Below, in pieces: positions 1 to 64,000 of a DNA stretch of 64,000 nucleotides. The position numbers and the translations under genes were made by a program. This DNA comes from Schmidtea polychroa. Taxonomy: Eukaryota. The stretch covers positions 138,384,001-138,448,000 of the forward strand of contig CM097885.1 of NCBI GenBank assembly GCA_044892525.1. Direction: 5' to 3'. The notes under the pieces were generated by a model. That model saw only the letters and a list, made by a program, of their open reading frames with translations, made no database searches and had not been told where the DNA came from. Numbering within the stretch: the first letter of the stretch is position 1; each line of letters starts with the position of its first letter.

Positions 1-136
1 ATCAGACAGTCTGCCAAATCTTTTTACCTTACAACACACTGAGCAGGGAGAACTTATTTACAATTAATAACTTCATGAACCTGTATATAAACATCAGATA
101 TTCTTCGAGAATAAAAAAGTTAAACATACATGAATT

Positions 137-1142
137 TGTTAGGGATAGGCCCCTGGCCTTAAATTATTTTAGAATCAGTTTTTTTTATTTTTATTAAAAG
201 GGATTAACTTTGTTTGGACACGCGAGAAATAATAGTTGTAGCAGCTTGCAGAAAAGGAGTGATTAGCAACAGTCAAAGAGAATTATAATTACCTGAGATA
301 GATTAAGCGAAACAATCAGCGTGGAATTATATTTTAGTTATTCAAGAGGAAATAAAAATCTGTTGTTTGAAAACAGCTGGTGTAGATTGACATTGAAATC
401 CCGAATTGGAGAAATTCTAGAAGTAGTTTCAAGTAACCAGGAAAACCAATATTGAAGCACAGCTGTTGTTTGAAGAGGAAATTTAGATATAAATTGTCGA
501 GCGGATTTCACAGACAAGAAAAAAAGAGAAAGTAGGAAGGAGAAAATATTAGAAGCGAATTAATATTGGAAAAAGCCTTGAGAAGTGAAATTGCCGGAGC
601 AGAAGAAATTAGACAGATTTGAAAAATCTAGAGAAGAATTTTTAGGAACCGAGAATATTTAAAAGTAAAGTTTAATTTAATTTAATTTAATTAAATATAA
701 GGGTGGGCGAGGATAAATTAGTATCCTGTGAAATAGTTATAAATAAAGCGAACACAAAGTATTGTTCTTTTACTTTAGTGTTCCCTGGGAGCCCCAAAAT
801 CATTCCCTCTTGCTTGCCCAACTCTTTTAGTCATATTGCGATTGTTGTGCTACATAGGAGCCAACAATTTCTTGCAGACTGTTGACAACAGTAGGGATCA
901 AAGAATCCGTTTTCTTGTACTCTTTGTACATATATTATAAAGTTCATTTGTAAATTATAAAATACATTTTTATAAAAAGAGAAAGGAGTTTTGTTTTTTC
1001 TTATTCAGTGATTTAAACTTAGACGCGCAACCACATTAAATATAACTTATTTATATTTATTTTTTATTTATTTATTTATCTTAATTGAATTATTGGAGTC
1101 ATTTGTGTTAAGATCTGTAGTCCCCGTTTTTCGATCTTAACA
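137..1142 (+). repeat. 5' LTR (1,006 bp)
   Basis: TGTTAGGG...TCTTAACA. Identical to the 3' LTR at offset 14076 apart from two mismatches found by eye (T533/A14609, C889/A14965). Confidence 0.97.
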
Positions 1143-1145
1143 TTT

Positions 1146-1163
1146 TGGTGAGCCCGACGTGAT
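1146..1163 (+). promoter_or_regulatory. Primer binding site, tRNA-Trp
   Basis: TGGTGAGCCCGACGTGAT, 3 nt after the LTR. 17/18 match to the known tRNA-Trp PBS TGGTGACCCCGACGTGAT. Confidence 0.9.
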
Positions 1164-1257
1164 CTAATTTACGGGGGGAATAAGAATTTTATTTATAAAC
1201 GACAAACATCTTTTTGAATCATTGAGTTAAGAAATAGGAGAGTAATAAATTTTAGAC

Positions 1258-1266
1258 CAGGTAATA
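1258..1266 (+). promoter_or_regulatory. Putative splice donor in the element leader (CAG|GTAATA)
   Basis: Consensus donor 20 nt upstream of the gag ATG. Could pair with the acceptor at 11958. Not confirmed by transcripts. Confidence 0.5.
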
Positions 1267-1280
1267 GAAACCAGCAAATA

Positions 1281-2306
1281 ATGGCAGAAATAAATAATTT
1301 ACAAAATCTAAATGAGAATAATTTACATAATAATGTGCCACTAATTCAACCACCAGCGGTAGATTTTATGAGATACCCAACAATTCCGATTAAACCATTT
1401 AGCGGAAACCCAGGGGAGTTTCCAGAATTTATGTCCGAATATTTTCAGTTAGCCAGAGCATTAGGATTTCCGGAACCGGTAATGATTTTGAGATTACCTT
1501 TATATTTAAAAGGGATGGCGCGGGAAATATATAACGATGTTATAATAGCCGAGCATCCAGTTGAATGGAATGTATTACGATTAGCGTTACAAAACAGAAT
1601 ATTACCGGGGGATGCAACTAGAGTGTTGAGACAACAGTTTTATAACAGGCGACAAAATTCGGGTGAGCATGTTGGGGAATTTTCATATCAAATAATGATG
1701 TTGGCAGAGAGAGCATTTGGCAATAGGGCAGCCTGGAATGATGCAACTAGAGCATTAGTAAAAGATCAGTTTTGGTCAGGGTTATCGTCAGCAATGAGAA
1801 ATGCACTCAGTTTACACATAGGAGATAATTTAGAGGAATTAACGCGCAAAGCGTGTTTAATTGAAAGTAGCATTGAGAAGTCAAATAATTTTGCAATCAG
1901 TAGCAATAAGTCAGACATTGAGTGTTTTAATTGTCATAAAAAGGGACACATGTCAAAAGATTGTAAAAGTAGGAATAATTCTCCAGGGGACAAATTGTGT
2001 ACCAAGTGTGGGAGAAATAATCATGTGGCATCAAACTGTAGAATTTCGGACCTAAATTGTGAGAAATGCAAGCGCAAGGGACATGTAGCGTCAGTTTGTA
2101 AAGCTAGTTTTGGGGGGAATAATTCAAATAATAGCAATAATAGAAATAGAAGCCCCGATAGGAATTTTCGAAGTAATAGTAATAACAATAACTTTCAGAG
2201 TAGAAATAATAATTTTAATAATAATATAAAAAGGGATGAAGTAAATTCGGGGGGTAAAATTAAATGTCATAAGTGTGGAAAATTTGGTCATATTATGCGT
2301 TCTTGT
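1281..2306 (+). other. gag: Gag domain with four CX2CX4HX4C zinc knuckles
   Basis: PIKPFSG...F..F..Y capsid-like start. Knuckles at 1923-1964, 1998-2039, 2058-2099 and 2265-2306. Confidence 0.92.
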
Positions 2307-5300
2307 CCACAAAATCAGTTATCTAATAACAATGGTAGTAGTAATGGTAATAATCGATCGAAGCAGACAACGTTTGCAGTGAATTCAGACAACAAATTAA
2401 CGTATTTGCAGCAGCTTGAATTAGAAATTCAAGGAGAGAAAAACAGGTTAGCAAGGCTAACAACAAAGGAAACCGATGGGTATGATGAAAATGAAGCTGT
2501 TTATATGATGTCAGCCAGAAAAAGGCGAAATAAAAATAATTATGTAGAACTTGAAGTGTTGATGCTTCAAGAAAGTCCACAGGAGGACAAAGAGGAAAAG
2601 ACTATGGTCATAGAACCAGAGGTCTGTGAGGGTTTACAGATTTCACCCAGGAAAAATCTAGTGGCTATGGCCATGGAGCCAGAAGCCAACAGAGAAATAG
2701 AAGGTTTACCGGTTTCACCAGTTAAAAATCGTAAGGCTATGGACATGGATCCAGCAGCTAAAGTAATTGTTCCAACAGAAGTTTTGGAAAAAAGATGGGC
2801 TTCGGTCAGTGAACCGGAAGTTCTTATAGCCACATCATCCATGCGAGGTGAGTGTGGTAGTGAACCAATAAAGGTTAGAGAAGCATCGAAAGAGGAAAGA
2901 AATCCCATCGATGACTGTAGAAAAGTATTATTACGCAAGAGCGTATGGCAAAGAGAAATGAGACAGAAATTAGAAAATATTCGTTTAAACCCCGTTAATG
3001 AGAATGAGGTTGACAAAGTAATGGATATCATATCAGAGTTAGACAGAAACGAGGAATATTATCCAGAATTGAGAGAAATTCTGAGAAATATTGGCCTAAA
3101 TTGGAAACAAAGAGAGAATCTGGAAGATTCTACAATTTTTGTATCTTTCCAAAAGGGTTGTTTTCGTAGATATACAATAAACCCAAGTGAAAAGGTAGAA
3201 GCATTGGCAAAGAGAGTTTCTGTGGTAAAACCTCAATTGAGATGCAAACTATATTTATTGGGAGAAAGGTTATTAGAGGGAGAAACCCTGTTAGATTGTG
3301 GTATACTACCAGGGAAACATATGGTTATAAAAGCAAAGTTTCACAAGGAAACTGTTACAGTAGTGGACTTGGATAATGTCCTTACAATAAGCGAGATTGA
3401 AATTGATCAATTAAATCAAATATCAGCCGTACCACATAGGTTGGGAATCGAGCTGATGAAAAACCCAAGAGATGGGGAGGCCATTAAGATGATAATGGAT
3501 TGGATACTGGAGTTGCGAATCCCAGTAGATACTCTTAGAGAGATAATGCCATTGGTGGTGCCTTTAGTAAAAGAGACATCACAATTTCAGACACAAGCAA
3601 AGATGCTGTTGATTAAAAATGGACATGCTATCAGACAATCGGAAGGTAGACAAGGTCCAGTGATGTTAGATATCAGGATACCCAGGAGAGGACACCTGAT
3701 ACAACAATTCTCATGTTATCATAGAGTAAAGAAACTGAGAAAAAGGATATCAGAAATAGTAAAAGAATCATTCCTAATAATGATACATGGTTGTCAGGTG
3801 GATGACGACGAATTTCTAGTAGATGTGGGATGTTTTCCCCAAGAGGAAACAATAGTAATGATATTGTTTATAGAGTTTCCAAAGGATCAGTGGGCAACTT
3901 TGAGATTGCCGGATAATGCAGAAATTGAGGAGGAGACAGTTCCTCTCGAGCAGAAACAAGTAGATGATGATACTCATCTAGAGACAGCAAAGACTGTAGA
4001 TCTCGATGAAGAGATAAATAGATATTTAAAGGAACTCGACAACACAGAGGATGAGTTGATCGAGATATTTCCACCAGAAGAAGATAAAATCATACAACTA
4101 AACCAGAATGAGACAAACATTGGAGCAAGTACCTCGAAATTATTGGAGCTACCAAGGGATAGGGTGGGCCCGAAGTTGGTCGAAAATAGGAGAAAGAAGG
4201 AGAGGAGAGGGAGACCGAGGAAGAGTCAAATGAACCCGTCTCCAAGAGAACTCCTAAGGCCAGTAACTATGCAAAATGTTACCAGACAGGCATTAGCCGG
4301 AATAGCTAGCCAAATAGATAAAAGCGTGGGAGACGCCAGTAGTAAAACAGAAACATGGAGGAAATTAAATCAGATATTACGATTGATTAAGCCTGAATGG
4401 CAAATCAAGAAAGATAAAGATATAAACGTTGAGAAAATCACTGAAAAGATAAAGAAAACAATGGGAAAGATCCCAGGAAATACCACGGAACAAGAAATGT
4501 GCGAAGTGGCAGAACAATTCCTAAATGAAGGAATGACGAAAGGGAAAATGATAACGATTTTAGCCTTAATGTTTAAAAATGCCTTAATGATACTTAAGGA
4601 TGATCAGTCAGGAATTCAAGCAGCCTTAGATAGGTTGACTAATATAATAGAAGTGAATTTCGGAACATGGATGACCGAACACAAGTTTTTGGAGATAAAA
4701 GAGACAAAAGGAAAATATGAGTTAAATGAGGAATTACTAACGGAAAACATTTCGAGTAATCCACGGGGAACAGGTGGATTTACCAGTTGGATGATGATGT
4801 TGTTAGTAATGATGGGAATATTGAGACAGACAAATTCCTTAACGGCATATGATTGTAGTGAACCAATACTATCACGAATATACTCATTAGTAGACACAGT
4901 GGAATGCAAGGAAGCATATCCAGACAAAGTGGCTAAAAGGGAAGATGTAGAATTTTACGTTTATCAACAAACAGAATTTTACCGAACAAGGATAAGGGAA
5001 TGTCGAATACAGAGAGCGACATTTGAATACTATTGTGGATCAAATAGTTATTCAGCATTTTTAGGAGCCAAACTTATTCCCGTACCCTTGATAATCCCAC
5101 CAGAGGATTGTGTAAATGCTTTTCGATCAAAGACGGTCAAAATAGATGATGAAGTGACAATTACTGCTGAAGAGGGAAAGAAATTGGGTATAACTATTAC
5201 CCGGGGAGGACCAATAGCAGATGATGGTTCTTGTCAGGATAGAAAGAAACTACGAGGTTCTAATGTAGTAAGCTATGTGGTAACAGTTGAGGATTACACA

Positions 5301-8177
5301 GTAGAGCTGATCGAGTACGAAGGAACTTTTGAAGTTTCTACGGGGAAAATGATGTCGCATCCAGAATGTAATGCAAAGTTTGGTTATTGTAAAACCAGTT
5401 TAGCAGTATTGACTTATCAATCAATGAGAGATTTTTGTGATTTGGGATACTTGAAAAAGGTAGTATTTTCAAGGCTTGATGGGAAAAGCTTTACGTCTCA
5501 AGACACGAAACAGAGTGGTTGGGGAGACAAGATGGCTCACAAAACGAAAAAAGAGGAAGTAGCAGAGAAAAACACAGCGGTAGTGTTAGTCTCAAAGGAT
5601 CCAACAGACGCAATACGATTAGTCAGAAAGAAACAGACCACAAAGTGTGGAGTATTAACATTTGAAACAAATTATAAAGGAATATATTTAACACACAAAT
5701 ATGTTCCAGCAGCTGAATCGTTACATTTATCAGATATCAAGATAACCAAGTATATCAATAACAAGATTGACTTTCTGTATCATGACTTACAGAAGCAACT
5801 GTTAGATGTATACCAGGAAGTGATCCTGAATGATTGTCGTTTGAACAGAGAAATAATACGTAACAGGTTAGCAATATCGATAGCTAATCCAGATTTAGTA
5901 ATGCCAATGTTAACGGAGGAAGGAACATTTGGTAGAATATTGGGAGAAGCAATCTACAGTTATCAATGTAAAGCAGTAGAGGTAGAAGTCACCAGATATG
6001 ATCAATGTACTGTAGAGCTTCCGGTAAGATATGAAGGAAAACTGAGATTTATGATGCCGGTATCGCATCAGTTATTAAAGGAGGATACATCACCGTTAAA
6101 AACAGTTTGCAATCCAGCAATGTCACCATTGTACAAGATTAACAATATATGGATTTCATTACCAGATAGAAAACCACCTTCGAAACCAGTAGAAGTACTC
6201 CAAGCTACAAAACTGGAAACTAAAATGGAGTTTAGACCATTGAATGAAATGTCAAAAGGTGGAGTATACACTCCAGAGGAGATTGAAGAAGCTCGGAGAG
6301 CAATTGTATTTCCCCAAATCAGAGATAGGGGAGTAACAGAGATAATAACTAGAATCTATCAGTCATATGATGGTAAACCAGATTACAATTTATTATTTGG
6401 GCCGGAACACTACAAACAAGCTGCATCAAATGTGATACGGAAAATCTGGGGTAGATTTACAAGTTTTGGAATATTTGTAGCAGGATGTTCAGGGATATAC
6501 GCAATAATAATGATATTGAAAATAATCATATCACAATTATTTTCCACGTATAGTATCTTCAAGATCGGAGGGTGGTCTTGGAAGTTGCTATTAGGAATGT
6601 GTCCAGTTTGTGCAGACTTTGCAGTATTTCATCATCATAATAAAGAGATTAAGAGAATGAAGAGACAAACTATTAAGAAGCATGAGTTAATAATGTACGA
6701 ACCTAGTCATCGAGACGATGACAATTCTGACGAGGGAGGTAACCTAGAGGGCTACGAGACCTCAGATAACACATCAACAAATCCAGACAACAAAAAACCG
6801 AAATTTAAAAATTTTGAAAATAGAACTTATCAACAGCACCCTGTTAAAGATAAAAATCGGAAAGGACTAAAATGGCCGGTGAAATATTTATCACCTTACA
6901 CAACCAGGAAAAAGATAATATCGGAACAAGTAGAGGAGGAAATGATAAAGCGGCTTGATTTTAGAACAAGTATAGATATAGCAACACCCTTGCCATATCC
7001 GAAATATAATATGAAATTTGAAACAATGCCAGCAATCGGCACATCAGCCATAGAAATGATACCAAGATACCCATTTAGTACGCTGGAGCGTCTAAAGGAA
7101 AATTACCAAGAAGAGACAAAATCGGAAGATGATAAAGACAGCGAGAATCAACAGAAATTTAGAGATAATATCCGAGGAATTTCAACAATATTTATGGTGA
7201 ATATTGGGAAAAAGACTAATAAGCCTACAATTAAATTAAAGGTAAACAGGCATACAGTACATGCCATCATCGACTCAGGATCAGATTTAACACTGATCGA
7301 AGCGAATCTATTAAATGAAAAAGAACTACAAGCAATAGTACCAACATTAACGGGAGCAACTGGAGCAAACGGACAGCCGATCAATGTTATCGGAACATTA
7401 GAGTGTGAATTACGGCTGTGCGACCAGAAATTTAGACACGATATCAAAGTCACAAGAAAATGTATGGCTGAATGTATCGTGGGAATGGATATATTGAAAA
7501 AATTAAAAGATATTGTCTTCGATTGTGCAACAGGTGAATTAGTAAAAATGACGAGTAGAAAACGAAAAACCTACAGTGTGGATGTAGTGTTTCTAGATAG
7601 AACGGTAACCATACCACCAAGAACCGAGACAGTTTGTTTTGTAGCCACACACCAAGAGGTGGAGGGAGATGTTATTTTCGAACCTAGTGAGCAGTTCGTG
7701 AATAGATATAAAACGCCCATGGTGCAAAACTTGGCAACAGTACGGGGAGGAAGAATTCCCATTCGATTAACAAATTTAGCAAGCAAGTCATTGAAACTGT
7801 ACCCAGAAACGAGAGTAGGTAAAATAATGCAACTTGCAAATGTACCCAAAGAAAGTGAGACGATACTATCAGTGCAAGAGGATGAACGAGATCCAGATAT
7901 TGAATATTATGATGCACCAAGTTGTGATAGTAAAGCATTAACTAGAAAAGAGAACATCAGAGTTAATCAGTTGTTACGTAAATATGACCAAGTTTTTGCA
8001 AAACACGAATATGATTTAGGGCAAGTTAATATCTTAGAGCATGAAATTAAATTAACAGAAAATAAACCGATAAAAATACGCCCGTACAGAATACCTCAAA
8101 GTATACAAGGGTCCGTGGATAAACAAATTAAATTAATGCAAAAATATAATATAATTAGACCAAGTAAATCTCCATAG
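1281..8177 (+). CDS. Polyprotein part 1: Gag - accessory domains - Env - protease - start of RT (2,298 aa; ends at a TAG inside the RT motif)
   Basis: Single ORF with a gag capsid-like N-terminus, 4 CCHC knuckles, glycoprotein, IIDSGS protease motif (Asp at 7272) and RT start KQIKLMQKYNIIRPSKSP*. Confidence 0.93.
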   Translation: MAEINNLQNLNENNLHNNVPLIQPPAVDFMRYPTIPIKPFSGNPGEFPEFMSEYFQLARALGFPEPVMILRLPLYLKGMAREIYNDVIIAEHPVEWNVLRLALQNRILPGDATRVLRQQFYNRRQNSGEHVGEFSYQIMMLAERAFGNRAAWNDATRALVKDQFWSGLSSAMRNALSLHIGDNLEELTRKACLIESSIEKSNNFAISSNKSDIECFNCHKKGHMSKDCKSRNNSPGDKLCTKCGRNNHVASNCRISDLNCEKCKRKGHVASVCKASFGGNNSNNSNNRNRSPDRNFRSNSNNNNFQSRNNNFNNNIKRDEVNSGGKIKCHKCGKFGHIMRSCPQNQLSNNNGSSNGNNRSKQTTFAVNSDNKLTYLQQLELEIQGEKNRLARLTTKETDGYDENEAVYMMSARKRRNKNNYVELEVLMLQESPQEDKEEKTMVIEPEVCEGLQISPRKNLVAMAMEPEANREIEGLPVSPVKNRKAMDMDPAAKVIVPTEVLEKRWASVSEPEVLIATSSMRGECGSEPIKVREASKEERNPIDDCRKVLLRKSVWQREMRQKLENIRLNPVNENEVDKVMDIISELDRNEEYYPELREILRNIGLNWKQRENLEDSTIFVSFQKGCFRRYTINPSEKVEALAKRVSVVKPQLRCKLYLLGERLLEGETLLDCGILPGKHMVIKAKFHKETVTVVDLDNVLTISEIEIDQLNQISAVPHRLGIELMKNPRDGEAIKMIMDWILELRIPVDTLREIMPLVVPLVKETSQFQTQAKMLLIKNGHAIRQSEGRQGPVMLDIRIPRRGHLIQQFSCYHRVKKLRKRISEIVKESFLIMIHGCQVDDDEFLVDVGCFPQEETIVMILFIEFPKDQWATLRLPDNAEIEEETVPLEQKQVDDDTHLETAKTVDLDEEINRYLKELDNTEDELIEIFPPEEDKIIQLNQNETNIGASTSKLLELPRDRVGPKLVENRRKKERRGRPRKSQMNPSPRELLRPVTMQNVTRQALAGIASQIDKSVGDASSKTETWRKLNQILRLIKPEWQIKKDKDINVEKITEKIKKTMGKIPGNTTEQEMCEVAEQFLNEGMTKGKMITILALMFKNALMILKDDQSGIQAALDRLTNIIEVNFGTWMTEHKFLEIKETKGKYELNEELLTENISSNPRGTGGFTSWMMMLLVMMGILRQTNSLTAYDCSEPILSRIYSLVDTVECKEAYPDKVAKREDVEFYVYQQTEFYRTRIRECRIQRATFEYYCGSNSYSAFLGAKLIPVPLIIPPEDCVNAFRSKTVKIDDEVTITAEEGKKLGITITRGGPIADDGSCQDRKKLRGSNVVSYVVTVEDYTVELIEYEGTFEVSTGKMMSHPECNAKFGYCKTSLAVLTYQSMRDFCDLGYLKKVVFSRLDGKSFTSQDTKQSGWGDKMAHKTKKEEVAEKNTAVVLVSKDPTDAIRLVRKKQTTKCGVLTFETNYKGIYLTHKYVPAAESLHLSDIKITKYINNKIDFLYHDLQKQLLDVYQEVILNDCRLNREIIRNRLAISIANPDLVMPMLTEEGTFGRILGEAIYSYQCKAVEVEVTRYDQCTVELPVRYEGKLRFMMPVSHQLLKEDTSPLKTVCNPAMSPLYKINNIWISLPDRKPPSKPVEVLQATKLETKMEFRPLNEMSKGGVYTPEEIEEARRAIVFPQIRDRGVTEIITRIYQSYDGKPDYNLLFGPEHYKQAASNVIRKIWGRFTSFGIFVAGCSGIYAIIMILKIIISQLFSTYSIFKIGGWSWKLLLGMCPVCADFAVFHHHNKEIKRMKRQTIKKHELIMYEPSHRDDDNSDEGGNLEGYETSDNTSTNPDNKKPKFKNFENRTYQQHPVKDKNRKGLKWPVKYLSPYTTRKKIISEQVEEEMIKRLDFRTSIDIATPLPYPKYNMKFETMPAIGTSAIEMIPRYPFSTLERLKENYQEETKSEDDKDSENQQKFRDNIRGISTIFMVNIGKKTNKPTIKLKVNRHTVHAIIDSGSDLTLIEANLLNEKELQAIVPTLTGATGANGQPINVIGTLECELRLCDQKFRHDIKVTRKCMAECIVGMDILKKLKDIVFDCATGELVKMTSRKRKTYSVDVVFLDRTVTIPPRTETVCFVATHQEVEGDVIFEPSEQFVNRYKTPMVQNLATVRGGRIPIRLTNLASKSLKLYPETRVGKIMQLANVPKESETILSVQEDERDPDIEYYDAPSCDSKALTRKENIRVNQLLRKYDQVFAKHEYDLGQVNILEHEIKLTENKPIKIRPYRIPQSIQGSVDKQIKLMQKYNIIRPSKSP
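3132..3344 (+). other. Ubiquitin-like domain 1 (no C-terminal diGly)
   Basis: TIFVSFQKG...INPSEKVE...P...KLYLLGERLLEGETLLDCGI aligns with ubiquitin IFV..LTG...VEPSDTIE...P...[20 protein letters not shown]. Confidence 0.72.
3660..3869 (+). other. Ubiquitin-like domain 2 (more divergent)
   Basis: V..LRKRISE...LIMIHGCQVDDDEFLVDVG follows the beta-grasp pattern V..Lk.kI...l...G..l.Dd..L.D.g. Confidence 0.5.
4266..4690 (+). other. Bcl-2-like helical domain
   Basis: EVAEQFLNEGMTKGKMITILAL resembles BH1 ([22 protein letters not shown]). NFGTWMTEH resembles BH2 (HLEPWIQEN). BH1-BH2 spacing matches Bak/Bcl-xL. Confidence 0.55.
4788..6630 (+). other. env: Envelope glycoprotein, chuvirus-G / herpes gB-like (class III fusogen), embedded in the polyprotein
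   Basis: Internal signal peptide WMMMLLVMMGILRQTNS, then LTAYDC. 14 ectodomain Cys. Motif RNRLA...NP...G.FG...GEA.Y..QC..V.V...C..ELPV. TM helix about 6465-6535. Confidence 0.82.
7230..7830 (+). other. Aspartic protease followed by a dUTPase-like beta domain
   Basis: HAIIDSGSDLTLI...CIVGMDIL, then VTIPPRTE...IPIRLTN...LYPETRVG, typical of the Gypsy PR-RT linker. Confidence 0.85.
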
Positions 8178-8186
8178 TCCTCACCT

Positions 8187-10484
8187 TTGGTGGTTGTAGC
8201 TAAAAGAGACGGCTCAGTTAGATTATGTAATGACTATAGGAAATTAAATGAACAGACAGTAAGTGACAATCACCCGCTAACTTTGTTAGATTACATTTAT
8301 GATAAAATGAAAAATTCAAAGTTGTTTACTGTGATGGATGCACAGAAAGGTTTTTATCAAATAAAGATGAGCGAAGACTCAATTCCTATGACAGGATTTT
8401 CTACAAGTAGTGATCATTTCGAATACTTAGTAATGCCGTTTGGATTAAAAGGAGCCCCTCCAACTTTTCAGAGGGCAATGAATATCATGTTGATGGATGC
8501 ACATCACGCAATGGTATATATAGACGATATTATCATCTTCTCGGAAGATTTAGATAAACATTTGGAACATCTTGAAGACATTTTCAAACGATTAATCATG
8601 GCAAACTTAAAAGTTAAACCAAGCAAATGTAAATGGGCAGAATCGGAAGTGATTTACGTGGGGCATGTAATATCACACGATTGCGTAAGACCAGATCCGG
8701 CTAACACGGATAAAGTAAAGAATTTCCCACAACCAGTGAATGTGAAACAAATCAAAGGATTTTTAGGGTTGACGGGATACTATCGGAAATTTATACGAAA
8801 TTTTTCAGCAATTGCTTTTCCTCTAACTACATTAGAAAAGAAAGGTATAAAATTTTTATGGGGAGAAGACCAGCAACAGGCATTTGATAAGTTAAAAGAT
8901 GCACTATGCAAACCACCAATTCTACGATTTCCAGATTTTAAAAGACAATTCATGGTGATGACCGATGCATGCACAAGAGGCATAGGTGCAGTTTTGGGAC
9001 AGAAAGACGAAATTGGCGATGAATACGCAGTAGCATATGCAAGTCGTGGATTGAAGCCACACGAAAAAAGTTATGCTGTAATAGAATTGGAAGCATTAGC
9101 ATTAGTATTTGCAGTGGAAAAATTTAGTCATTATCTATGGGGCAGAAAGGTAATTTTCTATACGGATCATAGACCACTACAATGGTTATTGAAACACAGA
9201 GATGAAGCGTCAAAATTAGTAAGATGGGCATTGAGATTGCAGCCCTATAATATTGAAATAGTATACCGAAAAGGTAAAGCCAATGGTAACGCTGATGCAT
9301 TATCAAGAATGGAACAGGAACCGGAAGCGGAAGATATAAAAGAAGGAAGATTAGAAGGAACTATATTTATGTTGACAAGGGAAGCAAACACCTTGATCGA
9401 CTTGGTAGAGGCACAGAAAAGTGATGACGAAATTAATATGATCAGACAAGCTATAGAAGCCAAAGCCATACCAAGCGAGTTTCAGAAATATTGGGAGAAA
9501 CATAAAGATAAATTCATATTAGACGAAGGTTTGATCAAATATGTAGAGGCAAAAGATAACGTTATATTAGTGCCAAAGAAATATAGAGAACCCTTATTGT
9601 TACAATACCATGATGGAGCACTGGGAGGGCATCTCTCAGCAAGACATACATTGTCTAGATTAAAAATGAAGTATTTTTGGCCAGATATGAAAGATGATGT
9701 CAAGAAATGGTGCCAAACATGCAAGATATGTGTAACCAGGAGGAACACAGGCAGGAAACCTCATGTTCCGTTAAAACCAATGCCAGTACCGTCCTCGCCA
9801 ATGGAGATGACCGCTATGGACGTACTAAGGCCATTTAAAGAATCAAATATGGGAAATAAATTCATAATTGTGTTCTGTGACTACTTAACCAAGTGGCCAG
9901 AAGCATTTCCAATACCGAATCATAAGGCAGATACAATCGCCAGAATTTTTGTCGAGCAAATTGTATTCAGATATGGTGTTCCAACAAAATTACTAACTGA
10001 CAGAGGAAAAGATTTCATGAGTAATTTATTAAAAAGTGTCAATGATTATTTCGGCATATTAAAACTGAACACTTCACCCTATCACCCTCAAACCGATGGT
10101 TTAGTGGAAAGGTTCAATGGAACCTTGGCTAACATGTTATCATCATATGTGAACTCAGGGCAGACGGATTGGGATGTACATATACCGTCCTGTTTGTTCG
10201 CATACAGAAATGCAGTTCACTCAGTCACAGGAGAAACACCATTTTACCTGATGTATTTAAGGCATAGCAAGATGCCAGTAGATCTTTTATTTTATCCTAA
10301 AGCTTCACAAAATTGTGATGAAGGAAATTACCTATTTGAGATGAGAGAAAGGATGCAAGAAGCCTGGGAGAAGGCAGGTTTAAACATTCGTTACAAGCAA
10401 GAGACAATGAAGGAGTATCATGATCGTAAAGCGAAAGATCATGGGTTCTTAGTAGGCGACTATGTAATGCTAGAAGGACATTAA
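8187..10484 (+). CDS. pol: Pol: reverse transcriptase, RNase H, integrase (in frame with the upstream ORF; flanked by premature stops)
   Basis: RLCNDYRKLN, MPFGLKGAP, YIDD; RNase H TDAC/ELE/TDH/DALSR; HHCC zinc finger; DDE core (AMD, LTDRG, VERFN). Same frame as 1281. Confidence 0.96.
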   Translation: MVVVAKRDGSVRLCNDYRKLNEQTVSDNHPLTLLDYIYDKMKNSKLFTVMDAQKGFYQIKMSEDSIPMTGFSTSSDHFEYLVMPFGLKGAPPTFQRAMNIMLMDAHHAMVYIDDIIIFSEDLDKHLEHLEDIFKRLIMANLKVKPSKCKWAESEVIYVGHVISHDCVRPDPANTDKVKNFPQPVNVKQIKGFLGLTGYYRKFIRNFSAIAFPLTTLEKKGIKFLWGEDQQQAFDKLKDALCKPPILRFPDFKRQFMVMTDACTRGIGAVLGQKDEIGDEYAVAYASRGLKPHEKSYAVIELEALALVFAVEKFSHYLWGRKVIFYTDHRPLQWLLKHRDEASKLVRWALRLQPYNIEIVYRKGKANGNADALSRMEQEPEAEDIKEGRLEGTIFMLTREANTLIDLVEAQKSDDEINMIRQAIEAKAIPSEFQKYWEKHKDKFILDEGLIKYVEAKDNVILVPKKYREPLLLQYHDGALGGHLSARHTLSRLKMKYFWPDMKDDVKKWCQTCKICVTRRNTGRKPHVPLKPMPVPSSPMEMTAMDVLRPFKESNMGNKFIIVFCDYLTKWPEAFPIPNHKADTIARIFVEQIVFRYGVPTKLLTDRGKDFMSNLLKSVNDYFGILKLNTSPYHPQTDGLVERFNGTLANMLSSYVNSGQTDWDVHIPSCLFAYRNAVHSVTGETPFYLMYLRHSKMPVDLLFYPKASQNCDEGNYLFEMRERMQEAWEKAGLNIRYKQETMKEYHDRKAKDHGFLVGDYVMLEGH

Positions 10485-10496
10485 AACAAAAAGGGA

Positions 10497-11759
10497 TTGT
10501 CTCCGAAGTTGATGAGAAATTATAAAGGCCCATATCAAATAATGAAGGTCACGGAAACAAACTTGATTTTACAGTTAGTGTCAAACAAGAAAGCGGAACC
10601 CATTATGGTTCACGTAAACAGATGTAAAAAGATAGCTCCACCAGAAAAGGAGAAGCCAAAATCAGAAATAGAAGAATTCGAAATTAATAAGAAATCGAAA
10701 AAGAAAACGTTGGAATCATACAAAAGTATCCTAAAGGGACAACCAGAGAGGTATCCTTTAAGATCCCGACAGATTCCGAAAACTGTAACATTTTTGTCAA
10801 TAATCAGTTGTGTTATGATGATAGGACAAGCATTTGAATTGTTTGATCCAGAAGCTAGTCATCACCCGGATATAGAATACCGGAGAACGGATAGATCATT
10901 CAGATTTTATTTGACAAATCCGCAATGGCACAGATATGATTTATATCTGACAACTCCAGAAAGAGGAGTATCTTTCCATCTAAATCTATGGGATCGAGTG
11001 AAGATAATAGATGGATTATTACCAAATACCAGTTATCTCCTAGAAATTAAGACATATATGTCAGATCCAAACGTGTTCGCAAATGGAGGAGATTGCGATG
11101 ACAAAGCAGAATGGATCGTGAGAACAGCGGTATTTAAGGAAAAAGTGGAAATTACGTATCAGAACCAGACAGTTAAATTCCATCATTTATATTGGAGGAA
11201 AAGTAACACATTTTCTGAACATGATTGGAGAATAAATAATCGAATAGCGCTCCTATACATATTAGAAAATAATAAAACAGTAAAGCAGTTAGTACTCAAC
11301 CAAGCTTATCAACGGAGGAGCTGGACAGTTAAACAAAATATCGAAACGATAGCCAATATAACGTATATGGAATTCACAGAGGAAACAGGCTGGTATACGG
11401 TGTATCATGAGATGATAAAATTAACACCTCCAGCAATAAAGGAAGTAGCTAACCGACGATGGGAGGCTAGATTAGTAAATATCCCGGGTTGTAGAGGAAT
11501 AAATACAATGGATTGGACGAATTTTCAAAGGGTAGCGAGTGAAAAACGTTCACGTGAAAATAAAATAATTAAAAATTGTTCATGTCAGACTGAACTTAAG
11601 GGAAATTCAGGAGATAAAATGCCAAATTGGCTAATCATAACTATTGTAGGGGGAGTAATAATTATGATATTGAGTTTAATAATAGCTACCTTGTGGATGT
11701 TTAAATTAATAATGAGGGACATAAGGTATTGGGAAAATATTTACGAGACCGAGGTTTAG
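10497..11759 (+). CDS. Integrase GPY/F tail plus signal peptide and FN3-like type I membrane glycoprotein
   Basis: LSPKL...YKGPYQI (GPY/F). Signal-like TVTFLSIISCVMMIGQA (10782-10832). FN3 signature IIDGLLPNTSYLLEIKT (11004-11054). Five N-glycan sequons. TM WLIITIVGGVIIMILSLIIATLWMF (11628-11702). Same frame as 1281. Confidence 0.75.
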   Translation: MSPKLMRNYKGPYQIMKVTETNLILQLVSNKKAEPIMVHVNRCKKIAPPEKEKPKSEIEEFEINKKSKKKTLESYKSILKGQPERYPLRSRQIPKTVTFLSIISCVMMIGQAFELFDPEASHHPDIEYRRTDRSFRFYLTNPQWHRYDLYLTTPERGVSFHLNLWDRVKIIDGLLPNTSYLLEIKTYMSDPNVFANGGDCDDKAEWIVRTAVFKEKVEITYQNQTVKFHHLYWRKSNTFSEHDWRINNRIALLYILENNKTVKQLVLNQAYQRRSWTVKQNIETIANITYMEFTEETGWYTVYHEMIKLTPPAIKEVANRRWEARLVNIPGCRGINTMDWTNFQRVASEKRSRENKIIKNCSCQTELKGNSGDKMPNWLIITIVGGVIIMILSLIIATLWMFKLIMRDIRYWENIYETEV

Positions 11760-11946
11760 GGGGAAAAAGTCTCACCAACAAACTAGGCAATGTAAATATA
11801 TAGTTATCTATTTAATAAACCTTATTTATAGTAATGTATTAAAAGTGTGAGCTCAACTGAGCAAAGGTAAAATCAGACATCAGCGTATGTCGACCTTGTG
11901 TACCCTGGGAGGGTCTATCACGAAAGTGATAAAAGCTATTAATTAA

Positions 11947-11958
11947 TTTTATTTTCAG
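11947..11958 (+). promoter_or_regulatory. Putative splice acceptor immediately before the ORF3 ATG
   Basis: TTTTATTTTCAG|CA ATG: polypyrimidine tract plus CAG, 2 nt before the start codon. Confidence 0.6.
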
Positions 11959-11960
11959 CA

Positions 11961-13979
11961 ATGGATCAGAACAGAATGACAAAAGCCCCAATCAAAGCAA
12001 ACAGACGACTTCAAATGGCAAAATACAATTCCCTATGTCCAACAGATATGGAGGTATACAGTACCTTCAAGGAGGAATACGTATACCGGTTCATAGGAAC
12101 CACGGTAGAAACGAAGATGAATCATTTCACTTCGAATAATTGGTATTATCCTAGGAGAGTGGATATCCCAAACGATTATAAATTCCCAGGTGGACCTCAC
12201 AGACAAATGATGATAACGGTTGTAAGCAACCAAGGGAGAATAAAGTTAGGAGATTTATGCAGAGAATATGGATCATGCCCAAGGAGAGAGAACATTTGGA
12301 TTCACGCTATAAATAGGCCAATCACGGTGTTCATGGCAGGTATGGACCTACCCGTGGAATTGGATAAATATAGTACGTTGGAAATATACCATTCAGATGG
12401 ACGTGAAAAGAACATTCAAGTTCAAGCAGCAGCAATAAATTCAATAATAGCGGTGGAAATATTGGAGTTTAGGAAACAACACCCTATTGTGAGTCGAAAT
12501 GAGCCGACATGGATTTATAATGTCAACGAAGCCGACATACAACAGTGCAAGTCGTTCGTAAGAAAATACCTAACAAAAATCGAGGAGGATGAGGCCACAG
12601 TTTTTGTATCAGCAAGATTTGCAAAATCCAGGATGGAGTTAAAAGAAACACTAATCCAAATTGCGATAGTGGATATGAGAGGCAACAATTTATTGAGTGC
12701 GGTAGTGACTCCCAAGGACCCAGTTAAACACTACCAGACGCACCAATATAAACTGAAGGAACCAGAAATCAGAGGAAATTTGGATAAAGACGATTGCCAC
12801 CACCTTATTAGGAAAATTTGTGACAAGAAAATTATAGTTGGAATTTTAATAAAAGATTTAGTTTCGGTAGCCAATCTACCAGTGCAACGATTGTTAGGAA
12901 TCAGAGACTTATCAGCAAATAAGTTGTTAGAATCCAGAGGAGTCCCCAAGATACATGGTCATTATAAATTGGGATTCCTAACAAAGACGTTTTTGCGTAC
13001 GGTTCCCGGAGAACCAAGGAATTTAGTTGTAACAAACGAGGCACTTGCGATCCGAGCGGTTTACCTACAAATCCGAAATGAATGGGTAGATCATATCAGC
13101 ATGCCTCAGGAAGATTACATGTCAGCAACCCGGGCGGAAGCGGTTGACTTAGAAATATTGCAGAAACGAAGACTACCCGAACAACCTTCTACATCAGAAC
13201 AGCCCCAGGCAAAGAAAAGGGGTAGGTCACCAGCAGATTTACCACCACCTCCAACAGTGTCGATAGGAGAAGAAGAATATGAAACATGCGTAAGTGAAGC
13301 TGAATTAACAAGTCCACTCAAACCATCTACTAGTGTCGCAAAGAAATCACAGAAAAAGTCAGAAGTTAAAAGTGCAAAGGAAACCCCAGAGGTAGGCACA
13401 GTCAAAAAGATATTAAAAAAAATAATACCTGGCAAATGCGATAAATCGAAATTGAAATTGAAAAAGGTTGCCAAACAACCAGGGGAGAAGATAGAAATAC
13501 CATCCAGCAAGGATGAAGTAAACAAAGCAGAGCCCAGGAAATTATTTACGGAACCCGATGATGACTTAATGGAAATTGAATTCCAACCTCCAACCAAGGA
13601 ATTGCAAGAGAAAATTAAAATCAAATCAGAACCCGAAGTACGAAAGAAAATGTTAAAGCTAACAAAAGAAAATGTCATAAAGAAGCCAGTATCAGTAGAC
13701 GTAGATGGATTTGATCCTATGTGGTATAAACGTCCTGACAGGAATTGGAAGCCTAGAGCCAAAGAATATAATGGCCAACCCATCACGAGGATGGCGATAA
13801 ATAACAATCAACAATATGATGAGTTTGACGTAGATGGGATACCTTATGTGATATCTACAGTCATACTAACATGCGCCCTGGATGATAAAGCCCTGGCTGT
13901 GAGTTTCGAGCCAGAGGTATTGAAGGAGGTACATCTATACAAAGTTCCTGAACCAGATCCCGACGATCTGGATGTCTGA
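11961..13979 (+). CDS. Element ORF3 (672 aa): unknown N-domain, ISG20/REXO4-like DEDDh exonuclease fold (apparently inactive), Lys/Glu/Pro-rich tail
   Basis: 12597-13064: IQIAIVDMRGNNLLSAVVTPKDPVKHYQT, KIIVG...KDL, IRDLS, YKLGFL, EALAIRAVY track the REXO4/ISG20 pattern, but ExoI DxE reads SAR. NLS-like AKKRGRSP. Confidence 0.75.
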   Translation: MDQNRMTKAPIKANRRLQMAKYNSLCPTDMEVYSTFKEEYVYRFIGTTVETKMNHFTSNNWYYPRRVDIPNDYKFPGGPHRQMMITVVSNQGRIKLGDLCREYGSCPRRENIWIHAINRPITVFMAGMDLPVELDKYSTLEIYHSDGREKNIQVQAAAINSIIAVEILEFRKQHPIVSRNEPTWIYNVNEADIQQCKSFVRKYLTKIEEDEATVFVSARFAKSRMELKETLIQIAIVDMRGNNLLSAVVTPKDPVKHYQTHQYKLKEPEIRGNLDKDDCHHLIRKICDKKIIVGILIKDLVSVANLPVQRLLGIRDLSANKLLESRGVPKIHGHYKLGFLTKTFLRTVPGEPRNLVVTNEALAIRAVYLQIRNEWVDHISMPQEDYMSATRAEAVDLEILQKRRLPEQPSTSEQPQAKKRGRSPADLPPPPTVSIGEEEYETCVSEAELTSPLKPSTSVAKKSQKKSEVKSAKETPEVGTVKKILKKIIPGKCDKSKLKLKKVAKQPGEKIEIPSSKDEVNKAEPRKLFTEPDDDLMEIEFQPPTKELQEKIKIKSEPEVRKKMLKLTKENVIKKPVSVDVDGFDPMWYKRPDRNWKPRAKEYNGQPITRMAINNNQQYDEFDVDGIPYVISTVILTCALDDKALAVSFEPEVLKEVHLYKVPEPDPDDLDV

Positions 13980-14199
13980 CCGAAGGAAATTGCCAGAAGC
14001 CGTTCAATTGAGTGTAAATACGAACTTATCTATATGTGTTTTATGGGACATGGACATTACTTTGTGATTCTGTCATTTATTATTTTGGGAATATGTGTTT
14101 ATATTTTGTTTTATGATTTATGGTAATTTTTATGTAATACTGTTGTCTGCAGTTCTCGAAAAATAATTTTATATCTTGTTTTCGGGACGAAAATCTTTT

Positions 14200-14210
14200 A
14201 GGGGGTAAGA
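14200..14210 (+). promoter_or_regulatory. Polypurine tract
   Basis: AGGGGGTAAGA, 2 nt upstream of the 3' LTR. Confidence 0.75.
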
Positions 14211-14212
14211 CT

Positions 14213-15218
14213 TGTTAGGGATAGGCCCCTGGCCTTAAATTATTTTAGAATCAGTTTTTTTTATTTTTATTAAAAGGGATTAACTTTGTTTGGACACGCG
14301 AGAAATAATAGTTGTAGCAGCTTGCAGAAAAGGAGTGATTAGCAACAGTCAAAGAGAATTATAATTACCTGAGATAGATTAAGCGAAACAATCAGCGTGG
14401 AATTATATTTTAGTTATTCAAGAGGAAATAAAAATCTGTTGTTTGAAAACAGCTGGTGTAGATTGACATTGAAATCCCGAATTGGAGAAATTCTAGAAGT
14501 AGTTTCAAGTAACCAGGAAAACCAATATTGAAGCACAGCTGTTGTTTGAAGAGGAAATTTAGATATAAATTGTCGAGCGGATTTCACAGACAAGAAAAAA
14601 AGAGAAAGAAGGAAGGAGAAAATATTAGAAGCGAATTAATATTGGAAAAAGCCTTGAGAAGTGAAATTGCCGGAGCAGAAGAAATTAGACAGATTTGAAA
14701 AATCTAGAGAAGAATTTTTAGGAACCGAGAATATTTAAAAGTAAAGTTTAATTTAATTTAATTTAATTAAATATAAGGGTGGGCGAGGATAAATTAGTAT
14801 CCTGTGAAATAGTTATAAATAAAGCGAACACAAAGTATTGTTCTTTTACTTTAGTGTTCCCTGGGAGCCCCAAAATCATTCCCTCTTGCTTGCCCAACTC
14901 TTTTAGTCATATTGCGATTGTTGTGCTACATAGGAGCCAACAATTTCTTGCAGACTGTTGACAAAAGTAGGGATCAAAGAATCCGTTTTCTTGTACTCTT
15001 TGTACATATATTATAAAGTTCATTTGTAAATTATAAAATACATTTTTATAAAAAGAGAAAGGAGTTTTGTTTTTTCTTATTCAGTGATTTAAACTTAGAC
15101 GCGCAACCACATTAAATATAACTTATTTATATTTATTTTTTATTTATTTATTTATCTTAATTGAATTATTGGAGTCATTTGTGTTAAGATCTGTAGTCCC
15201 CGTTTTTCGATCTTAACA
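14213..15218 (+). repeat. 3' LTR (1,006 bp)
   Basis: Near-identical to 137-1142; followed by TSD AATT. Confidence 0.97.
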
Positions 15219-15843
15219 AATTGTTTTAATTTTTAAAGATTTTTATAGCATTCAATATAGAATTAAATTATAAGACTTTCTCATTACACAATTTTCATCA
15301 AATCAATATTTGTTATTAAATGTTATAATAATCTTATATAATATTTATTTTCATTTTAGATGTTCTAGATCCAACCGAATTTATCTCAAAATCCAGAAGA
15401 CAGAAAGCCACAGAAAGGCATAGTTTCATAAAATCAATATTTTTGGTTAAGAGGTCTGTTGAAATTAATACAAACTTTAGACAAAAAAACGCTTTTTATG
15501 TAATGCTAAAATTAAGCTTGATTGATCGTGATTTGATGACATTCGAATAATTTCTCCGAAATTTTTTGCAAAAGCTTTCACTAAAAAATTTCGCGATTTA
15601 AAACATATATTGAGATGATGTGCAATTTACTCCTCAGATTTCTTTATAATGTCATTTTTATCGATTTCCAAAAATTATTTTGTACGATAACTGTAAATAA
15701 TACCTATTGTATGTTGAATTTGTATGTCTGATTATTATGTAATGTATGTTTGTTAAAGCGAAATGGAAAATAATTAGTGAAAAGTGAAAATTAAAACGAA
15801 AATTTTGTAATTGCAACACTTTAAATTTTAGACGAATGAAACC

Positions 15844-16932
15844 TTATATGTCAGCTGACTCGTCAAATTGCAAAGCAAACCAATCACATATTTCAAAGTA
15901 ATTTTTTAGTTGAGTTTGCATGTCTGTTGAAATTGCATGTATTCTTCTTATAACCGTATTGCCTGACAACTGTAAATCTTGTATTGCTGACATAATTGCA
16001 GGCTTGTTGAAAAGTCCCTCAAATAAGCACTCAGCGCCAGCAAGAAATGCTTCTTTTATCAGCTCACCGTATTGGTATGGTTTTTTCTTCTTTGCGAGCA
16101 TGTGGGAAATTTTAAAAGAAGCAATGGTGGCATTTTTAGATTTTACCAAATGTCGAGTGAAAATCGATTACTGGCCAGATAAATTTAATTTAAGGTCTCT
16201 AATTTTGTTCTTTCTAAATTCTGATTTAACTGGATAATTAGTATCAAAAGTGCTATGGTAAGAATAGAAGTGTCGTTCAACATTATGTTTTTTTACCACT
16301 GCGACTGTACTACCGCACAATAAACAAACACATTTATCTTTAATACTGACAAAACAATAGGATTCATGCCAATCTGTGCTAAAATTATACGTTCGTTGTC
16401 TTTTACTTGAACTCATTTTAGAATTAAAATTTTTTTTCACTTTTGACTTTATAACCTTTCAACTGAATGATCAGAGAAATAATAAATTACAAGTTGATAC
16501 CTAAATTTAATCTAATTTAAAAACAATAAACAATTATTGGTCTTGCAAGTGTACAGCAAAATAACAAATTTAAAATCAAAAAAGAGGCGAGTACCATTAT
16601 GAAAACAAAAGATTAATAATAAATATATAAACACAAATTACAAATAAACCACATTTTTGGATGAAAGAGTTTACCATAAAATTAATTTAATGGTTTTTAA
16701 GGATAGAGAATTTTTTAACCATATTTTTATAAACAACGAGGAAAGAAAAATTATAAAAATATGCTTATTATTATCTTAAAATTTCGAAATCTGTCGATTT
16801 TAATTTTTTTTTAATTAAAAAATTCTCTCGAATTTCAAAATACTTTTGCTTTATTTACTTTTTTTCTGGTAGCACACATAAAACTGCTGCCTGGCGCCAT
16901 GGCGCCCGCGGACACAGGGTTGGCGACCACTG
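15844..16932 (-). mobile_element. 5' fragment of a hAT (Buster/SPIN, GTF2IRD2-like) DNA transposon; transposase pseudogene
   Basis: BED-like CLLC...HF...H, then KPY..GELIKE...FALQFDES, with an in-frame TAA at 16170-16168. Terminus CAGTGGTCGCCAAC at 16932, flanked by CTCTATAG (nnnTAnnn). Other end not found. Confidence 0.85.
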
Positions 16933-17624
16933 CTCTATAGTAATAGTTTACTATAGAGAATTACTCTATATAGTTTTATTATTTTTTAACCCAATATAAA
17001 CGACAACAACAAAGGTCACAATTGCAAATTTTAATTGCGAATAAAAATTAACACCACGCTGTATCTTAAAAGATAATTCAGGATAATTTTCGGGAATAAT
17101 AAGTGATAATTGTCCAAAACAATTATTTATTTAGAAATTTTAAATTAATTAACGAGAATATTGTTTATACAATTATTCATCGAAATTGAAATTTTATTTT
17201 AGGCCAAGAATTACCATTACCAAAAAAATCAATAAAGGCTGATTTCATAAACTCAGAAAATAATTAAATCACGATGATCAATGAGAATCTATATATAAAA
17301 ACGATTGATTTTGTTAACATTTGCCATGCTTGATTGAAAATAAGTCGCAAAAACAGAATTAATTGTTGGGTATTGATCAATAAAACAATGAACACGCGAG
17401 ATTTTAAATATTTTCTTACATAAATATTAATTTAACAGAATAAAATACTTATATTGTTTTTATTATTATAACAGTATATTCCAGTCAAATGAAATTAAAT
17501 TAGAAGGGTTTAAATGTTTTCTTTGTAAATAACACGATTACGAATCTTTAGAATATTCCAGATTTTCGTGGTAAAAAAGGTTTAATATTAATCCTAATCA
17601 TTTGGATAATTACACAAGAGATAA

Positions 17625-17702
<78 letters not shown>
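17625..17702. repeat. (AAT)26 microsatellite
   Basis: Perfect 78-bp trinucleotide run. Confidence 0.98.
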
Positions 17703-19221
17703 TATATTATAACTTAGTATCAATTTTTTGAAATGATAATTATCAAAACTTAGCATTAATAAATTAAAAATACTAATTAAGCAATCCAATTATGTAGGAA
17801 GAAATGGAAAGAAGAAACCAGTTTTCTCGAAGCAACAAACTGCATCATAATAGATGAAGATACTATGCGTGGACTTGTTTTCTCAGGATTCACGGTGGTA
17901 TTAGCAATTGTCAAAAAATGATGAAAAGAACGCAATCCATAAGATATCCATTCCAAAATTTACAAGCCAGAAACAACTATTCGACTTCATTATTGGTTTG
18001 ATTCATTCAATTGGGTAAGATCAAGCACAGAAGTCAGATAAACAAAATATTGAATATCAACCAAAGATGCAAACTGATACAAAAATTCCAAATCCAACAG
18101 ATGGTTTGTATCACTATCAAATGATGCAGAAGAATGGAGAAGAATGGAGACGTCCTTCATTTTTTAAGAACGATATTTGTCAGAATATTGTTGGCATGGC
18201 ATTCAGACTCAACTATTACAAATTACTACCAGAATACAAATCATGCCGAGATTAGTGTTAATCACAAGATGTAGAGCAGCCAAAGCTAAAAATGCTTTAT
18301 TGAAACAATAAATTTTCTTTTTTACTGTTCACTTTTTACTCATTTTAATTTTAATATATTAAGAATTGTTAACTATCTTTTCTCTTTACTTTATAACAAT
18401 GTTAATTTAAAATAAAATTATTGCCCATTCACTATATTTTTAATAATAATAGGAAATGGAAACCACATAATAAAACAATTCTACAGAACTTTACTTTTAT
18501 TGTTAAAGCTTTGAAATATTACATGTACTTTGACTGTTTTTTAACAAGATTTACAACAATATATAATTAGTCATTTTTGTAAACTAAAAACAAAAGTCGT
18601 AAACCAATGCTACTACGGATTTGATAAAACTCATTCTATTAGAATTTGATAAACATGAATATATTTTACAATGATTTAGATTAACAATGAATTTATTACA
18701 GATTATCGCCAACAGATTTATTTTGATAAAATAAATAGCAAATTATGAAATGAATAAAAGTTTTTTTTAATGAATTACTTATTATTTTAAAAGTACTGAA
18801 TTCATTAACATGTTTAAATAATATATTAAATTTTTGTAAATAACAATTTTCATACTTCATAGTTTTTAATCAATAAATATTAACACGTTGACTGCCGCAC
18901 GAGTTAAATATAAAAATAAAATATAAGAATAAAAAGCGTAGTGTGGCCTCACCACAACTATACCAATTTTTTATGTATTAATATATAAATAGATATAACT
19001 TTAAAGGTCATGTTTCTAAAGACAAAATAAAATATAATTAAAATAATAAAAGAAAATATATAAAAAGTTTCTTATTGTTGCAAATATACAACTAAAATAA
19101 TAATTTTATTTTAAAAACTCCTATAATCAGATGTCAAAATGAACACTTGATATTTCCCCCCAAATCTGTTACATTTGGTAGCATATAAAGCAATTTAAAT
19201 ATTCTAACATAAAATTGCAAC

Positions 19222-22200
19222 TTACAAATTAGCTTCATTCTTTTGGGACAATAGTTGTTCAAAGCTATCATCTAATACCTGTTTAAGATCAGAAAATGTT
19301 ACGCAAAACATATTCAATCCATCCCGGGATATTAGGCAGATATTTTCGATTGACCCGGCATCAAGCTAACATACATTTAAAATATCTGAAAAATTAATGA
19401 TACTTTGTTTAAAGAAGTGACAATATGAGCCAAATCCAAGAATGGAGCACCACTAGAATCAACTTGATGAAACACGAAATCCCGAAATAATTTTAATTGG
19501 TAATTTGCCCCATAATCAGACCAATTACTATCCATTCCTAATCTTTATTAAAAGTATAATTTCATGTAGTATAGATAAATTAATCTTACTCATTACGTTC
19601 ACATATTGTTGCCAATTTGCAAACTAAACGAAATAGTCTACCACATTCAAGTTCCTAAAATGTAGCAATTACTATAATTAACTGCTATATGAAAATAAAT
19701 ATAGCGGGGAAATTTTTCCCAACTTATAATTTTATAATTTTATTGGAATATATTAACTCAATTTCAATTGGAATTAAATGTCCAACTCCATGTTACAAAG
19801 AATTATAAAAAAAAATCAACCAAAAATGAAACTCTATTTCACTCTCTTAATTTCAATATATTTTAGATATAATTACGTTATTCTTTTATTCGAAGTTAAT
19901 AAATAGATAAGAATTTATATTGAAATAACGCTAGATTTGACATATCAATATTTTTAATAAATTAACCCGCTTTCCGTAATCGGATCGATATGAAATTTTG
20001 ATAGCATGCGGCGTTCTCGACAACGATTTTACTTGGAAAATTTTAGCTCAATCCGATCACAGAAGGTAGGTTAATTTGGCCCCACAAAATTTGCGCGGCA
20101 CATACAAACATACATCAATGAAGTTAATATAGACTAAAAAGCAAAATGTTTATTTATATTAAAAATTTTTTTTATCGAAATGGCTTGAAACAAATTAATT
20201 ATGAGCAAATTTCTAGAATTCAAAATCCGATTTGTGATTTTCGATCAAAAGATAAAGTTTATATAATCAATACTTTCATTTTTGAAAAAAATTTTACAAA
20301 CTTCTATTTCATTTTTCGGTTCCAACCTCTGCTAGATTGAGAATCTACTTGGTCAACAATCGATCATTCTCAAGAATACTGAGTTGCCATAGTGCGTTGT
20401 GTATCCACAGCCCGTCTCTGACAGACTTATCGTACTCCCAAGTAACCCTTTGACCATGAATCAATCCATTTACAAGTTTAGTACTGATAACTTTTATTAA
20501 TATTATAAGAACTTTTTTCAATTTTCACCACTAATTTCTTTTCAATTGACATTGTAATTATTAAGCATTTAAAGAGAAATGGATAATTAATAAATGTTCT
20601 CCAACTTTAAAAGAACAAAGAAATTTTGGGAGTCCCGGCAAAGCCGCATAAGACATTTTCTGAAACTGAATTAAGTTATTTTTGAGTTTATTCAATTGCT
20701 CAGGTAATTAACAGAGTAATTAACGACCTCACATAATTAATTCGGTGGAAGCGTGGCATTATTCGTTCCAATAAAATGTATTTATTGCTCATGGTTCAGT
20801 ATATATAAAATAATGGAACAATTAATTCAAGAACAAGACCACATTGAAATTATAATGGGAAAATATAAAGAAAAATTTTCATTAAATCCAAATCAGGACA
20901 ATACAATAGAATAAATTCATAAATACCTTCATTAAATTAAATTCTAAATAATCAATCTGTGTGTACATATTAGTAACATGATTGTAGCATTCAGCAAATG
21001 TACTCGCTGCCACTTCATTAATAGAGTGATATTCTGATCGAATTAACTTTGTAACTGTAGTTCTCAAACTGTTTGAATAGAAGCGCTGCAAAAGGTCAAA
21101 AGCAATACTCGAATCCTTTTCTTGTATAGCTATTGTGGTACCACAAATAACACACATCATGAATTGCCCCAGATTTTCAAGATCTCGTGCCTTAAAGAAA
21201 CTACATTCAGAAGTTTTGGTGAAATCATTTTTACTTTTAAAGAAACTTTCAGAAAAATATTTTTTTGAAATACGAATAGCAAAATTAAACATTACAATAT
21301 ATATAACCCGTTCTCTCCCAAATTATTTTTTTTAATATATGTAGCTGTCCTACAAATAGGACACTGGTTAATTCAATCATCATTAAAAGAATCATAAAAT
21401 CAAAGACTAATTATCAGAGCGGTGACTATTTTGCTTTTTGTTAAATATTTTGACGGTTATGGTGCTAATATATGAGAAATAAGTTAAAACCAAAAAATAT
21501 ATTGGTTTTTTGTTTTACGAGCAAAAACCAAGTCAACAGTTTGTAATTTTTAAATATTTTATTGAAACCCAAATAACATTGTGTTAAATTCTTATTACTC
21601 AAAATAAATTATATATTGAGAGTCACGGGAGTTTTGCAGTGCAAAGTTTGCGCGTATTCTTTGGCCTTTTTAGTGCAAATGTTGCTGCGTTAGTTGTCAA
21701 TTACCTATGGCGCCGAGCTTCAATAGGTATAAAAGCACTTTTTTGCCTTTTCATATCTTTCAACATTTCTTTTCAACTTAGCGCGTAGGAATTTTCTTTA
21801 AAACGATAATCAGAAAACCAAAGCTCAAACCACACTACAGAAATGAACGAACAAATTTGCCACAATCGGTTTCTCGTTTGCTGCAATAGAACAAAAGCCA
21901 AGATATCATGTACTGCATCCTAATTATAGGTCTGTGCTATTTTCTTAGTCACCAGAAGAGCACATGTTTTCGCAGATGAATCAGGTAATAAGTTAATAGG
22001 TTCATTCTTTAATTTGCAATGAAATGCATTTATATGTGGTGTATCCCACTTTTCTATCATTTATCAGTTGTTAATCGTAAAATTCACTAACCTCCCAGCT
22101 AAGCCACTATCTAGATGTACTGTTAATGTCAAACATGCTGGGGGAAATGTTCTTTTTCTTTTCTTTTGCCATGACCTTTTAGAAATCTGTAATGTTCAGA

Positions 22201-25200
22201 TATTAAATTTTCCACTTTGGTCATTAGACTTTAATGTTATAACAAAGAAACATAACTTTCGTACCCACAAAGCCTCCAACTCTCCAACAATTATTTGAAA
22301 TCTGCTTTTGCGACACGTCGTTACTTGCAAGATAACTGAACCTTCTTTTTTTCATAGGAATTTTCAAATAAGTTTTCAATGAATATCCAACACTTACAAT
22401 ATTTTTATTGGTATAACAGCCTTGTCATATCGTACTAGATTATCAGTCCATATGGCAACGTTTTCATTAATATCTTGATCACTTGAAAGCCATGGAAATC
22501 CCACAGTAACCAAAAATTTGCAATAGTTCCATAAAATATAGTATTATTACTCATAATAAATAGGTCGATATTTATTGATAATTTACGTAGAATTATTTTA
22601 CTTTGTAATTATATAATATCTGCATTATTAATTATTAAAAAATATAATTTTCTATTGTATCAATAGACAATTATAGACACAATTTATTACGTAAAAATAT
22701 AAATTTTATTAAGGTTTTATTGGGGATTTTCAATTAAATTTGTATTTTTTTGTCAAAATTTATTTGATTGTTTTGTCTTTTAATGTTTCAATATTAGTGT
22801 ATTTCAACGAAATATCAAATTCCATTAGAATAGGTTGTATTTAGACCAGGGCTTCTTAAACTGTGGGTCGCGACCCCAAATGGGGTTGCCTAGCGAAATA
22901 TTGGGGTCGCAAAATTTTTATATAAAATATCTAAATACATAAAATTTCATAATTGTCGCATGTTTTCCTACTCATTGGGCAAATGGGAATTTGCCCGCAG
23001 TGACCAATATAATAAACTGAAACGTCTATTTTTTCATATGTATTTATATTATTACCTAATTAATAAATCTTCACAAAAAATTTATATATCTTTATTTTAA
23101 ATTATAAGGGGTCGCAAAAAAGTTTACAATCATAAATGGGGTCGTGAATGAAAAAAGTTAAAGAAGCCCTGATTTAGACAGACTTTTTTTGGAAATTTGT
23201 TGGATTTTGCACAAATAATAAATTTTCATTTGGAAGGTGAAGTTTTTGAACTAATAAACAAAGACTTCATATTAAAGTCTAGTGAAAAAAGTGGAAGATT
23301 TAATATCTTATTATAAATAAACTTTTGGACAAAAAAGTCAAATATCGGAAGAGTCAATATCCTACTAATTATATTGTAATAATTGAAATAATAGTGGAAC
23401 GCGATTTCAAACAATGAACATATAAAAATATTTTTAATATATTTTATTTGAATTAACCTCTACATAAAGTCTCAATAATATCCAACAATAGACTTTGAAT
23501 TTGTATATATTAGAAATTTTTAAATTAAAATTAAAAATATAATTTTACTATTTGAAGTAATATAGATAACAAGAATTGATAGAAAAAAATAACTGCGATC
23601 ACCAATTAGAAACTAAATAATAAAAAAGATTGTAATATATTGAAAAAATTATAGGGGTGAAAAACAAACAGATTCTAACAATTTGTGGAATTTAAGACAG
23701 TATATAATATATATTCAAAATCATAGAGATAATGAATATTAAATATATGGGGAAAATCATCTGATATGCCTGTTTGAAACAAGGAAAATTAACGAATACA
23801 GAATTTTGATCTCATGAAATTTACAAGCTTACTCTTGCTGTAATTACTAGGTTAATGCAAATATTTTCAGCGCTCAGAGTTTAAAAATTGAAAAAAATAA
23901 GTTGATTTTAAGAATATACAGTATGTAAATGTATGTTTGAAATCATTGCTCATAAAAAAAATTATTGACGCTTCTGAAATATATATGGGCAAAAAAAAAA
24001 TTATTCGTTTTTATCAGACAGAAAATATCTGAAAATCAAGATTAAAATTTCTTGGGGAAATTTTCTAAGAAAGGTCATTAACAAAACTGGAAAGTTTAAG
24101 ATTTAAATTAAAACAAATTGCTTAGAGTTGGTTATATGATTTAATCTGAAAATGAAGGCAAAGCAATGCGACATAAATTTCTTTGTTGCAACTGAAGCTA
24201 CATGTGTTTTAAATTGTGTCAGTTAAAATATTCAAGACTTTAGAAAATCGTATGAACTCAAATTAGAAGCTGAAGAACAAGCCAAAAAGTGGTGAATTGA
24301 TGTCATGTTTCAAGCAAGAAGACAGCCACGCACTAAATGACATTTCGATGAGTTAGAATCAGATTATCGCTTTGATAACAGGGAACATTTATTCAGAGTT
24401 CTAGTATTTTATTTCGTTTTGGACAATAAATACTCAGATTAAGCAGCATTTTACTAGGATGCAAACAATTACAAACTGTTTTGAATTTCTTGAGCCAAAA
24501 AACATTTTCAGTTATCCTGAAGCACCAACCTGAAAAAATAATATCCAGAAGTGACATCATCTAAATTTAAAATTCTGTTTCAGCTTCTATATTCTCTAGT
24601 AAAAAAAGAATTAAAGGGAAGTATGTCCATAAAAACTTTTTCAGAATTGCTTCTCACAAAGTACAGCATTTCTATTTCGGAAAAAATTTTCGGAAATCTA
24701 TACTGCTTTTATGTTGTCCTTAACACTTTCAGCTACAGTAGCTAGTGTTGAAAGGTCATTCAGCAAACTGAAAATTATAAAGAAGTAAAAAAGAAATTCA
24801 ATTGGCCAAAGCAGGCTGCGAAATCTTGATTTGCTAGCCATTGAGCATAAGATAGCAGCAAAAAAGAGTTACGCAGAAGTTATTCACGATATTACAAACG
24901 CAAAAGCTAGAAAAAACTTTTCTAGATTACAATTGAATTTTTTAAAATTGTAGCTTATTATTATTTTAGCTTATTCGTTTCGTATATGTTATTGAATTTC
25001 TAAAGTAAACAGATTAAAATAAGGTGAACATGCATCAAAAATTAAATTATAAATGAATAATTTTTTATGAAATAAATTTTGTTATTTCGTTAAACAAAGT
25101 AGACCGAGTAGGGACTGTGGACCCGGCACAAGGGCCCAGCACCGATTATTGCCTATAGACCCAAAATTTTTAGCTACGCTACTTGTTCCTCCACCAGCTC

Positions 25201-28200
25201 TTCAATTTCGTCCTCATTCACTTCAGTCCCATGTTCTTTCCCAAGGAGACAATTTCATCGAGCGTACTTGTCGATGATTTCCTTCTTAACTCCCACTGTA
25301 ATCATTTTCTTTTTAAACAGTTTTCTTTTTGGGAACAATTGTTACAGTACTGTTATCAAAAAAATACTCATTACCCACGTTTAAAAAGATAATAAACAAT
25401 ACTTCGTACGTATGTTGAGTAAATACCGATACCTACTGACAGAAAACGAACGTGACGGTTGGTAGACAAGCGTATACATGTTACTCATATTACAAGACTT
25501 ATCTCGCTTTTCAAAAAACAATAATCCATGGCGAAAAAACCACTTTATACAACTATTGTGTCTAACGTAAAAACAATGGAAAAGATTATGGAAGAGAATT
25601 TTTCCTCCGAATCTTTAAATTCTTTTTTCTGAGAATCGAAATTATTGATTTTGGAGTTGCTTGCAGAACGGCGACTATAAACAACGAGTGGGGTTGAACA
25701 GTTTCCGATAATCATGTATTTGCACAAAAATATCCTACTGTCAGAATGATTCAAATGGCAATTCCGCATTTGCCGGAAAACAAAAAGTATTCGGATTCGA
25801 TCTTTTTTTCATGACACCAAACTGCCATTAAAGATGCTTGTGAAGTTTATATACTTTCCGTCACTTAATCTTGGGCAGGATGTCATGTGCAATGAATTGT
25901 CGATCAATAAGAACACTGCTGTCGTGAGATTTGCACACTATATTTAATTGAAGAATCCATTACGCTTGGTGAAGTAAATGAAGACTGTTCTATTTCGACG
26001 GAGATTTGAAAAGTTCAAGATATTTATTGGATTATTAATTGCAATTAGCCGACTTCATTTTAATTTAAAAAATAAATTTTATAATTGTATGCTTTTTATA
26101 AAATTGTATATACTATGATATAACCCAATATAACCCAATATTATATAAAATAGAATTTGAAGTAACTGATCTGGCCAATTCAAAATCTCGAATGTCATAA
26201 AAACCATTTTCAGTAAATGATTTAAATTGTATTTAAAAAACATTCCAAGAATGTGTAAAAACTGGAAATGACTTTACATTAGAAAAGTAAATATTATGAA
26301 CTGGTATTAATTTATTTTTTAAGATAATGATTATGAAAATGTTTGGTTCCGAAAAATATAGGAAGTACGAATCCATGAAAAAAAATTCAATAATCAATAA
26401 TCTGTCAAATAAATATCCCATTTGATATCTTTCAGAATAAAAATATTATTTGTTTTTCTCATTCTTCCAAAGTTTTTAATGGAATATTATAGTGCTTTTT
26501 ATTAGCATTCTAACATCAAAAAATAATCCAGAATTTAATGTAATATATGTGAATTTAATGTCAATTTAAAGCATTAAAAACTGAGCATGAAAATTGTTTA
26601 TTAATGTTAAAAAATCAGTAATTTTACTAACTTGTAGAGCTACCAAATCGCTTGTGTCGTCAATCGGGACACCTAGCAATGAATTGTCATCCGCCTGTAG
26701 GAATTCAGCGAGACCAAAGCAATTCAACCGAATTCTGGAATGCAAATTAAAAAAAATATTATCTCATGGTTTAATAACCGATCAGGATATTGAATGAGTA
26801 TTTTTGATGGATCTATGATTTTAATACACATACCTAACACATTGTGGACATAGCGAACCACATTTATTAACTGAATAAGATAACACCAACTTTTCTCTTC
26901 ACTCAACATATTCAAGTCTGAAGCTTCTGAAAAATGTTAGTAATTTTTATTTATCTTTAAATTTAAAAATTAATTATTATTAATATTTTATTTGGTTCGT
27001 GTAACTATTTTAAATTCTATTCACATTTCACTATTCAAAGCCCCTCTGATATTATTAATATCAGTTTATAAACTTCAGTGAGAAATACTTTAAATGTTTA
27101 GATTTTACTCAAAAATAATAATAAAAAAATCTAGGTCATCATTATGAATTTATTTTCATATATTCAAAATAAGGCGTTCTTAAATATTTATTATTAAAAT
27201 AACAATGGTAATTATTAAGCATGGAAATATTTAATATTATAACTGATATAAAATAAAATCAGTCCCCAATATTTTAACATACACTTAATGTTAAACCGTA
27301 ATATAATTGTAGCGAAAAAAATCATTTTCGTGGAAATTTAGTTTAATACTATTAATTATATGGTTTAAATAATTAATTATTTACATTAACCTAAGATGGA
27401 TATTACATTTAAAAATAGGATATAATTCCGAATTATAATCACGAAATAGTTTTTCATCTTTCTAATTCCAATAATCACAACGTTGAGACTATCTTCTCTT
27501 TCCCAATACAAAATTGAATCGAATGATGAACGTTTTGAAGAGTTGGGAAGGTCTCGATATAAAAACGGGATAAAAAACTAGGACAGTGTCAAATAAAGTC
27601 TATTGAGATAAAGGGTGATGACGCTATGGAATAAAATGGTTTTTCAAGTGTTGATATTGGAAGAATTATCGAATAGTCTAATATATTGAAATGAAATATT
27701 TTGATTCTTAAATATTTAGGAAACTATAAATATGGGTAGATGTGTTCGAAAAGACACTAATCATATAAATTGTATCTACAAATCTTAATTTAGGCTATGT
27801 TTTATATGATCCATCCATAAATTATTAAAAAAAGGAATTTCAAATGGAAAAGGTGAAGATTTTTTCAATTATATTAAGCGATGCGATAAATAAATAAATG
27901 AATAGAAATTATTTAGTTCAATAAGTTTGCAATTTTTGCAATCTTTTGGACTTTCATTGCAATAAAATGGTAATGTACTTTTGCCACGTACAGTAAAGTT
28001 TATCAACCAATTCCAACTGTTTGGTAGTTGTCTTAACAAAGAAGAATTTCTAATCACGCTTCATCAAAATCCACTGGTAATCCAAACTGATAGGCACCAC
28101 TTAGGTCAAAATCACTTCCTCTAAAACGGATAAAATATTTTCAACATACGCTACCATTAATAAACTCTTCGTAGACACCACATGTGTTTTGATAAGCTTG

Positions 28201-30653
28201 CATAATACTACAGGCCCAATGAAAATCGTAGACGATGACATATTCGTTAAGCCAGCCCGAAGCTCCACAAAACCTGGGAATGGAAATCATTTTTAAATAA
28301 AGGAAAAATAATAAACTGAATAATGATTCTGACAGAAGGAAAGAATTACTACCAAATGGTGAAGAGTAATTCCCTTTAAGACAGATTATGACTTAATAAA
28401 ACAACAGCAAGAAAGCGAAGAACAAATAAATACCCTATTTATACGAAATGAATCATCGAACAGTATTCAAACAGTTTTGAACAATTGTAAATGAACGAAT
28501 ATTTGAAATTCCTTGCATTCTATTTTTGTCCCTCGATCAATCAATAACTGGTATAATAAACAGCTTTGTTCAACACTTTTTAATATAGCACAAAAGCAAC
28601 TATTTAATGCGGTGAAGAGAAGTCATAAGGAAGGCATTATCGTTCACTAAAAAACTGAATACGAATGATAAATAATGTTCCTTCAGAAATAACATGATTC
28701 AAGATTAGAGAATATAAAAATATATCAAGTTTACAATTTAACCTCAAACTATTATAAAAATGCCAACTTTTGAACTCTAGGATATCTAAAAATTTTTAAT
28801 TATTTGACAAAATAAATTACATTTGTGCTATGGTGAAAAAAACTGTTAAATTTATATGAAATTATGTAAAGATTAATCAGAATAATTTAATTTAGTGGGA
28901 TAAAGGTTAGAATGAAGAAATTATGAAGAATTTTGTGATGGGATGGACGTAAATCAATGAAAAATAGATTAAATAGACTAAGGAATCGAGTATTTCTAAG
29001 TCTAGAGCAATCGTCGGGGAAATTATGCATGGACAATACTTGGGAGAGAACGAAGCACTAATAATCCGTTTCATTGAGTTAAAAATGCTGAGAGAAAAAT
29101 AGGGAAAGTAGTTGAAATGAAAAAAGCTAGAAAAGGACATTAAAGAAATTATAGAAAGAGATAAAAATTCAAATGTTCAAATTTATACAACAAATAAAAG
29201 TAAAATTACCATGAAAATATTTCATTTAAAGCGAAATAGACAAATGGCAGAAAGGAGGTTGATCCTATTTGGAAGATGTGCAAGAGGGGAAATTAGAAAT
29301 AGTACTCTAAATTAATTGCGAACAATGAAACAAAAATGTATACTAGAGAAATTTATTATTACCTCATTTCCTTATAAAAGAGGGTAAACACTAAAATAAG
29401 TCGTTTTGACGCACCAGCAAAAATATAATGGAGATACTTGAACAACAATATCGAAGCTAATCCCAAGTTGCATAATAATTTATTCAGTATTCGAATTCGC
29501 TTTATAAAGAACAAAGTCACCATTGTTTGTGATATTGCTGAGATGTTCTTACAAATAGGAATAGTTAAGAATGAGAAGCCAAAAACTAACATATCAAGCC
29601 AAAAGCTGATGTAAATCCAAAGGGGATGCTTTTCTGTGCAATGATGAGGTCCAGGTTTAATGATAGTTTATGGTAAATTAAATTCGTCCGACCCTAGATT
29701 TTCTTATGAATATATTTTAATTATCGGTTTGTTTTCAAAATTACTTGATTTAACAAAAGTTTTAGGTGTTATATTTATCCAAATTCCATTGAAAATTAAA
29801 CGAATCATCGATTTTATTGAAAATATATCCAAACGAATTCTTGTTGAGAAATTTCAATGTTGAAATACTATTTTTTTAAACAAAATATATCACAATTTTA
29901 CTTTATCGCAAAAATGATACATTTTCCATAATATTTTATAACTATATTTAAGATAAAATATACTAATACCACACTGCAACAAATCAGTGATTTTTAATTC
30001 CAACTACAGAGTATGGTAATTTTAAACAACAAACTAATTCTTTAGGAGAAATATAAATTTACATTAATTTTTAAAAAATATAAGAGTTTTGACAAATTTT
30101 GTCCCAGTTAAATAAATAAAAAAATATTAATCAAATTTTTATTAAATCGATAAAATGCAGAAACATAATGTAAAATTATATAGATCTTACTTTTTGAGGA
30201 ACTGTATGGGCGTGCCTGTTGCTTACTGTTAAAAGGTGATGCAAATCCAATTAATTTTCCAACATCACTGACATGCGTGTGTAGAGCTGTGACACTACAG
30301 GGATAATAATCCATGATGAAAACAGTTGCTTATTAAAAATAGATTTTTAACGATTGGTAAAAATCATGGAATTATCGACTTACAATTGTCCTCAAATGCC
30401 TCAGTAACGAAAACATGATTAATTGAAATCAATCCTGGGTGTTTTAATTTACGAAATCTATCTAGCAATTGAGAGTCTTTGGCTGATTGCAAAATAGAAC
30501 CTGGGAAGCGACGAAATAAGACAAACTGATCTGTTCCTGTATCAAAAGCTTTATAGCAAATTGAGGGCCGATTAAACGTTCTTGATTTGCGAATTTCATA
30601 AATTGATTCAATAGGTGTGATATCCGTGTATTGTAAAATTGTATCGGGCGTTT
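19222..30653 (-). CDS. PAN3: PAN3 (PAN2-PAN3 deadenylase subunit): pseudokinase, coiled coil and C-terminal knob; 8 exons
   Basis: Exons 30653-30384, 30328-30191, 26926-26779, 26734-26632, 21190-20927, 19654-19590, 19542-19404, 19365-19222 (TAA). All GT-AG with consistent phases. Motifs CYKAFD...FRRF, DYYP, IIDPSKILI, ELECGRLFRL, WS...YQLKLFRDFVFHQVD..GAP.LDLAHI..LNKLDAG. Confidence 0.9.
19965..20135. mobile_element. Short DINE-1/Helentron-like or other non-autonomous repeat remnant
   Basis: GC-richer block ending ACATACAAACATAC...GAAGTTAATA, resembling HINE/DINE-type ends. Family not established. Confidence 0.35.
22847..23171. mobile_element. 325-bp hAT MITE
   Basis: TIRs CAGGGCTTCTTAAACT / AGTTAAAGAAGCCCTG (15/16). 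Perfect 8-bp TSD ATTTAGAC. Subterminal GGGGTCGC repeats. Confidence 0.93.
24150..25184 (+). mobile_element. 3' fragment of a hAT transposon (ZMYM1/Tip100-like), decayed
   Basis: FSEIYTAF...TVASVERSFSKLKIIK...NSIGQSRL..L.LLAIEH dimerisation domain. Terminus-like TAGCTACGCTACT at 25171-25183. Confidence 0.85.
25690..25975 (+). pseudogene. Merlin (ISXO2/IS1016-like) transposase N-terminal remnant
   Basis: WQFRICRKTKSIRIRSFFHDTKLPLKMLVKFIY...ELSINKNTAV matches the W.C..C...SIR..SFF...KL pattern. Confidence 0.6.
29395..29580 (+). pseudogene. BEL/Pao LTR retrotransposon RT remnant
   Basis: FDA.AKY...PKLHNNLFSIRIRF...VTIVCDIAEMFLQI matches Pao VFDA...GP.LQ.DL..VL.RFR...A...DI..MF.Q, with frameshifts. 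Confidence 0.75.
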
Positions 30654-30999
30654 CTAGAAATTAGAAATGAGGTAGTTGAAAAACATTCATTCCTAAACAG
30701 ATTTCCATTATCCAAGTGTCTTATAATAAATACGATTATTATACAGTATTCATAATTTACAGACAATATTGGAAATTTTTAGAAAAACCTCCTACTACAT
30801 ATATAATGTATTTTTAACTGTTTAACAATGAAGACTTTCAAATGATTCAGTTTATTGTAAATAAATCTATCAGAACTGTAAGGAGTTTTAAAACTTATTT
30901 TAAATAAAAACTAATTTAAATTAATTAAATTAATTGAATATTTTTGTCATTAATTTCGGATTTTAAAAAATAAATTGAGTAGATTTTGAATATTAGTAT

Positions 31000-32200
31000 C
31001 ACTGGCGGATCCAGACCATCTAGTAAGGGGGCGATTTTTAGGTTTTAGAAGCAACCGCAGGCAAGCCCACAAATCGTAAAACTTGTTTACTTTTTATTCA
31101 TTGAGACTCATTATTATTGATTATATCAACAATCTATAATATTTTTTATTATAGACTGCTATTAAATTAATAATACAAAATTATTTAAAAATTTTAATTT
31201 TAAAAGTAATTTGTATTTACTATTTATTATATTTTTAACTAACAAAGCATGGTGTTTGAAAACGGAAATTATATCTGTTGATTTTAATAAAGTTGTGTGG
31301 TGCGTATTTTAAATCGGACTATTGGGATACCAATATATGACGTCATTTTATAGTTACATTACATAGATTAAGACAGTAGAAGAATGATACTCAGACTTTG
31401 AGTATTTTATAATAAAGAACATACTAAATTCACAACTGGTTTCACTCTGCGAAACACGATGAGTCGACAGACACGATGCTTTGCTGACGTTTGGTATTTA
31501 ACATCCACTAATAATTGACGCACTGGATAATATATCTAATATCTTGGACTTAATATCCAAAACTTAACTGCACCTGAATTTACATCGGAAGTTGAACTAT
31601 GGCAGTGCAAATGCATAAGGATGAAGGAGGAATCAAATCACTGCCTACTGATCTTTCTGTTGTTTTTGATTTGTGTGATCAAGTGCAATATCCAATCACT
31701 CACAAGTTGTTTCAAATTATTAAACGTACCCTGTAAGTGTTGTAAGTGCTGAACGTAGCTTCTCAACCCTGCGAAGAATAAAAACCTGACTGAGAACGCC
31801 AATGACAGAAAACAGACTAGTTGGATTAGCCCTACTTAATGTACACAGAGACATTCCAGTAAATTTTGAAAATGTGATTGAGCGTTTTGCAAAGTCGGGA
31901 AATCGGTAACTAGATTTTGTGTTATAAATTGTTAAAATAATCAACAAATCAAGGTTTTTATGTACGTTACTAGTCTAACAACTAAACTCTCGAGTCTTCA
32001 TCAAATGATTGTATTTCAATTTCAATAATTATAAATTACTTCAAAATATAATTTACAACATTAAAATTTGAACATTTTGGTTGATATTGCATATTTTCTT
32101 TAGAAAGGGGTGCAAAAGCCAAGTAAAATTCCCTGAAGAAATTTCTTTCCAAATAATATAATGGGGTGGTTCGCCCCCCCCCCCTATGGATCCTCCACTG
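31000..32200 (+). mobile_element. 1.2-kb non-autonomous hAT element (THAP12/P52rIPK-like C-terminus)
   Basis: TIRs CACTGGCGGATCCA / TGGATCCTCCACTG. Perfect 8-bp TSD ATTAGTAT. Internal SAERSFSTLRRIKT*LR..M.ENRL.GLALLNVHRDI. Confidence 0.92.
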
Positions 32201-33043
32201 ATTAGTATATTGCTCTATAGAGCGTCAGAGTGTCCGTCTCAAACATTTCTATGAGTTTTCATTTTAACCGCCCTACCTTTGGATTATGATTCAAAAAGCA
32301 GGTAAAAAAATATATGGTTTTTTTCATTTTATTTCGCGATAACAATACTTGTTTACAATATACCAGACAAATTTTTTACACAATAAACTCATTTATGACC
32401 TTTTTGTAAAATTTGAAAGTCAGATGCTCTCAACATTAGATGTCACCGAATAATTTTTGTAATAATATTTTATCAAATATATAGTTTTTTGTACTTGAAC
32501 GTACGGGATACGGCTTATTGCGTTCGGGCGATATTATAACGACCGTATCAAGTACATTTATTTGGCTAGGGTGGCTAAGAAGACTTCAAAAATTATCTTT
32601 AAAATATATTTGAAAAGCTTTTGTTTTTAAAATGATTATTAGCAATCATTTTCGACTGTAATCATAACTGAATTCAATAATAACACAATTTAATTATAAG
32701 AATTTCTTTTGATTTTTAATTGACATTAAATTTATTAAAAAATTGGCTATGCAATATCGATGTTTTTTTACATTCACAAATTTTTGATAGAGATTTTTTT
32801 TCAAGTAATTTTTGAAAAAGACTGCCAAAAATTCGTGAATATAAAAAGTAATAAACATCTATATCTTTACTGATTCATAGTCATCTTTTAAATAAATACA
32901 ATTTAATTCCAAAAATGAAATTTTTAATATTATAGATAATATCAAAATTTTATAATCTCAATTTTCTTAAAATTAACTTATTTTTATCAATTTTTAAATT
33001 ATAATACTCACACAAAGATGGCTCATCGAAATTATTGACTTAC

Positions 33044-36000
33044 CCATTTGGATCAAAAATAATAAGTCATAACAAAGACCAATTTCATACTTAATATCTC
33101 AGTAAGCTGCATTATATATATGAAATATTTCTTCCGCTTCTTTTTTAAAAGTAAACTTTTAAAAACCATTAGAAATAAAAATCACAATAGAAATTTCTAA
33201 ATTGCAGTAATTAAAAAAATTTTTAAAACTAAATATTTTATAATATTATTTATTAAAAAATGAAGAACTAGTTAGAGAAGCTTTAAAACATTTTAAGTCC
33301 TTGGGAAAAGTTATATTCTGATTTATTTTATTTGAGCCAATGAGAAAATATAAATAAAAGAAAAGATAGAAATAGTATTTGAAAATTGAAGCAGCTAAAT
33401 CTGAGGAAATAGATAAAGATTATTTTATAGTCGAAATTTTTTTTCATTTTTTTGAATATATACTTCGCAGCACAAGGCTTAAATTATAATTTAATTGTCT
33501 AACATTTTATTAATGCTGCTNNNNNNNNNNNNNNNNNNNNNNNNNNNNNNNNNNNNNNNNNNNNNNNNNNNNNNNNNNNNNNNNNNNNNNNNNNNNNNNN
33601 NNNNNNNNNNNNNNNNNNNNNNNNNNNNNNNNNNNNNNNNNNNNNNNNNGACACTCACTAAGCAGGCACTGATTCTATCAATTAAAGTCTAAAATTTTAA
33701 GATTACCTTTGTACATTTAAAGTACTATTTACTCGTTTCAACTCCTCATCAATAGTAATAGGACTTTCCGGATTTTTATTACGAACAAGGTGTTGTTTAC
33801 CTTGTCGCAATTGTGTGGCACTTTGTAAAACAGGGGGGAAAACTATCCATTTCGGATTTTCTAATTCATTATCTCTCTGTAATTGGGTGACCGATTTCAA
33901 ATTAGATGGGTTGTAGAATACAGAAGTATTCAAATTTTTCGGTATTGGTCGCTAATATTTTATCGAAATATTAAGACGATATTTTAATGCAAGAAATTAA
34001 AATCAAAATAATATGCTTTTGATTAATTTTAAATAATTAAAATTAAATTCGGAATTCCAATAAATTTCGTAAATATTTTGAGAAAATTTTTCTTTTAATA
34101 AGTACATATTTTATTAAATTTTTCTAGAAATATTATTAATACCTGCGAATCTCAAATTTTTTCGTTATACCACCAAGAAAAAGTCTTATAAACGTACTTT
34201 TTGAATAAATTTAGTAAAAATATCTTTTTATGTATCCCTAAGATTGAAGAGTGATTTTCTATAAAAACAGAAAGTATGTGTCTGTCTATCTGTTTGTCAC
34301 AAGATCTTTTCTCAAACGGTGAACAGTAGAGATGTGACATTTGTATATAGGTCAATTGAGCTATTTTAAACTTTAAACTTTTTGTATTTGCAATGTATCC
34401 AAGTATTGAAATTAATTTACAATGACAGTATTAATAAAATTAATTATAATGAATAAAGAATGAATTTGAATATATTCCGGACGAACCTGTAANNNNNNNN
34501 NNNNNNNNNNNNNNNNNNNNNNNNNNNNNNNNNNNNNNNNNNNNNNNNNNNNNNNNNNNNNNNNNNNNNNNNNNNNNNNNNNNNNNNNNNNNNNNNNNNN
34601 NNNNNNNNNNNNNNNNNNNNNNNNNNNNNNNNNNNNNNNNNNNGTAATTAAATTAATGTTCATTACAATTATAGTGAAAAATTGAGATTAAGTTAGTGAT
34701 TGATATATTAATAAATAGTGATTCGTATGTTTTGTCTTTCCTGTTCAACAATTGAACCAAGTGTGCGGAATGAATTGAAAATCACCCAAAGCAGCATTTC
34801 CGATTTATTTTCTGTAATTTGGTTATTTCATTACTATCCCTATGAGCACCGCTAAAATATAAGGTCAACACTATAGAATTATTTATTCAATAGTGCAGGT
34901 TAAATTTTATTTACTTATATTTTAATGTTTTAAGAAGAATGAGGTTTTTTGGGAGACAGCATTTTGATTTCGTGTCCCACCAGTTGGAAAACTCAAATCT
35001 CGAAGCACTCAGTTCGAAATTATACAAGTCTCTCAATTTTACGAAATTAAAATAAACAAACATGATGAGCAGGATTTGTTCATGGGAGGGCCCAAGGCTA
35101 AAAATCTTATGGGACACTTATAATTTTTGAAAAAATATTGTGCTTTCGTGAAATTTTTACTTTGGAAAGGTATTATATTAAATATAATATGTAATATAAT
35201 TAAATACTTCTTTACTTATATTACATAAATATAATAATCTGCAAATAATTAAAAGATGTAATAAGTTTTAATAATAATAATACAAAATTTGGGGCCTCCA
35301 CCAGCCGGGCCCTAGGTTTCAGCCTTGTTAGCTTAAAGTTAAATTCAGGCCTGGACATGATACACTGACAAGTTGTAATACTTTAGGAAACAGCTCTTCT
35401 TTTTGATGGTCTGTACTGTAAAATTTTTATGTACTTAAGTGCTGCTCTTCTTATGTTATGACCTTCTTGTACTTGGATAATATTGTAAAAATCAATGATT
35501 TTAGCTTTGGTTATATGGATTTTCAAAAAGATGGACGAGATACAGAAAATAGAAAGTAAATTGGGAAATATTTTGAAGACAGATCATTGTGTTAGAAAAT
35601 CACAAAATTGTTATTGATAACAATGAACTCCTCAATGAAGTTAGGTGAATAAACATGTATTGTTCCACCAAAACATGATTTGAATGGATTAAAAATAAAA
35701 TAGAGATTGGATAAAAATAAACAAAGATGAACATATTCCTGATAAAAATTTGAAATTACTTGTATTTTCCATTATTAATGATTTATGGAGTACTGACAAA
35801 TCGAGCTTAAAAATTTAAACTTTATAAGCATTGAGTTCAGTGAAGATGAATCTCTAGTATACATGTGAAAGCTTTTGTAATATTTCCAAAAAAAATAAGA
35901 AATTATTAAAAAAAATTCACTCAATTGAAAGTATCATTTAAAAAATGACAATAACTTTTTTCTTACTTATTTTTTTTGTTAGCGCAGAATAACACGCACA

Positions 36001-36803
36001 TTTTATCTTTTGTACTGCTTTAGGGTTAAAAAATTTTAGCCATCTAAAATTTATATAAGTTTCGATTTTGAAATCTGACATTGAAACTCCCAAAAATCAA
36101 TTCGAATTTCATTTATTTATTTTATTGTTAATTAATTATTTTAATATATCTTTAAGAAACATGAGTGTAATCAAATACAAGATTATATTGTACAATCTAT
36201 AAATAAACTATATATATCAAGATAGATAACGAATTTTATTTTTTCAAAATTTATTTTGATATAAAATAGGTCAAATTTTGTCCGATAAAACTAAATTGTT
36301 TATCAATACTACGTTGAACTGTATTAAATAATTATTAACTGATTATATGGAATTAGACTAATGTATCAAAATTGTATAAGTAATTCAAAGCTTATAGTAA
36401 CAATAGTAGTTCATACAAAATTAATACTAATACATAGAATAAAAAAGCATGTAATAATTTTACTTGATTCTCTTTCTTAGAAATTAACAAATCAGAATCA
36501 ATTTGTTTGTGCATCAATGACGGAGAACTGATAAGAGAACCTTTGTTAATTGATGGATTATTACTATGATTATTCCCTCCCATAACCATTTGCAAAGGAT
36601 GCATTGTATTCATGCCAATATTATTGGGGAACAATCGCTGATCATGATTGATCATATTGGGATTATATTTGCTCCCGTTTGACATATTACTTGGCAAATT
36701 TGAATACCGATTTGGAATACTAGATCTATCCATGTTTGGTGCTTGCTGCCGAATTGGAAATTTGCTATTTGATGCATATAAATCCATCAATCGACAACTA
36801 TTG
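33044..36803 (-). CDS. PAN3: Probable upstream PAN3 exons (low-complexity N-terminal region); incomplete because of gaps
   Basis: Candidate exons: 36803-36464 (Asn/Pro/Met-rich), 33951-33707, and one ending at 33044 (DIKYEI...IQM, G|GTAAGT, phase matches 30653). Start codon and exons near the gaps are unresolved. Confidence 0.5.
33521..33649. other. Assembly gap
   Basis: 129 N. Confidence 1.
34493..34643. other. Assembly gap
   Basis: 151 N. Confidence 1.
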
Positions 36804-37836
36804 CTTGCAAAATCAATCTAATAAATAATTTCAATATTTCACATTGTTATTGATTTTTTTTAATTTTTCACTGAGCATAGAATAAATATTCCTACGTACT
36901 TTATGTTACTAAAATTTGAATGAAAAGAAGCTTTTCATAACTGAATTATGATTTCTTAATTCAGCCAATAAAAATTCGCACTCGCTAATTCCATGCTTGT
37001 TTAGGATATGATCAAACATAATTATCATCTATATTCTAACTAAATTTTATATCCTCCCAGAATAAAACATGGAAGCTTTTTCTTTCATGAAGTGTGAAAG
37101 TTGGAAAAAAAATTTAAATAAAGCTTGCTTGCGTATTTAAACATGAATTTTTTGAATGACATGGCAGTTACGACTAAAATTTACGACTAAATAAAGATCT
37201 TTTCAGTTTCGATTATAATGAATATACAATACGAATAAACTCCCTTAACTCTCACTCTCGTTCAATAAAGTTTAAAATACTGGGCCCGGGAAATATATCC
37301 CATTTTGTATTTATATTTTTGTATTAGATTAAATTACAAATATTTGTAAAGGATAAACTAATATTGTACCGATTATGTTTACATCTTTAATTACTGGTAA
37401 TTGACAACTACAAAAATATTTTCTTTTTCACACTGATTACTTATTTTAGAAAAGATAAATAATACAGATTATATTACATTTATACAACATAACACATTTA
37501 TTCAATGCATGAGTTACATATGTTGTAAATGGATAAGTGGATAAGACTTAGTCTTCAATAAGTTCAGGCAACTTATTTGTGAGAAAATGAATACAAATTA
37601 CTCATGTCATATAAATATAAGACCCAACAATATGATACAACACAAACATTAATAGAAAATCAATATTGGTACTTCGACCTTAAAGCTGTATTAAGATTCT
37701 CATCTAACCAAACATGAATGTTGTAGCAATTATTGAAAATAAAATTTTAGATAAAAACTGGATCTGAAGTAAAAACTATTTATGAACCATTGACAAAAGG
37801 TAACTATTGCTTGAACACCTTGAATATGATATGGAT

Positions 37837-38013
37837 NNNNNNNNNNNNNNNNNNNNNNNNNNNNNNNNNNNNNNNNNNNNNNNNNNNNNNNNNNNNNNNN
37901 NNNNNNNNNNNNNNNNNNNNNNNNNNNNNNNNNNNNNNNNNNNNNNNNNNNNNNNNNNNNNNNNNNNNNNNNNNNNNNNNNNNNNNNNNNNNNNNNNNNN
38001 NNNNNNNNNNNNN
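37837..38013. other. Assembly gap
   Basis: 177 N. Confidence 1.
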
Positions 38014-38475
38014 TATGAAATAAATGTCATTTCAAAATTTGAAAAACAATAAATTTTAATTTTAATAATTCTAAAACGTAAATTAAATAATAAATCACTT
38101 TAAGAATATTCAAACCAACTATTTTCAGTATTTTTATTAATCAAACTTTATGGAATATATCTGTTGAAAGCATTTTTAGACACAAGTTTTATCCGAATCT
38201 TTTATATGCGAAATATCACGGTTTCAAATCATTTTCAAATATATATAATTTTTTTCAGAATTCAAAAACCCGATAAAATTCTAAGTTGTAGCGCTCTAAA
38301 CACAAATTTCGATCTGTGTCATCGACAATGAGTCTATTCGCCAAGCTTCATTTGATGATTGGAAGTGGGGGTTATTGGCCTTCACGAGATTTAGTTACAG
38401 TACAAAAAATCATACAATAATTCCTTAATACCGAACAGAATACACAGTTTATAATATATTCAGAGATTTCTGAAA

Positions 38476-38580
38476 TCTGTCTATATAAAGAAGAATGTAT
38501 GTCTGTCTGTTCGCTATTTTTTGAGTCCCTGTAACAGCTAACACCACCAATTTTTCCATGAGGCTCCCATGGTTTCCTGG
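38476..38580 (+). mobile_element. Helitron-like 5' terminus remnant
   Basis: TCTGTCTATATAAAGAAGAATGTATGTCTGTCTG resembles the Helitron 5' end seen at 50484. Confidence 0.35.
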
Positions 38581-39189
38581 ACAGGTCAACATGGGGTTGG
38601 TTTGACCATCGCCACTGAAGGGGGTGCTCTACCCCCCCCATTTTTTGGAAAAATTTATTCATAAATATCCAATTAATAAATATTTATTTTTTCATTACAA
38701 TGCAGTTTGATATACAATGTTTCGGGTTTTACTTTCAGGATCAAAGACGTACAAATTCTTCCCAGTTCCTATTCTTGAACACGCCACATGGGAAAAGCAA
38801 GGAGTTCCTAGATTAATAATAAAACAAATAAAACAAAGAAACTCAATAGACAATATTTAGAATCCGGGTTTACATCCTCCGTGGAAATGATTATCATATT
38901 CCAGTATTCATAGTTTGTGGAGAAAACTTTCTAATAGTGCGATTGGACCGATAAAATTAAGCGGCATTTTAAACAAAACATGCTACTCTCAAATGCCAAA
39001 ACAAGAGTTATTTTGAAAGATTGCTAAAAAATAATATTGAACAAGACAATAAATTTAGAAAAACAGTGTCAGTGTTTGATTTTCGTTTTGGAGAACATGT
39101 ATAATTCAAAAAAGAACAATAAACGTGTTTCAGAATTCAAAATCACAATTCCTATGAAAAAATGCCTATTATTACTCAACATTTAGAAT

Positions 39190-39911
39190 TATTAGAAAAA
39201 AAATTGCTAAATATTTCCCTGGTTTAAATATTGAAAATTATGACTGATTTCGAAATCCATTTGCCGCAGCTGACAGATCAAATTATCATTTATCGTCAAC
39301 AGAAGAGGAAGAATTTATTACGTTATCAACAGATCGTTCTCTCAAATTGAAAATTTCCGAATTAACAATTGAAGAATTTTGGATATCCATTCAAACCGAA
39401 CTTAAAACAATTTCTGAAAAAGTCATTAAACTTTTATTACAATTGCCAACCTCATATTTATGCGAGCTTGGTTTTTCAGCATTAACCAATATCAAGACAA
39501 TGAAACGTGAAAGGCTGGTAAATATAAAAGAAGACATGCGTAACAGGCATTGCTACTATTTGCAAAAATCGCCAGGCTCAAGTTACCTCATTAAAATGAT
39601 TCAATTCAAATATTATTAATAATATTCTTAATTTATCTGTATTTTCATTGTAATTGTATTTTTCAATAAATTCAGAAATATATGCTTTTTCAGAATTCAA
39701 TTTAGTTTCATTTCTACATTGAAATGTTTTAAAATTGCAATTTCAAGGGTACTTTTTCAAAAAAATTCTCGCAGTGTGAGGCCTCTTCCATGCAAAACCA
39801 ACCATAACGTTTAGATAGGTTTTGCGCTTAGTTGAAAAGACCACAGTTTTTCCGCCAAAAATTTTGAGCTAACAAAGTGCTTCTTCATTACTAAAAATTT
39901 AAGAACCACTG
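39190..39911 (+). mobile_element. 3' fragment of a Buster-type hAT transposon (ZBED8/SCAND3/FAM200-like)
   Basis: RNPF...EEF..LSTD...FW...LPTSYLCELGFSALTNIKT.KRERL. TIR TTTAAGAACCACTG ends at 39911, followed by CTATAGTC. Confidence 0.85.
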
Positions 39912-42900
39912 CTATAGTCTAAAAACTGTATCTTCATCATTTTCATATTGTTACAGAAGTTATATGGTTACTACTAAATTGTTTTTTGTATCAAGACGTC
40001 CAAATACAATGAATCCACTTGTCACTAACTTTACTAATATTAAGGTAACATTTAATGTTTCTACACTCCCAACGCTTATTTCAAGCATTTATAATATTGT
40101 TTGCGATATTCTCAAATAAGTGTTTGTCTTCGTTGGTTGCGATTCATGTCCGACTAATACATAGTTCATTTTCAAATCTTCCTCGACTTTATCTGAATGA
40201 TTTAAACTAATCAGACACTGGACTGAAACAATCACGCCAAAGCTAACTAAGTCCCCCTTGGTATGACAGTTACACAAACATTCTATGGATATATGTACTA
40301 ATCCATTTCGATGTGAAATATAATGTCTTCAAATCAGTCGACCCATTGGACAGTGTTTATTTTGCTTTCGAAAAAGATTCCAAATTTCTTAATCATCTAC
40401 TAAGTTATTTGAATCTTGAATTTAAACATAGACATTACCATATTACACATCTTCGAAAATACAGTAAATATATTGAAAATGACATATTTATAATGTCGAT
40501 TAGCTTATTATACTACTTGTTTTCAGTTCACATTTGCATACTGATCAATTCCATACATTCTCTACTCTCTGTCGACACACGTTGGTTTTTTAATTTATTA
40601 CCGCTTCGTTGGTACACAATTTCACTTTCATGGATGTTAATTAAGATATACACAACTTTCTCGTTTTCCATTGAAATTAAATAGGCATAAAGAAAAATAT
40701 CACTCTTTCATCTTTCCCATTCATTTACAGGCTCGGCGTGCACCACTTTTATTTCCAAACTCATTGGAAAGCGTAAGATTTGGCATATTATGTCCTTTAT
40801 TTAAATACGACTACATAAAATTCATAACTACTGAATAGCCTAATTTAAGTATAGTATTCAAAATAGTTTTGGTCATGCCACCTACCAATTTGAACAACTT
40901 TAACTCAAATCTCTGGCCTTAAAGAAAAAAAATCCTTTCCACGGAGCCATATTTTAATCAGGTATAATGAACTTGGAAATTTGTTTAGTCAAAAACTTGG
41001 ATAAATAAAATTTTAGAAATACATTCCACTACAGCTCTGATTTCATCTAAGATAAAAATATACATCTAGCGTTATCATATTAATTTCAAAATTAATATTA
41101 ACAAGATGATTGCTACATCATCTATATATTTGAGAGACAACTAATTTCATTAGACTCTGCAGCGGGCATGTCCCACATATACCGTTTTAACCGAGTTATA
41201 TCATACATAAGCGTTTAAATTAGTACGATCCTTTAAAAAGTGACATTGAACAAATATAATAATTTTTGAAACTGAAATATTTCAGTTTTTATTTTATTTA
41301 ATTAAGTATTTAAACTTGTTTCATTAAATTTCAAGCCAATTCTCAAAGACAGACTATTCAAATTACACAATAAATAAATCGATTTCTAACAATATGATGT
41401 ATATAAAATTTAATTTAATGGAATAAATTAAAAATGAAATAACCGTAATTCAACTCTTTACAGAATTTTAACAGTTGAATATAAATTTAGACTATAAAAA
41501 CTATTTCCAAGCATAATTTTACGTCAACTATAAACCCTGGATTTAAATTACGTTAAATAAGAATAAGTAAATAGTTATGTTGTGACTAAATCACTTATTT
41601 AATCACACATTGTTCTAACTCAACAGTAACTAAACTTAAAACCACTGCAAAGTTTTAAATAACCACATTTTCAAATTGATTATTGTAGCAACGGCCATTA
41701 ATTGGATAAAAACCAAAGATAGAATTAAACTAAATCATTATTAATTCAAAATTATTTAAATTATATTAAATGTATTATAAAATTAAAATTCATACGCCAT
41801 AATTGTTAACTGACGTTGCTTGCATGCTAGATGTTAAATTGTCTATGTTATAATTTGAGTTGTTTGATGGAATTATTAAGTTGGTATTACTATTGGATTT
41901 ATTCGGAAAATAATTTCCTTCTTGATTAGAAATCTTTAAAATGAATATTAATTATAAATTGATACTACTTAATTATTACCATTTGAAGATATTTAGCTGG
42001 ATTACCGTAGTCGAATTGAACATTAGCAAACCTTTCATTCATGCTGAAATTTCATCAAGGCTAGAAATTGACAAAAATTAAAATTAAATATAATTCAGAA
42101 ATAAATTATATTTTTTTAAAAAATCCAAAATTATGCACAGAGGCATAATTATATTTACATATTTGATATTTGTAATTTATAAATTACAATTACCTTCATT
42201 TATATGCAGATTTTAAACAAAGAATCAATACATTTAAAGAAATTAAGTATATTTTCACGTGTTTTGAGGGTCAGTATTTAAAACTTTATAAAGTATTTAT
42301 ATTAATATGTAATTATTACCTAATTGCCTATAATTAAATTGCGATATAAAACTAACTGAGATTATATTTATTAAAATTTTTAATAAATTTCAAAACTTGT
42401 TTTCTGATTGCATATTAGATTACCAGAATTGTTTAACATTAAAACTTTCCACAGTTTAAATTTACAAAGGCAAAAGTTTGTGAAGCATACAAATATTTAA
42501 TAAAAAAGATTTAATTATATATCACTATGATTTTTATGGTTTTGTTGGACTAAAATTTAGTAATTTGAGATTCATTATAAAGTGTTGAAAAACGCATATC
42601 GTTCTTGACAAAGACTGAAATAGAAGATGTCATTTAAATACAGTAGAAACTAGTGGGTTACGAATTGGAAAAATTCATAGTATTCACATTTATTTGCATC
42701 TCTCACTCACATTTTTTTCCATATCCCCACCATAACTATTGTTTCCTACTAAGTGCTCATCATATGCGACAATTGTTGTTTACAGGGAAGATAAAATAAA
42801 AACGAAATGATGTGTGCGGCTCCTGGGTAAACGCTTCATGACTATTGTTTACCGATCTGTGTACCCATGACGATAGCCGTGTTAGTTATGCACACAGTCA

Positions 42901-45900
42901 TCCGGAGTTAAGAAACAGTTGAGCTTATATGTTAAAACTACTCTCTCCTACACTATCTGAACGGGTTCGAGACTGCCAATAGAAGACCTTACGTCCATGA
43001 CAAAGATGATGAATTGGTACGATAACAACACGTCAAAATTGGTGGTCCTCAGAATCTACGAGAAGTATTAATTTATTCATGAACCTTGAACAAAACCTCT
43101 CAATTAAGAGGAATGTAATAATACATTTAAGGATAAATTAAAATGAGAAATTAAAGATGTACAACAAATGTTATTTAATAAAACCCTATCAATCAAAATT
43201 ATGACAAAAGGTTTTAGTTCAAAATGTTCCAGAGGGGTTACGCCCCATTCCATTTGATATCGGAAAACAACTCATATTGGTTGAAAATGCTGGAATCTGC
43301 TGTGAAAGAGAAAATCATGCCGGATGCAGATAAATCGAGTTTGGATCGATCAATAGTCGTACACAAAAAGCTGAGCGTGGCCACTTCATTTTCGTCGTTT
43401 CTTAGCGTTGTGTTTCGACCGCGTTAAGTTGCGTTTCTTAGTCTTTGGTAGTACCGCTGGGTGTATCGATTGGCGGTGCAAAGATTGATGACTACCGAAG
43501 GCTTCGTAGAACTAGTTGATGCAGTAGGAATCGGGACCGATGAGGCTGTTACTAAAAATGAGTACCTGGTACAGACTGTCAATCGTAATATATCTTCGGT
43601 AGTGACTAGATGGTGCTCTAGAATGAAGTTAGTCTTTTCTGTGGAGCTAAATCCCTGTATTCGCGGTTCCAGTTAGCGCTTCGTATATACTTGATACAAA
43701 GCTTGCGACTGCTCTTGTATCATGATCCGCATAGCCCTACTCTCATTGATCAATCTATCTCGACGATGTTCCAGCCTGAGTATTTTTTGAGTAGATTTTT
43801 TCATCAGGAGGGAGATAAACCAGGTCCCCTCCAGTTAGTCTACAATAATATCCGGCAATTTGATTTTCTCCTGCAGTGTTGGATGAAGGTGTTCTTGTCC
43901 GAATACGAGAAGCAGGGTTGGAGTTGAACTTTTGATTTTGCCATTGTTACTCCAATGAAGAAAATAAAGATAATGTATAACAAGAGTTAAGATGCTAACT
44001 ATGATCATTAGTCAAGGTTTTATATAACGTAATGAGGTGATTTAGATAAGTCTGTAAACCGCCAAAACCCGGTGATGACAACAATGTTTTTGCCCTATGA
44101 GTTTATAGTATTAACCAGGATGTTAAAGTTTTGAGGTACCTCATGTCTTCACTCTCAATTACTAACTACTGTTGGGCTGAAAACGAGTACTGAGAGTTTG
44201 TTTTAATCGATCGAAAATACCTAACACAAAAACCGCAAAGTTGAAAAAATTTATGACCAAGGTTTAATTTAAAATAAATAAAATAAACTACATTACACAT
44301 TAAGAATCAATAAACCCCGTATAATAGAATAAAGAGATAAATAAATTTAACAGAAAATTCAACACTTAAAAATTTAAATAGAAAAATAATAAAATAGAAA
44401 ATGGAATTAGTTGAAAATTATTTAAACAATATAAAAATTAATCGTCAAAAATAATAAAATTAATTAGCATTATGTAAATTGTAAAGTTTATAGAATTAAA
44501 TGGTTATTTAACTTATTAAATTTAAAGAATAAAAATGTTTAAATTAATAAAAATTAATATAACTCAAATTAGTTAAATTATAAAATTTGTAAAATTAAAA
44601 TTAATAAAAATTAAATAAGAAATTAATTAAATTTATGAAATTAAAACAAATAAATAATTACACACATTCATGCATGTGTGCAAAATCAATTCAATAATTC
44701 TCGCACTCTGATTGGATAGAGTACGCATTCAAAATCAGTATAAATACTGATCACAAATTCAATTGAAAAACACTCTCTCACTTTTTCCAACATAGCCACT
44801 TAATTTGCAGAACTCTCAGTTTCGATTTTATGCCAACGTGGATGTGGTAATTTATTTGTTATTGTTTTCTGTAATTTTTATGGAGTATTTTAATTAATAA
44901 ATTTTATATGCTATTAATGTTTCGGTTAAATTTTCTTTAGTGATCCTTTTTAATGGTTTAAATTCATTTATTCTAAATCATAGTTTTTATTGAATTCAAT
45001 TATATTATTTGTTGATTGTGTCGATGGACTGGGCTGGGCAAAAGTTTGTGGACGGGCGGCACTACGTGCTGTTGTTCGGCAGATATTTCGCCGGTTGAGT
45101 CCATCGAGTTAGCGGACAGTGATAGTGATAGGAATGATTAGGGAGTGTAATGTCATTTTAGGCCGTTGAGGATTATATTTAGATTTAGATAATGCAGGTG
45201 GCTTAGTCACCTTTATTTTTTTTGATATAAGTGAGTTGGGAGCGAAGATGGAATAGGTTGAGACCAGTTGAAGATGGATAAAGTTAGATTTATGTAATTT
45301 TTCCGACAGCTCAGGATTAGAAACACAGGCAGATCCCTGCTCAAAATCTTTGAAGAACAATTTAAATATTATGGCAAGTGTGGATTAACTTGAAAATAAG
45401 GGCCAATCCCTGCGCGGGTTTTTCAGGGGGTGATTTGAGTATTGTGGGAGGTGTAGAACAATAATTACTAGCTGGGAAATAAGGACGGATCCCTGCACAA
45501 AATTTTATAAGAGAACAATTAAAAATACCCGTAATTGAGGACCAACATCGATCCAAAAATAGCATATATAGTGAATAAGGACGTAAGACCTTCTATCGGC
45601 AGTCTAGAACCCGAAAAGAAAATCCAATGGGGAGTAGTTTTAGTAATAGAGCTCACCTGCTCATTGTTTTTTCACCTTTGTGTACAGTACCAACATGGTC
45701 GTCGCCATGGGTACACAAATGGTTTAAATTGCAATAGTCATGGAGGTGCTTAGGAAAGAGTCGAACGATTATGATTACCCCTAACGTATTTTAAATTGTA
45801 AAAAGGGCACACCCCTAAGTAACCAACACTACCACGTGTGTAATCGTTCTCGATATGACCTGATAATATAACAACCAAATAACGAAATTCCTAATGGTAA

Positions 45901-46049
45901 TATGAACGCCGTCGACAGAATTTAGAATAGGACTTACAATAATAATACTAATGCTAATTTTTGTTCTGATAAGAGGGACAAAATAATAATTTTTATAGGT
46001 TTAACAATAGTGGCATTAATAATAATAATATTCATAATGGTAATAAATA

Positions 46050-46199
46050 NNNNNNNNNNNNNNNNNNNNNNNNNNNNNNNNNNNNNNNNNNNNNNNNNNN
46101 NNNNNNNNNNNNNNNNNNNNNNNNNNNNNNNNNNNNNNNNNNNNNNNNNNNNNNNNNNNNNNNNNNNNNNNNNNNNNNNNNNNNNNNNNNNNNNNNNNN
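46050..46199. other. Assembly gap
   Basis: 150 N. Confidence 1.
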
Positions 46200-46249
46200 T
46201 CTATCAGAATTTCAGATACGATTGAGTCCGTTGAGAATAGTGTTAGACT

Positions 46250-46798
46250 TTAACCACAAACATCAACAAGGAGACGATCTTCAGAACTTGGGATATCAAG
46301 AACGTCACTAAGAAGAATTTTAGCAATTGATTTAGAGATTGATTTAGATGGCAGCATATAAGGTTCAAATCAGCCAAAAATTAAATACTGGGGATTATTC
46401 AAAAAGGCTTGAATATGCAAACAAACTTTTGTCGATTTTTAATAAAGATCAAAGTTTTATTCATAAACTTATGATGTCAGACGAAGCTCATTTTGAACTT
46501 GGTGGATATGTAAATCGACAAAATATGCGGTTTTGTGGAAAGGAAAGTCCTGAAGTTATCATTGAACGTCAAGCACATCTTCTAAGATGCACAGTTTGGT
46601 GTGGAAAATGTGGTTGATCGAGCTCAAGAATGCCAACGATGTGATGGAAAAATACTCAAAAATATAATATTTAAAAAATAATATTTTCAATATTTTAATT
46701 TTTATTTATTTTATTTTTAAAGCTGTTGGTGTCTATATATGTTCTGTCGATAGTTATTAAAAAAATAAAATAGAGCGTTACTTTTGGCCCACCCTGCA
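46250..46798 (+). mobile_element. Tc1/mariner transposase fragment with 3' TIR
   Basis: YKVQISQKL...D..KRLEYA...MSDEAHFEL.GYVNRQN.RF...E.P...H..RCTVWCG. TIR-like CGTTACTTTTGGCCCACCCTG ends at 46796. Confidence 0.85.
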
Positions 46799-46931
46799 TA
46801 TAAGTTAGATATCTTGTTGTTTTAATAATTAGGAATTTGCGGTTTTTGTGAATTAATTAAAACTTGTTATTTATAAATTCTTTGATTAAATATATATTGT
46901 TAGTTTCAAGATTTTTGCTGCAAATTTAAAG

Positions 46932-47615
46932 ATGGATCTAAAGATGGATTTAACTGGCGACCACGCTGAAAATCAAAATATGAACGCCATTTCAAAATCG
47001 ACAAAATCGCTAATGGAATGCCTACCGAAATCATGCCAAGACATGCTCACACTGAACATCAGACGATATGATGGACGAGGTTTAAAAGAAGCCGAAGAAG
47101 AATGGTTGCTGACAAATGGACAGCGATTGACAAGCACTTTCGATGTGTTATTAGTGGCAGAAGCAAAGACATTGTGGGAAAACGTCAGAGAAACAGAAAC
47201 AACAGATGTAAAAGCCAAAGCGTGGTTCTTGAATACGTTCACAATTACAAAATCTATAACTGACAAAATCAGAGAATTGGCAGCTATGGAACAGGAAGAT
47301 GATGAAAGGTTTGCAGCTTTTGAGATACGGCTAAGAAAAGTTTTAGCTGAAGTTGTAAATTCAGGACGATCAGAAGAAGATATTGTTCAAGACCTCATCG
47401 CAAATAAAGCAGGCGATGCGAGACTGCGGGAGATACTATTGACGAAACCAGAAACAAAAATTGAAGAAACGAGATCATTGGCGAAAATTTTTGAAAGTAA
47501 CAAAAATGGAAACCATAAAACAGAATTTGTTAAAGCAATCGGTCAAAGAACATACGCTAGCGTGACTGAGGGAGGGCTGATGAGAATTCAACAGAATACC
47601 CAAAATAAATTGTGA
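46932..47615 (+). pseudogene. gag: gag of copy A, truncated (zinc knuckles deleted)
   Basis: Helical gag with EQEDDERFAAFEIRLR. Lacks the CCHC segment present in copy B. Confidence 0.8.
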
Positions 47616-47817
47616 AATAAGAAATGAACGACGAAGAGGCGAGGCAGAAGAAGAGATGTACCAGACGAAAGATGGAAGAAATTGGAGTAAAATAATGTTG
47701 AATAATGATCAGGGAATACGGCGGAATTTTTATGGCATCGAAATTCGATCTGGAATTTACAAACTTAGTTCAACATGAGATGCGGATAACAGGAGGCAAC
47801 ATCCTCGACGTCAACCA

Positions 47818-50317
47818 ATGCACACGGAGAAAAGGATTGAAGAGCTGATAAAAGAGTTAATGAAAGCAAATGTTATTCGATGTTGCAAGAGTCCTTGGAA
47901 TGCCCCGTTAGTTATAGTAGGGAAGAAAGATGGATCTGTCAGGATGTGTGTAGATTATCGTGGATTGAATTCCATAACAGAAAAAGAGTCATTTCCTATG
48001 CCTAACACCAAATTCTTACTAGACTGTCTCGCGAATGCAAAAGTATTTTCGTCAATCGATTTAGGTCAGGCGTATTATCAAGTGGAGTTGGCTCCAGAAA
48101 TTCAAGAAATGACTGCATTCAGTACAAGAGAAGGACAATTTTGCTTCAATAGACTACCGATTGGCTTAGCAACAGCTCCTGCGACATTCCAGTGACTGAT
48201 GCACACAGTGCTAGAAGGAATGCTATTCAAGGGAGTAGTAGTTTATCTAGATGATATCTTGGTATATGGTAAAAGTCAAAAAGACCACGATGAGCTATTA
48301 AGGGAAATATTCAGAAGAATTAAATTGGCAGGACTGAAGATAAATCCAGAAAAATGCAAATTCAATAAAACAGAATTGTGTTTCCTTGGTCACACAATTA
48401 ACGAGAAGGGTATCCAGACAAACAGGAAGAAAGTGAAAGAGATCGAGAAAGCAGAAGTACCAAAATTTTCAAAACAATTGAGATCGTTTCTCGGATTAAC
48501 GAACTACTATAGAAGATTCATCAAAGACTATGCCAAAATCGCCGAACCATTATACGCTGCAACATCTGGATGCGATAAAGATATAAATTGGACTAAAGAA
48601 TGCAATGAGAGCTTCCAAACTCTGAAGAGACGGTTGTGCGAAGCACCTATCCTTGATTTTCCAAGAGAAGATAGGACTTTTATCTTAGACACAGACGCTA
48701 GTTTCGGAGCCATTGGTGCAGTTTTGAGTCAAATTACAGAAGATGGAGAAGAATCTGTCATAGCTTATGGCTCGAGACATATGTCATCACATGAAAAGGG
48801 ATACTGTGTAACCAGGAAAGAACTGCTCGCCGTACATGAATACGTCATGCATTTTAGAGAATATCTGTACGGGAAAAAATTCATAATTCGCACCGACCAC
48901 AAGGCATTGGTTTTCATGAACACTACAAAAACGCCAATCAGTCCGCAATTCCAAACATGGTTAGCTAACCTGTCGGAATATGATTTTGAACTAAAATATC
49001 GGAAAGGAGAAGAACACTCAAATGCAGATGGACTATCAAGATTAAAAAGTATGGTTTGCACCCAGTGTCAAACAAGACATGAAGAAGCTAAGGAAGGAAA
49101 ATCAAAGATTAGATATATATATACTATCCAAAGAACAGAAGCTATGGAAAAAGTATGGGAACAACAACAAAAGGACATTCGGTTTCGAGAACTGCGAGAG
49201 ATATTGGAAAATGGATGTACACGGGAGAAAAAAAATTGTTTTCCTTTTAACGTAAAAAATTCACAAATTGATGGAGGATTAATAACAGTAGAAAAGAACA
49301 AAAATATCTTAATGTTAGTCCCAGAAACATTGGCAGGCCTGTTAACAACAACGCTACATGAAGAACTATGTCACATTGGAGTTAAGAAATTATTTCATTA
49401 TATGGAAAAGATATTTTATTGGCCGAAAATGCAAGAAACAATCCAACTCTGTTTACAATGTTGCGAGATCTGCGCTAAGAGAAAGATCGATCAGACAAGA
49501 ACCAAGGAAACATTTATTCCTAGATATAGCTCTGAATTCCTAGAACAGATTGTTATAGATGTGGCTTACATGGAAATAAACGCCAAAAAAATATATGGTA
49601 GTAATGGTGGACCGTTTTAGCAAACTGATTTCTTTAACTGCAATCACAAAGCAAGACGAAGGGACCATTTTCAAAACAATACTTAATAGTTGGATCTATC
49701 GATTTGGAAAACCGAAGAGTATTTTAACAGATAGAGGCCGAAATTTCGAAGGGAATTTCCTAAGACAGAAGCTACAGAAACTTGGAATCAAACAGGAATT
49801 CAGCTCACTTTATCAGCACCAATCAAATGGTTTAGCCGAAAGAGCCATACGAACGATAAGAGATCTTATTACAGCAACATTGGCAGGCGGATGTGAAGAG
49901 AGAAACTGGCACGAACTTCTACCCAGAATAGAGTTCACTATAAATAGCAGTCGACAAAGTGCTACAGGTTTATCACCATTTGAGATAATTTATGGACGGA
50001 GTGTTAACCTACACTCTAACCTGAAACAAGCCGAGATATCAAGAAGCGAAAGAATCGAAGACGCGAGATTTAACTCGAGTAAAGCCGCAGACACTATGAG
50101 AGCTATGGATAAGACAAAGAGGGGCACTCGTGTTTTCGAGGTGGGGGAGGAGGTACTCGTACGTAAAGAGCCGCAGAACAGGCACAAGGATGGTATGCAA
50201 TACGATGGCCCATATAAAATCGCCAGATTTCTATCACCTCATCGAGTCGAACTACATTCACAAGAAGGAACGAAAGAAAGAAGAATCGAGTGGCTAAAGA
50301 AGTGGAAAAAGTCTTAA
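47818..50317 (+). pseudogene. pol: pol of copy A (RT, RNase H, integrase) with one stop and one frameshift; protease deleted
   Basis: SPWNAP, MCVDYRGLN, TFQ*LM (TGA at 48193-48195), YLDD, TDAS, HIGVKKL...CEIC. Frameshift in the A-run near 49585. LTDRG, AERAIR, YDGPY. Confidence 0.93.
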
Positions 50318-50483
50318 GAAGGGGAGAGTTAGATATCTTGTTGTTTTAATAATTAGGAATTTGCGGTTTTTGTGAATTAATTAAAACTTGTTATTTATAA
50401 ATTCTTTGATTAAATATATATTGTTAGTTTCAAGATTTTTGCTGCAAATTTAAAGATGGATCTAAAGATGGATTTAACTATAT

Positions 50484-52578
50484 ATATATATAAAATTGAA
50501 TGTATGTATGTGTGTCCTGTATATATTACTACACTGTTCATCCGATCGCCAAGAAACTTTAAGAAGTTGCTGGATACACTCATGGGAAGGTTTTAGGTAT
50601 AAAAATATTTTAATTGAGAAACTATTTTAACCAATGAGAGAGGTTCATGATATTTTGTCAACCACTGATATAAAATTCAGTAAACAAGCATTAGATAATA
50701 ATTGATGTTTATTTTTGTGTAAAATTTGTGTAAAATGTTTTTATCATATATTTACATTGATTTTGCAATGTTGAAAATACCAATAACTGTCCAAAAGCGT
50801 TTTTAATATGTATAAAAAATTTAAATATGAATTAAACATTCGTGCGACCCTTTAGACCGTCTGTATACAGTTAATACAAACAATCAACTTGCGATTACTG
50901 TTAGTAACATACGTGGACCGAAATCCTTAGAACAGTAAATGATGAAGTATGTGCGAACTATCGAGAAGCTTGCCAAAAATTAAATCTTCTTGAAAACGAT
51001 GCCCATTGGGACACGGCAATCGGTGATGTATCAAATACTGCTCAACCCCAGCAAATACGCATGTTATTTGCGATAATATTGACAACGTGATTCCCATACA
51101 ATCTAAAAGATCTTTGGGAAAAACACAAAGATTCCATGAGTAAAGACATTCTACGTCTTTTACGACTGAACGAATCCAGACATGCAATTCACACCAAAAG
51201 TATACAATCAGGCGTTGGTTTCGATTGAGGATAAATGTTTGGCAATCGCTAACAAAGAATTGATACAATTAGGCATGTGTGTGTCGAATCGATCTGCAAA
51301 TGACGCTTATGATCATGATTTAGAACGTGAAAGACACTTCAATGTGGATGATTTGGGTACATTTGTTGAAAAGAATCTTCCGAAATTGGTTCTTTGTATA
51401 TGAGTTCTTCTTCAAACATGTAAACTTATCATATGGGACGAATGCACAATGGCACACAAAAAATCATTGGAAGCGCTTGATCGTACACTGGAAGATTTGA
51501 GTGGAAATGAAAAGCCCTTCGATGGAGCACTAATTTTATTATCTGGTGATTTTTATCAAACTCTGCCAGTTATTCCACGTTCAACACCAGCTGATGAACT
51601 TAATGCATGTTTCAAATCATCAGTTTTATGGAAAATCTAAAGAAATTAACTTTGAAAACTAATATGCGTGTTCAATAACAAAATGATTTATCCACCGAAA
51701 GTTTCTCAAAACAATTGCTGGATATTGAGAATGGGATGATGGCAATCGACAGATCTACACAATGTATCACATTGCCAGCAAACCTTTGTAAGATGACTTC
51801 AACTAAAGACGAATTTATTCAAAACGTTTTCCTAAGTATCACGCGAAATTACAAAAATCATCAGTGACTCAGTGCACTTGCTACATTAGCCGCTACGAAC
51901 AATGATGTGAATGCAATCAATTTGAAAATTCAAAATGGAATACCAGGCGAAGCGATAACATATAAGTCTGTTGATATCGTGATGAATCAAGACAAAGTTG
52001 TCAATTACCCAACGTAATTCTTGAATTCACTGGATTTGCCAGGTATTCCACCGCATATTTTAATATTGAAAATTGGAGTGCCTATCATTGTTCTCCAAAA
52101 CATCAATCCACTACAACTTTGTGACGGTACAAGACTTTCGGTAAAAATTTATGATAAATGTCATCGAGGCCACAATTTTGAATGGTAAATTCAAGGGTGA
52201 AGGTGAACAGTTACCACGTATTCCAAAGGTCCCAACGGATATACCATTTGAATTTAAACGTTTTCGGCCGGACTCGCTTATGTAATGACCTTAAACAAAG
52301 CACAAGGACAATCGCTGCAACTATGTGGAATAGATTTGGAGAATCCGTGCTTCTCACATGGACAACTGTATGTGGCTACATCACACGTGGAAAAACCTTC
52401 CGATTTATTCGTGTACATACCAGACGAAAAAACAAAAAATATTGTATATCCAAAAGCACTCGAATAAATAAATAAATTGTATTAAATTGAATAAATACAT
52501 TTCCATTTGTTGTTTTAATTTTTGTGTACTTGAATTACTTTCTTTTGAGATCGCAGCAACGCGCGACGGGTAAGCTAG
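50484..52578 (+). mobile_element. Helitron deletion derivative with decayed PIF1-like helicase
   Basis: 5' (TA)n AAAATTGAATGTATGTATGTGTG. IIWDECTMAHK...LDRTL...SGDF.QTLPVIP and TLNKAQGQSL...FSHGQLYVA...TKNIVY. 3' GC hairpin plus CTAG|T at 52575-52579. Confidence 0.92.
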
Positions 52579-53724
52579 TTTAAATATAAATTAATGCTAA
52601 AGTCCTATTAAATTGAATAAAGATCAAATTAAGTATCTATGAATTTTTCAGAGTTTTCTCCATTACATTAATTGTAAATTCTTTATTATTGGCTTTAGAT
52701 GAGTATTTGAATTCGTCTTCACTTTGGACTACGTTTGGATTTTATAAATATCTCAACAATAATACCAATTACTTGTTTCGCCACTCATTATTTCGTTTTT
52801 AAAGCGCTTCAAGCATCCTTTCACTTATTTCGGATTTTTTATTAGCAAGAACATCGAACATGTATCTGAACACGTACTCCAGTCCAGAAGATTTGAAGAC
52901 AAGACTCCTTACTCAGTTCTTTTACAGCTAATTCAGTTGGTTTTTAGGACATTTAAAACCTCTTTCAGCATTTTAAAATCGTTTTCTTCATAAAAATAAA
53001 TCGTTCCTGTATCCGCCAATTCCTTTTGCACGCAAGGTTTTAATTGCAACAACTGTTCTATCACCTAAACCAATGTATTACAACGCGATTTAACATCAAG
53101 GTTTAGTTTAAGTTCCTTTGCTTCCTATTCAATGACGTGGTTTTGCAGAATCGGATTTGGGACAGTTGACAATTTAAAAAAGTTGATGAGTGGTTTTCAA
53201 CATCGATTTAATACTCTGTTAGAAAGGTATTGTCGAATTGTAAGCATCCTGCTCGACAATGTCATCAAAAATATTACTGCAGCTAGCTTCATCATCATAG
53301 CCTATAACCATAAATCAATATCATGGTCAGACTTTTGGCATGCAGGAATAGACTGAGAAATAGTCTGATCCAGACATAAACCTCAAAATTCAAACATGGA
53401 CTAATAGCGAGCTTACAATGGGGACTGGGTCAAATAGGTCAGCAAGCTGTCATGATAAATTACAACATTTTCAACTTATTATGAGTAGATACGGATACGA
53501 TACGGAAACTGTCTGAGGAGAAATAGGTTTTACATTAAATCAATAAATACCAACAGACTGTAATCTCTATAAAACCGAACCAAAATCAAAGTTTAATTCT
53601 AAACATTCAAACCATATTAAAGAAAAATAACATTGGAAAATATATCAAGGACAAATTCAATCGTTTATTTATATAAAAAATTCCATTTGGATGTCAATCA
53701 ATTATGTCTAGAAACACAGGAATT

Positions 53725-56700
53725 TTATTTATTGAAAATACTAGGTCCCTTTTCTGCATATTCCTGCTTAGTAATCCAGAAATTAGCTGGCCGGTCCTTC
53801 ATCATATTTGCCAAAACTGATCCACCCAAATAAACAATATGTTTTCTTTGTGGCGGATCTTCGATTTTTATTTTGAATTTCTAAAAAAAAATAAATAACG
53901 TTAATTTGACTCAATTTAATTTTTGTTTACATTTAATCTTTCAGTGTCCCCTTTCAAAACTCGCTCCAAATACAGCTGCTTGATTTCTCTCTCCAAGCGT
54001 GACGGTAGCCCCGGATACATTGTGCTACCACCACTGAGTACGATGTGTTTGTAAAATTCTTGACGAGTATCCATATCTGATGATTGTATAGTGCTGAACA
54101 GCATTTCAGCGATTCCAGGACTGTCAACATCTACTAAATGTGGCTGAAATAACACTTCTGGAGCTTGAAATCTTTCCCCGCTAATTTTTATCACGCGCCC
54201 ATCAGGCAATGTATAATTCTCTACCAATACAGTTGTTTCCAAAGATAACTGTTCTTCCTTTTCTACATCATAAGCTACATAACATAATTTTTCTTTTAAC
54301 TGGCGAATTGTTTCGAAATCTGCAGATTGGTTGAACGCATAGCCTCTTAGCAACAAGAGCTAAAGTAGAATTAATAATCCAAGTTGTTTGATTTATACAT
54401 TTAAAGTAAAGAAATCATATTAAATGGGTTCCATAAAACGAAACACGAATAATTCTCAATCTATTTTTACTCGCTGCGCATTTTTTATGTATTTGAAATA
54501 AACATTCCAATTTTATTATCAGTGCAGTTATTTTTTTGAAATTAATGTAATAATTTATAATTTAATTTAAGGTTAATTAAATTGATTAAAAAAATTATTT
54601 AAATTTTGTTACATTATTTTAAAATCAATTAAAAATATTTGTGGTGAATATTTGCTTAAAAGAGGTTAAAAGAAAACAAAAACAGGTTAAAAGTAAACAA
54701 AAAAATAAATTAACTCGAATAATTATGTGAAAATAGCAGGACAATGAACACAGCCTGCAACCATAGAACAAATTAAGGCAATTACAATACGAAACACCGT
54801 AAAAAATGAATATATGTCCTGAATGCGCCGAAATTTAAGTAGTAATTCTATAGAAAATGTTATTAACCTTAAATATTTCTATTTTCATAAATCTCCTTAC
54901 TTATAATAAATAGTATTATAATTATTATTCAATTAAATCAATTTATTATATCAATATCTATTTAATTATTAAATATTTATGATATAAATTAATGTATTTA
55001 TTAATTTATAGTCATTTAGACATTGAATTTCAATTGTTTTCATATTTTTATTTATTTTGACTGTTGTGGACCTCAGGTAGTACTGGGAACCCACAAAAAG
55101 CCTTTATCCGGCCCACAACGAATTAAAAAAATATATATTAAATTAAAACAAGAAAAAACATCAAACGTAGAGCTAATCATTTTTTATTTTGCGGTGCATT
55201 TCTGTAAGTACAATGGAAAACGTCATGCCCTTCTGTTTGCTAGGTAGTTACCTAAGAACGACTTGTCTTATTTTCCGAGGTAAAATTCAATACTTTCAAT
55301 AATTAAAGACAAGCTTATGAGTTATGAAGATAGGCTGAGAAAACTACATTTTGAGTTTAAACATAGATTTTAAGATCTCAATGCCATTCAAATAGAATTG
55401 AATATTTTCACTGTCTTTCAACATAAATTTTGAAGCAATGAGGCCGGATTTGCAGCTTGAATTAATCTAATAATCACCTAAAGCAGTTGTTTCTTGTAGT
55501 GTAATGTTATTTTTTCATTCGAGGCATACTCGTCCCAAAACCCCACAAAAAGAAACTATAATTCTCTACATTTGTCAATGTTTCAAAATTAGAGCTTTAC
55601 AAATCTTTATCGAAAGCAATTTTCCCAAATTATATATCTCAAGCCTAGAAAATTAGTGCAATGTTTGCCTCAACTTATATGTGAAAAAGTTTTCTCTACC
55701 ATGAACTGCAGAAAGAATTCTATTAGAAATAAACTGATAAATGAGCATTTAGCATCCCTTCTCAGAATTAGTTCATAGCAGTTCGAACCTGATTACAAAG
55801 ACTTTTAAAAATGCAGTTGCAATTTCATAGGTCACATTAATATTTTTATTTTAAAGTTTCAAATGTAGAATAAATTGAATCGGCCCGTTAAAATTTTCTT
55901 TTGTCTTTTACCTCACTCCTAAACTGAGAAACACTTAAATAATTATTTTTCAAATTTGTTTGAACTCATATTTTTATTTTTTTCAACTTGATGGGACTGG
56001 AAGGCGGTTAAATATTTAATAATAAATATATTTGGTGGATTTTATTTCGTGTTTAATTGAGTCTAAAAGCCATAATGGAAATAAAAGAGACGTTAAAAGA
56101 AAAAGAAAAATAAGTTAACGGTGAAAAAATAAGTTATTTCGAATAATTTCATATTGATTATCACTGATTTTTTGTGTGGCTGACTTTAATTATGAATAAA
56201 TTGGAAAATGTTTGCATCCAGTATTATTGATTACACAGATTCACAGCTGCAAGAGAATTTCAAATCTACTTTAACATAATTTTAACAGCTACTTTCATTC
56301 AATTTAAAACATGAAAATTATTTTTACACAAAATACAACGAGCTCTTACTGGCCACCCTTTTAAAAGCCTGAAAAATATCGGGTAATTTCAATTGATTAA
56401 AAGATGTTTAAAAAAATAATCGAATATCAAAAGTGTATGTGCTTTAAATTATAGCATTGCAAAATTCAATTATCCAAATGTTCACCAATCACGAATATCA
56501 CACGCAAATGCGCACACACACACAAATAATACAAACCGACAAAAAAGTTACCAATAAAATCGAATATTACAATACAATGATGATACTATTCATTAATATT
56601 AATGCGTATGTTTGTATTTTCTTAGTTACAGCCACGCTATATTAGTCATTGACAAACATCATCATAATTAAAGATTTCACATAATTATTATATTAAACAA

Positions 56701-57494
56701 TAAAATTAATATAAATAAAATTAAATTAATAGTTTTTGGAATTTTATTATGAAAATTTAATATTACACAATATAAATATTTATCAATAAAACATTAAAAA
56801 ACAGAAATTCGAAAATTTTTTAGTAATTAATAAGATATTTAAAATTTTCAAATTCAAACCTTGATAAGATATTTAGTTATATCTCGACCGGCGATATCGA
56901 GTCTTCTAGTTAAGTGAGGCAAAGAAAATCCTTCATAAACCGGACAAATGTGAGTTACTCCATCACCAGAATCTATGACAACTCCTGTCATTAAACCTTG
57001 AGCAATTAGAGTTAGTGTTGCCTGAATTGCAACATGCATGGCTTTGAATCCATATGTTTCAAACATTAACTCTCCCATACGTTCACGATTTTTCAATGGA
57101 TTCAATGGTGGTTCAGTTAATAATATTTTGGAATGTGTTGGGTCAACATTCAATTTTGTAGGTCCAAATGTATAATCATATAAATGTTTCATGTCATCCC
57201 AATTTCTAACAATACCATTATCCATTGGATATGAGCATTCGAGCATTTGACGTAATTCACTAGCCTCGTCACCAATAACCAAATCTTTAACTTCAACATT
57301 ACCAACTCGTGCAGATGCTCTTAAAATTGGTCTTCCTACCATTGAAGGAAATATAAATTGAGGAAAATTGGAGCCAGCAAAGCCACATTTTACAAACTAA
57401 ATTCAAACTAATGTATATTTCTTATTTGAAAACTTAAATTAAATACCCCAGTTCCATTATCACAAACGACAATGCGATCACCAGAAGAATCCAT
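53725..57494 (-). CDS. ACTR2: Actin-related protein 2 (Arp2/3 complex), 389 aa, 4 exons
   Basis: Exons 57494-57447, 57396-56860, 54359-53931, 53880-53725 (TAA). GT-AG introns of 50, 2500 and 50 nt. Motifs [56 protein letters not shown]. Confidence 0.97.
55200..55900 (+). mobile_element. hAT (GTF2IRD2/SPIN-like) 3' remnant in ARP2 intron 2
   Basis: EF..RF.D...LQLEL...F.STY.CE..FS.MN..K...R..L..EHL...LRI, with stops and frameshifts. Confidence 0.75.
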
Positions 57495-58111
57495 AAAAAT
57501 TTAAAGGAAATACAATTTAAAGGAAATAATTATTAATTAAAATAGTATTATTTAATTAAAATAGTAAAACAAAATTTATTAAATTCATAAAATTTGATAA
57601 TATAAAATTACTATGTACAGTATATATTTAAAAGTTTAATGTTAAATGGTGAATTCTAATAAAAAATATTAGACATTAGACAACTATTTAAGCTTTCAGT
57701 TATCATATAGTTTTTGAAATTTAGATTTAAGTAAGATAAATCCTTTAGATTTTAAATATTAGACTAAAATAACTAAACATAAAATTTTGATAAATCCAAA
57801 CGATATTACATAACACAAAAACTTAAAATCTTCAAATGTAAATAAGCCACAAACAAATAGAAAAGTAATAATGAATATTCCAGAATCAAATGAAATATGG
57901 ATAAGAAATTGTGGGTTATAATTGTTGGGTTATTAGGTTGGTGATAAAATTTAAATTTAATGAATTGTTTCTCTGACTCCAAGGGTGTCTTTGACGGATC
58001 CACAAATAACACTTGACAGCAGAAATCTTTATTGATAATCACAAATAAACGTTCACTTGACCCTGATAATCAATTCAACACTCTGCTTGATGACTATACA
58101 ATGCTTATAAC

Positions 58112-58813
58112 CAGAGCCTGTTAGAGCCTTTTGGAGGCCCAGGTCTGACATTATATGTGGCCCCCTATATAATGAAAAATATACAAAAATTGAAATTTTT
58201 ACTGATAAAAAATTTATTATTTCAAAAATAAAAAAAATATATTCCGAACATCAAAGTAATATTAATTAAAATTTAAAAATCCGCTTTTCGACCCTTTAAA
58301 GCTGCAAAAGAACTTATAATTTCAGAATAGTCCAAATTTCTAGCTATATCCCAATTAATATTTAGCGTCGCCAGAACATTTACACGATCCTGTATCATAG
58401 TTGATCTTAAATAATTTTTTATCCTTTTGAGTACACTAAAACACCTCTCTGCCTCTGCTACGCTAACTGGCAAGGTTAAAAATATTCTCAGAGCAATAGC
58501 AATATTGGGATAAATATTTAAAAAACCCCATTTCGATTATTTCTGTTAAAAGCTCACACGGTTTCGTGCAGCCTTTAAATTTTGATTGACTCTTTTAAGA
58601 AATTAAAATTCTTCCAGAATTTCTTCATCTATTTGATTTTCATATTTTGTTTGTAAAATTCTTGCTGCTTCAATTAAGCTTTTCTCTTCCATTTCATTAA
58701 AATTGTTGCCCTACGTAAAAGTGCGAATATCAAAGTGTTATTTGGGGCCCCCTAAATTAAGAGGCCCATGCAAAAAGACCCTCATGACCCCCCCCCCCCT
58801 CTTCCGGGGCCTG
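58112..58813 (-). mobile_element. 702-bp non-autonomous hAT element
   Basis: Perfect 8-bp TSD CTTATAAC (58104-58111, 58814-58821). CAG...CTG ends. Internal PVSVAEAERCFSVLKRIKNYLRSTM.QDR. Confidence 0.9.
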
Positions 58814-58877
58814 CTTATAACAACACTCAGTGAGGAACAGCACTTGTGTATAACACAGGATTAAAAGATTACTAATT

Positions 58878-59580
58878 ACTGATTGGTTTGTCGACCGGGA
58901 CTTTGAGCTGGTTAATTTCTTTGACCATCTTTACAATTTTATTCAAATACTCAAATAAATTCTTTCGTTTAATTTGTCAACTAATTCTTTTCTTTAAGTC
59001 TTCTCCGACAATTGTTCTTCACAATAATTTACTTTACAATTATTCTTCACAAATCGTTTCCCCAATAACGTTTCGTCCTGCTCTGTCTAATTTGTCGTCT
59101 CACTTTTTATATCTCAATTTGTGTCAATTTTATGTCCACCAGTTTCTCTTTATATAGCTTGCTTTATTTGTGGTCCATGAGATAATCAAATGTTTTTTTA
59201 CCATTTTTCCTACTGTCTTTCCCGACTGTTCCAATTTTATCTCTGAAAGCTGTCGAGATATTTTTCCATTTTCCTTTTTTGTTAAACCGCCTTCTCCCGG
59301 CAATTCCACTATCTTTGAGCTGTCAAGATACGGTTTTTTTCTTCTATTTTGTTTTTCTGGAATTAGAAATTCCTTTTCTTCTTTGTATTAATTAATTAGT
59401 ACTGACCTTTTGTTTTCTTGTTTAATTTTTTTTGTTTTATTCTTCTTTCTCATTTGTCATTTCTTTTTACTTCCGTTTTCTTTTCTGAGTTCCCATAGAT
59501 CGTCCCGTTTGTCATGACGATCTTCCCCAAAGTAATTTTATTTCTTTATTTATAAATTTGTTATTTAGGTATCCTCAACA
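58878..59580 (-). repeat. Unclassified repeat, copy 1 (possible solo LTR of a third family)
   Basis: Homologous to 60842-61400. Both start TGTTGAGGATACCTAAATAA on the minus strand and are purine-rich. Left boundary uncertain. Confidence 0.55.
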
Positions 59581-59816
59581 TAATTACACTTAATGTTTCA
59601 TTTAAATTGGGTATTTACAAATCCTTCTATATGTAACTTAGATATAAAATATACTTTCGTCGTGAAACAAGAGACGTTGTTTCTTTGAGTTTTGTTATTT
59701 AAATGAATGCTGCGTTCCGGCATGTGATAAGTAAGTTTTAATTGTGACCTTATGTAGTGTTGCCAGGCGTCCCGGTTCGATGTGGTGAACATCTGGCAAC
59801 CGTAACTTATGACTAC

Positions 59817-62800
59817 AGTTAAATCCAACTTTAAATCCATCTTTAAATTTCTCAGCAAAAATCTGTAAACCAACAATATATATTTAATCAAAGGATTTTA
59901 AAATAACAAGTTTTAATTTTTCACAAAAACCGCCAACTTCAATTATTAAAACAAAAAGATATCTAATTCTCCTCTTCTTAAGACTTTTTCCACTTCTTCG
60001 GCCACTTAATTCTTTTTTCTTTCGTTCCTTCTTGTGAATGTAGTTCGACTCGATGAGGTGATAGAAATCTGATGATTTTATATGGGCCATCGTATTGCAT
60101 ACCATCCTTGTGCCTGTTTTGTAGGCTTTTTACGTACGAGTACTTCCTCTCACGCCTCGAAAACACGCCCCTCTTTGTCTTATCCATAGCTCTCATAATG
60201 TCTGCGGCTTTACTCGAGTTAAATCTCGCGTCTTCCATTCTTTCAATTCTTGATATGTCGGCTTGTTTCAGGTTAGAGTGTAGGTTAACATCCGTCCATA
60301 AATTGTCTCAAATGGTGATAAACCTGTACACTTTATCAACTGCTATTTATAGTGAACTCTATATTCTAGGTAGAAGTTCATGCCAGTTTCTCTCTTCACA
60401 TCCACCTGCCAATGTTGCTGTAATAAGATCTCTTATCGTTCATATGGCTCGTTCGGCTAAACCATTTGATTGGTGCTGATAAGGTGAGCTGAATTACTGT
60501 TTGATTCCAAGTTTCTGAAACTTTTGTCTTAGGAAATTCCCTTCGAAATTTCGGCCTCTATCTGTTAAAATGCTCTTCGGTTTTCCAAATCGATAGATCT
60601 AACTATTAAATATCGTTTTGAAAATGTCCCTTCGTCTTGCTTTGTGATTGCAGTTAAAGAAATCAGTTTGCTAAACCGGTCCACCATTACTACCATATAT
60701 TTTTATGGCGTTTATTTTCATTTAGGACACATCTATAATAATCTTCTAAGAATTCAGAGCTATGTCTAGAAAACGGTAGTCTATTGAAGCAAAATTGTCC
60801 TTCTCTTGTACTAAATGCGGTCATTTATTGAATTTCTGGAGAATTGTCTCTGAATTGAATTGTCTCTCAAATCGTTTTCAATTTCGCGTCACTTTGTCTC
60901 TAATTTTCATTCTAATTTTGTTCTCTCTTTTTGTTCTAATTTCATGTTCACCAGTTTTCCCTTATATAGTTCGCTTCTCTTGTAGCACTCCAGATAATCA
61001 AGTGTTTTTCCACTTTCCTTCTCCTGCTTTCTCCGACTGTCCCATTTTTATCTCTGACAGCTGTCAAGTTGTTTTTTCCTTTCCCCTTTTTTGTTCGACC
61101 GCCTTCTCCCATCAATTCTAATATCACCGGCAAGCTGTTGAGATAAGGATATTGTTGTTTTCCTTTTTGCCTGATTTCAAAATTCCTTTTCCTTTTTGTA
61201 CTAATTTATTAGTACTGACCTTGATTTTTACTTTCTTGTTTGATAACTTTTATTTCCTTTCTCTTTCTCATTTTTACTTTCTTTTTACTTCCGTTTTCTT
61301 TTCTCTATAGTCTCTATAGATCGTCCCGTTTGTCATGGCGATCTTCCCCCAGGTAATTTTATTTATTTCTTTATGAATTATTATTTAGGTATCCTCAACA
61401 CTACTATCACTAACGGAGCATTCCAAGGACTCTTGCAACACCGAATAACATTTACTTTCATTAACTCTTTTATCAGATCTTCAATCCTTTTCTCCATGTG
61501 CATAGATTGACGTCGAGGATGTTGCATTATTGAGGCTCCTATTATCCACATCCAATGTCGAACTAAGTTTGTAAATCCCAGATTGAATTTCGATGCCATA
61601 AAAATTCCGTCGTATTCCTTGATCATTCCTGATCTCACCTGCCATCGCCACTAGTGCTTTATTTATTCTTTCTTCATCAGTGTAGATTTTGTTTATCATA
61701 GACGTTTCTATATTATTGATTTTCACTAACTTTACTCCAAACTCTTTCATTGTATCAATGCCCCTTATGAATTCGGGTTTAATCTCTTTTACCACTATTA
61801 CTGTGATTATTTTGGTCTTCTGATTCCATGTGGCCGGTATAGTCATGTATCCCATTGCTTCTTCACCTCCAGTTGAAAAAACTCAGCATAATAATATCAT
61901 ACTACTTTGAAGATCTGATTTGCATATTAACTCCCACGAATTCTTGGTCATGACGGTTACCGATGCTCAAGAGTCCCATAACATTTCTGTTTCGGCATTA
62001 TTCAACATGATTTTAATCCAATTTTTTCCATCTTCCACCTGGTACATCTCTTCTTCTGCCTTGTCTCTTCGTTGTTCATTTCTTATTTCACAATTTATCG
62101 TCTTGACACCACCGATGAAATGAAACCCATGGAGTTGCTGATGTTTTTTCGGTTTTCTCTCAATATAATATATTTCTCAGGGACATAGTATTTATCTTCC
62201 ATGTCGCTGTGAGCAGTTCTGAAATCCTGACTGTTCTCGGTGAATCTCTTCTTTCAGATTTTAAATCTTCTTCTATGCACGCTATCCTTTGATATCGGTG
62301 TGGAACATCTTTCCGTAACGAAAAACAATCTCGGAACTTGTGTCCTTCCTTGCCACATATCAGGCATTTATTTCCCAGTGGACACTCATACCTTCTGTGT
62401 CCTTTTTCGCCACAGCAAAAACAATCACCTACCGTTAATTTTGGGACCGATGCTTGTGCTAGTTCTCTACTTTCGTTGTACAGTCTCCTTGGTATATTCT
62501 CCATGGATATTGTTGGCAGCTTCCTTTCTGAGCTATTCGGGATTCTAGCATTGCTCAAGAATTGTTTTCTTGGAGATTGTTCTCGACGACCATGGTTATT
62601 TCCTTCGTATTGTATTGGTCCGCATATAGGATGTTCATCTCTTCTTGATCTGTGGTGACTAAATGACTCTTCTGATAGTCTTCTTTGTGGTGATGTAGGC
62701 ATGGGATCTTGGGTATTCTTTTTGAATTCTCATCTGCCCTCCCTCAGTCACGCTAGCGTATGTTTTTTGACAGATTGCTTTATTAAATTCAGTTTTATTG

Positions 62801-63478
62801 TTTCCATTTTTGTTACTTTCAGAAATTTTCGCCAATGATTTCGTTTCTTCAATTTTTGTTTCTGGTTTCGTCAATAGTATCTCCCGCAGTCTCGCATCGC
62901 CTGCTTTATTTGCGACGAGGTCTTGAACAATATCTTCTTCTGATCGTCCTGAATTTACAACTTCAGCTAAAACTTTCCTTAGGTGTATCTCAAAAGCTGC
63001 AAATCATTCATCGACTTACTGTTCCAAAGCCGCCAATTCTCTGATTTTGTCAGTTATAGATTTTGTAATTGTGAACGTATGTAAGAACCACACTTTGGCT
63101 TTCACAACTGTTGTTTCAGTTTCTCTGACGTTTCCCCACAATGTCCATTTGTCAGCAGCCATTCTTCTATATCCCTGATCCATTCTTCGGCTTTTTTTAA
63201 TCCTCATCCATCATATCGTCTGATGTTCAGTGTACGCATGTCTTGGCATGATTTCGGTAGGCATTCCATTAGCGATTGTGTCGATTTCGAAATGGCGTTG
63301 ATGTTCTGATTTTCGGCGTGGTCGCAAGTTAAATCCAACTTTAAATACATCTTTAAATTTCTCAGCAAAAATCTGTAAACCAACAATATATATTTAATCA
63401 AAGGATTTTTAAATAACAGGTTTTAATTTTTCACAAAAACCGTCAACTCCAATTATTAAAATAAAAAGATATCTAACT
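59817..63478 (-). mobile_element. Small Gypsy LTR retrotransposon, copy B (3,662 bp, older, RT/RH largely deleted)
   Basis: 152-bp LTRs (63327-63478, 59817-59968) differ at 7 sites. 5-bp TSD ACTAC. Same family as copy A. Retains 2 CCHC knuckles (ORF 62160-62702) and protease LWDS*A. Confidence 0.93.
60842..61400 (-). repeat. Unclassified repeat, copy 2, nested in the RT of Gypsy copy B
   Basis: Replaces about 175 bp of RT, between ...IVV and PEIQ, relative to copy A. Homologous to 58878-59580. Confidence 0.65.
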
Positions 63479-63639
63479 ACTACCTTAGAACGCATAATTT
63501 AATTCACCACGATGATACGTTTGCACTGTGCCAACAGGTTAAAAAAATCAAACAAAGGTGAGTTGTGTCGCCACGAATGAATAGCTTTATATTCAAAGCT
63601 TGGTTTTACCTACCGCTCCAAAGAGAAGGTCGGATCCTG

Positions 63640-63830
63640 GCGGATGAGCTTCAACCTCAAAGCGGTCATAGCATAACGGGTTTGATTTTTAAACGAATTA
63701 TTTTCTTCTGTGTTCCCATGAGGGATCATCAGTCATCACTACGCTGGTGGCCAAGGATTTGAGCACTATTATGCAGTGCTTCACGGGAATATCAGAGATA
63801 AAACCGCTCAATGATTTGATATTGGCGAGT
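63640..63830 (+). pseudogene. Possible LTR-element integrase zinc-binding remnant
   Basis: DEL...G...KRII, then H.G and RWWPRI*...CSASREYQ, frameshifted. Confidence 0.35.
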
Positions 63831-64000
63831 TATCAAACCATTTACATGTTTGTTATGTGTCAGTTGGTTATTTATGCCTCTGACTACATTTATTTTTGCT
63901 TTTTTAGTCTACCCTAAAAGACCCATTTCTGATCTGGGGTCCGTTAGGGTACTTGCACTAATAAGCACTCTGTGCCATTAGATGCAATTTTAGGTTTATT

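Follow-up and report, generated by a model that had tools for sequence, protein, structure and literature searches.

The window, a 64,000-nt stretch of Schmidtea polychroa DNA, carries a 15,082-nt Ty3/Gypsy (Metaviridae) element, which is young, retrovirus-like and present in multiple copies (Table 1). The order of its Pol domains, PR-RT-RNase H-IN according to Pfam, is that of Ty3/Gypsy elements, as are the TG...CA LTRs, a TSD within the 4–6 nt range and a tRNA-type PBS. The LTRs, TSD, PBS and polypurine tract, all listed in a preliminary description of this DNA, were confirmed. The tRNA-Trp(CCA) matched by the PBS is encoded in the same genome, a Trp-type PBS start is common to the related families B, C, D and E, and 4-nt TSDs are also visible in other two-LTR copies of the element. 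An empty-site allele, in which position 132 is joined directly to 15219, was found in contigs from two of the four runs examined, belonging to two studies. Together with the LTR identity, this joint supports the youth of the insertion, as had been proposed earlier.

Table 1. Features of the element and its flanks (positions in the window)
Feature	Position	Strand	Remarks
TSD AATT	left copy 133..136; right copy 15219-15222	.	4 nt
5' LTR	137..1142	+	1,006 nt, TG...CA
PBS	1146..1163	+	complementary to the 3' end of tRNA-Trp(CCA)
Gag with four CCHC-type zinc knuckles	1281..2400	+	Pfam zf-CCHC E 1.2e-11
Three-helix domain 1	2940..3128	+	model pLDDT about 80-88
Ubiquitin-like domain 1	3129..3344	+	Pfam ubiquitin in 4/7 aligned members, best E 5.7e-5; NEDD8 E 4e-5
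Helical domain 2	3393..3638	+	structure model
Ubiquitin-like domain 2	3657..3869	+	pLDDT 82-90; ISG15 at profile 237-305, E 0.004
Bcl-2-like domain, divergent	4311..4700	+	directly 5' of env signal peptide
Env: internal signal peptide, class III (gB/chuvirus-type) fusogen ectodomain, TM helix	4782..6560	+	hydropathy; Pfam
Aspartic protease, DSGS motif	7218..7508	+	Pfam RVP E 4.5e-8
In-frame stop, copy-specific, codon 2299	8175..8177	+	start of RT
RT, RNase H, integrase (H2C2 + core)	8178..10481	+	Pfam
In-frame stop, copy-specific, codon 3068	10482..10484	+	end of integrase, before GPY/F domain
Second type I membrane protein, in frame after integrase	10785..11759	+	signal peptide, two FN3-type domains, stalk, TM helix, tail
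T-rich tract + AG, candidate splice acceptor (cis or trans)	11945..11958	+	just 5' of ORF3 ATG
ORF3, 672 aa	11961..13979	+	N-terminal domain, ISG20/REXO4-like DEDDh domain without catalytic residues, long charged tail
Polypurine-tract-like stretch, short, G-rich	14200..14212	+	directly before 14213
3' LTR	14213..15218	+	1,006 nt; 2 mismatches vs 5' LTR

The polyprotein frame of 3,492 codons starts with the ATG at 1281 and ends with the stop at 11757–11759. The preliminary description gave it as one frame, which holds for the family and not for this copy, whose stops at codons 2299 and 3068 it did not mention. The first site is a sense codon in all 20 other fetched copies and the second in all 16 other copies that cover it, and the terminal stop is kept in 17 of the 17 copies covering it. 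With both internal stops confined to this copy, readthrough and a variant genetic code were each rejected as explanations; because of these stops RT and integrase cannot be made from this copy, which could yield the polyprotein chain only as far as the protease. Breaks are present in most A copies. By hand count of the 150 env matches listed, 1 of the 18 A-like rows, 10 of the 46 B-like ones and 4 of the 86 C-like ones have a frame of 3,366–3,516 aa, and the uninterrupted gag, env and pol frames by which errantiviruses are recognized are present in some other copies of the family and not in this one. Judging from these sequences, the family, as opposed to this copy, reads as one polyprotein. 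Every module is under purifying selection: when this copy is compared with a single B copy, dN/dS is 0.01–0.28 in 20 of 22 segments, with a value of 0.74 in one linker and one segment not computable.

The region preceding env comprises two helical domains, two ubiquitin-like (Ubl) domains and a Bcl-2-like domain. The earlier assignment of two Ubl domains holds at the profile level (E-values in Table 1), and the structure model of this region aligns over both domains of di-ubiquitin and of ISG15. Atg5 chains also matched the model, with TM about 0.12 and rmsd about 21 A, and were taken to reflect domain order only. The two helical domains have no meaningful sequence match in PDB, and a TFIIS-N-like reading of them is unsupported. 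The Bcl-2-like assignment likewise holds at the profile level, weakly: Pfam Bcl-2 matches with E 0.003 for this copy and 1.3e-5 for family E, both below the curated cut-off, and in the profile search against PDB the best 60 of 107 matches are Bcl-2-family proteins by name (one is unnamed), with a best E of 5.8e-4. A BH1/BH2-like sequence pattern is present, the BH2-type motif being clearer in families D and E than in A–C. This part was modelled at low confidence (pLDDT about 35–55), and no Bcl-2 chain was among the matches listed by Foldseek for the model.

The presence of a fusogen-type Env within the gag-pol frame was confirmed by hydropathy and by the Pfam family Monjiviricetes_fusion (PF24664, E 1.7e-79); a profile search of Env against PDB gave no true sequence match. 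The ectodomain has 14 cysteines, all kept in A, B, C and D, no furin site and no N-glycan sequon. Env identity is 94% between A and B and 62–67% between A and C, and its dN/dS of 0.03–0.06 (this copy against one B copy) reveals strong purifying selection. Env lies 5' of the protease in 12 of the 15 database polyproteins scanned, the remaining three starting within pol. An F- or HSV/gB-type env with signal peptide and TM helix is what characterizes errantiviruses in the sections of PMC13524379 (Chary & Hayashi, eLife 2026) covered here, and the members from Platyhelminthes have the order GAG-ENV-POL; the present element has both.

The second surface protein of the preliminary description was recovered as a two-FN3 membrane protein at the profile level, with matches to neogenin, IL-22R1 and IFNAR1. 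Foldseek searches with the FN3 region gave a best E of 7.9e-8, the matches listed being FN3-type proteins; the model has a mean pLDDT of 58 and query TM-scores of 0.20–0.36. The units in the FN3 alignment (A4) were chosen by eye for an FN3-like motif, the single-domain FN3 E-values are weak in the three alignments shown, and Pfam fn3 was found in only 1 of 14 members. Queried alone, the protein (SP2) gave no useful Pfam or PDB sequence match, and the Atlas returned FN3-type clusters for it at 0.90 with recognition below threshold, a weak lead. A post-integrase membrane protein is present clade-wide: a signal-plus-TM pair was found in 19 of 23 tails of relatives (one hydrophobic segment in three, none in one) and in none of the five testable outgroup tails. 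The tail of the FN3 protein ends in a class I PDZ-type motif, and an [ST]-x-[VLI] C-terminus occurs in 13 of 25 rows vs 0 of 101 other Pol matches, a count whose binomial value is not a probability since the rows are related. The ectodomain is swappable, an Ig domain taking its place in the relatives P0082 and P0089. The FN3 protein is the fastest-changing of the long domains (identity 63% between A and B, 22–23% between A and C); its dN/dS is 0.22, and a test over the whole domain gave no indication of positive selection.

The separate ORF3 reported earlier is present, shortened in this copy by 57 nt (19 codons, in frame) missing near 13925; all 10 copies with exact matches to both flanks have the segment. 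The gap was also considered as a lost intron, which was rejected because it lacks GT...AG ends. A T-rich tract with AG precedes ORF3 in A, B, C and E, i.e. in 4 of 4 ORF3-bearing families examined. The assignment of the domain at about 12561–13130 to dead DEDDh nucleases was borne out by the ORF3 profile, which matches ISG20L2 with E 1e-9 and 5e-26; an RNase_T match was found in 15 of 35 ORF3 members, and not with this copy alone. As the ORF3 profile search matched 972 proteins, the blanks from word-index protein searches, which returned no matches for either ORF3 or the accessory region, mean little. For the N-terminal domain of ORF3, profile searches gave no identity. Families A, B and C lack the first D, the E and the His of the D-E-D-D-h motif; the catalytic D and E are absent from every A, B and C locus covering them (18 of 19 aligned, the 19th belonging to E), and kept in 9 of 9 E copies and 12 of 12 F copies. 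By its sequence, ORF3 of A, B and C is a pseudo-enzyme. The dead domain has dN/dS of 0.04 at dS 1.8 (this copy against one B copy), the ORF3 frames of A, B and C are long and open, and a tree separates 22 dead rows from 40 motif-keeping rows by one branch (SH-aLRT 94). ORF3 is dispensable in kin, being absent from two D copies and from one of two E copies.

In a tree of 40 RT-RNase H rows, which include database Gypsy-type proteins and no named reference elements, all five genome families group with 18 database proteins in one clade (support 99/99). On its domain order, the element is a compact Burro-like Ty3/Gypsy with two additions, the FN3 membrane protein and the dead nuclease. According to the sections of PMC6431247 covered here (Arkhipova & Yushenova 2019), the giant Gypsy-like Burro / GYPSM1 elements of planarians encode one polyprotein, Gag-CCHC-...-Ubi2/SUMO-like-BCL2-env-PR-RT-RH-IN, with a mononegaviral-type env in frame between gag and pol, possess accessory ORFs and have already been proposed to be integrated proviruses. 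The element under study shares this plan, including Ubl and BCL2-like domains before env, with Bcl-2 under the Pfam cut-off. Burro is larger (>30 kb and 4,873–5,140 aa, against 15 kb and 3,492 codons) and has MATH, BIR and ankyrin domains, for which our element gave no Pfam match at E up to 1; the two Ubl domains of our element are a further difference. Between PR and RT, where Burro has a dUTPase-like domain, our element has a conserved 100-aa block, for which Pfam and PDB gave no dUTPase match. The same sections mention neither a post-integrase membrane protein nor a nuclease ORF. The covered parts of PMC13524379 catalogue gB-type-env GAG-ENV-POL elements in Platyhelminthes, including six from Schmidtea mediterranea, with env between gag and pol and listed spans of 14.5–18 kb; GAG-ENV-POL elements as such are described there as not monophyletic. 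Env domains I-II of one of these, Smed_errantivirus_4, are collinear with ours and ungapped, with 157 of 252 positions (~62%) identical to the row in the supplement when counted by hand. The Smed rows carry neither a PBS nor an LTR assignment, and the main text, as far as covered, does not mention the terms polyprotein, accessory, single ORF, exonuclease, fibronectin, Bcl, ubiquitin or Burro.

A separate DEDD-fold exonuclease ORF3 placed 3' of pol is known from the Gypsy-type elements Juno/Vesta of bdelloid rotifers (Rodriguez et al. 2017, PMC5408684, in part); it is DEDDy/RNase D-like with intact catalytic residues, whereas ours is DEDDh/ISG20-like, dead in A–C and active-looking in E and F. 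A chuvirus glycoprotein also occurs in the LTR element Anakin (BEL/Pao), and a chuvirus/gB-type class III glycoprotein, with env before pol, in the nematode ENV-POL elements (Sacco 2022, as cited in PMC13524379); as far as these accounts were covered, both differ from our element in superfamily or host. The preliminary description suspected an undescribed lineage, to be refuted by a described family of the same domain order. Burro matches the gag-Ubl-Bcl2-env-pol core in a single frame, and given this published order and the env likeness to Smed_errantivirus_4, an undescribed lineage is not supported. The part of the order not matched is the post-integrase membrane protein and the ISG20-like, dead nuclease ORF, for neither of which did the literature searched contain a prior description, although both may be described beyond it, in Repbase, the Grohme 2018 supplements or other eLife supplements.

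In our judgement the locus is probably a recent, stop-damaged, compact Burro-like insertion of a family that likely spreads between cells of the planarian host and whose dead nuclease likely binds and shields the element's RNA. The chain of ~3,500 aa would span the ER membrane at four points, namely signal 1, the TM helix of env, signal 2 and the last TM helix, so placed that signal peptidase could free both glycoproteins, signal 1 may tail-anchor the Bcl-2-like domain, and Pol would lie in a cytosolic loop, to be released by the element's own protease. The FN3 protein might be held at PDZ-scaffolded membrane sites, e.g. junctions, as an adhesion or attachment partner of the fusogen, and the Bcl-2-like domain could prevent death of the producing cell. 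A spliced RNA would be the template for ORF3, whose product could act as a non-cutting RNA-end binder, or as a decoy that counters RNA decay or piRNA silencing by the host.

Infectious enveloped particles are known for Drosophila gypsy. The name errantivirus, as used operationally in the covered parts of PMC13524379, denotes env-bearing Ty3/Gypsy elements and does not require such particles; transmission by env is left open there for most elements. This is in keeping with an intracellular retrotransposon, whose membrane proteins and Bcl-2-like domain would target the host cell, affecting its survival, its fusion or its polarity, or would position particle assembly, with no cell-to-cell transfer; the PDZ-type tail and the Bcl-2-like domain both face the producing cell. 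The fusogen, under strong purifying selection and with its conserved cysteines and its retention across the clade, argues against such a life cycle, which we regard as unlikely. The FN3 protein could also mimic a cytokine or adhesion receptor and dampen signalling or immunity of the host, instead of serving in attachment. As its ectodomain can be swapped for Ig, an immune decoy fits as well as attachment, and both its divergence, much faster than that of env, and the occurrence of IFNAR1, gp130 and IL-10/IL-22 receptors among the top structure matches point in this direction. However, these matches, at 8–16% identity, reflect the common FN3 fold, the domain as a whole gave no signal of positive selection, and one chain holds both the protein and the fusogen, which together render mimicry improbable.

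The lost catalytic residues of ORF3 in A–C, and its absence from some kin, might suggest that the gene is the degenerating remnant of an active exonuclease gene such as E and F have, but the low dN/dS of the domain largely refutes this, and the long open frames and the well-supported split of dead from intact rows make decay a very improbable account. We likewise give hardly any credence to a complex-virus lineage unrelated to Burro: the half-sized genome, the missing MATH, BIR and ankyrin matches and the two modules absent from the literature searched would fit it, but the shared core order, the ungapped env likeness and the ankyrin-bearing relatives P0031 (inside the RT-RNase H clade) and P0052 speak against it.

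Most of the striking layout has been published already, so the headline layout is not new. If true, the clade-wide, variable second surface protein would make these elements resemble two-glycoprotein viruses, and it offers a handle on whether gB-type errantiviruses move between cells. A bolder and rather doubtful extension would see in the clade a complex invertebrate retrovirus with two-glycoprotein entry (a class III fusogen and a swappable, junction-docked FN3/Ig attachment protein with a PDZ motif), a module against cell death and an ISG20-like gene that has diverged into an active and a dead form, of which the latter suppresses host RNA silencing. Sister families with an active and a dead ISG20-like gene, the second under strong selection, provide a clean test case for retroelement counter-defence in an animal in which the silencing of such elements by PIWI can be turned off, as reported in the part of PMC8532177 covered here.

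The element proved to be structurally complete, as the preliminary description had claimed, with its LTR pair, target-site duplication and primer-binding site all in place (see table). Because the two LTRs are nearly identical and an empty-site joint (132 to 15219) was observed in contigs from two of four runs, from two studies, we take the insertion to be recent and probably polymorphic. The single long frame was borne out in its length and in its sense reading across the family, but in the window copy it is interrupted by internal stops at codons 2299 and 3068, where a sense codon was found in 20/20 other copies and in 16/16 other copies spanning the site, respectively (the comparison set comprised the 20 best env matches, 18 at 97–100% and two at about 90%). 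RT and integrase cannot be produced from this copy. The in-frame deficit of 57 nt in its ORF3, the separate frame 3' of the polyprotein, is apparent against all ten copies in which both flanks were found.

Features of the element and of other parts of the window
Feature	Position	Strand	Description
Element	137-15218	+	two LTRs with flanking AATT
LTRs			each 1,006 nt; TG...CA; 2 mismatches between the pair
PBS	1146-1163	+	match to tRNA-Trp(CCA) 3' end
Polyprotein frame	ATG 1281 to stop 11757-11759	+	3,492 codons
R-Y-x-L-R motif	10749-10766		3' of integrase GPY/F domain
ORF3	11961-13979	+	57 nt shorter, in frame, than other copies
Short Gypsy	46803-50479		ordinary, 3.7 kb; identical 153-nt direct repeats; broken pol; outside the env-bearing clade
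Host gene exons	53916-57396	-	actin-related, Arp2-like by eye
Degraded LTR-like element	59339-63476	-	150-nt repeats at 96% identity; zinc-knuckle gag piece; internal duplication, about 1.8-kb spacing

Env is a class III fusogen of the gB/chuvirus type (PF24664, E 1.7e-79) and is followed by PR, RT, RNase H and IN in the Gypsy order. Its ectodomain has no furin site, and N-glycan sequons are absent in family A (that of the element) and in family B; according to the accessible part of PMC13524379, env of the gB type does not always retain this site. An alignment of seven copies from families A–E (B–F are related families in the same genome) revealed the ubiquitin domain in four copies and Bcl-2 in three, with PDB matches to NEDD8, ubiquitin, ISG15 and BFL-1. 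The predicted model shows a helical-Ubl-helical-Ubl order (pLDDT about 70–90) and matches di-ubiquitin and ISG15, so that the two Ubl domains proposed earlier are upheld by profile and structure; searches against PDB sequences gave no identity for the two helical domains. The proposed Bcl-2-like domain fared less evenly: the 60 best of 107 PDB matches to its profile are Bcl-2-family entries (one unnamed; best E 5.8e-4), but its score lies below Pfam's cut-off and its structure model is poor; the assignment, made from sequence, is putative.

The core of this layout has been published before. Burro polyproteins comprise Gag, Ubi2/SUMO-like and BCL2-like domains and an in-frame env before PR, billed as the first such case, and Burro was proposed to represent integrated proviruses that interfere with apoptosis and ubiquitination (PMC6431247). 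GAG-ENV-POL gB-type elements of Platyhelminthes are listed in the accessible part of PMC13524379, and env domains I–II of Smed_errantivirus_4 from the same source align with the element without gaps (157/252 identical by hand count). This relationship to Schmidtea elements suggests a planarian host. The suggestion of an undescribed lineage is not supported. The layout works alike in Burro and in our element, whereas Burro's size and MATH/BIR/ankyrin features are not found in the latter; for this reason we file it, with high confidence in the family placement, as a compact Burro-like GAG-ENV-POL errantivirus and not as Burro proper. BURRO1 is under tissue-specific PIWI control (PMC8532177, accessible part); the accessible parts of PMC11410931 and PMC12440569 provide context only.

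The env of family B is about 93% identical to that of A, that of C 62%, and those of D and E 34–48%; F is a further related family. Hand counts among the 150 env-match rows listed, which are lower bounds, give frames of 3,366–3,516 aa in at least 1/18 A-like, 10/46 B-like and 4/86 C-like rows. Comparison of the window copy with one B copy yielded dN/dS of 0.01–0.28 in 20 of 22 segments; the outlier (0.74) is a low-complexity linker after Gag, and one segment was not computable. Since dS is uneven along the element (0.05–0.20 over gag-Ubl2 and RT, 0.5–2.5 elsewhere), we infer that A and B may have recombined in the family's history. AAT-type microsatellite letters occur on both flanks of several copies (L005/L006, L027/L028, L035/L036 and two B copies), which may point to a target preference. 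Seven partial env matches (97%) clustered at G000:C1:152892032-153446732 all end at one point and are probably a segmental amplification.

Among 15 Pol relatives scanned from the best 120 long ones of 3,935, Env precedes the protease in one chain in 12, and the remaining three begin inside pol. A 40-row tree, built from 34 of the best 120 relatives, five genome families and the unrelated window Gypsy, unites 23 rows in a single clade with support 99/99. Eight database relatives (P0021, P0031, P0037, P0038, P0039, P0042, P0043 and P0052) have one or two additional aspartic-protease-like domains, some after the integrase, and two of this set have ankyrin repeats preceding the membrane protein.

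A second surface protein, inferred previously, was corroborated in the clade. Tails beyond the integrase GPY/F anchor contain at least two hydrophobic segments, as a signal and TM pair, in 19/23 rows, one in 3/23 and none in 1/23, compared with segments in 0/5 outgroup tails (11 outgroup rows without the anchor were excluded). In the model (mean pLDDT 58), a signal peptide precedes two beta-sandwiches and a TM helix; structure searches with it returned FN3 domains in tandem pairs, with a best E of 7.9e-8 but low TM-scores, and a sequence profile of 14 first units, selected by eye, recovers FN3 proteins too. Two basal clade members have an Ig domain in place of the FN3 region. The class I PDZ-binding pattern, [ST]-x-[VLI], forms the C-terminus of 13/25 chains versus 0/101 other Pol matches, the rows being interrelated. 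The R-Y-x-L-R motif recurs in 16/23 clade tails, and we take it to resemble the motif that anchors foamy virus Gag to the acidic patch of nucleosomes.

ORF3 profiles match ISG20L2, ISG20 and SDN1, and a search identified 972 proteins (34 at E < 1e-30), whose tie to retroelements we infer, the proteins being known without genomic context. The catalytic D and E are present in 9/9 E copies, 12/12 F copies and 22/42 database rows sharing the ORF3 N-terminal domain, and are gone from all A, B and C loci, which agrees with the dead DEDDh nuclease recognized initially. A quick 63-row tree separates 22 dead forms, on one side of a branch, from 40 intact ones on the other (SH-aLRT 94, not starred; 0/500 shuffles as low). 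The dead form may have a single origin, with which this tree is only compatible because the alignment contained the catalytic columns and the branches are long. By its absence from both D copies fetched and from one of two E copies, a central role for ORF3 is weakened. The difference between the E loci L054 and L056 coincides almost precisely with the ORF3 frame, present in one copy and missing from the other, so the gene can behave as a cassette that is gained or lost. Active DEDDy ORF3s occur in rotifer elements, according to the accessible part of PMC5408684. Neither a dead ISG20-like ORF nor a post-integrase FN3/PDZ protein was found in the literature passages searched.

Beyond the anatomy, homologies and selection demonstrated here, we propose that the chain would cross the ER membrane four times, placing Gag-Ubl-Ubl-Bcl2 and Pol on the cytosolic side and both glycoproteins on the lumenal side, the parts being released by signal peptidase and the element's own protease; the first signal peptide could double as a Bcl-2 tail anchor. 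Cell-to-cell spread appears somewhat probable. The favoured, though tentative, reading of the FN3 protein is that of a partner in attachment or adhesion, located where PDZ proteins scaffold the membrane; the rival explanation is that it mimics a receptor. Since a T-rich tract and AG precede the ORF3 ATG in all four families examined, ORF3 could be made from spliced RNA; that it has this source and that its product binds RNA ends without cutting is the favoured reading, if at rather less than an even bet.

The PBS partner, tRNA-Trp(CCA), is encoded in the same genome in a tandem array and serves the element as primer tRNA. The genome gave 821 pattern matches (the first 100 listed) versus 0 for the reversed control, and gene calling at two loci identified six genes at one of them. 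The array from G000:C4:55022433 (L058–L060) has a period of 284 nt.

Follow-up and report, generated by a model that had tools for sequence, protein, structure and literature searches.

The 64,000-nucleotide stretch of Schmidtea polychroa DNA analyzed here (contig CM097885.1; hereafter the window) carries a Ty3/gypsy element of 15,082 bp (about 15.1 kb) at positions 137-15218, with no runs of N inside it (Table 1). Its LTRs are 99.8% identical, with two mismatches and no gaps over 1006 bp; together with their TG..CA ends and the AATT duplication around them, this near identity indicates a recent insertion. The primer-binding-site-like sequence next to the 5' LTR may resemble the 3' end of tRNA-Trp. 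The element belongs to Ty3/gypsy by its TG..CA LTRs with a target-site duplication and by the order protease (PR), reverse transcriptase (RT), RNase H (RH) and integrase (IN), with a gypsy-type RT; the best PDB match of Pol is Ty3 Gag-Pol (E 2.2e-104). The stretch 4788-7530, where an envelope glycoprotein fused in frame between Gag and protease had been noticed, is the env region of this recently inserted retrotransposon, which is of the Burro-like GAG-ENV-POL kind. Elsewhere in the window lie a small env-less gypsy element (46803-50479; direct repeats of ~153 bp, gag, RT-RH and IN), an inverted and decayed relative of it (59817-63476) and, on the minus strand at 56857-57396, part of a host gene of the actin family: an exon that matches Pfam Actin at E 1.9e-48 and looks Arp2-like by eye.

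Table 1. Features of the Ty3/gypsy element, in window coordinates (KD, hydropathy value).
Feature	Position	Strand	Basis or remark
Target-site duplication AATT	133-136 and 15219-15222		Flanks the LTRs
5' LTR	137..1142	+	1006 bp, TG..CA ends
Primer-binding-site-like sequence	1143..1164	+	Starts TGG
Gag with CCHC zinc knuckles	1281..2360	+	Start of ORF1; zf-CCHC E 1.2e-11
Ubiquitin-like domain (weak)	3135..3317	+	Pfam ubiquitin E 0.065
Bcl-2-like helical domain (predicted), degenerate BH1/BH2	4335..4679	+	Profile of copies, AF2 helices
Internal signal peptide 1 (predicted)	4779..4838	+	Hydropathy, conserved cleavage register
Env ectodomain with predicted herpes gB-like (class III) fold	4839..6455	+	PF24664, AF2, Foldseek
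Env transmembrane helix (TM1)	6471..6527	+	KD 2.29; family-wide
Second, weakly hydrophobic stretch (WSWKLLLGMCP...)	6573..6629	+	KD 1.26; Lys, Pro and Asp inside
Retropepsin protease	7218..7508 (aa 1980-2076)	+	RVP E 4.5e-8
In-frame stop, window copy	8175..8177	+	Just upstream of RT core; open in siblings
RT - RNase H - integrase, Ty3/gypsy type	8178..10481	+	Pfam, ORF1 frame
Second in-frame stop, window copy	10482..10484	+	Integrase C-terminal region; open in siblings
Internal signal peptide 2 (predicted)	10782..10832	+	After integrase, ORF1 frame
Two fibronectin type III (FN3) domains	10863..11435	+	Predicted lumenal
C-terminal TM	11628..11702	+	KD 3.04; ORF1 frame ends at 11759
Splice-acceptor-like site	11942..11958	+	Directly upstream of ORF2
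ORF2, 672 aa, ISG20L2-like DEDD exonuclease-fold domain	11961..13979	+	Profile vs PDB 7yw5, E 6.7e-9
3' LTR	14213..15218	+	Purine-rich tract upstream

ORF1 of the window copy (1281-8177, 2298 aa) is open from the zinc knuckles of Gag through Env to the protease, which bears out the in-frame position of Env. The continuity of PR-RT-IN with Env that the initial annotation assumed holds in sibling copies but not in the window copy, where two stops intervene; the segments past both of them stay in the ORF1 frame as far as 11759. With these stops, the product of the window copy could extend no further than the protease. Intact siblings encode a single polyprotein of ~3,490 residues, with the following order in one frame: Gag, ubiquitin-like domain, Bcl-2-like domain, signal 1, gB-fold ectodomain, TM, PR-RT-RH-IN, signal 2, two FN3 domains and TM. 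The layout first proposed was thus incomplete, lacking the Bcl-2-like domain before the signal, the membrane protein after the integrase and the two stops.

Searching the window's own genome (781 Mb), where 71 of 3038 candidates were scored, gave 48 matches at no less than 90% identity (window included), of which 11 keep a frame 3513-3516 codons long; another 23 matches, at 65-67% identity, include four with frames of 3366-3369 codons. A family search, with 68 of 2580 candidates scored, revealed a third family with frames of 3334 codons. Eleven copies were read as separate halves, and the open frame was verified in both halves of L001-L004, L007 and L008. Four families in this genome share Gag, signal, Env, TM and PR, followed downstream by a second signal and TM, the post-integrase part of the fourth being seen only in a deleted copy, L017. 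In that copy (G000:C52:146500-156400), an internal deletion joins Env-TM-PR in frame to the second signal, ectodomain and TM, and RT, RNase H and integrase are absent from the frame. Three copies with a 3516-codon frame each stand 14,218 bp apart (G000:C2:100878457, 100892675 and 100906893), likely as a tandem array with shared LTRs. Compared with L003, the window copy shows a synonymous divergence of 0.08-0.16 over aa 28-880 and of 0.3-1.4 or more downstream, with a jump at about position 3920 (aa ~880), which indicates that one of the two subfamilies arose by recombination and that they share the part comprising Gag and the ubiquitin-like domain.

The Env search over 1.84 billion representatives returned 1257 matches. 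The best were Env-PR or Env-PR-RT-IN polyproteins, and the others were mostly stand-alone glycoproteins of ~650 aa. Among the 17 scanned library proteins, Env is followed by protease or RT in 11 (P0001-P0004, P0006-P0008, P0010, P0011, P0014 and P0015 being the Env-PR fusions). Two or more retropepsin-like stretches follow Env in several library relatives (P0001, P0002, P0003, P0004 and P0010). Searches for near-length homologues of Env and ORF2 gave none, and a longer-length search gave one. In a tree of 52 of the 115 near-complete Envs, for which 35 stand-alone ones were picked at random, all 15 fused Envs fall, along with three fragments, in one clade of 18 tips (support 0.71). The Env ectodomain is as constrained as the protease: between the window copy and L003, dN/dS comes to 0.05 and 0.04, respectively, and to 0.03 in RT. 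The env-containing layout is well conserved and under selection. That Env might be a recent copy-specific or functionless insertion, a possibility that the initial annotation had itself raised and that the two breaks in the window copy could suggest, is scarcely credible given its presence in the 48 close matches, in all four families and in the 11 library polyproteins, and given the low dN/dS of its ectodomain.

In the Gag part of ORF1, Retrotrans_gag is matched in the relative copy L013 (E 8.7e-8). The ubiquitin-like domain is matched in the same copy at E 0.0024, such matches lying under the curated Pfam cut-off. Closer to Env, the profile of five copies retrieved the Bcl-2 family in all 60 PDB matches listed (best E 4.4e-4), and PF00452 is matched along its whole length in the relative L019, a weak match under the Pfam cut-off (E 1.1e-4). 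The window protein alone has no Bcl-2 match in Pfam, nor did this region give a match when searched singly. It is entirely helical in the AF2 model, and we predict a Bcl-2-like domain here from the weak profile match and the all-helical model. The Env signal occupies the place where the tail anchor of a Bcl-2 protein would sit.

Signal 1 shows as a hydropathy peak at aa ~1163-1184, with its hydrophobic segment at aa ~1165-1181. In this family its hydrophobicity is only moderate (KD 1.46 over 19 residues), and the net charge of its cytosolic flank is -2. The predicted cleavage point follows aa 1186 or, alternatively, aa 1189. An internal site of signal-peptidase type had been proposed upstream of Env, and its conservation is clear: a small residue stands at -3 in 21/21 and at -1 in 20/21 N-extended sequences (five from the window's genome, and four probably not polyproteins), and the register of cleavage is that of the N-terminal signal in 75 stand-alone relatives. 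Signal 1 could instead be an uncleaved signal-anchor, so that Gag and Env would remain one covalent chain spanning the membrane, and only the element's own protease would free the capsid, on the cytosolic side. Some gB-type ectodomains are indeed described, in the accessible text of PMC13524379, as flanked by two TM domains, but the conserved small residues at the stand-alone register and the short h-region (the helix covers only aa 1167-1180 in the AF2 model) make such an anchor quite unlikely, and we favor a cleaved signal.

Downstream of this predicted cleavage, the ectodomain matches Pfam Monjiviricetes_fusion (PF24664, E 1.7e-79) and has 14 Cys. Env alone has no match below E 0.9 among PDB sequences, and a profile of 104 sequences finds herpes gB weakly (E 0.006). 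The AF2 monomer model built on these 104 sequences for aa 1000-1790 has a mean pLDDT of 83 and displays the long central helix typical of class III fusogens. Foldseek places herpesvirus gB on top (HSV-1 gB, 5v2s, E 4.3e-14), and all matches listed are gB, at TM-scores of 0.2-0.45. The modeled fold agrees with the class III, gB-like assignment proposed at the outset, and Env is a predicted class III fusogen by fold. The label glycoprotein calls for a correction: the window ectodomain contains no R-x-K/R-R furin site and no N-glycosylation sequon, against 2.2 sequons expected (P 0.08). Fused Envs have 0-3 sequons (median 2, n=14), whereas stand-alone relatives have a median of 4 (n=71); the rank test gives P 5e-7 for sequences that are related and so not independent.

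A single TM helix after the ectodomain, also part of the initial proposal, is found family-wide: TM1 (aa ~1731-1749) has a median KD of 2.28 across 18 fused sequences, and ten Lys/Arg lie in aa 1746-1800. The second stretch has a median KD of only 1.35 (range 1.01-1.71) in the same 18 sequences. Were it a true TM, protease and Pol would be placed in the lumen, an outcome named in advance as incompatible with the proposed topology. Its strong conservation (dN/dS 0.03 when taken together with TM1, window vs L003) and a KD of 1.7 in one fused relative could be read that way. Yet the stretch contains Lys and Pro, is equally found in 71 stand-alone proteins (median KD 1.28) and forms two short kinked helices after a Gly-Gly break in the AF2 model. 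Signal 2 and the FN3 ectodomain moreover require the end of the integrase to be cytosolic, and purifying selection acts on RT and IN in an element that is still inserting. We regard a lumenal Pol as very improbable and read the second stretch as a cytoplasmic helix pair on the membrane surface, too weak for a TM, which would leave PR-RT-RH-IN in the cytosol. Hydropathy, conservation and the AF2 monomer together predict four passages of the ORF1 polyprotein through the ER membrane.

The last two of these crossings belong to the part after the integrase. A sequence-profile search with the FN3 region returned chance matches only, and its ectodomain has five sequons where 2.5 are expected (P 0.09, not significant alone). 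A signal-like segment also follows the integrase in the library proteins P0004, P0006 and P0014. Beyond ORF1, the ISG20L2/ISG20-like exonuclease-fold part of ORF2 is under strong purifying selection (dN/dS 0.03, window vs L003), and by eye its catalytic acidic residues are not all retained. DEDD ORFs occur in rotifer LTR elements, according to the accessible part of PMC5408684.

The long frame may also be a matter of genomic layout only, with splicing, internal initiation or early polyadenylation giving separate messages, in which case neither the threading of Pol nor a 1:1:1 ratio would follow. ORF2 does seem to depend on splicing, the site upstream of it being the only acceptor above threshold in 13,070 internal bases, and the window, L002 and L004 each have an acceptor-like site ahead of the ORF2 start codon. 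Cer1, a single-ORF relative, yields a spliced product (PMC10309623, accessible text); several AATAAA occur inside ORF1, and signal 1 contains Met residues. Within ORF1, one acceptor-like site was found in L003 and one in L019, but none above threshold in the window, L005 or L013. The 15 joints listed for four contig sets include no GT..AG joint, a weak indication, since none of these sets is confirmed to be RNA. Three families also keep the frame open over 3,300-3,500 codons, and we consider separate messages unlikely. In X6, position 2952 has a loose end with poly(A), which adjoins an A-rich stretch and was rejected as probable internal priming.

The novelty implied for an env in frame between gag and pol does not hold: it was published for planarian Burro in 2019 (PMC6431247), and the GAG-ENV-POL order in 2026 (PMC13524379), as far as the accessible text of both goes. 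In the same text, Burro ORF1 is given an in-frame succession of Gag, Ubi2/SUMO-like, BCL2, env and PR and is presented as the first case of its kind (PMC6431247). Our element resembles these giant gypsy elements (Burro/GYPSM1) in its Gag, ubiquitin/SUMO-like and BCL2-like parts, in the env before PR-RT-RH-IN and in the single ORF, with Ubi and Bcl-2 matches that are weak here. The env is a further likeness, that of Burro being reported to match mononegavirus fusion glycoproteins (PMC6431247, accessible text). Our element differs in size (15.1 kb with LTRs of 1.0 kb, against >30 kb) and in the length of ORF1 (~3,490 aa in the window family, against 4,873). As it falls short of the giant size of >30 kb, we call the element Burro-like rather than Burro. 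MATH, BIR, ankyrin and dUTPase domains have no Pfam match in it at E<=1, a search that does not reach remote forms. Section 7 of the Burro description, the part available, names no topology, no FN3 membrane protein after the integrase and no exonuclease-fold ORF (PMC6431247).

The "ancient errantiviruses" of Platyhelminthes, Nematoda and Bryozoa have GAG-ENV-POL order and an ENV of HSV/gB type, and include six Schmidtea mediterranea families with spans of 14.5-18 kb (PMC13524379, accessible text). Our element shares with them a Ty3/gypsy pol, a gB-type env upstream of pol and the multi-copy state; its env lies between gag and pol, and its ectodomain, gB-like in the monomer model, lies between signal and TM. 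Intact, near-identical copies are a property of the family and not of the window copy. Among the six families, the Env of Smed_errantivirus_4 is nearest to the window Env by eye (PMC13524379, accessible text). Neither the window nor five copies contain any of four short Smed_errantivirus_4 motifs, so, as far as these motifs tell, the window element is of a different family. Nematode non-canonical ERVs with env before pol and a continuous gag-env-pro-pol frame were reportedly described by Sacco et al. in 2022; their host phylum differs from that of the window element. Chuvirus-like G and the BEL-Pao "Anakin" env (PMC7642597) share the family PF24664, the Cys pattern, the TM and a C-terminal GW motif with our Env, but are stand-alone proteins of ~650 aa that begin with their signal and carry more sequons (their median is 4, that of fused Envs 2).

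From flavivirus-type polyproteins, threaded through the membrane, host signal peptidase excises lumenal proteins and leaves the signal behind as an upstream anchor. Any likeness of our element to them is an analogy without homology, since its fusogen is class III, not class II, and it is reverse-transcribing. We think it probable that signal 1 directs a single ORF1 product to the ER, that signal peptidase makes two cuts in it and that the retropepsin acts afterwards. Signal 1 would open translocation, be cleaved and remain as the C-terminal anchor of the Gag-ubiquitin-like-Bcl-2-like part. The Env TM would bring the chain back to the cytosol, suspending Pol between the Env tail and signal 2, whose cleavage would release the FN3 type I membrane protein. 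Signal peptidase would thereby yield Gag-ubiquitin-like-Bcl-2-like-anchor, Env-Pol-anchor and the FN3 membrane protein, and the element's own retropepsin would cut after the host enzyme. All three of Gag, Env and Pol, together with the RNA from which they are translated, would begin on one patch of ER membrane; Env trimers would gather the proteases there, and particles could bud already equipped with the fusogen and a putative attachment protein.

With no stop, frameshift or strong acceptor in ORF1, Gag, Env and Pol should be synthesized equally. Capsids need Gag in excess over Pol, and this misfit probably points to turnover, RNA processing or some other unseen regulation. A tentative, rather doubtful extension is that the element makes infectious particles with a two-component entry machinery, in which the gB-like fusogen works beside an FN3 protein for attachment and both are released by signal peptidase from the chain that also holds Pol. 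Pol would be held at the membrane by both its ends so as to be packaged, and the Env signal would be reused as a tail anchor that arms the Bcl-2-like domain as a regulator of host cell death.

The gene order itself is already known. The main text of PMC13524379, figures aside, makes no mention of polyprotein, fused, signal peptidase, Bcl or fibronectin, and the literature covered by our search, outside which lie most subscription papers and figures, gives no processing of such a polyprotein, no signal serving as a Bcl-2 anchor and no FN3 partner. Four-pass processing, a second use of the Env signal as anchor for the Bcl-2-like domain and the FN3 protein as partner are predictions beyond the published layout. 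The entry route of the gB-type fusogen is called unknown in the accessible text of PMC13524379; if the four-pass model is true, the FN3 membrane protein would be a candidate partner for it, and a retroelement would package its Pol by membrane tethering and not by Gag-Pol fusion. Since the element is young and present in many copies, its endogenous products can be sought directly.

Follow-up and report, generated by a model that had tools for sequence, protein, structure and literature searches.

A double pseudo-enzyme of oxygenase and ISG20-like exonuclease folds encoded by a Burro-like planarian Ty3/gypsy element

Nuclease capture by retroelements, AlkB capture and the retention of dead viral dioxygenases are each already known. 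Elements with the order GAG-ENV-POL have been described from flatworms, nematodes and bryozoans, nine listed flatworm elements being about 12-18 kb long (available part of PMC13524379), and the planarian Burro/GYPSM1 elements, which exceed 30 kb, carry a Gag with three CCHC knuckles, ubiquitin-like (Ubl) and BCL2 domains, and an env in frame between gag and protease (available part of PMC6431247). In the 64-kb window analysed here (the whole stretch of DNA examined), a single LTR element spans 137-15218. At 15.1 kb it is shorter than Burro/GYPSM1 and similar in size to the listed flatworm elements, and it has the same Gag-Ubl-BCL2-env-pol order (the Ubl and Bcl-2 matches being weak, at E about 0.003), with no MATH, BIR, ankyrin or dUTPase match in Pfam. 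Its last gene is an accessory ORF whose product joins an oxygenase fold to an ISG20-like exonuclease fold. The available parts of PMC6431247 and PMC13524379 mention no 3' exonuclease or oxygenase ORF for Burro/GYPSM1 or for GAG-ENV-POL elements, and we found no description of such a fusion in a retroelement in the literature, a search that left Repbase aside, so that an earlier description is possible. The fusion, and the split of its family into active and dead forms, thus appear to be undescribed.

The 15.1-kb element is a young gag-env-pol Ty3/gypsy element laid out like planarian Burro, as seen from its paired LTRs, its target duplication, the order PR-RT-RH-IN and the position of env between gag and pol; all of its features lie on the plus strand. 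AATT stands directly before the 5' LTR (137..1142; TG...CA, 1006 bp) and directly after the 3' LTR (14213..15218), as the two copies of a 4-bp target-site duplication. With 2 mismatches between the LTRs over 1007 aligned bases (99.8% identity) and AATT on both flanks, the insertion is young. A primer-binding-site-like sequence (1146..1163), which begins with TGG 3 nt past the LTR and which we take to resemble the 3' end of tRNA-Trp, and a purine-rich tract ahead of the 3' LTR (14200..14211) border the internal region. The flanks of the element are mostly 24-33% G+C.

One frame (1281..8177) runs from Gag, with its 3 CCHC knuckles, through a ubiquitin-like domain, a Bcl-2-like domain, a fusion glycoprotein of the gB-type/Monjiviricetes kind and a protease into the start of RT (Pfam: zf-CCHC, E 1.2e-11; PF24664, the fusion glycoprotein, 1.8e-79; RVP, 4.6e-8), where it is closed by a premature stop inside pol (8175-8177). 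The ubiquitin-like match (3135..3317; PF00240, E 0.0036) and the Bcl-2-like match (4422..4682; PF00452, E 0.0034, profile positions 14-97 of 100), both weak and below cut-off, are placed between gag and env. A stretch near 3660-3900 resembles the weak ubiquitin-like match and has no profile match itself, and a helical stretch lies near 2946-3100. RT, RNase H and integrase follow in the same frame (8178..10484) between two premature stops (8175 and 10482), and pol is therefore broken in this copy. That these stops are present despite the 99.8% LTR identity could mean that the copy was defective at insertion or quickly mutated, or that they are assembly errors. The integrase tail (10485..11759 together with what follows it) then continues in frame through a signal-like hydrophobic segment (~10785) into a membrane-anchored protein of ~330 aa (TM ~11634), a second surface protein besides env, for which Pfam gave no match.

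Elsewhere in the window, a host actin-family gene with few large exons (53916-57396, minus strand; PF00022) looks Arp2-like by eye, and two related env-less gypsy copies (46803-50479, plus strand, and about 59817-63476, minus strand), with terminal repeats of ~150 bp, lie in opposite orientation, are mostly 90-96% alike and are both decayed. Two exon-like ORFs on the minus strand (30364-30660, without a Pfam match, and 36392-36817) resemble the PAN3 pseudokinase by eye. Remnants of DNA transposons (15844-16458, minus; 39248-39619, plus; 51170-52467, plus; 58273-58536, minus) are hAT-like by eye and include a PIF1 helicase piece (PF05970, E 1.7e-21) that suggests a Helitron.

The accessory ORF (11961..13979, plus strand) encodes 672 aa from its first ATG, comprising a pseudo-oxygenase, a pseudo-exonuclease and a charged tail; shuffling this DNA 2000 times gave longest open runs of 77 codons on average and 164 at most. 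As a sequence-only reading of this DNA had proposed, it is carried by a retroelement, since it sits between the two LTRs. A host gene trapped between elements is ruled out by the matched LTRs and target duplication that enclose it. A splice-acceptor-like signal (T-rich tract plus CAG; 11944..11958) is one of 5 acceptor-like sites of this kind among the 497 YAG of the element's internal region, and because it ends 2 nt before the ATG, we infer that the accessory protein would be made from a spliced or trans-spliced subgenomic RNA by way of this acceptor. Downstream of the two folded domains (13107..13976) are a charged Pro/Lys-rich region, a basic KKRGR motif (aa 418-422) and a C-terminal segment of ~100 aa. 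A shared C-terminal motif spotted by eye was not significant (4.7 bits, against 5.2 for the best shuffle), and the domain profile identified no second copy of the exonuclease-fold domain in the six frames of the window. When aa 20-385 were predicted as a homodimer, the score was 0.00, in a run in which the alignment was not used and the fold was uncertain, so that it speaks neither for nor against a dimer.

The same reading had placed an ISG20/REXO4-like exonuclease domain at 12597..13064 (aa 213-368). The domain is indeed there, and the family profile and predicted structure extend it slightly, to aa ~198-382 (12552..13106, plus strand). The accessory ORF alone has no PF00929 match in Pfam, and the domain alone has no phmmer match to PDB sequences at E<=10, so its resemblance to exonucleases is detectable only through relatives. 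A word-indexed search with aa 1-400 likewise yielded 0 of 2861 candidates. Using phmmer with aa 1-390, we obtained 62 proteins at E<=0.001 among 1.84 billion (18-38% identity), of which 20 match PF00929, 17 of them above the curated cut-off. A profile of 54 sequences matched ISG20L2 (7yw5, E=5e-29), ISG20 (1wlj, 7.7e-16) and SDN1 (5z9x, 9.7e-13), and the AF2 model (pLDDT 91) superimposed on ISG20L2 with Z 17.9 (rmsd 2.6, 158 aligned) and on ISG20 with Z 17.2 (rmsd 3.2, 161 aligned). When the profile was built from the 23 intact members only, the query scored 112.4 bits, the best shuffle reaching 5.6 (421 of 500 shuffles reported). The fold is DnaQ-like and closest to ISG20/ISG20L2, as had been suggested from the letters. 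Since these best matches are DEDDh enzymes, a DEDDy/RNase D origin, as in rotifers, is ruled out.

The five catalytic positions hold S217, R219, L300, L355 and E360. Both ExoI acids, Asp and Glu, are missing (S217, R219), and translation and alignment confirm the earlier observation that ExoI reads VFVSARF and that the ExoIII His is absent. At ExoII the acidic residue is replaced by L300 in the aligned column, with an Asp one residue earlier, and at ExoIII both the His and the Asp are gone (L355, E360). Judged from DEDDh chemistry, two-metal nuclease activity would be impossible once the His and the two ExoI acids are lost. With a net charge of +10 and a pI of 9.6, the query domain is basic.

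Ahead of it lies a second domain, absent from the sequence-only reading (aa ~26-174; 12036..12482, plus strand). When folded alone, it gave a model (pLDDT 89) with a double-stranded beta-helix and an N-terminal extension, whose best 12 matches among 48,161 chains are 2OG oxygenases of the AlkB/prolyl-hydroxylase kind (Z 9.2-10.5, 133-140 aligned); structural matches include ALKBH6 (Z 10.5, rmsd 4.4, 140 aligned) and a viral P4H (Z 10.1), and Z values for AlkB and prolyl hydroxylases are within 1 of each other. The list of viral matches is headed by viral 2OG oxygenases and by plant RNA virus polyproteins, which we take to carry an AlkB domain. Because HHalign gave no significant match of this N-domain to AlkB, whether to the E. 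coli protein or to an alignment of 8 AlkB sequences, we assign the 2OG-Fe(II) oxygenase fold from structure. An ESM Atlas search with aa 40-200 gave no lead, all scores being under 0.8. Active 2OG enzymes are defined by an HxD/E...H triad (available part of PMC9289625). In the family, 0 of 44 members have both parts of an HxD/E...H triad, in windows set from strand order rather than by residue-level superposition; HxE occurs in the strand-II window in 1 of 44 and a His in the strand-VII window in 8 of 44. Other residues are well conserved: P70 (44/44), N71 (38/44), H115 (38/44), E166 (34/44) and R81 (26/44). In leave-one-out tests scored by single-sequence E-values, the weakest at 8.9 bits, the N-domain was found ahead of all 41 nuclease-fold domains that are preceded by at least 100 aa, whether active or dead (in the other 7 of the 48, the upstream part was too short). 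Because the nuclease site is destroyed and the iron triad absent, this copy is a double pseudo-enzyme; its intact relatives would probably consist of a dead barrel joined to an active nuclease. Found in both active and dead members, the N-domain may carry the selected function.

Could either fold still be active through a rearranged site, built for example from D299/E360 (nuclease fold) or H115/E166/D98 (barrel)? Maelstrom offers a precedent, having switched its catalytic residues (available part of PMC7968707). Here, E360 is a conservative replacement at the ExoIII position, where 9 of 24 dead members have Glu, D299 lies one residue from ExoII, in a column with Asp or Glu in 12 of 24 dead members, and the barrel conserves H115 and E166. 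Yet the nuclease site has lost its two ExoI acids as well as the His, the dead members share no conserved tetrad in its place, and HxD/E together with a distal His is present in 0 of 44 barrels, leaving such cryptic activity improbable.

We scored 48 near-complete domains, comprising the query, 44 of the 62 phmmer hits and 3 further proteins; the 18 hits covering <85% of aa 195-382 were dropped before residues were counted. Catalytic state proved bimodal in the 47 relatives, with all five residues present in 23, 0-2 in 23 and three in 1. The four domains nearest to the query (29-32% identity) are all dead and carry different residues at their catalytic sites, and an active domain comes next at 28%. 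Dead members are 13-63% identical (median 23%), and many are still full-length. These data bear on the simplest alternative, that a formerly active nuclease in this copy is mutating neutrally. The two premature stops in pol and the intact relatives would fit such decay, but LTRs that are still 99.8% identical mean too short a time for four or five targeted changes, the nearest relatives have likewise lost the site, and 672 codons remain open. On these grounds we reject decay of this copy as extremely improbable: the dead state is shared, as expected of long-term retention, and the finding of intact relatives that was to speak for decay holds for 23 of 47 but not for the nearest four. The open frame itself, which had been read as a sign of selection, is intact, but with near-identical LTRs it says little about selection in this copy; the evidence for selection on the accessory ORF is from the family.

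Among the relatives, P0015 has a very long acidic repeat tail (1113 aa), and P0059, joined to duplicated biotin-carboxylase sequence, looks chimeric. Scanning prokaryotic genomes confirmed none of the pattern matches (0 of 27 and 0 of 86), and a search for fused forms of 1198-3420 aa gave 0 of 2816, which is weak evidence. The family may be element-borne, as this one copy is.

In the exonuclease-domain tree (47 rows, built without P0011 and without the five catalytic columns; no outgroup, long branches), catalytic state changes 2 times, a number as low in 0 of 500 shuffles. The query is a long branch of unsure place there, outside every starred group, and its path to an active member is as short as that to a dead one. 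In a tree of the N-domain only (39 rows, likewise with long branches and no outgroup), the query groups with four other dead members in a starred clade (95/89); the best tree has 6 state changes and the bootstrap trees 5-6, of which starred branches force only 1. Catalysis was thus lost long ago and across the lineage, probably on more than one occasion.

Dead domains still hold part of the active pattern: 34 positions are conserved in >=75% of active members, and half of these, 17, also persist in >=60% of dead ones. The retained residues, which include P251, R/K252, D275, G294, G313, R315, D316, W375 and D377, look like the fold core. The H263/G264 loop is found in 18 and 23 of 23 active members, respectively, as opposed to 13 and 13 of 24 dead ones, and median pairwise identity of the exonuclease domain is 0.23 in dead and 0.34 in active members, compared with 0.17 for the N-domain in both. 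The dead fold is therefore maintained under weaker constraint, its core kept and its substrate loop not, and with this loop partly lost there is no clear sign that the former substrate groove survives. The shift in charge (median +4 vs 0) is about that expected from the loss of catalytic acids. ExoII has Glu (the DEED variant) in 12 of 23 intact members. In the column of query L296, four residues before the ExoII acid, an extra Asp is invariant in intact members (23/23) and mostly lost in dead ones (3/24), so it behaves like a sixth active-site residue.

The sequence-only reading had inferred an RNA-binding decoy or a suppressor of host RNA defence; given this weaker constraint, an RNA decoy is not favoured over a scaffold. 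The selected function could instead lie in the pseudo-oxygenase barrel or the tail, through protein-protein binding as in dead poxvirus dioxygenases, with the nuclease fold of dead lineages serving as structural support only. Divergence of the N-domain is equal in the active and dead groups, whereas the exonuclease domain is relaxed in the dead one, and the N-domain keeps H115 and E166; the residues retained in dead exonuclease domains resemble a fold core; and for close dead pairs the two domains show about the same conservation (exonuclease/N-domain identities of 0.61/0.62, 0.63/0.63 and 0.51/0.45). In distant dead pairs, however, the exonuclease domain is still the more conserved of the two (0.23 vs 0.17), and no full-length relative without a nuclease fold is evident among the 62 hits, fragments not being judgeable. 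On balance we regard this explanation as unlikely, if well worth considering.

Because both enzyme folds lack catalytic residues, the accessory protein probably works by binding RNA or host proteins, not by cutting. The reading we prefer, tentatively and at somewhat less than even confidence, is that it is a non-catalytic binding protein that benefits the element by acting on RNA surveillance or silencing in the host. Its ancestor would have been an active 3'-5' exonuclease with a dead oxygenase barrel as a module for recognising substrates or partners; in several lineages cutting would have become dispensable while binding was kept, and the two-domain unit would now occupy, but not process, an RNA end, an RNP or a host factor involved in RNA decay or in silencing by small RNAs. 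Several observations point this way: exonuclease and oxygenase folds are both present, catalytic state is bimodal (23/23/1 of 47), the query clusters with four dead members in the N-domain tree, many diverged dead members are full-length, half of the positions conserved in active members (17/34) persist in dead ones, the N-domain is present in 41/41, and the domain is basic. The element also carries Bcl-2-like and ubiquitin-like domains, the host-manipulation set of Burro (available part of PMC6431247). Precedents exist for both halves, in DEDDh proteins that act by catalysis-independent binding of nucleic acid (available part of PMC10123124) and in poxviruses that keep dead dioxygenases (available part of 10.1101/2022.11.22.517515). 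Against this host-directed binder stand the reduced constraint on dead exonuclease domains (0.23 vs 0.34) with erosion of the H263/G264 loop, a charge shift that about equals the loss of catalytic acids, and an exonuclease tree that leaves the query on a long branch, outside starred groups and equally close to an active member; in addition, known anti-silencing factors of transposable elements are few and narrow (review, available part of PMC6719617).

Binding might instead be directed at the element's own RNA (3'-end protection, export, translation or packaging), active relatives trimming the ends of element RNA or cDNA and dead ones holding them. In favour of such a cis-acting role, 3'-end processing has been proposed for the DEDDy ORF3 of rotifer Juno/Vesta elements (available part of PMC5408684). 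Both folds, moreover, have nucleic-acid-binding relatives, and the domain and tail are basic. But such a gene is missing from most gypsy elements, which replicate all the same, the domain profile matches neither of the two env-less gypsy copies in the window, and a step needed for replication would not easily lose catalysis more than once. We judge this explanation rather unlikely, yet plausible enough to be kept in view beside a binder of host RNA defence.

A more specific and more speculative scheme, which we think doubtful, would have animal retrovirus-like elements carry two captured RNA-enzyme folds, an AlkB-like barrel that reads modified RNA (m6A, methylated small-RNA ends) and an ISG20L2-like domain that engages 3' ends; active members would destroy or trim host defence RNAs, and dead ones, arisen several times, would sequester them. 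If this were true, the elements would encode an antagonist of piRNA or m6A surveillance in animals, and natural active/dead pairs would be available for comparison. The accessory ORF provides a concrete candidate for the counter-defence factors of LTR elements in animals, of which few examples are known (available part of PMC6719617), and the planarian host would make the question testable by RNAi.

When compared with known systems, the exonuclease-fold domain has the fold and motif order of ISG20/ISG20L2, which belong to the REXO4-like cluster of PF00929 DEDDh exonucleases (cluster F.5 in the available part of PMC3985635) and provide its best profile and structure matches; it differs from them in that four of the five catalytic residues are replaced and the fifth is Glu, in an identity of only 16-20%, and in being retroelement-borne and fused behind an oxygenase-fold domain. 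The pseudo-nucleases Exuperantia, Maelstrom and EXD1, for which RNA binding has been shown (cited in the available part of PMC5408684), also have a DEDD fold without a canonical site, and Exuperantia is matched at Z 10.4; these are host genes, however, and are structurally farther from the domain than ISG20/ISG20L2. The DEDDy ORF3 of bdelloid Juno/Vesta LTR elements and of Athena/Terminons (available part of PMC5408684) is likewise a DEDD-family exonuclease in a 3' accessory ORF, and the DEED variant occurs in the Juno/Vesta/Athena context as it does here. Those proteins are RNase D-like DEDDy, with their catalytic residues intact, whereas the protein described here is an ISG20L2-like DEDDh in a two-domain fusion, dead in half of its family. 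For the N-domain, the AlkB (ALKBH5-like) ORF of Phalaenopsis Ty3/Gypsy (available part of PMC9289625) also places a 2OG-oxygenase fold in an extra gypsy ORF, but that protein keeps HxD...H and RxxxxxR and demethylates m6A, whereas the N-domain lacks the triad, has no detectable sequence similarity to AlkB and is not assignable to AlkB over prolyl hydroxylase. The inactivated poxvirus dioxygenases C10L, C4L, A37R, F11L and A51R provide another case in which a mobile element keeps the barrel without its iron ligands, and vaccinia C16 is among the fold matches of the N-domain (Z 8.1); poxviruses are DNA viruses, a nuclease fusion is not described for these proteins in the available part of 10.1101/2022.11.22.517515, and there is no sign of a direct relationship to the N-domain. 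In the cases compared, the captured nuclease and AlkB domains of other retroelements are intact, whereas here both folds are dead, and the family, with about equal numbers of active and dead nucleases behind the same dead barrel, offers a natural series for the change from enzyme to binding protein.
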